From the NCBI GenBank assembly GCA_963700145.1, contig OY969474.1:1696001-1760000 (forward strand): 64,000 bases of DNA, given 5' to 3'. Below the pieces are notes generated by a model. The model was not told the DNA's origin. It made no database searches and saw only the letters and a program-made list of their open reading frames with translations. The stretch is from an uncultured Acidobacteriota bacterium. GTDB taxonomy: Bacteria; Acidobacteriota; Thermoanaerobaculia; Multivoradales; UBA5704. Shown one piece after another: positions 1 to 64,000 of this stretch. How positions within the stretch are numbered: position 1 is the stretch's first letter; each line of letters starts with the position of its first letter. A program made the position numbers and the translations under genes.

Positions 1-3
1 AGG

Positions 4-246
4 CTAGCGCTGTCTTCGAACGATTCGCTCCAGCCCTAGCCGGTCCACCCGCACCTTCGCCACCGGCTTGCCGTCGCGCAGGAGGACGGGGACGGCTTCG
101 CCGTAGCGCAGGCGGAGGGTGGGGTTGCCGTCTACGTCCACCGGTTGCCAGGTGAGGCCGTGGGCGGGGAGTACCTCGTCGAGGAGGGCGGCCATCCCGT
201 GGCAGAGGTGGCAGCCGGCGCGGGTGATCAGCTCATAGCGCGCCAT
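4..246 (-). CDS. Glutaredoxin-like (DUF836/NrdH-like) protein, copy 1
   Basis: ATG at 246; TRAGCHLC (CxxC) and YGEAVPVLL cis-Pro motif; 80 aa. The upstream part of the 505-aa ORF-track entry is a GC shadow frame. Confidence 0.85.
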   Translation of the reverse strand: MARYELITRAGCHLCHGMAALLDEVLPAHGLTWQPVDVDGNPTLRLRYGEAVPVLLRDGKPVAKVRVDRLGLERIVRRQR

Positions 247-250
247 CTCT

Positions 251-286
251 CCCCCGCCCAGATCCTTCGCTGCGCTCAGGATGACG
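251..286. repeat. Single CGTC-type REP palindrome
   Basis: CCCCCGCCCAGATCCTTCGCTGCGCTCAGGATGACG; related copies at 13541, 13622, 59472, 59523, 60504 and 60563; contains the aminotransferase stop codon. Confidence 0.85.
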
Positions 287-1502
287 GAGCGATCGCGGCG
301 GCGGGCGTGGTGACGCCAGGGTAGGCGGCGAGCGCCTCGGCCAGCACCTCGACGGCGCGCTCGAGCTGCGGCCGGGCGAGGACGTAGGCGATGCGCGCCT
401 CGTCGCGGCCGAGGCCGGGGGTGGCGTAGAACCCCTCGGCGGGGGCGATCATCACGGTGGCCCCCCGGTTGGAGAAGTCGGTCAGGAGAAAGCGCGCGAA
501 GGCCTCGGCGTCGTCGACCGGCAGGCGGGCGATGAAGTAGAAGGCCCCTTCCGGCTTGCGCAGGAAGACGCCGGGGATGCGGCGCAGGCCTTCGTAGAGG
601 ACGTCGCGGCGCGCCTGGTACTCCGCGGTCAGGGCGGCGAAGTAGGCGTCCCCCAGCTCGGCGGCACCGGTCGCCGCGAGCTGGCCCAGACCGGGCGGCG
701 AGAGCCGACCCTGGGCCATCCTCAGACAGGCCTCGTGGACCTCGCGGTTGCGGGTGGCGAGACACCCCACCCGCAGCCCGCAGGCGCTGAAGCGCTTCGA
801 CAGGCTGTCGGCCATGACCACGTGGTCCTCGTGGCCGGCCAGCTCGAGGACCCCGGTCGCTCGCCTCCCGTCGTAGGTGAACTCGCGGTAGACCTCGTCG
901 GCGATCAGGAAGAGCTCGTGGTCGCGGCAGAACTCCGCCAGCCAACGCACCTCCTCCGGGCGGTAGACCGTGCCGGTGGGGTTGTTGGGGTTGCAGAGCA
1001 GCGCCAGGCGGGTGCGGGGGGTGAGGGCGCGCTCCCAGGCCGCGGGCGGCGGCAGGTGGAAGCCGTCCTCGCCGCGGGCGGTGAGCGGCACCAGGCGCAC
1101 GCCGGCGAGGGCGGCGAAGGCGTTGTAGTTGGTGTAGTAGGGCTCGGCCACCAGGGCCTCGTCGCCCCACTCGGCGCAGGCCATGAAGGCGAAGAGGAGC
1201 GCCTCGCTGCCTCCGGTCGTCGCCACCAGCTCCTCGCTCCCCAGGTCGAGGCCCCAGCGCCGGTAGTAGCCCTGCAGGAAGTCGAGGTACTCGGGCGTGC
1301 CGCCCGACGAGGTGTAGGCCACCACCTCCGGGATGCAGGCGGCTCGCCGCCGCATCGGCTCGGGCGTCGGCAGATCGGGCTGCCCGATGTTGAGGTGGAG
1401 GACCTCGACCCCCCTCTCCCGGGCCGCATCGGCGAGCGGCATCAGCTTGCGGATGGGCGACGCCGGCACCCGGCGCGCCCGCTGCGAGATCTGGGGGGCC
1501 AT
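276..1502 (-). CDS. PLP-dependent class I/II aminotransferase (aspartate aminotransferase-like)
   Basis: LNIGQPD, CNPNNPTG, IADEVY, SLSKRFSACGLRVG (PLP Lys), PEGAFY motifs. Confidence 0.95.
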   Translation of the reverse strand: MAPQISQRARRVPASPIRKLMPLADAARERGVEVLHLNIGQPDLPTPEPMRRRAACIPEVVAYTSSGGTPEYLDFLQGYYRRWGLDLGSEELVATTGGSEALLFAFMACAEWGDEALVAEPYYTNYNAFAALAGVRLVPLTARGEDGFHLPPPAAWERALTPRTRLALLCNPNNPTGTVYRPEEVRWLAEFCRDHELFLIADEVYREFTYDGRRATGVLELAGHEDHVVMADSLSKRFSACGLRVGCLATRNREVHEACLRMAQGRLSPPGLGQLAATGAAELGDAYFAALTAEYQARRDVLYEGLRRIPGVFLRKPEGAFYFIARLPVDDAEAFARFLLTDFSNRGATVMIAPAEGFYATPGLGRDEARIAYVLARPQLERAVEVLAEALAAYPGVTTPAAAIAPSS

Positions 1503-1599
1503 GGCCCGACTCTAACGCCAAGCCACGCCAGGCCGGAGGACGCGCCGCTCAGGCGGTTCGAGCGGCTCCTCGGGCGCCTAGTCCAAGTCCCTCGATAAG

Positions 1600-1966
1600 C
1601 GCCACCGCCCGGCTGCATCCCAGCGAGCCACGGAGGCCCCGGCGCCATCGCGGCGCGAGGGGCGGGCGGAGTAGACGACCTCGGCGGCGGCCTCGTCCCA
1701 GGCCAAGCGGTCCAGCACCAGAGGGCAGCGGATCCCGTAACGACCCAGGCGAGCCGCCTCCTGCCGCTCCTCCACCCGAACCGCCGCGTGCACCGAGAAG
1801 CCACTGTGGCGCCAGGAGAGGAGGCTCTCGACCACCTCGTCGCCGATCTTGCGGCGCTCGACGAGGAGGCGGAGCACCTCGGGAGTCGAAGTAGAGCAGG
1901 TGGCGAAAGCTGCCGTCGGGGAGCCAACCGCCGTCGGCGAGCAGCACGTGCAAGTGGGGATGCCAG
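1600..1966 (-). pseudogene. IS91-family (Y2/HUH) transposase, central fragment
   Basis: WHPHLHVLLADGG (HUH) and WRHSGFSVHAAVRV...RY..RCPL.LDRL; frame change at ~1878; both ends missing. Confidence 0.8.
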
Positions 1967-1979
1967 CCTAAGAGACTCC

Positions 1980-2060
1980 GTCTACGACCGGCTGGCGGAC
2001 GTGAAGACCACGTACGACCCCGACAACGTCTTCCACCACAACCGGAACATCCGCCCCGGG
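1980..2060 (+). pseudogene. C-terminal fragment of a BBE-domain FAD oxidase
   Basis: YDRLADVKTTYDPDNVFHHNRNIRP matches the berberine-bridge-enzyme C-terminal motif; the rest of the gene is absent. Confidence 0.7.
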
Positions 2061-2754
2061 TTGAGCGACGGTGTGGGTAGTTCCGATGGCGCGGGCGACG
2101 CTTGACGGGTGTGGGGTAGTCGCCCGCGACGAAGGCTGGCCATCGGCATCCTGGCCCGAGAGGTGCCAGCGAATGGTCTAATCGGTGACCGGGAGGAAGC
2201 GACGGGGACCGTCGGTGCACTTGATGCGCGGCTTCTCAGCGAGGCCGCGAACCCACTCGTTCGCGCAGGCGGGCGCATACCCCGCCCTCCCGGTCCCCCC
2301 GCTTTCGAACCGGGCGAGGTACGCGTCGTCTGCCAGTTCTCACCTCGTCCTGACTCTCAGGATCGGCTCCGTCAAGTCGGTCGTCAACACCTCGACCTGC
2401 AGGCCGCTTGGCCTGCCGTCGGGCCAGCTGACATTGATCGTGCCGTGGCTATTCTTGAAAAGACCCTGCGAGAAGCCGTAGCTGCCGCCCGGTGCCAGGA
2501 TGTAGACCGCGAGGTCGATTTCTCCCGGCAGGGGATTTCCACTCGGGTCACGGGCGGGAATGATCAACGGAGTACCGTCGTCGCCGATCTTGACGTACCA
2601 GATGGCCAGTCCGCTGTCGGGTATGCCCTGCAGGTTGTTGAAGGGGGCGCCGTCGTAGTTGAAGTAGGCACCTTGGGTGATGTACCCCTCTAGCCGCACG
2701 CAGGTGTAGTCGGGTGCCATGGTCGACAGGCCTGGCGTGCCGACCCAGGTCTGA

Positions 2755-4213
2755 GGGGTTGTCCCTCCCGCTGTTGAAAGAGCAATGAGGTGAAGGCGGC
2801 TCCTCGGCCCACCTGATCGAGAATCGGGTTGGTCGAATAACCGGCCCCGCCAGGGGGCCAAGGAGCCGTGATGAAGACGAGAGCAGAAAGGCGGGTGGTG
2901 TGGCAAGGGGGCCGTGCGGCGCGCATCAGCCACGGGCTACAAGCGCTGCTGCGGCCGATGGTCGAGGGCATCGAGGCCAGCCGCCAGGGGCTGCTGGAGC
3001 TGTTTCACGCCGCGGGCGTCGAGGCCCTGGGGCGGCAGCTCGCGGACGAGGTCGAGGCCGTCGTCGGTCCGAAGCGTCGGCGCAATCCGACCCGCGAGGC
3101 GTACCGCTGGGGCTCGACGGCGAGCGAGTTCGTGCTGGGTGGCCGCCAGGTGGCGCTGCCGCGACCGCGCGTCCGGCGACGCGACGGTGGCGAGATGAGC
3201 TTGCCTTCGGTGCGCGCCTTTCAGGACGAAGATCCCTTCACGGAGCGGGTGATCGAGCAGGCGCTGGTCGGCGTCTCGCAGCGCCGCTACGGTCGGAGCT
3301 TGGAGCCGCTCGCAGAGTCGGTGCCGGAGCGCGCGACGAGCAAGAGTGCGGTCCAGCGCCGGCTGGTGGCGGGGACGCGTCGTCTGCTGGGCGCGTGGCT
3401 GCGCCGAGACCTGTCGGACTTCCAGCCCCTGATCCTGATGATCGACGGGCTGGAGGTGGCCGGCCACACCCTGGTGGTGGCACTCGGCATCGCGCGCGAC
3501 GGGACCAAGCGGGTGCTCGGCCTGCGTGAAGGCGCGACGGAGAACGCGGCGCTCTGTACCGGCCTGCTCCAGGAGCTGTTGGAGCGAGGCCTCGCGATGC
3601 CGCCGCGCTTCTTGGCGGTGCTCGACGGCGGCAAGGGGCTGCGCAAGGCCGTGCGCGCCGTCTTCGGGGACGCAACCCACGTCCAGCGCTGCCAGCTCCA
3701 CAAGCGCCGCAACGTCCGCGACCACCTGCCCAAGCAGCTCCAAGCCCGGGTCGACCGCCTGATGGTCGAGGCCTACCAGAGCGCTCGCTTCGACCTCGCC
3801 AAGCGTCGCCTCGAGCAGCTTGCCCGCTGGCTCGAGCACGCAGGCCACGCGGGCGCCGCGGGCAGCCTGCGCGAGGGCCTCGACGAGACCCTCACCGCCT
3901 TGCGGCTGAAGCTGCCCGACGCTCTGCGCCGGTTGCTCGCCTCGACCAACGCGATCGAGAACACGATCGGCTCGATCCGTACGACGACGCGCAACGTCAA
4001 GCGCTGGCGCGGCGGCGACATGGTGCTGCGCTGGGTCGCCCTGGCGCTGTGTGACGCGGAGGCTGGCTTCCGGCGTGTCAAGGGACATCGGCACCTCGGG
4101 GCTCTCGAGCTCGCGCTCGCGGCGATCGAGGAACCGACGAACACCAAGGCCGTGGCATGATCAACCGAGCCGCTTTCCCTCTTTCGGCTTTCAACAGGGA
4201 ACGGGGCATCCCC
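2755..4213 (+). mobile_element. IS256-family insertion sequence
   Basis: 26-bp imperfect terminal IRs at 2755-2780 and 4188-4213 (20/26 match); 9-bp TSD CAGGTCTGA at 2746-2754 and 4214-4222. Confidence 0.93.
2868..4160 (+). CDS. IS256-family (mutator-type) DDE transposase
   Basis: MIDG, GATENA, VLDGGKGL, QRCQLHKRRN, STNAIE motifs; intact 430-aa frame. Confidence 0.95.
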   Translation: MMKTRAERRVVWQGGRAARISHGLQALLRPMVEGIEASRQGLLELFHAAGVEALGRQLADEVEAVVGPKRRRNPTREAYRWGSTASEFVLGGRQVALPRPRVRRRDGGEMSLPSVRAFQDEDPFTERVIEQALVGVSQRRYGRSLEPLAESVPERATSKSAVQRRLVAGTRRLLGAWLRRDLSDFQPLILMIDGLEVAGHTLVVALGIARDGTKRVLGLREGATENAALCTGLLQELLERGLAMPPRFLAVLDGGKGLRKAVRAVFGDATHVQRCQLHKRRNVRDHLPKQLQARVDRLMVEAYQSARFDLAKRRLEQLARWLEHAGHAGAAGSLREGLDETLTALRLKLPDALRRLLASTNAIENTIGSIRTTTRNVKRWRGGDMVLRWVALALCDAEAGFRRVKGHRHLGALELALAAIEEPTNTKAVA

Positions 4214-6515
4214 CAGGTCTGATCGGCCGTCAGGTAGTTGTCGCTACGCGAAGGGCTGAACCAGGAATACAAGGGGAGCGTATTCGCGGGCCGTGCTAGA
4301 GCCGGGTCGTAGACGTAGCCCAGCACCCCCTGGCTGACGTATGGCCTCCTGCGGTCTCCCCTCACTCCCGCCCATGCGGGATTGGTAGTGGTAAAGCCGT
4401 CCCCATAGGTACTGCTGTACCAGCCATAGAGGGGAACGGTCCCGGCCGGTGGCGGATTTGCAGGGGTGAAGACGAACCCCTCAATCTTGTGGAACCTGGA
4501 AGACAGGGTGCTGGGACCGAACAGCACGTCGCCACCGTGGCTGGTCGTAGCCCAGTTGTCGCCGCGGTCGCTGTCCCAGAGATTGTAGAGCGGTATCAAG
4601 TCGCCGCGACCGCTCAGTTGGTGCGTGTGGCGGTATTCGAGGATGAAGAACTCGCGCTTGCCTCTGGCGGGGTCGTAGAACACATAGGCCTTGCCAGTAG
4701 AGTTCTTGGGGTTCTCGGTGGCCAATATCTCGAACGGTCCCTCTGTCCCAATTTGCCTCACGATAGGCTCGATCCAGCCCATCAGTATCTTGTTCATCGG
4801 ATCCGGGTGCGACAGCCGTATGCCGCCTTGGATCGCGGCCATGAGGGAGTACTGGTAGTTCTTGCCGAATCCGGCTCCGTAGACATCCACTCCTCCCACG
4901 TAGTGGATCATTTCGTGGCCGAGCACCGAGAGGTTGTTGACGGCGTCCTGGACGACGGTGATGCCGTTGGTCTGGATGCGCAAGCCTCCAGTCAGCCCGA
5001 CGTCGATCCCGATCTTCTGGGCGCCGCCCACCAGCCCGTTCCCTTCCCACAGGTAGAGAGGCGTCGTGTCCCGTGGTTGCGGCAACGCCGGGTCGAAAAT
5101 GAAGCCCTCGCCCCTCACCAGGGAATAGCCCCCCTCCCTCAGTGCCCGCGCCTCCGGGCTCGAGCCGCCCGTCGTCGTCAACAGGTAGTCGCGCCGCACC
5201 GGGTTGTACCAGGTGAAGATCTCAACGGTATTCGCCGGGCGTGCCCGCGAGGCCGCAAACACGTAGCCGAACGCCCGGTCGGTGGTGTAGCCGGCAGGCA
5301 CACCACGCTCGTGGCTGGCGCGGGTGGTGGTGTAGTTATCCTTGGGGGTGGGGTCGTGCCAGAAATGCAGTGCCCGCGTTCCGTCGGGGGCCGCCGACAG
5401 GCTGGGCGAATAGATGTAGCCCAAGTGCCTGATGAAGGCATAGCCCAGGTCATTGAAGACATTCGGGCCCGAATGTCCGGGCACTGGCGGCCACTCGGTC
5501 GTCGCAAAGAACTCGTGAGCCTCCCGGTTGGAGTTGATGATGTTGATGGACAGCTCGTCGGGGCGAATCACCCCGTCCCTGTTCTTGTCGAAGGGCCTGA
5601 AATCGAAGCCGGATCTTGCGGCCTCCGCCAGCACCAGCGAAGCGTAAGCGTTGCCGGTGGGAGTTCCGCTGAGCTTGCTTTCGTCGGCGGGCGTGCCGGG
5701 AATGTCTCTGGCCGGAATCGGCCCGACGATCCCGGCGTTCAGGAAGTTCACGTTGCCGTTGGTCATCTGGTCGTAGAACCCGAAACTCCCCGCGAGGCTC
5801 GGCTTGACCGGAGTCGTGCTGCCGCCGAAGACCAGCTCGGTGTACCGAGCCCGGTAGTCGGGGGAAAAAGTTCCGTATCCGACAGCTGCCAGAGCACGGT
5901 AAGGACAGAGACTGCACCCCAAGCAGGGGTAGCCTTGAAGCCAAAGTTCTCGGCTGGTTCCGCAGAGGCGGCGCCGTGGGCAAGGAGAGCGAGCGCGATG
6001 AAGAGAGAGCTAGCTTTCATTCCAGATCCTCCGTTAACGCCACCGTTGAAGATGTCGGCCTGCGGCTCACGTGGAAGGAATTCGCGACCTGCACCTGCTT
6101 TCTGACAGGCGGACTCCCAGGAGCGAATGTCGCTGGCGTCGCCATGAGACGCGAAGGCGGGCAACGTCGCAGGCTTGCCCTTGTTCGCAGGTCGACTACT
6201 TCGCGAACAGAGGCAACGCCTGTTCGCGTCCACGTTCCAGTACGTCTTCCACCACGAGAGCGAAGACAGCATCACCATCGTGCCGTGTAGGAAGTCGCTT
6301 TTGGGCCGCGACGGGTGCGAGCGTCCAATCGTAGCGATCAGAGCGGCCTGGGGCCACAGCGAGGGCCGATCCGAGGCCGGGAATCCGCGCTCGCGCCATT
6401 CCTGCGTTGGCGGAGAGCTGTGTGTAGGTGTCACTGACCCGAGAGTCCAAGAGGGAAGGGCGCAGAGCGCACACCCCTTCCACGGCCGTCCTTTCGCGTG
6501 GCGGGCCGGGGCCGG

Positions 6516-6800
6516 TCAGGTGGGGGCGTAGACGAGCTCGTCGGGGTGCTGGAGCAGGCGATAGACCGAGGAGCGGTCGACGAGGAACGCGACGATGCGC
6601 ATCGCGGCGCCACAAAAGGTGCACAGCAGCGGATCGATCTCGTAGACCTTGCGGATGAGCTGCGACCAGGAGAGACGCCGGCTCTTGGCTTCGTCGCCCG
6701 ATTCGGTGTGCCTTCTGGGGGTGGCGCCCGACTCGCCCTGCAGCCGGCGCCGCCGGCCCCGGGCGGCGTTGCTGTACCAGCCGCAGTAGCGCACGAGCTG
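6516..6800 (-). pseudogene. IS91-family transposase, C-terminal fragment
   Basis: QLVRYCGWYSNAARG and WSQLIRKVYEIDPLLCTFCGAAMRIVAF (C-terminal CxxC motif typical of IS91-like transposases). Confidence 0.8.
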
Positions 6801-6835
6801 TGGTGCTCGCCGGGCGAGGGTGGTACCTTAGGGTC

Positions 6836-7150
6836 GTGAGCGTCGCCGGGAAGATGATCGTCGACTACATCGAGTCGACGCCGGGGGTGTGCGGTGGGCG
6901 CGCGCGCATCGCCAGCACCCGCATGAAGGTCAGTCAGGTGGCCGCCGAGTACGAACACCTCGGCATGACCCCGGACGAGATCGTGGACGCCCATCCCCAC
7001 CTCACCCTCGCCGGTGTCCACGCAGCGCTCGCCTACTACTACGACCACCGTGACGCCATCCGCGCCGAATGGCGCGAGACGGATGACTTCATCGCCGAGA
7101 TGAGGGAGCGGCAAGCGGCCCTGGCGGCCGGCAAGCACCCCCGCCCGTAG
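6836..7150 (+). CDS. DUF433-family antitoxin
   Basis: TPGVCGGRARIASTRMKV...PHLTLAGVHAALAYY; GTG at 6836 follows an extended -10 TGGTACCTT (alternative ATG at 6854). Confidence 0.9.
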   Translation: MSVAGKMIVDYIESTPGVCGGRARIASTRMKVSQVAAEYEHLGMTPDEIVDAHPHLTLAGVHAALAYYYDHRDAIRAEWRETDDFIAEMRERQAALAAGKHPRP

Positions 7151-7159
7151 GCGACACGT

Positions 7160-7357
7160 TTGCCCCTGCGCCTCTACGCCGACGAGTGCGTCAACGGGCA
7201 CCTCGTCGCCGGCCTGCGGCCTGCCGCTGGTGAGCCGGCTCCTCCACGAAGGCGGGACTTCCCGGGTCTCATCTTCATCCTGCCGCGGACATCCCTCGCC
7301 GCGGCCCTGCGCTCGATCGGCCTAAAGCCTCCGCCGAACAATCCGCTCCAGCCCTAG
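7160..7357 (+). pseudogene. DUF5615 (PIN-like) toxin, internally deleted
   Basis: LRLYADECV...LVAGLR N-terminus and PGLIFI C-terminal strand are present, but the central DxxI..A...LLTxDxDF part is missing; only 65 aa. Confidence 0.7.
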
Positions 7358-7588
7358 CCGGTCCACGCGCACCTTCGCGACCGGCTTGCCGTCGCGCAGG
7401 AGGACTGGAACGGCTTCACCGTAGCGCAGGCGGAGGGTGGGGTTGCCGTCTACGTCCACCGGTTGCCAGGTGAGGCCGTAGGCGGGGAGGACCTCGTCGA
7501 GCAGGGCGGCCATCTCGTGGCAGAGGTGGCAGCCGGCGCGGGTCACCAGTTCGTAGCGGGCAGCCGGGGCGGCGGGTTTGCCGGGCAT
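7322..7588 (-). CDS. Glutaredoxin-like (DUF836/NrdH-like) protein, copy 2
   Basis: TRAGCHLC; near-identical protein and DNA to 4..246. Confidence 0.85.
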   Translation of the reverse strand: MPGKPAAPAARYELVTRAGCHLCHEMAALLDEVLPAYGLTWQPVDVDGNPTLRLRYGEAVPVLLRDGKPVAKVRVDRLGLERIVRRRL

Positions 7589-7599
7589 CCTGGCCGCCT

Positions 7600-7972
7600 A
7601 GAGCTCTTCCCGGACGACCCGGGCACTGGTGCGACGGACCGGGAACTCTGCCCGGACGGTCCGGGAGTTGTTCCCGCGGCTTGGGAACTCTGCCCGGACG
7701 GATCGGGAACTGTTCCGAAGGCCTGGGAACTCCGCCCGGACGAACCGGGCATTGTTCCCGCGCCCTGGGAACTCTGCCCGGACGAGTCGGGAGCTGTTCC
7801 CGACGCCCAGGAACTCCGCCCGGACGGTCCGGGCACTGTTCCCACGGCTCGGGGAACGCTCCCCGCCGCCCCGGAACTCTGCCCGAAGCGTTCGGGCATT
7901 GTTCCAATCGAAAAGGAACTCTGCCCGGTTCGTCCGGGCACTGTTCCTACGGCTCGGGAACTCTTCGGAGCC
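7600..7972. repeat. 42-bp tandem array of 33-bp palindromes with 9-bp variable linkers (left part)
   Basis: Consensus GGAACTCTGCCCGGACGGTCCGGGCACTGTTCC at 7642, 7684, 7726, 7768, 7810, 7873 and 7915; a 21-bp half unit at 7852. Confidence 0.9.
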
Positions 7973-8006
7973 TGTCAAGCCCGTTGAGACAGAGTTCAGA
8001 GAGAAA

Positions 8007-9016
8007 TTAGGGAAGTCTCGTCGGGGTGTCCTCCTGGGGAGGGTTGATCCAGACGGCCTGGGGGAGTTGCCGAGGACGGGGCACGCGGTGGAAGCGTTCC
8101 GGGTGGGCGGCGTAGGCCGCACGGAGGACGTCGGCGCGGCGGGCGAGGATCTCGGGGGCGCGGCCGAAATGGACGTCGGCGGGGGTCAGCAGCGCCAGGC
8201 CAGAGTGGTGGTGCTGGTGGTTGTACCAGGGGAAGAAACCGCGGCAGAAGAGCCGGCCGTCCTCGAGCGAGCCAAAGCGATCGGGAAACAGCGGATGGTA
8301 CTTCAGGGTCTTGAGTTGGGCCTCGGAGTAGGGATTGTCGTTGCTGGTGTGGGGGCGGCTGTGGCTGTTGAGGATCCCGAGGTCGGCCAGCAGCTGAGCC
8401 ACCGACTTCGACGTCATGCTCGGGCCGCGATCGGCGTGCAGCGTCAGCGCGCCCGCGACCACGGGATACTTGGCAAGGGTCTCGGCCAGCAGACGCTGAG
8501 CGAGCAGCTCACTCTCGCGTTGGGCCAGCAGCCAGCCGACGACGTAGCGGCTGAAGATGTCGAGCACCACGTAGAGGCTGTAGTGGATCCCCTTGGCCGG
8601 CCCGCGGAGCTTGGTGATGTCCAGGACCAGACCTGGTTGGGGCCGGTGGCCAAGAGCTCGGGCTTGCGGTAGAGGGGGTGGCGCAGCTGGTGGCGTCGCT
8701 CCCGCACCTCGCCCTGGCGCGCCAGCAGGCGGTACATGGTGCGCACCGAGCAGAGGTAGTGACCTTCGTCGAGCAGGGTGGCGTGGACCTGAGCCGGGGA
8801 GGCGTCGACGAAGCGCGGGCTATGGAGGACCTCCAGGGTCTGCCGGCGTTCGTCGGCGCTGAGGGCCCGCGCCGGCGTGGGCCGGGGCGGCGGCGGCCGT
8901 CGCGGCCCGGCGCCGGCTTGGCGGCGGTGACGGTCCAGCGACGAGCGCGGCACACCCAGAGCCGTGCAGGCCCTCTGGACCCCGACGCGCTCGGCCAGCG
9001 CGGGCACAGCGCTCAT
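8007..9016 (-). pseudogene. IS3 OrfB DDE integrase, frameshifted
   Basis: LATGPNQVWSW|DITKL is broken by one missing G near 8621; LDIFSRYVVGW, LHADRG and SNDNPYSEAQLKTLKY lie in the next frame. Confidence 0.85.
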
Positions 9017-9549
9017 GCGCTCGTCTCGTCCTCGTCGGGTGCGGTCAGGCGGATGCCCAGCACCTCCGAGAGTTTTTTTTGCACCTCGACGATGGCCTCG
9101 GCCTGCTGCAGCGCGCGCTGCAACCGCTGGTTGTCGCGCTCGAGCCGACGCAGGTGCTCGCGCAAGGCCGTGTCGGGGTCGGGCTTGCGCCCGCGCGGAC
9201 GGCCGAGGGCTGCGGCGCCTCCCTGCCGGTGGAGGGCACGCCAGCGGCCGAGATGGGAAGCGTACAGTCCTTCCCGCCGCAACAACGCACCGATCTCGCC
9301 GCGGCCCTGGCAACGGTCGGCCTGCTCGAGGATGCGCAGTTTGTAGGCGACCGAAAACTGCCGCCGCCGGGCCTTGGGCTCGACCTCAGGATCCGGGAGC
9401 GGATCCCGCGGCCCAGCCCGCAGCGTCGTGGGCGAGGAGGGTGGGGAGGCCTCTCCTCCCCCGCCCCCGGCCTCCCCACCCTCCCCGCCGACCCTTGCCT
9501 CCGCCCCCTGGACCCGCCACCCATCCTGCCTCTCCAACCCTCGCTTCAT
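9013..9549 (-). CDS. IS3 OrfA (HTH) transposase subunit
   Basis: RRQFSVAYKLRILEQAD...GALLRREGLYASHLGRWR; A8 slippery run at 9073-9080; ATGA overlap with orfB. Confidence 0.88.
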   Translation of the reverse strand: MKRGLERQDGWRVQGAEARVGGEGGEAGGGGGEASPPSSPTTLRAGPRDPLPDPEVEPKARRRQFSVAYKLRILEQADRCQGRGEIGALLRREGLYASHLGRWRALHRQGGAAALGRPRGRKPDPDTALREHLRRLERDNQRLQRALQQAEAIVEVQKKLSEVLGIRLTAPDEDETSA

Positions 9550-9616
9550 CGCCGCGCCTCTCTCCGCCCTCTACCCTATTTTGAGCACGCTCGCCTGTCT
9601 CACGGGATGTTGGCAG

Positions 9617-9733
9617 AGAGGGCTTCCCGGACCGTCCGGGCATTGTTCCCACTGAAAAAGAACTCTGCCCGGTCCGTCCGGGCGTTGTTCCTCGGTCCTG
9701 GGAACTGTTCCCGGAGCGTCCGGGCGCTGTTCC
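9617..9733. repeat. 42-bp palindromic tandem array (right part, 3 units)
   Basis: Units at 9617, 9659 and 9701 share the 7642-7972 consensus; ends 13 bp from the guaA stop. Confidence 0.88.
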
Positions 9734-9746
9734 TCGCCACGCTCCC

Positions 9747-11321
9747 CTACTCCCACTCGATCGTCGCCGGGGGTTTGCTCGTCACGTCGTAGACCACGCG
9801 GTTCACCCCTTTGACCTCGTTGATGATCCGGTTGGCCACCCGGCCCAGGAGCTCGTACGGCAGGGGGCTCCAGTCGGCGGTCATGAAGTCTTGGGTGTCC
9901 ACGGCGCGGAGGGCGACGACGCTCTCGTAGGTGCGGAAGTCGCCCATCACGCCGACGCTCTTGATCGGCAGCAGCACCGCGAAAGCCTGGCTGACCTTGT
10001 CGTACCAGCCGCTCTCGCGCAGCTCTTCCAGAAAGATCGCGTCGGCCTCTTGCAGCAGGGCCACCCGCTCCGCCGTCACCTCGCCGAGGATCCGCACCGC
10101 CAGGCCCGGCCCCGGGAAGGGGTGACGGCCCAGCAGCTCCTCCGGCAGGCCCAGCTCGCGGCCGAGCTGGCGGACCTCGTCCTTGAACAGGTACCGGAGC
10201 GGCTCGACGAGCTCGAAACCCAGGCGCTCGGGGAGGCCGCCGACGTTGTGGTGGGTCTTGATGACCGCCGAGGGACCCTTCACCGACACCGACTCGATGA
10301 CGTCGGGGTAGAGCGTCCCTTGCGCCAGGAAAGCTGCCCCTTCCAGCCGCCGCGCCTCGTCCTCGAAGACCTCGATGAAGACGCGGCCGATGGCGCGCCG
10401 CTTCGCCTCCGGCTCCTCGATGCCGGCGAGGGCGGAGAGGAAGCGGGCGCCGGCGTCCACCGCACGCACCGGGACGCCCAGCCCGTCGCGCAGGCTGCGC
10501 ATTACCTGCCGCGCCTCGGCCTTGCGCAGGACACCGTTGTCGACGAAGACGGCGGTCGACTGCTCGCCCACCGCGCGCTGCAGCAGCGCCGCGACGACCG
10601 AGGAGTCGACGCCGCCGGAGAGCCCGCAGACGACGCGCCCCTCCCCCACCCGCTCGCGGATCGCCGCCACCGCTTCCTCCAGGTACGACGCCATCCGCCA
10701 GTCGCCGCGCGCGCCGCAGGCGCGGTAGAGGAAGTTGCGCAGCATCTCGCCGCCCGAGACGGTGTGCGAGACTTCAAGGTGGAACTGGATGCCGTAGAGC
10801 CGCCGCTCGGGGTCCTCGAAGGCGACGATCGGCGCGTTGTCCGACGACGCCGTGGTGTGGAAGCCGGCCGGCGGCGTGCGCACGCGGTCGCCGTGGTTCA
10901 TCCACACGGTCTCGCGCGCCGCCAGGCCGCGGAAGATGCAGCCCTCCGTGCGCGCGGCGGCCTCGACCCGCACCTCGGCGCGGCCGTACTCGCGGCGGCT
11001 GGAGCCCTCGACGCCGCCGCCCAGGTGGTGGGCCATCGCCTGCATGCCGTAGCAGATGCCGAGCGTCGGCACGCCTAGCCGGAAGAGCTCGGGGTCGGGG
11101 AGCGGAGCGCTCTCTTCGTAGACGCTCTGCGGACCGCCCGAGAGGATGAGCCCGACGGGGCGGCGCCGGCGGATCTCCTCGAGCGGCAGGTCGAACGGAT
11201 GGACCTCGGCGTAGACCCGGTTCTCGCGCACGCGGCGGGCGATGAGCTGCGTGTACTGACCGCCGAAGTCGAGCACCAGGACGGTCTGGTGCTCCGCGCC
11301 GGGGGTCGCGGGCGCGCTCAA
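9747..11321 (-). CDS. guaA: GMP synthase (glutamine-hydrolysing)
   Basis: [49 protein letters not shown]. Confidence 0.98.
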
Positions 11322-12331
11322 ATCTCGGCCTCCGACTTGGGCTCTCGCGTCATCAGCTCCTCCACCGCGCGTCGCGGGTCCTTGCCATCGTAGATGACCG
11401 CCGCCATCTGCTGGGTGATCGGCATCTCGACGCCGCGCGCCGCGGCCAGGCGCGCGATCGCCATCGCGTTGCGCACGCCCTCAGCGACGAAGGGGGTGCC
11501 GCCCTGGATCTCGGCGAGGCTGCGGCCGGCCGCCAGCTCCTCGCCGGTGCGGCGGTTGCGCGACAGGCCGCCGGTGCAGGTCAGCACCAGGTCGCCGAGA
11601 CCGGCCAGGCCGGCGAAGGTGCGCGCCTGCCCGCCGTAGGCCAAGCCTAGGCGGGTGATCTCGTGCAGGCCGCGGGTGATGAGGGCGGCGAGGCTGTTGT
11701 GCCCGAGCCCCAGCCCGGCGGCGGCGCCGGCCGCGATGGCGATGACGTTCTTGGCCGCGCCGCCGAGCTCGACGCCGGGGACGTCCGGCGAGGAGTAGAG
11801 CCGCAGGGTCGAGCCGGCGAGGGCGTCGCGCACCGTGCGCGCCAGCTCGCCGTCCTCGGCGGCGACCACCGCCGCCGTCGGCATGCCGCGCGCCAGCTCG
11901 GCGGCGAAGCTCGGCCCGGAGAGCACCGCGAAGCGGACCTCGCGGTCGGCCGCCATCCCTTCCTCGAAGGCCACCTGGCTCATCCGCGCCAGCGTGTCGG
12001 TCTCGACCCCCTTCGTCCCCGACACCAGCACCAGCGGCCGCTCGCGCGGCCAGAGGCGCAGGAAGTCGCGCAGCACGGCGCGGAAGCCGTGCGAGGGGAC
12101 GACCAGGAGGACGAGGTCGCTCTCCAGCAGGTCGCCCATCGCGGCCGTCGGCTCGACCCCCTGCGGCAGCTCGACCTCCGGCAGGTAGAGGGCGTTGGCG
12201 CGCTCCTTCCGCATCCGCTCGGCCAGCTCGGCGTGCCGCGCCCAGAGCCGCACCGGCCGGCCGCGCCGCGCCGTGTGGACGGCGAGAGCGGTCCCCCAGG
12301 CGCCGGCGCCGAGGACGCCGATCGGCTTCAC
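11318..12331 (-). CDS. gpsA: NAD(P)H-dependent glycerol-3-phosphate dehydrogenase
   Basis: [42 protein letters not shown]. Confidence 0.97.
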
Positions 12332-12951
12332 GCGGCGCGCCCCTCGCCCAGCCGCCGCTCCCTGCCGGCGCGCAGCCGCGCCAGGTTCGAGCGGTGCTTC
12401 CAGACGATCAGCGCCGCGATGGCGGCGCCGGCGGCGAGGACCCAGCCGTCCGCTTCGAGCCAGCCGGCGGCGCGGCCGAGCGCCAGCGCGACCGGGAACG
12501 CCACCGCCGCGGCCACCGAGCCGAGCGAGACGTAGCGGCTCCAGGCGACGACGACCGCGAAGAGGAGGAGGACCGCGACCATCGCCAGCGGCGCCAGCGC
12601 CCCCATCGCGCCGGCTGCCGTCGCCACCCCCTTGCCGCCGCGGAAGCCGAGGAAGACCGGGAAGACGTGCCCGACGACGACGGCGACGGCGCAGAGGCCG
12701 ACGACGAGGGGCGGGGCCGCGAGCGCGCGCGCGGCGGCGACCGCCGCCACCCCTTTGGCGACGTCGAGGAGCAGCGCGGTGATCCCGGGGAGCTTGCCGG
12801 CGGTGCGCAGGACGTTGGTGGCGCCGGCGTTGCCGCTGCCGACCGCGCGCACGTCCCGCCCCTGGAGCGCGCGCACGATCAGGTAGCTGAACGAGATCGA
12901 GCCGAGGAGGTAGGTGCCGGCGACCAGCGCGACGGCCGCGAGCGGCCTCAC
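12328..12951 (-). CDS. plsY: Glycerol-3-phosphate acyltransferase PlsY
   Basis: YLLGSI, GSGNAGATN, GHVFPVFLGFRGGKGVAT, KHRSNLARL; GTG at 12951 in a GTGA overlap. Confidence 0.96.
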   Translation of the reverse strand: MRPLAAVALVAGTYLLGSISFSYLIVRALQGRDVRAVGSGNAGATNVLRTAGKLPGITALLLDVAKGVAAVAAARALAAPPLVVGLCAVAVVVGHVFPVFLGFRGGKGVATAAGAMGALAPLAMVAVLLLFAVVVAWSRYVSLGSVAAAVAFPVALALGRAAGWLEADGWVLAAGAAIAALIVWKHRSNLARLRAGRERRLGEGRAA

Positions 12952-13526
12952 GCGGCGCCTCCGAGCGGCAGCTCGGCCACCGGCGTGTAGCGCGCGCCCT
13001 TGGGCGAAAGCTGGCTCTGGAAGAGCGTGCCGTGAGCAGCCGTCCACGGCTCCCCCACCGGCCCGGCGAAGGCGGCGGCGAAGCGCTCGGCGGCCGGCCG
13101 CGGCCAGGGCTCGCGGCAGCGGGCGAGGGTGACGTGCGGATGAAAAGGGCGGCTCTCCGGCTCGTGGAATTGATCAGAGCCGGGGGCCTCGACGCAAGCC
13201 GCGACGACGTCGCGCTGCACGGCGGCGAGCTCCGGCCCGGCCTCGACGCCGACCCAGGCGACGCGCGCCGCCCGGCCCGGCGGGAAGGTGCCGCCGCCGG
13301 CCAGGCCGAGTGGGAAGGGCGCGTGCGGCGCGAAGGCGGCGGCGAGGCGCTCGGTGAGCGCCGGCACGCGCTCCTCGGGGACCTCGCCCAGGAAGACGAG
13401 CGTCAGGTGGGCGCCCGCGAGGTCCACCCAGCGGGCGGGCGGCAGCGCGGCGCGTACCGCCTCCGCCCGGCGCCGGGCCTCCTGCCGGGCCGCGTCGGAG
13501 AGGTCGAAGGCCACGAAGAGCCTCAA
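12948..13526 (-). CDS. thpR: RNA 2',3'-cyclic phosphodiesterase (2H family)
   Basis: MRLFVA and two HxT motifs (HLTL, HVTL). Confidence 0.93.
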   Translation of the reverse strand: MRLFVAFDLSDAARQEARRRAEAVRAALPPARWVDLAGAHLTLVFLGEVPEERVPALTERLAAAFAPHAPFPLGLAGGGTFPPGRAARVAWVGVEAGPELAAVQRDVVAACVEAPGSDQFHEPESRPFHPHVTLARCREPWPRPAAERFAAAFAGPVGEPWTAAHGTLFQSQLSPKGARYTPVAELPLGGAA

Positions 13527-13540
13527 GCCGACGACCCGGT

Positions 13541-13658
13541 CCCCTGCCCCCAGATCCTTCGCTGCGCTGCGCTTCGCTCAGGATGACGTCGTTGGGTCGT
13601 GCGCGAAGATGGACCCACCATCGTCATCCTGAGCGTAGCGAAGGATCTGGGCGGGGGG
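13541..13658. repeat. REP doublet (CGTC ends facing inward)
   Basis: CCCCTGCCCCCAGATCCTTCGC...CAGGATGACG (13541-13588) inverted against CGTCATCCTGAGCGTAGCGAAGGATCTGGGCGGGGGG (13622-13658); supplies the cinA stop codon. Confidence 0.85.
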
Positions 13659-14961
13659 CGTGACGGGGCTCGTGCGTCGCGCCGCCCGCGGCAACGAGCG
13701 TCTCAGCGTCCGCGAGCAGCCGCCGGCGCAGCAGCTCCAGCGCGAGCTGGCTGGCCTGCCAGCGCACGCGCTCGCGGTCGCCGGGGAAGCGGACGCGGCG
13801 GTGACCGGGCGGGCCGTCAGGGCCGGCGATCGCCAAGTGCACGGTGCCGACCGGCTTCTCCTCGCTGCCGCCCCCCGGGCCAGCGACGCCGGTGACGCCG
13901 ATCCCGTAGTCGGCGCCGAGCCGCCCCCGCGCTCCTTCGGCCAGCGCCACCGCCACCGGCTCGGAGACCGCGCCGTGCGCGCGCAGCAGCTCGGCCGGCA
14001 CGCCGGCCAGCTCAGTCTTGAGGCGGTTGGTGTAAGCGACGACGCCCCCGACGAAGTAGTCGCTGCTGCCCGCGACCGCGGTCACCCGCTGCGCGACGAG
14101 CCCGCCGGTGCACGACTCGGCGACCGCCAGCGTGCGGCCGGCGCGGCGGAGGAGCTCCCCCACCACCCCTTCGAGCGTCTCCTCCTCGCCGCGCGCGAAG
14201 ACCGCATCGCCGGCCAGCTCGGCCAGCCGCTCCTGCATCGCCGCGAGCCGCGCGCGCCGCTCCGCCGGCGGGCCGGCGGCGGTCGCCAGCAGCCGGATCT
14301 CGCCGGGCTTGGCCAGGATGGTGATCGCCTCGCGCCCGAACTCGGCGTAGGCGGGGGCGATCCGCTCCTCGACCGCCGACTCCGGCAGGCACGCCACCTT
14401 GAGCACCGCCGTCTCCCTCCCGGCGCCGCCGGCGCGCGCCGCGAGCCACGGCTCGAGGTCGGCGGCAACCATCGCCTCCAGCTCGAACGGGACGCCGGGG
14501 AGGAGGAAAATCGTCGTCCCCTCGGCCTTCAGGCGCATGCCCGGCGCCGTACCGCGCGCGTTGGCGATCAGCTCCGCTCCCTCGATGACCTCCGCCTGCC
14601 GCTTGTTGACCTCCGGCATGCGCAGGCCGTGGTCGCAGAAGCGGGCGTCGATCCGCCGCAGCACGTCCGCGTCGAACGCCAGGCGGCGGCCGAGGGCAGC
14701 GGCGACCGCCTCGCGCGTGACGTCGTCGGCGGTGGGGCCGAGCCCGCCGGTCACGATGACCAGCTCGACCCGGCCGAGGAGGGCGCGCAGCTCGCGCCCG
14801 ATCTCCTCCTCGCTGTCGCCCACCACCGCCTTGCGCCGCAGCTCGAAGCCGTGGGCCTCGAAGGCGGCGGTCAGGCGCAGGGAGTTGGTGTCGAGCTGCT
14901 CCGTCCCCAGCAGCTCCGAGCCCACGGCCAGGACCGCCGCCGAGCGCGGGAGGGGGGGCAT
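13624..14961 (-). CDS. cinA: Competence/damage-inducible protein CinA (MoeA-like domain plus NMN deamidase)
   Basis: AVGSELL, TGGLGPTADD, LPGVPFE, AESCTGG, GVAGPGGG..KPVG; ATG at 14961. Confidence 0.95.
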   Translation of the reverse strand: MPPLPRSAAVLAVGSELLGTEQLDTNSLRLTAAFEAHGFELRRKAVVGDSEEEIGRELRALLGRVELVIVTGGLGPTADDVTREAVAAALGRRLAFDADVLRRIDARFCDHGLRMPEVNKRQAEVIEGAELIANARGTAPGMRLKAEGTTIFLLPGVPFELEAMVAADLEPWLAARAGGAGRETAVLKVACLPESAVEERIAPAYAEFGREAITILAKPGEIRLLATAAGPPAERRARLAAMQERLAELAGDAVFARGEEETLEGVVGELLRRAGRTLAVAESCTGGLVAQRVTAVAGSSDYFVGGVVAYTNRLKTELAGVPAELLRAHGAVSEPVAVALAEGARGRLGADYGIGVTGVAGPGGGSEEKPVGTVHLAIAGPDGPPGHRRVRFPGDRERVRWQASQLALELLRRRLLADAETLVAAGGATHEPRHAPRPDPSLRSG

Positions 14962-15027
14962 GCCGGGATGATAGCGCGCGCTCCGAGACGACCGGCAAAC
15001 CGTGGCGCCGTAGTAGGATGTGCCGGA

Positions 15028-15834
15028 ATGCGCCGGTCGTTCGCCGCCCTCCTCCTCTTCTCCTGTGCAGCGCTCTTCGCGGTGGAGAGCTCTGGTCAGG
15101 AGATGGCTCGCGGCGAGGTCGAGCTGACCGCCCTCGCCGAGGTCCGCGAGGGCCGGATCGCCGCCGGGACGAGGCGGGAGAACGGCGGCACCGAGCTGGT
15201 CCTCTTCGCGGAGGAATCCGGCCGGATCTCCTCCCTGCCGGCCCCCGGCGGCCGCACCGGCAGGGCCCGCCACGACCCGCGGCTCCTCGTCGCGAATGGC
15301 GAGCTGGCCGCCCTCGCCTGGCTGGAGGGGCGCGACCTGCGCTCGCTCGCGGTCCGCTTCGCGCGCTGGGACGGCGAGGGCTGGGAGGCGCCGCGCACCG
15401 TCGCCGCGCCGGGGCCGGGTAGCCAGATGGCCCTCGCCGGCACGCGGCTCGCGGACGGCTCATGGCTGCTGGCCTGGAGCCGCTACGACGGCGGCGACGA
15501 CGAGGTCGTCTGGAGCCGCTCGGCGGGTCCCGACGGCGCCTCGTGGAGCGCGCCGCGGCGGATTGCCGCCGACAACGCGGTGCCCGACATCACCCCGGCC
15601 CTCTCCGCCGCCCCGGGCGGGGCGGTGGCCGCCTGGAGCCGCTACGACGGCGAGGACTACCGCGTGGTGACCGCCCGCTTCGACGGCCGCCGCTGGTCGG
15701 CGCCGCGCGTCGTCGGCCCGGCGGGGTCGCTGGAGCCGCGCTGGGAGCGGTCGGCGTCCGACGAGCCGGCGCTCGTCGTCCGCACCGTCCTGCCGCGCGG
15801 CCGGCTGACCATCCCCTGGCAGAGGGTGCGGTGA
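15028..15834 (+). CDS. Exported hypothetical protein with repeated WSR..G / WS.P beta-blade-like motifs
   Basis: Signal peptide MRRSFAALLLFSCAALFA; AWSRYDG occurs twice; GTGA coupling to the next gene. Confidence 0.65.
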   Translation: MRRSFAALLLFSCAALFAVESSGQEMARGEVELTALAEVREGRIAAGTRRENGGTELVLFAEESGRISSLPAPGGRTGRARHDPRLLVANGELAALAWLEGRDLRSLAVRFARWDGEGWEAPRTVAAPGPGSQMALAGTRLADGSWLLAWSRYDGGDDEVVWSRSAGPDGASWSAPRRIAADNAVPDITPALSAAPGGAVAAWSRYDGEDYRVVTARFDGRRWSAPRVVGPAGSLEPRWERSASDEPALVVRTVLPRGRLTIPWQRVR

Positions 15835-16966
15835 GGCGCGCCGCGGCCAGCCTGCTGCTCGCCGGCGCCGCCCTCCTCCCCGCCGGCGCCGCCGCCCAGA
15901 CGACCTACGTCGCCTTCGGCGACAGCATCACCTTCGGCATCGGCGACGACCCGGCGCGCAGCGAGAAGGGCTACCCGCCGCGCCTCGAGGCCCTGCTCCA
16001 GGCGCGCGGCCAAGCGGCCGACGTGCGCAACGAAGGGCTCCCCGGCGAGGGCACGACCGAGGGCGTGACGCGCATCACCAACGTCCTCCAGCCCGGCGAC
16101 GACGTCCTGCTGCTGATGGAAGGGACCAACGACGTCAACCAGCTCTCGGTCGAGACGATCCAGTTCAACCTGCGGGAGATCGCGCGCAAGGCGGCCAACC
16201 GGGGCGTCTCGACCGTCCACGCCACGATCCCGCCGCGCCTGCCGTCGGCGACCAACGACGGCGAGAACCACATCGCCGGCCAGATCGCGGGCGCGGTGCG
16301 CGAGCTGGCCTTCCAGGAAGAGCGCCGGCTCGCCGACCCTTTCGAGGTCTTCCTCCGCCTCACCCCGGACTTCACGCCCCTCATCGTCGGCGGCGACGAC
16401 AAGGTCCACCCCAACGCGGCGGGCTACGACCTCCTGGCCGAGGTCTTCGCCGACGTGCTGACCGGCGTCGACGAGGTGCCGCCGGTCCTCGGCGTCGTCT
16501 CGCCGGCCAACGACGCGCAGGGGGTCTCCCCCACCGCGCCGCTGCGCCTCGACCTCTACGACTTCGGCACCGGCATCGACCTCGCGGCGACCCGGCTGGT
16601 GATCGAGGGAGTGGAGGTGGAGACGCCGCTCACCGGCAGCGAGCGGAAGCTCGAGATCCGCTACGAGCCGCCGCAGCCCTGGAGCGGCGTCATCCAGGTG
16701 CGGCTGCGGTCGCGCGACCGCGCCACTCCGCCCAACACGCTCGACCGCGAGGTGACGCAGTTCGTGGTCGCCGGCACGACCTTCCTGGCCGGCGACATCG
16801 ACCGCGACGGCCGCGTGGACGGCGCCGACCTCCTCGCCTTCGCCCCCTACTTCGGCTCCCAGCGCGGCGACGGCCGCTACCGCGGCTTCGCCGACCTGAA
16901 CACCGACGACCGGGTCGACGGCGTGGACCTGGCGTTGCTGGCCGCCAACTTCGGGCGCAGCTCGGC

Positions 16967-16970
<4 letters not shown>
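15831..16970 (+). CDS. Exported SGNH/GDSL hydrolase with Ig-like and dockerin-like domains
   Basis: FGDSIT, EGTND, DKVHPNAAGY; C-terminal GDIDRDGRVDGADL and ADLNTDDRVDGVDL Ca-binding pair. Confidence 0.88.
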
Positions 16971-18259
<1,289 letters not shown>

Positions 18260-18300
18260 GAGGGCGGGCGCGGGGCCGGCCGCGGGCGCGGCGGCGCGGC

Positions 18301-19041
18301 TCAGGTGCCGACGGTGAACGTCGTGTTGTCGGTGCCCACCTTCTGCTGCGCCAGCTGGCGGTAGGGCGAGCGCGGGTACTCGTCGAGGATGCGCTGGTAG
18401 GACTGCGTCGCTTCCTGCGTGCGGCCGAGCTGCTCGAGGGTCACCGCCAGCTCGTAGAGGACGACGTCCTGCGGCAGCGGCGGCTCGGGGTCTTCGAGCA
18501 GCGCCCGCAGCGCGGTCACCACCTCGTTCCCCTTCCCCTGGCTGCGGTCGAGGGCGATGAGGTTGAGCCGGGTCTCGCCGGCCAGGACGTGCCCGTCGTG
18601 ATCGTCGAGGAAGTCCTCCCAGAGCTTCCGCGCCTCGTCGAGCTTGCCCTCGGCGACGGCGATGTCGGCCAAGTAGAGCCCGGCCACGTCGGCGGCGTCG
18701 CTCCAAGGGTGGTCGTCGCGCACCGTCTCGAAGGCCGCCTTGGCGCGCGTCCGGCGCGCCGCCTCGGTGCCGAAGCTCGGAGCCTCGGGATCGTCCGGTT
18801 TGGGCGCCGCGGGATCGATCGGCGCCGCCGCGAGCTCCATCGCCTCGGCCAGCGCCGTGTTGGCCGCCTCGGAGCGCTGCCCCAGCCACACCCACACCCC
18901 GAGCCCCACCAGCGCCGCCGCCACCAGCGCGCCGACCCCCATGAGCAGGCCGCGCGAGTGGTGCTCGGCGTAATCGACGGTCGACTTGACCGCCGTCGCC
19001 AGCTCGTTCTTCTTCATCTCTTTGCGCGTCAGATGGCTCAT
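18301..19041 (-). CDS. Membrane-anchored TPR protein (YfgM-like)
   Basis: HLTRKEMKKNE N-terminus, a single TM helix, TPR helices ending YQRILDEYPRSPY. Confidence 0.8.
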   Translation of the reverse strand: MSHLTRKEMKKNELATAVKSTVDYAEHHSRGLLMGVGALVAAALVGLGVWVWLGQRSEAANTALAEAMELAAAPIDPAAPKPDDPEAPSFGTEAARRTRAKAAFETVRDDHPWSDAADVAGLYLADIAVAEGKLDEARKLWEDFLDDHDGHVLAGETRLNLIALDRSQGKGNEVVTALRALLEDPEPPLPQDVVLYELAVTLEQLGRTQEATQSYQRILDEYPRSPYRQLAQQKVGTDNTTFTVGT

Positions 19042-19159
19042 GCTGAATGTGCTCCGCGTCGTCGTTTTTGCGAGGGGGTGATCGCCGGCACCGGTGAGGG
19101 CAGTCGGAGGGGCGCCGGTACCAGTAACGGTAGCATCGGAGTGTGGCCGATGACAATGC

Positions 19160-19183
19160 TGGGGCGGCTGGCTGGGGTCGAGC
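19160..19183 (-). repeat. Degenerate copy of the tRNA-Arg 3' end (candidate island att site)
   Basis: TGGGGCGGCTGGCTGGGGTCGAGC vs TGGTGCGGCTGGGAGGACTCGAAC at 50389-50412 (11/12, then 18/24 overall), same orientation. Confidence 0.5.
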
Positions 19184-19198
19184 TATGCTCAGGCACAG

Positions 19199-20944
19199 AT
19201 GGAAGCGCTGGTGATCACAGACGTGGAAGCAGCCCGCCGCGTGCTCCAGGTGAGGGGGCGCTACCACTACTATCTCGGCGCCGGGACATCCGCCGAGGCC
19301 GGCGTCCCGACCGCGCGCGAGATCTGCGACGAGATCAGAAGCGATTTGCTAGAGAAGGAGCTGCCGCTGCCGCGCACTGCAGAAGCTGTCGCAGTCTGGG
19401 AAAACGCGCGACTGCGGTGGGGCGATGCAGGACTTCGCTATTGCACTTGCATCTGCGCCAGCTATCCAAACCGGCCATCGCGAGTCGATTACTTCCGTAG
19501 CAAGGCCCAGAAGGTTGGCCCATCCTTCTGCCACCATGCCATTGCGCTCCTCATGACGCGCGGCGATATCCGATCGACGTGCTTGACCACGAATTTCGAC
19601 AAGCTCATCGAGAGCGCTTTCCTGAATCAAGGCGATCTCGAGTGCCAGGCGATCCGTACCGATGCAGAGCTCGAGTACTGGCAGTCTGCACCCAACAGGC
19701 CCTACGTGCTCAAGCTGCACGGCGACTACGACACGGGGAACGTCTTCAACACCGCTGACGAGACGATCGCTATCAGCGAAGCCATGACGGTCACCGTCAA
19801 GCGCCTACTACAGGCATCCGGCCTTCTCGTGCTGGGAACGGCGGGATACGAGAAGAGCATCCATACGCTGTTCGATCAGCTTGCGCGTGCCCATGACAAG
19901 GAGAACGTGCTCGCTTTCGGCCTCCTCTGGGGTGTGCACATGGGAGGGCCGAAGCCAAGCGAGAAACTCACCGTCCACCAGATTGCCGGGCAAGTACACG
20001 ACCGAATCGCGAGTGGAACCATCGGGCCGGATATCTTGAGCATGATGAAGCGGATGGCGCCGCGCAACGAATCGTTCGCTTTTTTCCCAGTCTGGGGGGC
20101 TGGAAACTTCCTCTTCGACCTCACACGGCAACTACGGGAGACGGACAAGTACTTGGCCGGGAGAGCAGAACTCTTCCTCGACCACGAGCAGCGGCTCCGA
20201 CACGTCTTCAGCCGCGCCGGCCTTTCTGACTCGGTCGTCGCCAAGCACCTCGAGTCGCTCAGGCGCCGGCGAAACGCGCCGCGATCGGCGAACGAGCGCT
20301 CCGGCGCCTGGGAAACGGTGCTGCGGGCGGCGAGCACATTGCTTCCCCTGGATGTCCGCTTCGTCTACGGCGACATCACCAGCCGCTCCCGGATGTCCGA
20401 AGTCGAGTTCCATGATCGGTACCGGGCCGTCGTTAGCCCGGAGGACACCTTGCTCAGCGCGGGCGGTGGTGTAGCCCTCACCTTGCTCGAGAAAGCGGGA
20501 CGCCACGGGATCCTTAACGAGCTCGCCAAGTTCTCTCCCATTCCCCAGACACAGGTCGCCGTGACCTCGGGCGGCCGCCTACCAGTGCACTATATTTTCC
20601 ACGCAGCCTCAGTCGCGGTGGAAAAGGACGGGGCCTATGACGCCTCGCAGGAGGCTGTCACCGCTACCATGGAGGCGGTCTTGCAAAGGACGGCGGCGCT
20701 CGACGTCGGCGTGCTCTTAGTCCCGCTGCTCGCGGCGGGTGTCGCGTCCCTCGACGGCCGGCACTCATTCGAGGCCATCCTGCGGGCCATCGCCGGCTGG
20801 TCCGCGACAACGCGGCCGTTGACGGTCGTGATCGTCTGCCGCCGCGAAGCCCAGCTTCCCCGCGGCATCGCCGAGGAAGTGCTCAGGCGACAGCTCGAGC
20901 CGAGCTTCGCATGCGAGCAAGTGGATTCCGGCGGCGACAATTAG
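19199..20944 (+). CDS. SIR2-like NADase domain fused to a C-terminal Macro domain
   Basis: YLGAGTS..AGVPT, TTNFD, LKLHGD (SIR2_2 type); YGDIT, SAGGGVA, VTSGGRLPVHYIFHA, PLLAAG (Macro); codon usage less GC-biased than the flanks. Confidence 0.85.
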   Translation: MEALVITDVEAARRVLQVRGRYHYYLGAGTSAEAGVPTAREICDEIRSDLLEKELPLPRTAEAVAVWENARLRWGDAGLRYCTCICASYPNRPSRVDYFRSKAQKVGPSFCHHAIALLMTRGDIRSTCLTTNFDKLIESAFLNQGDLECQAIRTDAELEYWQSAPNRPYVLKLHGDYDTGNVFNTADETIAISEAMTVTVKRLLQASGLLVLGTAGYEKSIHTLFDQLARAHDKENVLAFGLLWGVHMGGPKPSEKLTVHQIAGQVHDRIASGTIGPDILSMMKRMAPRNESFAFFPVWGAGNFLFDLTRQLRETDKYLAGRAELFLDHEQRLRHVFSRAGLSDSVVAKHLESLRRRRNAPRSANERSGAWETVLRAASTLLPLDVRFVYGDITSRSRMSEVEFHDRYRAVVSPEDTLLSAGGGVALTLLEKAGRHGILNELAKFSPIPQTQVAVTSGGRLPVHYIFHAASVAVEKDGAYDASQEAVTATMEAVLQRTAALDVGVLLVPLLAAGVASLDGRHSFEAILRAIAGWSATTRPLTVVIVCRREAQLPRGIAEEVLRRQLEPSFACEQVDSGGDN

Positions 20945-20990
20945 GCTTGCCGGGGCATACTGGTCTTCCGGGGGGCTCCGAGGAGGCCGG

Positions 20991-21921
20991 TTACAACGCC
21001 TTTGCCTTCATCGTCATGCGGTCGGTGCGCACTCGGTCGGCGGCGGCGATCGTGCGGGACCACTCGACCGCGCGCGGCCAACCCGTCTTGGTGTCCATCG
21101 TGTAGGTGGCCCGGTCGCGGATGTCGAGGGTCGGCATCTCCGCGTCCGTGGGCCCGCCATCGGGCATCAGGCGGCGGAGGATGGCGGCGATCGCCGCGCT
21201 CGCCTTCTCCCGGTCGATCTCCTGCTGCCAGGCGATGACGGCCTCGTCGCGCTCGGGCCGGTGCTCCTGCAGCAGGAAGCTCCCCTTGCTCGGGAAGGGG
21301 TCGCCGCCGAACGGGTTGGGAAGGGCGTCAGCGTACTCGACCGTCTCGCCCACCGCCAGCGCGGCGCCGCAGACGAAGTAGAAGACTTGCGCCGAGCGCA
21401 GCAGCAGGCTCTCGACGACCTCGGGCTTGGTCATCATCGCGACTACCTCGGACACCGCCGGCGCCGGCGGCTCGCCCTGCTTCCCCTTGAACAGCTCGTC
21501 GAGCACCCGCTTGAAGACGGCGACGGCCTCGTCGCGGTTCAGCAGCCGCTGCGGCACGCCCGTCTCGTCGGTCTGCATGACCAGGCTCAGGTCGCCGGCG
21601 ACCTCCTGCAGGCGCTCCGTCGAGACCGGCAGCCGGCCCTGCGCGACCTCGTCGAGCCAGCCGGCGCTGTAGGTCCAGACGAAGACGTAGCCCTGCCGGT
21701 TCCGCGCCTTCACCCTCGCCTCCAGGATGCTGCGGCTGGTTCCCGCCGGCGTCTCCTTGCCGCCGGCGGCGTCGATGCGCTCCTTGACGACCTCGAGGCG
21801 CAGCGTCTCGCCGACCTTCCAGTCGGTCGGCAGCTCGACGACCGCCGGCTCGGGCTCGGGTTGGGCGGCCGCGGCGGCGGAAGACAGCAGGAGAAAGAGC
21901 GCCCAGCGGGCGGTCGCAGGC

Positions 21922-21935
<14 letters not shown>
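20991..21935 (-). CDS. Exported hypothetical protein
   Basis: ATG at 21935 overlaps the stop of the giant gene; signal peptide [15 protein letters not shown]; host-like codon usage. Confidence 0.7.
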
Positions 21936-42873
<20,938 letters not shown>

Positions 42874-42885
42874 TCTCTCTGAGCC

Positions 42886-43380
42886 CTAGCTCGACAGCGC
42901 CTCGTTGAGATGCTTGGCCATCCGGTCGGCGACCTCGGTCGAGGGCGCCACCAAGTGGATCACCGTGCTTCCTTTCCGCAGCACGATCGTCGTCACTCCG
43001 GATTGCGGTGAGATCCACTTGAGGCCGCGATCCCCGACGCCTGGCAACGGCACCGCCATCGCAGTAATGCGCAGCTCGAGGGACTCCATGTGAGCGATCG
43101 CCTCCTGCTCGGTGGCGGCGGTGAACACCGCGACGGTCAGCGCCTGCTCCTCGTGCTGGAAGTGGTAGGTGACCGTCGCCTTTCCCATCGCCTTTCCCGC
43201 CGCCTCTCGGCGTTCCAGGGTCCAGGCGGGCTCTCGCGACCGCAGGACGGAGGCGGCGTCGAGCCGCCGCAGCTCGCCGCCACACGCGGCGTCAGCTCCC
43301 CAGAGGCAGCCGATCAGGAGGGCCAGAAGCGCTCTCGAGGTCCTCTCCGTTGGCCTGAGCATGAGCTCAACGCTGTCCAT
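42886..43380 (-). CDS. Small exported hypothetical protein
   Basis: ATG at 43380 overlaps the upstream stop; hydrophobic ALLALLIGCLWGADAAC leader. Confidence 0.65.
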   Translation of the reverse strand: MDSVELMLRPTERTSRALLALLIGCLWGADAACGGELRRLDAASVLRSREPAWTLERREAAGKAMGKATVTYHFQHEEQALTVAVFTAATEQEAIAHMESLELRITAMAVPLPGVGDRGLKWISPQSGVTTIVLRKGSTVIHLVAPSTEVADRMAKHLNEALSS

Positions 43381-44107
43381 TCTTCTCTTTCGGTTTTGTC
43401 GTTTCGATCCGCTTGAGCGACACCTGCGTCCACGCACCGGTCTCCGGATTGAAGCGATACCCGATCTGACGGCATTTGTCGTCAGTTGCCTTCGTTGTGA
43501 TCAGCAATCCGGCTCGGTCGGAGCTGACGTCCATCTTGCGGCTGTCGCAGAACTCGTCGGACCAGAGCGAGATCAGGAACTTCGCCTGCGGAAGGCGGGT
43601 CTCGAGCACCTCTCGTGTACCGCCGCCGGTCAGTTCCCTCGGCACAGGAAACACTCGGAGCTCAACGCTGCCCAGCTCGCCTTGCAGGACCACGACGTAG
43701 GTCGCTCCCGTACCGTCGTCGTGAACTACGTCGGCATCGAACCATGCCTCGGCCGCCTGGAGCTTGAGCTCGGTCGCGCGCCCCCTCCACAGAGTTTTCG
43801 CCGAGCGCGAATCGCCCAGCGTCGACTCGACCAGCACCAGCGGCGTCCCCTCGTACACCCCGGGTTGCTTGCTCATCGCGCTCCACGGGTCTCGGGGCGA
43901 CTTCGTAGCCTCTGCAGGCGGGGCGGCCGGAGCTTTTTGGCGAGACAGCGCCAGGACTCGAACCTGAGTGCCGTTCCAGTAGGCGATACCCGAGAGGAGC
44001 TCCAACCCTGCGGCCGGGTCAGCCGTTGCCGCCTCGGCTGCAGACGCTGCGACGGCGAGGTGGCTCACCAGGCCGAGCATTCCAAAAAGTGGGGTGAAGA
44101 CGCTCAT
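43367..44107 (-). CDS. Exported hypothetical protein (possible partner or immunity protein)
   Basis: GAGGAG RBS then ATG at 44107; signal peptide ending AVAASAAEA; directly follows the 2036-aa gene. Confidence 0.7.
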   Translation of the reverse strand: MSVFTPLFGMLGLVSHLAVAASAAEAATADPAAGLELLSGIAYWNGTQVRVLALSRQKAPAAPPAEATKSPRDPWSAMSKQPGVYEGTPLVLVESTLGDSRSAKTLWRGRATELKLQAAEAWFDADVVHDDGTGATYVVVLQGELGSVELRVFPVPRELTGGGTREVLETRLPQAKFLISLWSDEFCDSRKMDVSSDRAGLLITTKATDDKCRQIGYRFNPETGAWTQVSLKRIETTKPKEKNGQR

Positions 44108-44114
44108 CGCTGCG

Positions 44115-47100
44115 CTACTCCTCGCCAAAAGTCGCCTCCGGTAGATTTGCCGGAGTAAACACCAGCTCTTGCGCGCTCGGACTCTTCTTCCTGGCCAAAG
44201 GAAATGGAGGCTGGGCCACGCTGACCGTCATGATGCCGACGACCGAGGCACGTTCCCATGCGAGCTCGTCGGGGAAGGGCCCGTTGCCATACGACGGATC
44301 GTAGATCTGCCCGTTGCGGCGGACGATGAAGTGGTTTCTGAAGAAGGCCGGGGGATTCTGCGTCAGCTGGGCCGCAGCTCCCGGCTGATCGGCAACATCA
44401 CCAAACAGCGAGCCGAACTCGATCCGGTCCTCTTCATCGAACAGGAGGAACGGGAAGCGCGCGTTGAGGGAGGCGAGCACTCCTTCTGCCTCCACATCGG
44501 TCGCCGCGACCTGGGTATCGAGATTGCCGTTGCGGCCAGGGGTCATGCAAGTGGGCATCCCTTGACGCGAAGGGATGTCGTCTCCGGCTCGCGTCGACTC
44601 GCAGGTGTTGTCACTTCCGGGCAGGATATGTTTGCCAAAATTCCAGTCCCTGACCAAGAAAAACTGCGCCTCCGGGTGCACCGTTTGGTCGGGTTGTACC
44701 TGCACCACCTGGGAACCAGGGATGCCGAGCGCAGAGGCGGTCTTGTGGAGCAGGTTTGCCCACGCGCCGCAGCTACCGACACCGTTGAGGCTCGCGTCGC
44801 CGGGCGTCGGATTGATCATCTGGGTCATCAGCATGCATTGTGTGAACACGGGGACGTTGAGGGGATCTCCGCGTTCAAACCAGTAACGCATCACCTGCCC
44901 GTCCTCTTTGTTGAAGCCGTCGATCGCCTTGCGCCGGATGCTACGGTCGGCGAAGTCGCTCCAGATCCGCCCAAACGCATCGTCGGCGGCGGAGGCTCCT
45001 TCGGCGTTGCGGCAGCCGATGTCGAGCAGGGTCTCGTACAACGACGCGCCATCGATCGGATCGGCGAGTGTGACGTAGACGCGGTTGTCCGTCTTGCCCA
45101 AATCGGTCCAGGTCCCGCCATCGTCGAGCGAGATCTCCCAGCTCACTTCGAAGGGATCGAGCAGATCGATCGTGCTCGGCAGAGCACTGCCCGCGCGCAG
45201 GTCGTTCGCGACGATCCGGTCGCCTTGGAAGTTGGCGGTGGTGGCTGGAAATTCGATCCCCCCGGCGCCGTGCCCGCGGACCTGGATCTGGCCCGCGGCG
45301 TTGCCGGAAAAGGCGGCTCCCGCCTCGATCTCGAGCGACATCTCGATCGTGCTTCCTTTCACGTAACTCACCGGGAAGCGGCGGTCGCCGGAGTCCGCAG
45401 CGTCGCCGTCCAGGGTTTGCGAGTTGTCCTGCCAGTGCGGCGCGCTGTAAAGTCCGGCGTTCGAATCCTGGCGGACCGCGTGCAGGCCGTCGCCGCCGTA
45501 CCCCGCCTGCTTGATCGATCCGAGAACGATCACCTCGATCTCGTCCGTCTTGGGCGCGACGCTGCCGCATTCGCCGCAGCGGGCCGTCACCTCGGCCGTG
45601 TACGCACCCGGTTTCCCGTAGGCGTGGGAGGCCGACTGCCCCGTCGCCGAGTTACTCCCGGATTGCGGATCTCCGAAATCCCAGTCGTACTTGATGTTGG
45701 TGCAACTTCCCTTGGCCACGGCGGTGAAGACGACCGCCTCGTCCTTGGCGGCGATCCGTTTGTCGTCTTCGCCGTCCGCGGAGGCTTTGACCTCGTCGAT
45801 CGTCATCTCCTTACAGGTGCTGCCGTCACACCTCTGGCAGGAGCTGCACCTCGACACCGGCCGGCCACCTACACAATCGGTGCAACCGCCTGGGTGGCAG
45901 GTGTCGGTCAGCGGCGGTGGCGGCGGTACGCCGCCGGCCCAGCCGGCCTTGGTGATGCCGACGCCGGGATTCGAGCGCAAGAGCCGGCCGTCGGGTGTCA
46001 CCGTCGCGGTGCCGACCGTGAGGAACTCGCCGATGTCGTGGTCGAACGAGAAGAGATCGACCTCCGAGCCCGGCGGCAGCCCGATGTTCGGCAGCGTCAC
46101 CGCCGCCGGCGGATCGAAGCGCGTGCCCGGCGGCTGCACCGTGAACGCCACCGTGAAGTTCGAGCCCATCGGCGCGATCATCGGCACCTTGTCGGCGTGC
46201 ACCTGGGTGAAGGTGACGGTGCCGACCCTCGATCCATCGGGGAACGTCACCGAGTTTGGCGCCACCGTCAGCGTCGCCCCGGGGACCCCTTTCATCTGGA
46301 TCACCACTGCTTCCGGACCGCCGACCAGCTTCCCGCCTGCGACGTCGATCGGCAGCAGCCGGATCGGCATCCCCAAGCTGTTGTCCACGCCGCTGACCGT
46401 GGTGAAGTGGAACTCCAGGCGGGGCCAGGTCCCCGGCCGGCTCGTCGTCGTGCCGTCGACCTCGAGCTTCACCGTGCCCACGGGAACCCCGGCGATGCGG
46501 AAGCGGCCCTGCGCGTCCGAGACCGCCTCGAGGTCCGTGTCCTCGATGGCGAGCGTCACCCCCGGCACCGGATCGTCCTGGTTGTCCAGCACCAGACCCG
46601 CGACGGCTGTCTCGGCCTCGCTGCCTGGCACCGCTCCGGTGATCGCGAACGTCACCGGCAGCTCCGCCAATCCCTCGAACCCCGCCTCCACGAGGTTCAC
46701 GCCGACCCCCGGCTGCGGCCCCAGAATGAACGTGGCCGACGCGATGCCTTGTCCGTTGGTGACCTCGGTCACCGTCTCGGTCCCGGCGAAGGAGCCGCCG
46801 CCCGACACCACGCGATAGGTCACCGGCACCCCTTGCACCGGATTGCCTTGCTCGTCGAAGACCTGCGTCAGCAGGGGCTTGGGATAGGACGCCGAAACCG
46901 CCGCCAGCATCGCCCCGGTGTGATCGTCTCCGGCCGTCCGCACGATGCGGCGCGGCTCGGTCACCGTTGCCGAGGCGCAGAAGATCACCTCCCCAGGGAA
47001 GCCGGCCGAGGTGACCGTCACCTCGTGGTTGCCCGCGCCGGCCCGGCTGCCCAGGAACCAGTCCACCTGGGCCCGGCCCTGCTCGTCGGTCGCGACCGAC

Positions 47101-50100
47101 AGCTTGCTTCCCTCCTCGCCACCGCCCGCCACCTGCCCACCCCCGCGCGTCACCTGAAACAGCACGCGCCGGCCCGGCAGCGGGTTTCCGATGACATCAC
47201 GGAGCCGTACCACCAGCGGGTCCGCCAGCCGCTGTCCGGTCGGCCCCGACTGGCCGTCTCCCAAGAGCATCTCGATCCGCTGCGCCGCATCCGGCACCAA
47301 CGTCACCGCCACCTCGGCCGAGCCCTCGTTGCCTGCCGTGTCCGTCACGGTCACGCGGATGAGGTTCTCTCCTGGCTGCAGGAGCAGGTCGTCGTAGAAG
47401 AACGTCCGCAGCTCCGTCCTGGCGATAAAGCCGTTGACCTTCACCACCGGCGGGGCCACGTCGGCGTTGCTCGACAATGGATCGACGTACTCACCGGTGA
47501 CGGCGATCTGCGGCGAGGTCGTGACCAGCCCCGCACGGGGCGCGGCAATGACAACCCGCGGCGCCGCGGTGTCCCGCACGACGGTCACGGTGGCCGTGCC
47601 GATGCCGCTGCCCTCGCTGCGCGCAATCGCGGTCAGGGTGTTGCCGCCCTCGTGCAGAGGCACGTCCGCGACCACGAACACGCCGTCCTGGAGGATTGCC
47701 TCGATGTCGTTCACGGAGACCGAGTCGGCCTCGGGAGACACCGTGCCGGAGACCTCCACGGCAGAGGCTTGCGTCAGCTCGCCCTGGACCGGCGATTCGA
47801 TGACGAGGGAAAGCTGCAGCGAGATCTCGAAGAGCCGTTCCCGCTCCGCGCGGAATCCCCTCTGGTCCTCGATCGCCGCCTTCAAGGTGTGAAGGCCGGT
47901 GGTGAGCGGCGGCGGCTCGCAGGTGGCCTTCTCGAGCTGCACATCGCACCCGGCCGTCAAGTCCTGCCCGTCGAGGACGACGCTCAGCGTGGAGAGGTCG
48001 ACCCCGGAGCCCGGGTCCGAGTACTCCAGGACGATCTCCGGCGTGGCATCGCCGACGACCAGGCCGGCGGAGGGAGAGACGATCCGCAGCGCCGGCGGCG
48101 TACGGTCGAGCACGATCTCGAAGCTCGAGGCCGCCGTGGCGCGATGGCCTGCACGGTCGGCGATCTCTGCCGCGACCGCGTGCTGACCTTCCGCGAGCTG
48201 CGGCGGCTCGCAGAGTGCCGAGCTGGCGGTCACGGTGCACGAGCTCCGGATCGAGGTGCCGTCGACCTCGACCTCCAGGGTCGCCGGATCGACGCCCGAG
48301 GTGGCATCCGAGAAGTCGACGATGACGGCCGGCGTGAGGTCGCCTTCGACGAGTGGGCCGGGAGACGCGATGCGCAGCACGGGCGGGACCGTGTCGGTGG
48401 TGAAGCTCCATTCAGCCCGTGCCTCGTTGCCGGCGTTGTCCCGCAGCGCGATCTCGGCCGCGTGCACCCCGTCCGGCAGTGCCGACGGGGGCGACCAGCT
48501 CAAGCCCGAGGCGCCGACCTGCGCCCCAGCCGTCCGGTCCACCCCGTCCAGCACCAGCCGCACACTGGTCGGGTCCACCCCTGAGCCTGCGTCGAGAAAG
48601 CTCGCCGCAACGACCGGCGTGGCCGAGGACAGGAGGCTGCCGTTCGCAGGCACGAGCCCCGAGATGCTGGGCGGCGAGCTGTCCTCGCCCCCGGCTGTCT
48701 CGAAAACGACGACGAGCCTCGGGATCTCCCCCGTCAGGGTCTCTCGGGACCGGTACTCGATCAGCCCGCTCTCACCTTCCCCGGTCTTCTTGAGGATCCA
48801 GCCGTGATGAGGAGCACCGGCCAGGAAGGCCGCGAGGTCCGCCGTGACTTCATAACCGACCCAGCCGCTCAAGCCATTCGTATGGAGCACGCTCGCCGTC
48901 GTCACGGCCTCGTATGTGCCGCCGGCCCACTGCGGGTTGCAGTCGGCCTGCTGGTTGCCGGGGTTGGCGTCGCTGGCGCAGTTCCAGGTGGCGCCGGCCT
49001 CGGTCCATGGCGCCGTCAACCGGTGGGCATCGACGGTGCGGCCGGCACTGCCCCAGTTGTCTCCGTTCTGCGCGATGAAGAGCTCGAGATGGGCCGACCG
49101 CAAGGTGGCGCCTTGCAGCGCCGAGGCCATGGCCGCCGGATCGAAGCGCACGAGAGAGCGGTTCTTGCCGCTCTGGCGGACGCGCAGCAGGGCCTCGCTC
49201 CCTTGGTTCTGGTTCGGGGAGCCCTGGCGGAGGTCAGTGTCCGCGACAGCGGGGAAGGTCACCGTGTGCAGACCAGGTCCGACCAGGAGCTCAAAAGCGC
49301 GGGACGCTTGCGCAGCGTTCCCGGCCTGGTCCGCAAGAGTCACCTGCACCGCATGCGCACCCCCCGCGAGCGGCGGCGGCTCGCAGGTGGCGGACGCGGA
49401 GCCCGTCGTGCAATTCCCGGTGATGTTCGTGGCATCCACGAGCACCTGCAGGGAGGCCGGATTCACTCCCGAGCCACCGTCGGCATACTCGATGCGGATC
49501 TCCGGTGTCGTGTCGTTGATGACCACCGAAGGCGATGGTGCAGTGATCGCCAGCGACGGCGGCACTTCGTCGAACGTCGCGCTTTCCACCACCAGCACCA
49601 GCCGCGGTGCCCGATCGCTCGTCCCCTGCCGCGACCCGTAGTCGGCATTGCCGCTGGCCGTTTCGTCCGCCAGCTTGGCCAGCCAGCCGAAGTTGGAGGT
49701 CCCGGCGAGGAAGGCCCGTACGTCCGCCAGCACGTTGAGCTGCACTCGCCCGGACGTGGTGTTGGTATGGAGGACCGATTCGCTCGCGTCGGCCTCGAAG
49801 CTGCCGCCGGCCCACTGCGTCGCGCAGTTCGGCTGGCTGTTGGCCGGACTCAAGTCATCCGCGCAGTTCCAGGTGGCACCGCTCTCCGTCCACGCGGCCG
49901 TCACGCGATGGAGGTCAACCGTCCGTCCGGTTGACCCCCAACTGCCGCTGCCGGTCACGTACAGCTCGAGCGTCGCCGACGCCAGCGAGCCACTGCCCAC
50001 GGCCGCCGCGATCGCCGCCTGATCCATCCGCACGAGCGCGCGGTTGCTGCCGCTCTGCTGGACGCGCAGGACCGTCTCCTGCCCCTGGTTCTGATTGGGG

Positions 50101-50225
50101 CTGCCCAGCCGCAGGTAGGTGTCGGCCACCGCCGGGAGAGTGGACGTCTGCGCCTCGCCGCGAGCGACAAGGCCGATCCACAGGAGGAGACAGGCTGTCG
50201 ACGTCCTGTTCACACACCTCCCCAC
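44115..50225 (-). CDS. 2036-aa exported protein: two DNRLRE domains, Ig-like repeats, carboxypeptidase-regulatory-like domain, Cys-rich linker, PKD and a C-terminal transglutaminase/papain-like domain
   Basis: ADTYLR..SPNQNQG twice; YDWDFGD...HAYGKPGAYT (PKD); GSCGAW...RNHFIV...IYDPSYG. The start may be GTG at 50213. Confidence 0.85.
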   Translation of the reverse strand: MGRCVNRTSTACLLLWIGLVARGEAQTSTLPAVADTYLRLGSPNQNQGQETVLRVQQSGSNRALVRMDQAAIAAAVGSGSLASATLELYVTGSGSWGSTGRTVDLHRVTAAWTESGATWNCADDLSPANSQPNCATQWAGGSFEADASESVLHTNTTSGRVQLNVLADVRAFLAGTSNFGWLAKLADETASGNADYGSRQGTSDRAPRLVLVVESATFDEVPPSLAITAPSPSVVINDTTPEIRIEYADGGSGVNPASLQVLVDATNITGNCTTGSASATCEPPPLAGGAHAVQVTLADQAGNAAQASRAFELLVGPGLHTVTFPAVADTDLRQGSPNQNQGSEALLRVRQSGKNRSLVRFDPAAMASALQGATLRSAHLELFIAQNGDNWGSAGRTVDAHRLTAPWTEAGATWNCASDANPGNQQADCNPQWAGGTYEAVTTASVLHTNGLSGWVGYEVTADLAAFLAGAPHHGWILKKTGEGESGLIEYRSRETLTGEIPRLVVVFETAGGEDSSPPSISGLVPANGSLLSSATPVVAASFLDAGSGVDPTSVRLVLDGVDRTAGAQVGASGLSWSPPSALPDGVHAAEIALRDNAGNEARAEWSFTTDTVPPVLRIASPGPLVEGDLTPAVIVDFSDATSGVDPATLEVEVDGTSIRSSCTVTASSALCEPPQLAEGQHAVAAEIADRAGHRATAASSFEIVLDRTPPALRIVSPSAGLVVGDATPEIVLEYSDPGSGVDLSTLSVVLDGQDLTAGCDVQLEKATCEPPPLTTGLHTLKAAIEDQRGFRAERERLFEISLQLSLVIESPVQGELTQASAVEVSGTVSPEADSVSVNDIEAILQDGVFVVADVPLHEGGNTLTAIARSEGSGIGTATVTVVRDTAAPRVVIAAPRAGLVTTSPQIAVTGEYVDPLSSNADVAPPVVKVNGFIARTELRTFFYDDLLLQPGENLIRVTVTDTAGNEGSAEVAVTLVPDAAQRIEMLLGDGQSGPTGQRLADPLVVRLRDVIGNPLPGRRVLFQVTRGGGQVAGGGEEGSKLSVATDEQGRAQVDWFLGSRAGAGNHEVTVTSAGFPGEVIFCASATVTEPRRIVRTAGDDHTGAMLAAVSASYPKPLLTQVFDEQGNPVQGVPVTYRVVSGGGSFAGTETVTEVTNGQGIASATFILGPQPGVGVNLVEAGFEGLAELPVTFAITGAVPGSEAETAVAGLVLDNQDDPVPGVTLAIEDTDLEAVSDAQGRFRIAGVPVGTVKLEVDGTTTSRPGTWPRLEFHFTTVSGVDNSLGMPIRLLPIDVAGGKLVGGPEAVVIQMKGVPGATLTVAPNSVTFPDGSRVGTVTFTQVHADKVPMIAPMGSNFTVAFTVQPPGTRFDPPAAVTLPNIGLPPGSEVDLFSFDHDIGEFLTVGTATVTPDGRLLRSNPGVGITKAGWAGGVPPPPPLTDTCHPGGCTDCVGGRPVSRCSSCQRCDGSTCKEMTIDEVKASADGEDDKRIAAKDEAVVFTAVAKGSCTNIKYDWDFGDPQSGSNSATGQSASHAYGKPGAYTAEVTARCGECGSVAPKTDEIEVIVLGSIKQAGYGGDGLHAVRQDSNAGLYSAPHWQDNSQTLDGDAADSGDRRFPVSYVKGSTIEMSLEIEAGAAFSGNAAGQIQVRGHGAGGIEFPATTANFQGDRIVANDLRAGSALPSTIDLLDPFEVSWEISLDDGGTWTDLGKTDNRVYVTLADPIDGASLYETLLDIGCRNAEGASAADDAFGRIWSDFADRSIRRKAIDGFNKEDGQVMRYWFERGDPLNVPVFTQCMLMTQMINPTPGDASLNGVGSCGAWANLLHKTASALGIPGSQVVQVQPDQTVHPEAQFFLVRDWNFGKHILPGSDNTCESTRAGDDIPSRQGMPTCMTPGRNGNLDTQVAATDVEAEGVLASLNARFPFLLFDEEDRIEFGSLFGDVADQPGAAAQLTQNPPAFFRNHFIVRRNGQIYDPSYGNGPFPDELAWERASVVGIMTVSVAQPPFPLARKKSPSAQELVFTPANLPEATFGEE

Positions 50226-50286
50226 GAGAGCAGGCCTGGTTAGCCGTGTCAGGGACGAACTGCAAGAAAGGCAGGTTGCTGCAGCG

Positions 50287-50315
50287 ACGATAACAGGGCT
50301 TTAAGTGCTGGTCAA
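50287..50315 (-). promoter_or_regulatory. Sigma70-type promoter of the giant-protein operon
   Basis: TTGACC-17 bp-TATCGT with an extended TG, in an AT-rich intergenic stretch. Confidence 0.65.
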
Positions 50316-50388
50316 CGTAGAAAAATGCAAGACGATTCTAGATATTGAGATATCTAGCCTCGCATTTCGCAGCAGATTGTTGATTAAT

Positions 50389-50465
50389 TGGTGCGGCTGG
50401 GAGGACTCGAACCCCCGACCAAGGGTTTAGGAAACCCCTGCTCTTTCCACCTGAGCTACAGCCGC
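50389..50465 (-). tRNA. tRNA-Arg(CCT)
   Basis: GCGGCTG/CAGCCGC acceptor stem, GCTC/GAGC D-arm, TT-CCT-AA anticodon loop, TTCGAGT T-loop, encoded CCA; TATACT -10 upstream. Confidence 0.96.
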
Positions 50466-50506
50466 CCGGGCCAGTATAACTTGCCCTCTCCGGCCCGGGG
50501 GCCCTA

Positions 50507-53500
50507 CTACGGCCGCCTCTCCTCCGGCTCTGCCGGATGCCATCGTCCTTGTGGATCGCCGGTGAGGCTGAATGCGGCCCAGAACCTCGGATCGCGGTAG
50601 AGCGAGCCCCGCAAGAGCGCCAACTGCGCTTCGCGCAGAGCCTCGGCGGCCGAGGCGCCGGCGACGAGACGGCGGTAAAGCTCCTCCATGAGCACCGCCG
50701 CCGCCTCGTCGTCGATGTCCCACAGCGTCGAGATCACTCCCGGGCTGCCGGCGTCGAGCAGGGCCCGCGTCAGGCCCACGACCTCGTCCCCGCGGCTGCG
50801 CTCGCCGACTGCGCTCCGGCAGGCGGAAAGCACGACGAGGTTGACGCCCGAGAGGTCCAGATCCGTGAGGATCTCGTGGACTTCGAGGTTGCCGTCGCGT
50901 CCCCCTCCCGGCGCCAGCACGATGCGGCTGAACAACGGGTTGGCTGGATCGTAGATGCCGTGCGCCGCGATGTGCAGGAGGTCCACCTCCCCGGACAGCT
51001 CGGAGAGGCGATGTTCCGTGGCCTCGGCCCCGAGCAGCGGGCGGGTGCCGAGGAGCCGGGCGATGATCTCGGCCTCTCGCCGCGCCGCGGGGAGAGAGCG
51101 GAGCGCAGGATCGAGCTCTTCCGGCTCTCCCAGAACCAGCGCTCGGCCCTGGACGGGGGACTCGAGCTGGCGGAGGAATCCGACCGCGCTGGCGCTCGGG
51201 GCATAGGTCAACGTGTAGTCCTCGAGCAAGGAGCGTCCTGTCTGCGGGTCGCGCAACGCGGCGAAAGGGAGGTAATGCAGCTCGCCGTGCGGGACCACGA
51301 TCAGCCGCCGGTGCCGGAGGTCTCCACGCAGCGGAGCGACGAGCTTTTCGTAGAGCGCCTCGGGCCGGACGATTTCGCCTTCGCAGCGGGGGTCGAGAGG
51401 TCTTGCGCCTCGGCCTCCGCCTTGGCGCCTCAGCTCGTCGATCCAGCATGCGGCGTTGCGGAGATCCTCGGCGCCGGCGGGCAGCACCACGTGCCGGAAG
51501 GTCTCCCTGTCGAGCACCCAGGCATGGACTTGGGACGCGACGAAGTAACTGATGAGACTGGTGCCAGGGGCAAGGCTCTCGCGCACCGCTTGGAGCCGCT
51601 GTGGCTCGAAGTGGGTGGGTGGCGCCGCGCCACGTCCCGTCACTTTGAGCCGCACCAGGAGCGACTGGTAACGCTCCCGAGCGCGGCCGAGGTCGGCCGT
51701 CAGCCGTGCCCGCTCGCCGGCCGGAGCGGCGAGGAGCCGCTGCTCCGAGTCCTGGATCTGCGCCCGCAGGTTCCTGGCATCCGCCGCGAGCTGCGAACCC
51801 GCGTACCCCGGCTCGAGTCGCGGGCTGCCGAGGCCCTGGAGGAACGCCCGCGAACGTGCGCGTTCGGCGTAGTCGAACGCGTCGGCGGGCCGGCCTTGCC
51901 GTACCAGCAGATCGATGAGATCGGCGAAGAGGGTTTGCTTGTCACTGCCCAGATAACCGGCTACGAACTCCTCGAGTCGTACGTCGGCAACGGTCTGCTC
52001 GACGGCAGCTACCGCCCGGGTGAGGTGATCGATGGCTTCCTCGTCCTTGCCTTCCCTGCCGTAGGATCTGCCGATCATCGCCAGCAGACCGACCTCCAAA
52101 TCGCGGCGCGGCGCGGCGGCCAGCGCCGCTAGCCACGGCTCGCGCGCCGCCGCTAGCTCGCCGCGCTGGTAGTGGGCGTAACCTTGCACGAAAAGCGGTA
52201 GGACTTGGAGATCGACTAGTCGCGTCTTCTCGCCAGGCAGGGCCGGCTTCCCCGGGGCCGCGGGGTTCCCGGCAGTCATCTGAGCGAGCTCCGAGAACAC
52301 TCCGAGCAGGAGTTGTCCCTCCTCCCGGGACACGATCTCTCGCACCTCGGGAAGCGCCAGTGTCGCCATCAGCGCCTCGCTCACTTCGCTTGCCGACCCC
52401 TGATCCGTTCGGAACCGCTCGATTGCGGCCAGCAGCTCGACCCACCCACCGAGCAGGCGCGAACCAATCTGCTGAGCCAGCGCACGCGCCTTCTCCAGGG
52501 CGGCACTGGCACTGGCACGCGCGTCGAAGCGCGCGTAAACCTGGGACAGGTCAAGCCAGGTCCGCGCTTCGTCGTCGGGTGCATCGGCGGTCTGGAGAAG
52601 CTGGACCGCGCTTTCCAAATGGGCAGCCGCTTGTTCGGGCTGCTCCGCCTTGAGCGCGAGGCGCGCCAGCTGCTTGTAGACGAACGCCTGCCAGCGCAGA
52701 TTGCCCGCGGCACGGGCGAAGAACAGGGCCTCCCTGAGGGTGTCTGCGGCTGCGGCGCCTTGCCCGCCGAGCGAGAGCGCCCTGGCACGCAGCACCAGGG
52801 CCGAGAACTCTGCGGTCGGCTCCCCGCCGCGGGTGACGGCGAGTGCGCGCTCGCTCAGCGGGAGAGCCTCTTCGGGGCGCCCGCTCGCGATCTCGATCTC
52901 GATGAGAAACGCCAGGATCTCCCACGTGCGCGCCGCGCTCGCCCGGCCGAGCGCTTGGCGGAAGATCCCCCTCGCCTCGTCGAGCCGCCACTGGCGCCGG
53001 CGCAGATCTCCCAGGATGATCGCCAGCTCCTCCTCGAACATCCCGCCGAGGCCATCCGAGAGCTCGCGGGCGCGCGACAGCTCGAGCTCGGCCTCTTCCG
53101 CGCTGCCGGTGTCGAGGAGCGCCACCACGGCCGCTTTCCGGGACATGGCCTGCGCGACCCGCAATAGCGTCGGCTTGGCTGCTTCAGGGCGCAGCCGGAA
53201 CTCGCGCAGGAGATCCGGCGGCATCGCAAACCACCTGCCCAGGTACTCGAGACCTTGGGGAGCGAAGCGCGCGGAAGAGGCCTTGACCTCGCTCAGCAGG
53301 CGCAAGGCCTGGCGGTGGTGCGCGAGAGCCTGCTCGGGCCGCCTCTCAGTTCGCTCGATGAGACCCAGCGGCCAGAGCGCCATCCAAGCGCTGAAGCGGT
53401 CCCCCTGCGTCTCGAAGAGCTCGGCGCTCCGCTCGAAGTCGGAAGCCGCGGCGCGGAGATCCCCGGCGCCGAGCTCGGCGGCGCCCAGGAGAAACAGGGA

Positions 53501-53740
53501 GAGCGCCTCGCGGTGCCGGTCCCCGCGCAGATGCGCCGCACGCTGAGCCTGCCGCGCCACCGCCTGGGCCTCCTGGTCGCGGCCCTCGAGGATGAGCTCC
53601 TCGACGCTCGCCAACGGATCGGCGGCCGGCGCCGGGCGACTCGCCACCGCCGGCGCCGCGCTGGACGCCGCCGCGCCCCAAGCCGCGAGGAGCACGGCGT
53701 ACCGGCACGTCCGGACCTGCGCCATTGCGGAGAAGGCCAT
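50507..53740 (-). CDS. TPR-CHAT (caspase-like) protease with a predicted signal peptide
   Basis: TPR array; AERARSRAFL, VPHGELHYLPFAAL, LHIAAHG, VVLSACRS, STLWDIDD, PRFWAAF; start at 53740 or 53725. Confidence 0.92.
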   Translation of the reverse strand: MAFSAMAQVRTCRYAVLLAAWGAAASSAAPAVASRPAPAADPLASVEELILEGRDQEAQAVARQAQRAAHLRGDRHREALSLFLLGAAELGAGDLRAAASDFERSAELFETQGDRFSAWMALWPLGLIERTERRPEQALAHHRQALRLLSEVKASSARFAPQGLEYLGRWFAMPPDLLREFRLRPEAAKPTLLRVAQAMSRKAAVVALLDTGSAEEAELELSRARELSDGLGGMFEEELAIILGDLRRRQWRLDEARGIFRQALGRASAARTWEILAFLIEIEIASGRPEEALPLSERALAVTRGGEPTAEFSALVLRARALSLGGQGAAAADTLREALFFARAAGNLRWQAFVYKQLARLALKAEQPEQAAAHLESAVQLLQTADAPDDEARTWLDLSQVYARFDARASASAALEKARALAQQIGSRLLGGWVELLAAIERFRTDQGSASEVSEALMATLALPEVREIVSREEGQLLLGVFSELAQMTAGNPAAPGKPALPGEKTRLVDLQVLPLFVQGYAHYQRGELAAAREPWLAALAAAPRRDLEVGLLAMIGRSYGREGKDEEAIDHLTRAVAAVEQTVADVRLEEFVAGYLGSDKQTLFADLIDLLVRQGRPADAFDYAERARSRAFLQGLGSPRLEPGYAGSQLAADARNLRAQIQDSEQRLLAAPAGERARLTADLGRARERYQSLLVRLKVTGRGAAPPTHFEPQRLQAVRESLAPGTSLISYFVASQVHAWVLDRETFRHVVLPAGAEDLRNAACWIDELRRQGGGRGARPLDPRCEGEIVRPEALYEKLVAPLRGDLRHRRLIVVPHGELHYLPFAALRDPQTGRSLLEDYTLTYAPSASAVGFLRQLESPVQGRALVLGEPEELDPALRSLPAARREAEIIARLLGTRPLLGAEATEHRLSELSGEVDLLHIAAHGIYDPANPLFSRIVLAPGGGRDGNLEVHEILTDLDLSGVNLVVLSACRSAVGERSRGDEVVGLTRALLDAGSPGVISTLWDIDDEAAAVLMEELYRRLVAGASAAEALREAQLALLRGSLYRDPRFWAAFSLTGDPQGRWHPAEPEERRP

Positions 53741-53751
53741 TCCAGAGGCGA

Positions 53752-54228
53752 TTATGGTTTTGCCTTGGTCACCGTCACCACATCCGACGTGCAGACTACC
53801 TTCGGCATCTCGATCGCCGGCCACTTATCCGTCTGTTCGCCCCGGTCGAAGTAGGTTCGAAGGTCCAAGTGCTCGCTTTGCGCCACCACTGCCGCGACCA
53901 CGTCGAACTGATCGCCGACGTCGACCGGCAGACCGAAGATCACGTCGGTCTCCCAGAAGGCGGTGTCGTGATTTACCCAGCCTTCCTGCTGCGGCCACCA
54001 CAGGTTGCGTGGTCGTCTCGTCTCGTGCCGGGCGAAGACCCAGATGTTGCCGCCCGGCGGTACCTCCGCCCGGACCCGGACCTTCATGCCGCCAGCCACC
54101 TGCTGTCCGGGCTGCGGATCAAGCAGCTCGACTCGACACTCGGCGGCGCCGGCCTGGGCCGCGAGACAGTCGGCCACGGGCATCGGAGCGAGCAGGGAAA
54201 CGAGGATCAGCACGCGTTCGAAGCTCAT
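53752..54228 (-). CDS. Small exported beta-rich hypothetical protein
   Basis: GGAGG RBS; signal peptide; VELLDPQPGQQV, WWPQ; two Cys in the mature part. Confidence 0.75.
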   Translation of the reverse strand: MSFERVLILVSLLAPMPVADCLAAQAGAAECRVELLDPQPGQQVAGGMKVRVRAEVPPGGNIWVFARHETRRPRNLWWPQQEGWVNHDTAFWETDVIFGLPVDVGDQFDVVAAVVAQSEHLDLRTYFDRGEQTDKWPAIEMPKVVCTSDVVTVTKAKP

Positions 54229-54253
54229 GGTTCACCTCCAGAGACGCCGCACA

Positions 54254-55441
54254 TCATGGTGCGACGAGGGGATCGAGAAGCTCGCTGTAGATCCGCACCG
54301 CCTCCGCCCGGCTGCCGTCCGCGAGCTGGCGTGCTCTTGCGACCAGAGCCTGGTTCAGAGTCGCCAGGATCTCGGGCGCCAAACGCTGGAACACCCGCTG
54401 GTAGAGACGGAAGCTCTGCTCGAGGTTTTGGATGCCGCCGACGGCGCGCAGGCGCATGGCCTCTTCGATCACCGGCAGTGCGTCGGGAGGGACGGTCGGC
54501 GACGGCGGCGATTGCCTGAAGCCGCAGGAGGGGATGACAAAGTCGGCCGATCCTCCACCCATTCGCAGCTCCGGGTTCTGGAGGCCGGCGCTCTGCTTCC
54601 TGACCCGGGCAGTGACGAAAGAAGTCAGCTCGCGGAAGCTCCTCTGCCCGCGCCCCAACCTGTCGCAGCGGAGACCTTCCACAAGCGCCGCGGTGAACCA
54701 TCCGTTCCGGTCGCTCGTCCCGGCAACCTCCCCCTCGCTGGCGGCGGAAAAGACGATGTAGCCGGCGGGTTTCGCCAGAGCCTCGATACGCTCGTGGCGC
54801 ATGACCGAACGGGAGTCGGCCTCCCGGGGAGTCCCGGTTCCGCGGGTCCGGAAGAGCTGATCCCTGCAGGCGTCAACGAATAGCAGTCGGAGAGCGCCCT
54901 CCGAAACCTGCATGGCCTCGAGGAGCCTCTGAGCCGTAACACCGGTGCCGTAGCGGACGAGACCGTCCTCGGGGATCAGTAGATGGACGTTGCCGTCGGA
55001 GTAGCCGTGTGTCGCGGCAAACAGAAGGAGGATGCCTCCTTCTCCCACCAGCCGACTCTGCTCCTCGACAAGCATGTAGATATCGGCAAGACGCGCCGTC
55101 TGGCGTTTGGCGCCTGCGGTGAGCAGCACCTGGAGACGGTCGTGCGAGGGACCGCGCGGCTCGCCTGACAGGAGGAGAAGCACCCGATTGGCCGGCAGGA
55201 GCCCCCGCTCGATCGACAGCGCGTACGCCAAGTCGACGGCATCGTTGGCGGCGAAGACAACGTCGGTCAATCGGAGGTCGTGAGAGAACTCTTCGACGCC
55301 GATAAACACTCCCGCTGACCGCTCCGGCAGTAGACGGTCGGCCGCTGCGGCAAAGGTTGCGGCACCGCCGGTGGCGGCGAGCGCCGGCACGAGACAGGCC
55401 TGAATGATCCAGCCGACCCGACCTCGCGCTCTGATCGTCAT
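54254..55441 (-). CDS. Peptidase C14 (caspase/orthocaspase) domain protein with an N-terminal signal and a helical C-terminus
   Basis: GVFIGVEEF, ANDAVDL, FAATHG (His), FVDACR (Cys), SAASEGE, NGWFTAALVEGL, QNP. Confidence 0.9.
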   Translation of the reverse strand: MTIRARGRVGWIIQACLVPALAATGGAATFAAAADRLLPERSAGVFIGVEEFSHDLRLTDVVFAANDAVDLAYALSIERGLLPANRVLLLLSGEPRGPSHDRLQVLLTAGAKRQTARLADIYMLVEEQSRLVGEGGILLLFAATHGYSDGNVHLLIPEDGLVRYGTGVTAQRLLEAMQVSEGALRLLFVDACRDQLFRTRGTGTPREADSRSVMRHERIEALAKPAGYIVFSAASEGEVAGTSDRNGWFTAALVEGLRCDRLGRGQRSFRELTSFVTARVRKQSAGLQNPELRMGGGSADFVIPSCGFRQSPPSPTVPPDALPVIEEAMRLRAVGGIQNLEQSFRLYQRVFQRLAPEILATLNQALVARARQLADGSRAEAVRIYSELLDPLVAP

Positions 55442-55643
55442 CGCAGCCGGCCTCCAGGTGCCCGGGCGTGCGCCGGGCCGCCCTCCCTCGTTCCGAAAGA
55501 GACACGACGATCGACTAAGTGTGGGGCTCGAGGACCAACATGCCGGTCCGCCCCACGGCCGCCTGGAACAGCAGCGGGGGTGCGGGAGACCCTTCCCGTC
55601 TCGGCTTGCCCTCCGGCCGCCCCGGGCCTACACTTTCCCGCCT

Positions 55644-56084
55644 ATGCGCGAGGTCGACGAGCGGGCGTTGTGGCAGGTGCTGCGGGAGGCGGTGCGGCTC
55701 ACCGGACGGTCCCACCGCGACCTCGAGGACGAGCTGCGCATCGGCCACGGCAACATCCAGAAGCTGCTCGATGGCCGCATGCGGCTGACGGTCCGACACC
55801 TGATGGCGTTCGCGGCGCTGCTCGACGTGCCGGCGCCGGAGTTTCTGGCGGTGGCGTTCCCGGAGCAGGCGGCGTCGGCCCGGCGGCATCTGCCGGACCT
55901 CCTGGCGTCCGCGCTCGGAGGCGACGCGCGGCGGGCGGCGTTGGCGGCGCTGCCGGCGAGCCGCGAGGAGCTGGCGGAGATCGTGCGCGCCACGGTGAGC
56001 GCGGAGCTCGACCGGCGGGCGCCCGCTCCGTCGCCCGGCAGCCGCCCGCGGCGTCCGCGGCGCGGGCTGCGGCCCGTCACGTAG
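55644..56084 (+). CDS. XRE-like helix-turn-helix regulator
   Basis: LREAVRLTGRSHRDLEDELRIGHGNIQKLLDGRMRLTVRHL; ATG at 55644 after TACACT; divergent from the caspase operon. Confidence 0.8.
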   Translation: MREVDERALWQVLREAVRLTGRSHRDLEDELRIGHGNIQKLLDGRMRLTVRHLMAFAALLDVPAPEFLAVAFPEQAASARRHLPDLLASALGGDARRAALAALPASREELAEIVRATVSAELDRRAPAPSPGSRPRRPRRGLRPVT

Positions 56085-56097
56085 CCGCTTCTGCCCG

Positions 56098-56307
56098 CGA
56101 CGTACTGGGTCCCGACCTCGACGTACTGGGAGCGCGCCCCGAGCTACTGGGTTCCGGCCTCGACGTACTGGGTTCGCGCCTCGATCTACTGGCTTCGCGC
56201 CGCGACGTACTGGCTTCGCGCGGCGACCCAGCCCAATCCGTCCTCGATCTACTGGGTTCCGACCTCGACGTACTGGGATTCGTCCTCGACGTACTGGCTT
56301 CGGCCCT
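56098..56307. repeat. 21-bp tandem array, 10 units
   Basis: Consensus CGACGTACTGGGTTCSGNCCT at 56098 + 21n; unit 7 (56224) is divergent; abuts the apt stop codon. Confidence 0.9.
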
Positions 56308-56819
56308 CAGTACTGGATCAGCGACGCCACTTCGTACCCTTCGAGCTTCGCGCGCGGGTTCAGGAACGTCAATTCGATGACGAAGCCCATGCCTTCGACC
56401 GTTCCGCCCACCGCTTCGACCAACCGCGCCGCGGCGAGCGCCGTGCCGCCGGTGGCGACCAGGTCGTCGACGATGAGGACGCGCTCGCCGGGCGCGACGG
56501 CGTCCTTGTGCATCTCCAGCGAGTCGGTGCCGTACTCCAGCTCGTAGGTCTCGCGGATCGTCTCGGCGGGGAGCTTCCCGGGCTTGCGGATCGGCACGAA
56601 GCCGGCGTTCAGGTTGTAGGCCACGATCGGCCCGAACATGAAGCCGCGCGACTCCATGCCCACCACCTTGTCCACCCGCTTCTCGAACTGCCAGACGAAG
56701 CGGTCGACGGTCATGCGCAGCGCCCGCGGGTCCTTGAGCAGGGTGGTGATGTCGTAGAAGAGGATGCCCGGCTTCGGGAAGTCGGGCACCTCGCGGATGT
56801 ACTGCTTGAGGTCGTCCAT
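56307..56819 (-). CDS. apt: Adenine phosphoribosyltransferase
   Basis: [37 protein letters not shown]. Confidence 0.98.
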
Positions 56820-56832
56820 CGGTCAGATCTCC

Positions 56833-57102
56833 CTATCGCACGATGTCAAAGCGTTCGCGCGGCGCGGCGTCCGGCGCCTCCTGCGCCTCGACCGCCGCGA
56901 CGGCCGCGCCCCGCGGCCCTTCGCGCAGCCGCCCCTCGAAGGCGTCGAGCGCCTCCGGCGCCCCCGACGCCTCGGCCTCCACCCGCCCGTCGGCCAGGTT
57001 GCGCACCCAGCCGGTCAACCCCAGCTCCCGCGCCGTGTTGCGCACGAACCAGCGGAAGCCGACCCCCTGCACGTGGCCGGAGGCGACGAAGCGGCGCGTC
57101 AC
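56833..57102 (-). CDS. acyP: Acylphosphatase
   Basis: [26 protein letters not shown]; GTGA overlap. Confidence 0.95.
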
Positions 57103-57761
57103 CCCTCCCCCTTCCAGCCGTGGCGTCCGAGCAGCGGCACGAAGGCCACGTCCTCCCACTCCTTCCGCCGCACCCCTTTCGCCGACTTCTTGTAAAGCAC
57201 CAGCCGCTGCAGCGCCAGCGTCCCTTCCGGCACCAGCAGCAGCCCCCCGGGGGCGAGCTGGTCGAGCAGCGGCTCGGGCACCTTCGGCGCGCCGGCGGTG
57301 ACCAGGATGCGGTCGAACGGCGCCACCTCGCTCCAGCCGACGGTGCCGTCGAAGACCTGGATCTTGACGTTGGCGATCCCCAGCTCGCGCATGCGCTGGA
57401 TCGCCTGGTGCGCCAGCTCCGGCACCCGCTCGAGGCTGTAGACCCGGCGCGCCAGCTGCGCCAGGACTGCCGTCTGGTAGCCCGAGCCGGTGCCGATCTC
57501 GAGCACCGAGCACTGGGGCCCGACCTCCAGCAGCTCGGTCATCCGCGCCACCACCCAGGGCTGCGAGATCGTCTGCCCGCCGCCGATCGGCAGCGGGTGG
57601 TCGCCGTAGGCGCGGCTGCGCAGGTGCTCCTTGACGAAGAGGTGGCGCTGCACCTTGCGCATCGCCGCCAGCACCCGCGGGTCCTGGATGCCACGCGACG
57701 CCAAGAGCTCCACCATCCGCTCGCGCTGGACGGCGACGTCGAGGGCGGGGTGGGCCACCAC
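57099..57761 (-). CDS. pcm: Protein-L-isoaspartate O-methyltransferase
   Basis: [32 protein letters not shown]. Confidence 0.97.
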
Positions 57762-57767
57762 GAGGGT

Positions 57768-58541
57768 CTAGCCGGCGCGCTGCGGCAGGAGCGCCTCGAG
57801 CTTCTCGCGCAACGCCGCGAGGGTCTCGAGACCGGGGTAGTAGGTCAGGTCGAGGTGCAGCGGGGTCACCGAGATGCGGCCTTCCGACAGCGCCTCGAAG
57901 TCGGTGCCGGCGGCCGCCTCCCACTCCGGCGTGCCGGCGATCCAGTAGTACTTGCGGCCGCGCGGGTCGAGCTTCTCGACGATCGACTGCTTGTAGACCC
58001 GCCGCCCCAGCTTGGTGAAGGAGACCCCCTGCACCTCGCCGGCCGGGACGTTGACGTTGAGCAGCAGGTCCTTCGGAGTTTCCTCAGCGAGCAGGGTCTC
58101 GACCAGGGTGAGCGCGAAGCGCGCCGCCGGCTCCCAGTTGAACCCCTGCGCCACCTCCTGGCTGAAGGCGACGGAGGGGATGCCGAGGAGCGTCCCCTCG
58201 AAGGTCGCCGAGACGGTGCCCGAGTAGGTGACGTCGTCGCCGAGGTTGGTGCCGAAGTTGATGCCGGAGCAGACGAGGTCGGGCGGGTCGTCCTTCATCA
58301 GCCAGAGGACGGCCAGGTTGACGCAGTCGGTCGGCGTGCCGTCCACCGCGTACCAGTTCGTCTCCATCTGCTGCAGGCGCAGCGGCCGCGACAGGGTCAG
58401 CGCGTGCCCCGAGGCGCTCTGCTCGCGGTCCGGCGCCACGACGACCACCTCCGCCACCGCGGCGAGGGTCTTCGCCAGCAGCTTGATCCCCTCGGAGAAG
58501 ACGCCGTCGTCGTTGGTGACGAGGATGCGCTGGCGCTTCAG
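57768..58541 (-). CDS. surE: 5'/3'-nucleotidase SurE (probable CTG start)
   Basis: [41 protein letters not shown]. Confidence 0.95.
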
Positions 58542-59413
58542 GCGGCGCCCCCGGGGATGTACTTGCCGACGATCGGCTGGAGCGCCTTCAGGGTCTCCGC
58601 CGGGATCAGCTCGCGCTCGGTGATCAGGGCGTGCGCGAGCGCGGTCTCGCAGAGGCAGCCGCGGCCGCCGGTCATCCGGCGCAGGATCTGCCGCACCACC
58701 TCCTGCGACATGACGACGTTCTGGCGGATGACCTCCATCACCGCCATGCCCGACACCACCTCCTCGGTCTCGTGCCAGCAGTCGTAGTCGGTGACCATCG
58801 CCAGCGTGACGTAGCAGATCTCGGCCTCGCGCGCGAGCTTGGCTTCCTGGAGGTTGGTCATGCCGATGACGTCGATCCCCCAGGAGCGGTAGATCTCGGA
58901 CTCGGCGCGGGTCGAAAACAGCGGCCCCTCCATGCAGAGGTAGACGCCGCCGCGGTGGACGCGGGCGCCGGCGGCGCGGGCGGCCTCGGCGGCGATCTCC
59001 AGCAGGCGCGGGCAGATCGGCTTGGCGAAGGAGACGTGCCCCACCAGGCCGTTGCCGAAGAAGGTGTCGGGGCGGTGGCGGGTGCGGTCGTAGAACTGGT
59101 CGGGGACGACGATGTCGGTCGGCCGGTAGTCGAGCTTCATCGAGCCGACGGCCGAGACCGAGACGAGCTGCTCGACGCCCAGGACCTTGAAGCCGTAGAT
59201 GTTGGCGCGGTAGTTGAGCTCGGCCGGGAGCAGCCGGTGCCCCTTGCCGTGGCGCGGCAGGAAGACCACCGGCGTCCCCTCCAGCTCGCCGAGCACGTAG
59301 GCGTCCGAGGGCTCGCCGAACGGGGTCTCCAGCCGGCGCTCCTCGTGCACCGTGAGCCCCTCCATGGCGTACAAGCCGCTTCCCCCGAGCACGCCGATCT
59401 TGTAGTCGGTCAT
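58538..59413 (-). CDS. mtnP: S-methyl-5'-thioadenosine phosphorylase
   Basis: IGVLGGSGLY, LPRHG, EGPLFSTRAES, GMTNLQEAKLAREAE, VTDYDCW; RBS before ATG at 59413. Confidence 0.95.
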   Translation of the reverse strand: MTDYKIGVLGGSGLYAMEGLTVHEERRLETPFGEPSDAYVLGELEGTPVVFLPRHGKGHRLLPAELNYRANIYGFKVLGVEQLVSVSAVGSMKLDYRPTDIVVPDQFYDRTRHRPDTFFGNGLVGHVSFAKPICPRLLEIAAEAARAAGARVHRGGVYLCMEGPLFSTRAESEIYRSWGIDVIGMTNLQEAKLAREAEICYVTLAMVTDYDCWHETEEVVSGMAVMEVIRQNVVMSQEVVRQILRRMTGGRGCLCETALAHALITERELIPAETLKALQPIVGKYIPGGAA

Positions 59414-59471
59414 TCGACTCTCCCTCGAACCAGAATCCAAAACGGCGGGGAAGTGTAGCAGCAGGTTCGCC

Positions 59472-59558
59472 CGTCATTCTGAGCGCAGCGAAGAATCTGG
59501 GCGGGGGCGCCGGCCGAACCTTCCCTGCCCCCAGATCCTTCGCTTCGCTCAGGATGAC
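59472..59558. repeat. REP doublet (CGTC ends facing outward)
   Basis: CGTCATTCTGAGCGCAGCGAAGAATCTGGGCGGGGG ... CCCTGCCCCCAGATCCTTCGCTTCGCTCAGGATGAC. Confidence 0.88.
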
Positions 59559-59570
59559 CTGCTGCGCAGG

Positions 59571-60494
59571 TCACCCGATCGCCTCCACCACCGCCAGCGC
59601 CGTCGCCAATGCCTGCCGCCCTTGGGCGCCGCCGACCAGGGGCGCGGGCTCGCCGCGGCAGGCGGCGACGAAGGCTTCCAGCTCGCGGCGCAGGGGCTCG
59701 GCGCGCTCGACCGGGAGGTCGTCGGGGAGGATGGTGCGCCGCCCGTCCTCTTCGGCCAGCCGGTAGCCCTTGATCTCCTGCGCCTGGTAGTCGAGCGAGT
59801 AGTAGCGCGCCGGCAGGAAGGCGCGGAGCTTGCGCACCCGCTCGGCCGAGACGCGCGAGGCGGTGACGTTGGCGACGCAGCCCGACTCCAGCGCCACCCG
59901 CGCGTTGGCGATGTCGATGCGCGGCGAGAGCACGGCGATGCCGGTCGCCCGCACCTCGGCCACCGGGCTGGGGTCGAGGGCGTGCAGCACCTGGAGGTCG
60001 TGGATCATGAGGTCGAGGACGACGTCCACGTCGAGGCTGCGCGGGGTGAAGGCCGCCAGCCGCTCGGCCTCGACGAAGCGCGGCGGGGCGCCGACGCCCA
60101 AGAGAGCCTGCACCGCCGGGTTGTAGAACTCGACGTGGCCGACCGCCAGCACGCGCCCCGCCGCCTCCGCCGCCGCGAGCAGGCGGTCGGCCTCGGCGAG
60201 CGAGACGGCGAGCGGCTTTTCGACCAGGAGGTGGAGGCCGGCCTCGAGCAGCGGGCAGCCGAGGCTGGCGTGCTCGATGGTGGGGACGGCGAGGACGATC
60301 GCCTCGCAGGCGGCGGCCAGGCCGTCGAGGTCGGGGAAGATGCGCGCGCCGTGCTCGCCGGCCACCGCCGCCGCGGCCTCCGGGCGCCGGTCGTAGACCC
60401 CCACCAGCTCCGCCCCCGGCAGCGCCGACAGCAGGCGCACGTGGTGGCGCCCCATGCCGCCGGTGCCGACGACGCCGACTCTTAGAGGGTCCAT
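59571..60494 (-). CDS. Gfo/Idh/MocA oxidoreductase (GnnA-like)
   Basis: GVVGTGGMG, VEKP, VGHVEFYNP, DVVLDLMIHD, TASRVS..RVRKLR; directly downstream of lpxA. Confidence 0.88.
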   Translation of the reverse strand: MDPLRVGVVGTGGMGRHHVRLLSALPGAELVGVYDRRPEAAAAVAGEHGARIFPDLDGLAAACEAIVLAVPTIEHASLGCPLLEAGLHLLVEKPLAVSLAEADRLLAAAEAAGRVLAVGHVEFYNPAVQALLGVGAPPRFVEAERLAAFTPRSLDVDVVLDLMIHDLQVLHALDPSPVAEVRATGIAVLSPRIDIANARVALESGCVANVTASRVSAERVRKLRAFLPARYYSLDYQAQEIKGYRLAEEDGRRTILPDDLPVERAEPLRRELEAFVAACRGEPAPLVGGAQGRQALATALAVVEAIG

Positions 60495-60503
60495 GTACGC
60501 TCT

Positions 60504-60596
60504 GTCATTCCGAGCGCAGCGAGGAATCTGGGGGCAGGGAGGGTCCGGTCAAGCGCACTTCTCCCCGCCCAGATCCCTCGCTCCGCTCGGGATGAC
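60504..60596. repeat. REP doublet (GTC ends facing outward)
   Basis: GTCATTCCGAGCGCAGCGAGGAATCTGGGGGCAGGG ... CCCCGCCCAGATCCCTCGCTCCGCTCGGGATGAC. Confidence 0.88.
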
Positions 60597-60608
60597 AATG
60601 GGTGGGCG

Positions 60609-61436
60609 TCATCTCTCGCCTTTCCTTCCCGGCAGGCTCTTGTAGACGCCGCGCTTGGCGCTCTCCACGAACTCGACCAGGTAGTCGATCTCGGCGTGGC
60701 CGCCCAGCTCCTCGCGGATGCGCGCCAGGGCCTGGCTGGTGTTGAGCTTGGAGCGGGTCAGCAGGTCGAGCGCGCGCTCGACCCGCGCCACCTGCTCCTC
60801 GCTCATCCCCTTGCGCTGCATGCCGATCGGGTTGGCGCCGTAGACCGCGGGCTTGGCGCCCACCGTCTTGCTGTAGGGCAGGACGTCCATCACCACCACC
60901 GAGTAGCCGCCGACGTAGGCGTGGCGGCCGACGCGGCAGAACTGGTGGACCGAGGTAAAGGCCGAGATCGTGGCGTCGTCGTGCACCTCGACGTGGCCGG
61001 CCAGGGTCGCGGCGTTGGCGAAGATCGTGCGGTCGCCGACGTGGCAGTCGTGCGCCACGTGGGTGTAGGCCATGAAGAGGTTGTCGCTGCCGATCGTGGT
61101 GAGGCCGCCGCCTTTGACCGTGCCGCGGTGGACGGTGCAGAGCTCGCGGAGCTGGTTGCGGTCGCCGATCTCGAGGCGGGTCGGCTCGCCGCCGTACTTC
61201 AAGTCCTGGGGCGGAAAGCCGATGCAGGCGTAAGGGAAGACCTTGTTGTCGCGCCCGAGGCGCGTCGGGCCCTGCACCTGCGCGCCGGCGCCGATCTCGG
61301 TCCCCTCGCCGATCTCGACGTCCGCGCCGACGACGGCGAACGGGCCGACCGTCACGCCGGGCGCGAGCCGCGCGGCGGGGTCCACCTGCGCCGCCGGATG
61401 GACGCCGGCGGCGAGCGCGGTGCCCGTCCCGCTCAA
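60609..61436 (-). CDS. lpxA: UDP-N-acetylglucosamine acyltransferase
   Basis: Hexapeptide repeats, PQDLKYGGE, HRGT, HVAHDC, LAGHV, VHQFCRVG; TTGA overlap start. Confidence 0.96.
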   Translation of the reverse strand: MSGTGTALAAGVHPAAQVDPAARLAPGVTVGPFAVVGADVEIGEGTEIGAGAQVQGPTRLGRDNKVFPYACIGFPPQDLKYGGEPTRLEIGDRNQLRELCTVHRGTVKGGGLTTIGSDNLFMAYTHVAHDCHVGDRTIFANAATLAGHVEVHDDATISAFTSVHQFCRVGRHAYVGGYSVVVMDVLPYSKTVGAKPAVYGANPIGMQRKGMSEEQVARVERALDLLTRSKLNTSQALARIREELGGHAEIDYLVEFVESAKRGVYKSLPGRKGER

Positions 61437-61915
61437 CGATCCACCATCGCCGAGCTGCAGATCGCCTCGGCCGCGAGCTGGCCGTCCACCAGCGCCTTGC
61501 CGGAGAGGCGGCAGTAGGTGGCGCGCAGGCGCAGCACCTCGATCTCGTAGCGCACCTGGTCGCCGGGCACGACGGGGCGGCGGAACTTGGCGCTCTCGAT
61601 CGCGGCGAAGAAGAGGAGCTTGCGCTCGCGCTCGGGCACGTCGTGGAGGAGGAGGAGGCCGCCGGCCTGCGCCATCCCCTCGACCAGCAGCACACCGGGC
61701 ATCACCGCCTTGCCCGGGAAGTGGCCGAGGAAGAAGGGCTCGTTGGCGGTGACGTTCTTGAGCGCCACGATCCGCTTGCCCGGCTCCATCTCCAGCACCC
61801 GGTCGACGAGCAGGAAGGGGTAGCGGTGCGGCAGGATCGACTGGATCCACTCGACGTCCCAGCTCGGGGCCGCCGGAGCACCGCGCTCAGCCGCGCTCGG
61901 CATCGACTCGCTCAC
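61433..61915 (-). CDS. fabZ: 3-hydroxyacyl-ACP dehydratase
   Basis: [41 protein letters not shown]. Confidence 0.97.
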
Positions 61916-62942
61916 CGCTCTCCTCCTCGGCCGCCGCGGCGACGCGGCGCTCCAGGGCGCGCAGCCGGCGCGCCATCTCCTCCAGCTTCCCGAGCAGCAC
62001 CGTCTGCCGCCGCCAGCTCCCCAGCTCGACCGCCGGGATGCCGGCCAGCCGGCTCCCGGCCGGCGCGTCGGCGAGGACCGCCGACTTGGCCGCCACCTGC
62101 GTCCCCTCGCCGAGCTCCAGGTGGTTGGCCACGCCGACCTGCCCGGCGAGCACGACCCCCGCTCCGAGCCGCGCGCTGCCGGCGATCCCCGCCTGGCCGC
62201 AGAGGATCGAGGCCGGCCCCACCTGCACGTTGTGCCCCACCTGCACGAGGTTGTCGACCTTGCTGCCGCGGCCGATGCGGGTCTCGCCCAGGGTGGCCCG
62301 ATCGACCGCCGAGTTGGCGCCGATCTCGACCCCCTCCTCGATCACCACCCGTCCCACCTGCGGGATCTTGTGGTGGACGCCGCCGTGGGTGGCGTAGCCG
62401 AAGCCGTCGCTGCCGAGCACGACGCCGGCATGGATCACGGCGCCCTCACCGACCTCGGTAGCGTCGTAAAGAACCACGTGAGGATGAAGCACCGCGCCCG
62501 GGCCGATCCTGCAGTCTCGCCCCACGACGACGTGCGCGTGCAGCACCGCGCGCGCTCCCACCCGGCTCTCCTTACCCAGCACGACGTAGGGCCCGATGGA
62601 CGCGGAGGCGTCGATCACCGCGCCCGGGTCCACGACCGCCGTCGGATGGATCCCCGGCGCCGGCGCAGAGGGCGGGTGGAGCTCGGCGAGAAGCCGCGCC
62701 AGGGCGTAGTAGGGGTCGTCGGCGACCAGCAGGTCCTTGCCCGCCACCGCCACACCGGGTGCCACCAGCAGTGCCGCCGCGGCGCTCGCCGCGGCGTGCT
62801 CCCGGTAGCGCGGATTGGTCAGGAAGGAGAGGTCGCGCGGTCCGGCGGCCTCGAGCGTCCGCACCCCGTCGATCGGGCGCTCGCCGTCCCCCTCGACGCG
62901 CCCTCCGACCAGCGCGGCGAGCTCCGCCAGCCGGTAGGGCAC
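61887..62942 (-). CDS. lpxD: UDP-3-O-acyl-glucosamine N-acyltransferase
   Basis: GSDGFGY, KIPQVGRV, VEIGANSAVDR, KVDNLVQVGHNV. Confidence 0.97.
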   Translation of the reverse strand: MPYRLAELAALVGGRVEGDGERPIDGVRTLEAAGPRDLSFLTNPRYREHAAASAAAALLVAPGVAVAGKDLLVADDPYYALARLLAELHPPSAPAPGIHPTAVVDPGAVIDASASIGPYVVLGKESRVGARAVLHAHVVVGRDCRIGPGAVLHPHVVLYDATEVGEGAVIHAGVVLGSDGFGYATHGGVHHKIPQVGRVVIEEGVEIGANSAVDRATLGETRIGRGSKVDNLVQVGHNVQVGPASILCGQAGIAGSARLGAGVVLAGQVGVANHLELGEGTQVAAKSAVLADAPAGSRLAGIPAVELGSWRRQTVLLGKLEEMARRLRALERRVAAAAEEESGERVDAERG

Positions 62943-62946
62943 GCGC

Positions 62947-63495
62947 CTACTTGCCCGCGGTCCCGCCGCCGCCGCCGTCGAGCCGCTGGATGACCTGCGG
63001 GGTGATGTCCACGGCCTCGTCGACGAAGATCAGCCCGCTCTCGAACTTGCGGAAGATCACCGTGTAGCCGCCCTCTTTGCCGAGCTGGTTGATGATCGGC
63101 ATCACCTTCTGGTCGATCTGCGCCAGCACCTCGTCGCGCCGCTTGTTGAGGTCGCGGGTGGCGTCGTCCTGCAGGCGGCGCAGCGCGATGAGCTTGTCCT
63201 CGAGCTGCTTCTCCATCTCCGTCAGCTTGTCCTGGGAGAGGGAGAGCCGCCCCTCGCTGGCCTTGGTCTGCAGGTCCCGGATCTCCTGCTGGCGGGCCTT
63301 GAGGTCGTTCTCTTTCGCTTCCTGTACCTTCTTCAGCTCGGCGAGCGCCTTCTTGCCGGTGGACGACTCGAGCAGGATCTGCTCGGTGTTGATGACGGCG
63401 ATCTTGGGCTGCGCCTGCACGGCGGCCGGCGCCGCCAGGGCGGTGATCGCCAGCGCCGCGAAGGCGCCGCGGAGGCAAACGGTCTTGCGGGACAT
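62947..63495 (-). CDS. skp: OmpH/Skp periplasmic chaperone
   Basis: Signal peptide, KIAVIN, coiled coil, DITPQVI; lies between bamA and lpxD. Confidence 0.92.
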   Translation of the reverse strand: MSRKTVCLRGAFAALAITALAAPAAVQAQPKIAVINTEQILLESSTGKKALAELKKVQEAKENDLKARQQEIRDLQTKASEGRLSLSQDKLTEMEKQLEDKLIALRRLQDDATRDLNKRRDEVLAQIDQKVMPIINQLGKEGGYTVIFRKFESGLIFVDEAVDITPQVIQRLDGGGGGTAGK

Positions 63496-63515
63496 CGGGG
63501 TCTCTCTCCTTCGGT

Positions 63516-64000
63516 TTAGAAGCTCGTACCGACGCTGAATTGAAACGACTCGAAGCGATCGCCGGGCACCGGGTCGAGGTTGTACGAATAGATGAAGCGG
63601 AGCGGGGCGCCGAAGACCGGCACCAGCACCCGCAGCTCGGCCCCGGCCGTGGTGCGCAGGCCCGACAGGTCGATCGACTCCCCCTCGCCGAAGACGTTGC
63701 CGCCGTCGGCGAAGAGCAGCAGCCGGAACGGCCCGCCGAGCAGGAAATGATACTCCAGGTTGATCTGGACCATGCTGTCGCCGCCCAGGGCGAAGCCGTT
63801 CTCGTCGAGCAGGATGTTCCCGTCCTCGTCGCGCAGCACGAGCGAGCGGAAGCGGTGGCCGCGGATGCTGTTGTCGCCGCCCAGGAAGAAGCGCTCGAGC
63901 GGGGCGAGCTCGCGGCCGCTGAAGGGGTCCACCAGCCCGGTCTTGATGTTGAAGGCGAGCACGGTGCGCGCCGGCGCCCTGGTCATCGGCTGGAAGAAGC
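63516..64000 (-). CDS. bamA: Outer membrane protein assembly factor BamA, C-terminal part (truncated by the window edge)
   Basis: ERFFLGGDNSIRG, FADGGNVF, GAPLRF, FQFSVGTSF C-terminus; synteny with skp-lpxD. Confidence 0.9.
   Translation of the reverse strand, partial: FFQPMTRAPARTVLAFNIKTGLVDPFSGRELAPLERFFLGGDNSIRGHRFRSLVLRDEDGNILLDENGFALGGDSMVQINLEYHFLLGGPFRLLLFADGGNVFGEGESIDLSGLRTTAGAELRVLVPVFGAPLRFIYSYNLDPVPGDRFESFQFSVGTSF

Follow-up and report, generated by a model that had tools for sequence, protein, structure and literature searches.

SIR2 NADases are a main output of bacterial immunity, and the key question for each of them is what switches it on. This question is posed by one gene in the 64,000-nucleotide stretch of Acidobacteriota DNA analysed here (the window), the product of which joins a SIR2 domain to a Macro domain. 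Pfam places SIR2_2 (PF13289) at residues 128-234 of the 581-residue protein (43 bits, cut-off 24.5) and Macro (PF01661) at residues 416-521 (39.4 bits, cut-off 22). The motifs GAGTS, TTNFD, KLHGD and VVSPED are located in the translation at residues 27-31, 130-134, 172-176 and 411-416, respectively. A preliminary description of this DNA had proposed a defence-type SIR2 domain fused to a Macro domain with an altered NAAN motif, and this architecture is borne out by Pfam, by the four quoted motifs and by the profile and fold matches given below. Because both Pfam domains are present in all 120 homologues among the matches listed, which share 39-54% identity with the query over 84-99% of its length, the predicted SIR2-Macro architecture is far beyond chance. 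The AlphaFold2 model of the full protein has a mean pLDDT of 90.9 and a pTM of 0.87. A single match is found in the 5.46-Mb genome, which corresponds to one copy of the gene.

The nearest characterised relatives of the SIR2 half, as judged by profile and fold comparison, are the SIR2 domains of anti-phage NADases, in agreement with the kinship proposed earlier. Residues 3-250 match the Sir2 chains of SPARSA (8jkz, 8jl0 and 8in8) with an E value of 2.6e-24, the PADLOC models of pAgo-associated SIR2 (Aga_SIR2) match this half at 3.7e-28, and a Foldseek search with the model agrees on a SPARSA-type SIR2 domain (8y80_E and 8jl0_A). The PADLOC model PDC-S65 also matches, at 6.8e-23 over profile positions 23-227 of 592, and weaker profile matches are obtained for KomC (6e-8) and DSR2 (8.9e-6). 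The ThsA1 model of PADLOC gives a weak match (4.6e-5) that is confined to residues 127-179, and Pfam detects no SLOG family in the 581-residue protein. The domain carries the motifs GAGTS, TTNFD, KLHGD and GLLWGV. In a 36-sequence alignment of the family, the residues G27, G29, S31, N132, F133, D134, K172, H174, G175, D176 and D416 are invariant; the predicted catalytic residues N132, D134 and H174 and the Rossmann GxG loop (G27, G29 and S31) are therefore kept in 36 of 36 sequences. A canonical sirtuin deacylase (CobB/Sir2) was considered and rejected. The canonical SIR2 model PF02146 scores 16.4 bits, under its cut-off of 24, the CobB-type models of NCBIfam reach E values of only 0.065-0.17, far under their cut-offs, and no cysteine is invariant in the family alignment, so the Zn-binding Cys4 module is missing. 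The view that the protein is neither a SirTM nor a housekeeping sirtuin is upheld by these scores.

Between the two domains lies a helical region that forms helices at residues 259-359 of the AlphaFold2 model and contains the invariant residues F296, P297 and F304. The Foldseek alignment to the SPARSA Sir2-APAZ protein spans 327-408 columns and extends past the SIR2 core. The Macro half gives a residue-level profile match to TTHA0132 (2dx6) at 7e-27, and its Foldseek TM scores are 0.85 for 2dx6 and 0.75-0.82 for Af1521 and macroH2A1.1 together, the best matches to these two reaching 0.76-0.78 and 0.80-0.82, respectively. It keeps GGGVA and a second glycine-rich loop (PLLAAGV; PL.G.G in the family), and a family-specific insertion of 10 residues follows the GDIT motif in the alignment to 2dx6. 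The NAAN motif reads SPED. Through the alignment to TTHA0132, the MacroD catalytic Asn position is assigned to D416, which is the invariant residue noted above, and the catalytic Asp position (GGGVD) to A426, conserved in at least 90% of the family alignment; the corresponding mutants of the O. iheyensis protein are N30A and D40A. D416 and A426 are positions that we take to be the MacroD catalytic sites, on the strength of these named OiMacroD mutants and of general knowledge of the fold. The adenine-contacting Asp position, by the same alignment, is R409, and is Arg or variable in the family. Because both MacroD catalytic positions are changed, the Macro half is more likely to be an ADP-ribose (ADPR) binder than a hydrolase. 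The N-to-D change at D416 does not prove that hydrolysis is lost.

Table 1 Features of the SIR2-Macro locus, in positions of the window.
Feature	Position	Strand	Basis
SIR2-Macro gene	19199..20944	+	581 aa, ATG start, complete ORF
SIR2 (SIR2_2 / SPARSA-like) NAD-binding catalytic domain, predicted, ~aa 5-250	19211..19948	+	Profile and PADLOC matches, invariant residues
Helical middle region, ~aa 251-365, no Pfam family	19949..20293	+	Model helices, conserved columns
Macro domain, TTHA0132/Af1521-like fold, predicted, ~aa 366-575	20294..20923	+	Pfam, profile match, Foldseek, alignment
Left junction and presumed promoter region	19045..19198		Homology to G004, G003 and G001 stops at 19043-19056
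Variable segment, 31.3 kb	19045..50388		blastn synteny, tRNA scans, Pfam of island ORFs
tRNA-Arg(CCT)	50389..50465	-	ARAGORN; 3' end adjoins the variable segment

The fusion corresponds to no named system in the searches made, as had been anticipated. In a literature search, with supplementary tables outside its reach, a SIR2-Macro fusion was neither named nor tested in any paper; the closest mention is a figure legend in PMC12700824, where some members of a SIR2_2 tree are marked as carrying an additional domain, Macro being one example. The automatic family names given by JGI are 'O-acetyl-ADP-ribose deacetylase / NAD-dependent SIR2 family protein deacetylase'. No RNA run is listed among the sequencing runs that carry the gene, the sole listed run being one soil-metagenome DNA run.

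The composition and position of the gene mark it as horizontally acquired. GC content is 0.613-0.655 over positions 19001-21000 compared with 0.746-0.776 over 17001-19000, and the GC3 of the gene is 0.78 compared with 0.94-0.98 for the CinA, GDSL, thymidine phosphorylase and TPR genes, which substantiates the foreign codon usage described earlier. By blastn synteny, the variable segment is missing from two genomes of the same genus (G004 and G003), and the SIR2-Macro gene is its first gene, so that the proposed location at an island edge is correct. In those genomes, tRNA-Arg(CCT) follows the TPR gene within about 110 bp in G004 and within about 40 bp in G003; in the window, the entire segment separates them. 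The segment also carries a 419-aa ORF, genes for surface proteins of 6983 and 2036 aa and a tRNA-Ser(GGA). The island had further been called tRNA-anchored. This holds insofar as the segment adjoins the 3' end of tRNA-Arg(CCT), and is weakened by two observations: none of the 7 island ORFs scanned with Pfam is an integrase or recombinase, and the best att-like match between the left junction and the tRNA-Arg 3' end (11 of 12 nt) is equalled in 22 of 500 shuffles. In a search of 18900-56000 for direct repeats, the sole repeats recovered were those inside the giant gene. Taken together, these results do not establish a classical integrative element.

In the window, the gene stands alone, as previously described. 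The 419-aa ORF (20991-22250, minus strand) was rejected as a partner: it has no Pfam family and no counterpart beside other family members, and in 5 relatives only its low-complexity N-terminal stretch has a counterpart. An association with thymidine phosphorylase, found only in the window and at L001 (2 of the 14 sources compared), was treated as chance. No Piwi/pAgo gene lies beside the SIR2-Macro gene in the window. The absence of a TIR gene from the window was likewise confirmed, since none of the 27 matches to PF13676 (TIR_2) in the genome falls within it, the nearest being about 254 kb from the gene.

The SIR2-Macro family, of more than 200 members, is conserved, rare and patchy. None of 40 relatives has the full-length gene, two other orders yield it in 1 of 81 genomes each, and only 13 full-length loci, from at least 8 phyla, are found among contigs of species-representative genomes. 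In a quick tree search of the family, the sister of the window protein is that of locus L095, where three neighbouring ORFs match no solved structure.

Across the family, 129 neighbour ORFs were tallied, from which the 25 most frequent of 105 Pfam families and 25 PADLOC families are listed. One family stands out. A NUDIX gene of the ADP-ribose-pyrophosphatase type lies within 300 bp of the SIR2-Macro gene in 18 of 45 loci after dereplication; where both flanks could be assessed, the count is 13 of 30 loci. NUDIX alone recurs strongly among the neighbours (17 of the 129 ORFs; the next family accounts for 4), and its recurrent juxtaposition is the new point of this analysis. In three phyla, this NUDIX is a resident core gene, present in 24 of 25, 17 of 20 and 18 of 20 relatives at 52-73% identity, and none of the relatives' NUDIX loci carries a SIR2-Macro gene; the juxtaposition therefore arose independently. 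The adjacency is also scattered over the family tree, on which at least six changes are needed (quick tree). The orientation is variable among the 18 loci, with the SIR2-Macro gene downstream on the same strand in 10, divergent in 5, convergent in 2 and upstream on the same strand in 1, and simple co-transcription is thus not the rule. The copy in the window has no NUDIX neighbour. This association fits a role for ADPR, and equally fits the non-defence readings considered below; release of ADPR from a substrate by the Macro domain would explain it just as well.

Few of the neighbours are recognised defence genes, and most loci, among them those of three closely studied lineages, lie amid housekeeping genes (FolC-like/AccD, TatC, M16 peptidases and ECF sigma factors). 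The PADLOC tally of the 129 ORFs gives 9 for PDC-S07, 2 each for subtilase, mad2 and IetS, and 1 for each other listed family; the two subtilase-matching ORFs are taken to be the S8 genes of L003 and L005. Of 10 neighbour ORFs checked singly against PADLOC, 7 have no match, and matches occur at three loci: an LmuA-like MBL protein near the gene at L005, a TIR-TM gene 533 bp downstream at L115 (2.8e-56) and a PD-Lambda-1 neighbour at L116 (4e-108). Among 1717 ORFs, a TIR profile derived from 4 such domains of this genome matched only two: L005_881_3268, which lies 6.7 kb from the gene (E 1e-5), and L115_4431_5312 (E 0.0024). Enrichment of homologues in defence islands, the lack of which the preliminary description had listed among its refuting conditions, may be weak at most: PADLOC matches of singly checked neighbours fall at these three loci, the tally adds the subtilase matches at L003 and L005, and many loci are of a housekeeping kind. 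At L012, a NAMPT gene lies 365 bp downstream of the SIR2-Macro gene, which hints at NAD salvage rather than suicide.

The reading favoured here, though tentatively, is that the SIR2-Macro protein may be an ADPR-gated NADase serving as a conflict (defence) effector. The architecture, residue conservation, fold, horizontal acquisition and juxtaposition with NUDIX are established by the observations above; NADase activity, a sensor function of the Macro domain, ADPR as the ligand and a role in defence we infer. SIR2, at the N terminus and of the SPARSA/DSR/ThsA kind, would split NAD+, yielding nicotinamide and ADP-ribose, and the conserved helical region would tie it to the Macro domain, which most likely binds an ADP-ribose-type ligand without hydrolysing it and would thereby control SIR2. 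The gene would transfer horizontally as a single-gene unit. Free ADPR would be both the product of the enzyme and its probable ligand, and for that reason cells retaining the gene would tend to have it beside their own ADPR pyrophosphatase. The neighbouring NUDIX would clear ADPR and hold the switch off; infection, or another NAD-cleaving event, would raise ADPR and turn it on. An autocatalytic ADPR alarm, in which ADPR binds the degenerate Macro domain and activates SIR2 to produce a bistable collapse of NAD+, with the resident NUDIX as a threshold-setting brake, is unlikely. The gene would then have been placed repeatedly beside a housekeeping NUDIX in unrelated phyla because this enzyme is the brake. 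If true, such an alarm would amplify other NAD-cleaving immune events (27 TIR-domain genes are present in this genome), and the NUDIX pairing would also deny phages the ADPR for rebuilding NAD+.

Somewhat unlikely, with an appreciable chance of being right, is a writer and eraser of ADP-ribosylation in one polypeptide, following a toxin-antitoxin logic like that of SirTM. SIR2 would ADP-ribosylate a protein or nucleic acid, the Macro domain would remove the mark (as self-immunity or reset), and NUDIX would destroy the freed ADPR. Two-gene Macro-sirtuin systems of the same logic are described in PMC9503650, which cites Rack et al. 2015. The MacroD/Af1521 fold class to which the Macro half belongs includes hydrolases, an eraser that frees ADPR accounts for the NUDIX adjacency, and the patchy distribution suits a toxin-antitoxin-like element. 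Against this, the SIR2 half is NADase-like rather than of the SirTM/PF02146 kind, as its sub-threshold PF02146 score indicates, and both MacroD catalytic positions are substituted, with D416 invariant. In addition, neither GcvH-L nor a lipoate-ligase (LplA2) partner is found among the 25 most frequent of the 105 neighbour families or among the neighbours in the window.

A non-conflict module for the turnover of NAD+ and O-acyl-ADP-ribose is very unlikely. In such a module, SIR2 would serve as a deacylase or else hydrolyse NAD+ in a regulated way, the Macro domain would turn O-acyl-ADPR into ADPR, NUDIX would split ADPR into AMP and ribose-5-phosphate, and NAMPT would recycle nicotinamide. The chain from SIR2 through Macro to an ADPRase NUDIX is chemically coherent, and the housekeeping surroundings of many loci, the NAMPT gene at L012 and the automatic deacetylase names of the family point the same way. 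Against it, absence from all 40 relatives, and from 80 of 81 genomes in two other orders each, is not what a housekeeping enzyme would show, and the window copy is foreign in composition and strain-specific in location. Moreover, the deacylase sirtuin models fail, the Zn-binding cysteines are not conserved and OAADPr deacetylation requires the MacroD catalytic pair, which is altered here.

An orphan Thoeris-like effector, in which the Macro domain, on sensing an ADPR derivative (such as His-ADPR or one of the cyclic ADPR isomers) made by TIR proteins encoded elsewhere, activates the SIR2 NADase, is very unlikely, in spite of the TIR-TM gene at L115 and the 27 TIR_2 matches of this genome. TIR adjacency is seen at that one locus, which supplies the sole TIR model in the list of 25 PADLOC families, the nearest TIR_2 match to the gene is distant, the ThsA match is weak, the Asp with which macro domains usually contact adenine is lacking and, to our knowledge, Thoeris effectors are operonic with their TIR. 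In its favour, a bioRxiv preprint (10.64898/2025.12.03.692087) describes a type II Macro domain that binds TIR-made His-ADPR and a type I SIR2 effector that depletes NAD+.

If the favoured reading, an ADPR-gated NADase, is true in respect of its sensor, a macro sensor fused to its enzyme with no partner gene would constitute a minimal system, and how ligand relates to NAD+ collapse could be followed with a single protein. A mobile gene placed repeatedly and independently beside a host ADPR pyrophosphatase is genomic evidence of an unusual kind, and free ADPR is thereby singled out as the molecule of interest. If instead one of the non-defence readings is true, the family would provide the first bacterial case of a SIR2_2-type enzyme in metabolism or regulation, a result that would bear on how SIR2_2 matches are read in surveys of defence genes.

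Several known systems share parts of this architecture. PDC-S65, DSR1/DSR2, SIR2-HerA and KomC, which are defence systems of one or a few genes, contain NADase domains of the SIR2_2 type; they match the SIR2 part only, and their C-terminal domains and partners differ. For the Macro half, the best matches are TTHA0132 (2dx6), Af1521 and macroH2A1.1, with which the glycine-rich loops are held in common. Unlike those domains, the family has SPED in place of NAAN, Asp in place of the catalytic Asn and Arg or a variable residue at the adenine-Asp position. Fusions of SirTM and macro domains are also found in fungi. In the SirTM-Macro pairing of a class M sirtuin with a linked macrodomain (Rack et al. 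2015, as cited in PMC9503650 and PMC12700824), a sirtuin-superfamily domain is likewise tied to a macro domain; in contrast to that pairing, the SIR2 half here is SIR2_2 (PF13289) rather than PF02146, and the catalytic residues of the Macro domain are changed.

The likeness to Thoeris lies in joining the output class of type I (a SIR2 NADase) with the sensor class of type II (Macro), and the switching of an effector by an ADPR-derived ligand would be the logic proposed here. No TIR gene is adjacent in the window or in nearly all family loci, unlike in Thoeris, and, unlike ThsA, with its weak model match, the protein has neither a SLOG domain nor transmembrane segments. With a TIR gene adjacent at L115 alone, the earlier description of the protein as a type I effector with a type II sensor survives only as an analogy. 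The best match for the SIR2 half, in both sequence and structure, is SPARSA, the Geobacter-type SIR2-APAZ-pAgo system (8jkz, 8jl0, 8in8 and 8y80), with which it shares the motifs GAG.S, TTNFD, K.HGD and GL.W.V. As in SPARSA, the output would be a regulated NADase. The SIR2-Macro protein differs in that it has no APAZ domain or Argonaute partner and its C-terminal half is a Macro domain, and whereas SPARSA is triggered by guide-RNA/target-DNA recognition, the proposed trigger here would be a small ADPR-type ligand.

The SIR2-Macro gene is present as one copy in the one-contig 5.46-Mb genome, and its translation bears out the four motifs quoted in the preliminary description (GAGTS at residues 27-31, TTNFD at 130-134, KLHGD at 172-176, and VVSPED at 411-416). 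Pfam places SIR2_2 (PF13289) at residues 128-234 (43 bits) and Macro (PF01661) at residues 416-521 (39.4 bits), both above cut-off. A word-indexed search in which 8000 candidates were scored returned 226 homologues at E ≤ 0.001; all 120 of the matches listed carry both domains, at 480-605 residues and 39-54% identity to the query. When 1.84 billion cluster representatives were searched exhaustively, 87 clusters matched at E ≤ 1e-30, fragments included. Across a 36-sequence family alignment, G27, G29, and S31 of the NAD loop are invariant, as are N132, F133, D134, K172, H174, G175, and D176 in the SIR2 half and D416, G424, K444, H468, A470, P509, L510, and G514 in the Macro half. The inter-domain region (approximately residues 250-365) is also conserved (W244, F296, P297, F304), and the whole chain therefore evolves as a single unit. 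The AlphaFold2 model from this alignment has a mean pLDDT of 90.9 and a pTM of 0.87.

For the SIR2 half, the top PADLOC models are pAgo-associated SIR2 (3.7e-28) and the candidate PDC-S65 (6.8e-23, SIR2 part only); the Thoeris ThsA model matches weakly (4.6e-5), within residues 127-179. Among solved structures, the family profile matches SPARSA Sir2 (8jkz, 8jl0, 8in8; 2.6e-24, positions 3-250), KomC (6e-8), and DSR2 (8.9e-6), and Foldseek is consistent with a SPARSA-type SIR2 (8y80_E, 8jl0_A). The canonical sirtuin family PF02146 scores 16.4 bits, below its cut-off of 24, CobB-type NCBIfam models fail (E 0.065-0.17), and none of the cysteines is invariant in the 36 sequences. The Macro half best matches TTHA0132 (2dx6; profile 7e-27, Foldseek TM 0.85), Af1521, and macroH2A1.1. 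Aligned residue by residue with TTHA0132, the protein has S413 and D416 in place of both NAAN asparagines, R409 in place of the Asp of GDAIVNAAN, and A426 at the position that MacroD enzymes fill with Asp; a 10-residue insertion follows GDIT. PDB entries exist for the O. iheyensis MacroD mutants N30A and D40A, whose spacing is the same as that of D416 and A426. The glycine-rich loops are retained, so the pocket looks able to bind ligand, but the MacroD catalytic pair is missing. In viral macrodomains, the equivalent Asn-to-Asp change retains binding and reduces hydrolysis.

In the window, identity to the same-genus genome G004 is 94-97% up to position 19043 and homology resumes at 55605; the match to G003 ends at 19045 and resumes at 56305, and that to G001 runs to 19056 and diverges beyond. 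In both G004 and G003, tRNA-Arg(CCT) directly follows the TPR gene. These breaks and the shifted tRNA position delimit two blocks specific to the window's genome. The rest of the first holds a 419-residue ORF, two surface-protein genes, and a tRNA-Ser; the second encodes CHAT-TPR and caspase-like proteins. GC content is 0.61-0.66 over the SIR2-Macro gene versus 0.75-0.78 directly upstream, and GC3 is 0.78 versus 0.94-0.98 in four upstream core genes. The gene had been described as having foreign codon usage and as the outermost one of an island anchored at a tRNA; this holds as an account of variability and position rather than of a mobile element as such. A Pfam scan of the variable-region ORFs found no integrase, and repeat and alignment searches found no convincing att repeat around the segment.

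Features of the SIR2-Macro gene and its surroundings (window coordinates)
Feature	Position	Strand	Remarks
CinA	13624-14901	-	MoCF_biosynth, CinA_KH, and CinA domains; first of the listed upstream genes
GDSL-dockerin protein			between CinA and thymidine phosphorylase
Thymidine phosphorylase	16967-18298	-	
TPR_21 protein	18301-19041	-	last gene upstream of SIR2-Macro
Genome-specific block 1	19045-50388		31.3 kb; at 3' side of tRNA-Arg(CCT); first gene SIR2-Macro
SIR2-Macro	19199-20944	+	complete ORF, 581 aa
419-aa ORF	20991-22250	-	no Pfam family; low-complexity start; 329-nt overlap with 3' end of giant gene
6983-aa surface protein	21922-42873	-	long internal repeats rich in D-x-D-G-D; PAP2 domain at end
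2036-aa surface protein	44115-50225	-	CBM96, Big_13, PKD, and glucodextranase-B domains
tRNA-Arg(CCT)	50389-50465		
Genome-specific block 2	about 50500-55604		across tRNA-Arg from block 1; absent in G004
CHAT-TPR protein	50507-53824	-	1105 aa
Caspase-like Peptidase_C14 protein	54254-55441	-	395 aa; GC3 0.78

The two giant genes are missing from G004 at the corresponding place and together occupy most of the strain-specific segment. An internal Met followed by a 25-residue signal-peptide-like stretch suggests that the 419-residue ORF may encode a shorter secreted protein of ~290 residues. G004 carries a stretch of ~3.3 kb (L092, contig C29, 4630-7960) absent from the GDSL-thymidine phosphorylase interval of the window (16971 to 17001).

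The full-length gene is found in none of 40 relatives (4 of the same genus, 20 of the same family, 16 of the same order), two of which have SIR2-only matches (E 1e-8 to 1e-6). A scan of species-representative genome contigs kept 80 loci, 13 of which cover both domains. By record titles and tree labels, these belong to Acidobacteriota, Gemmatimonadota, Verrucomicrobiota, Thermodesulfobacteriota, Chloroflexota, Bacteroidota, Actinomycetota, and Planctomycetota, with one unclassified MAG. In the orders of carriers G042 and G041, 1 of 81 genomes each has the full-length gene, the carrier itself. SIR2-Macro is a rare accessory gene that moves horizontally.

A comparison of every ORF surrounding the 13 genome and 40 metagenome loci (L095-L134) brought out one recurring neighbor family, a NUDIX protein of 190-230 residues. 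After merging loci with SIR2-Macro proteins ≥90% identical, it lies ≤300 bp from SIR2-Macro in 18 of 45 loci (13 of the 30 with ≥700 bp of flank on each side). It is downstream in 10 loci and upstream in 1 where the two genes share a strand, divergent in 5, and convergent in 2. Among the two nearest ORFs per side (129 ORFs, 46 loci), Pfam counts NUDIX 17 times and the next family 4 times. These NUDIX proteins are ADP-ribose pyrophosphatase-type: their closest solved structures are those of ADP-ribose pyrophosphatases, NudF included (2e-28 to 5e-18). Among NCBIfam models, NudE, YffH/AdpP, and ADP-ribose diphosphatase score best, and the L006 protein alone passes a curated cut-off. At L001, a 480-residue ORF (8411-9853, +) ending 25 bp before SIR2-Macro carries NUDIX at residues 335-445; its N-terminal 290 residues resemble several membrane helices.

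In three lineages, the NUDIX gene is a resident of its host. In the Acidobacteriota family of G042 (L013), 24 of 25 relatives have an orthologue (52-73% identity). In 15 of these 24 loci a FolC-like gene flanks NUDIX on the corresponding side (<300 bp in 10), and SIR2-Macro is in none; in G042, SIR2-Macro sits exactly between NUDIX and the FolC-like gene. The Chthoniobacter family of G043 (L004) has orthologues in 17 of 20 relatives (52-67%), adjoined by TatC in 13 and by SIR2-Macro in 0 of 17, and in G043 SIR2-Macro lies 69 bp upstream of NUDIX-TatC. In the Longimicrobiales family of G041 (L010), orthologues in 18 of 20 relatives (54-68%) have an M16 peptidase on one side (18/18), an ECF sigma gene on the other (15/18), and no SIR2-Macro (0/18), which in G041 lies between ECF sigma and NUDIX. 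Unpublished genomes underlie the statements on G041/L010 and G044/L002 and single rows from G216, G219, G248, and G155. NUDIX genes beside different SIR2-Macro genes share 30-53% identity, far below that to own-family orthologues, so the mobile SIR2-Macro gene has joined a resident ADP-ribose pyrophosphatase (ADPRase) on at least three separate occasions. On a quick SIR2-Macro tree, NUDIX adjacency changes 8 times, at least 6 on well-supported branches. Because random insertion next to one particular gene would have a chance of perhaps one in a few thousand, an order-of-magnitude estimate, the repeated juxtaposition calls for selection on linkage with ADP-ribose (ADPR) degradation. This repeated docking at a resident ADPRase is the part of the family most worth pursuing.

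The window's gene has no adjoining NUDIX; its genome has only two PF00293 matches, each >2.5 Mb away, and nothing in it matches the L010 NUDIX at E ≤ 1e-5. CinA, whose N-terminal domain family has been reported as an ADP-ribose pyrophosphatase, lies 4.3 kb upstream, and this proximity in a genome lacking a NudF-type NUDIX may or may not be chance.

Defence context is present in a minority of loci. PADLOC models match few of the 129 neighbor ORFs, and 7 of 10 examined singly have no match. L116 carries PD-Lambda-1 755 bp upstream of SIR2-Macro (4e-108). In L003 (6687-11722, Blastocatellia MAG) and L005 (6173-11692, Geobacteraceae MAG), SIR2-Macro is the last of a tight same-strand trio. An S8 subtilase gene opens the trio (PADLOC 'subtilase', 4.7e-48), and the middle gene is alpha/beta-hydrolase-like in L003 and encodes an LmuA-like MBL-fold protein in L005 (8.8e-51). 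The SIR2-Macro proteins of L003 and L005 do not group as sisters in the tree. In L012, a Planctomycetales MAG, a nicotinamide phosphoribosyltransferase (NAMPT_N + NAPRTase; 2849-4252, +) lies 365 bp downstream. L008 has another CHAT-TPR protein 1.6 kb from its family member.

The reading that we favor, and regard as close to but short of probable, is a regulated NADase. The SIR2 domain would cleave NAD+, the Macro domain would read an ADPR-type ligand and regulate the NADase, and host ADPRase would set the background level. NAD+ cleavage is argued from the SIR2 class and catalytic residues, a conflict role from rarity and mobility, binding over hydrolysis from the changed Macro catalytic pair, and the importance of free ADPR from the NUDIX linkage. 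That SIR2 instead adds ADP-ribose and Macro removes it seems rather unlikely: this would be just as good an account of NUDIX, and the Macro-sirtuin pairs described in PMC9503650 are a precedent, but a SIR2 class known for hydrolysis would have to act as a transferase, and the eraser would have to work despite its changed catalytic residues. Housekeeping is an improbable role, being at odds with the distribution. Equally improbable is a Thoeris effector acting in trans, for which support comes from one locus: L115, the only one of the compared family loci with a TIR neighbor, encodes a 293-residue match to the PADLOC TIR-TM model (4431-5312, -; 2.8e-56) 533 bp downstream and convergent. In line with the first description, none of the 27 TIR_2 (PF13676) matches in the genome lies in the window; all 27 exceed the curated cut-off, and their frames span 148-1238 residues.

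The SIR2 + Macro architecture is already in databases under automatic names, and a figure legend in PMC12700824 mentions SIR2_2 proteins labeled Macro. A literature search of article texts found no paper naming, testing, or analyzing the family.
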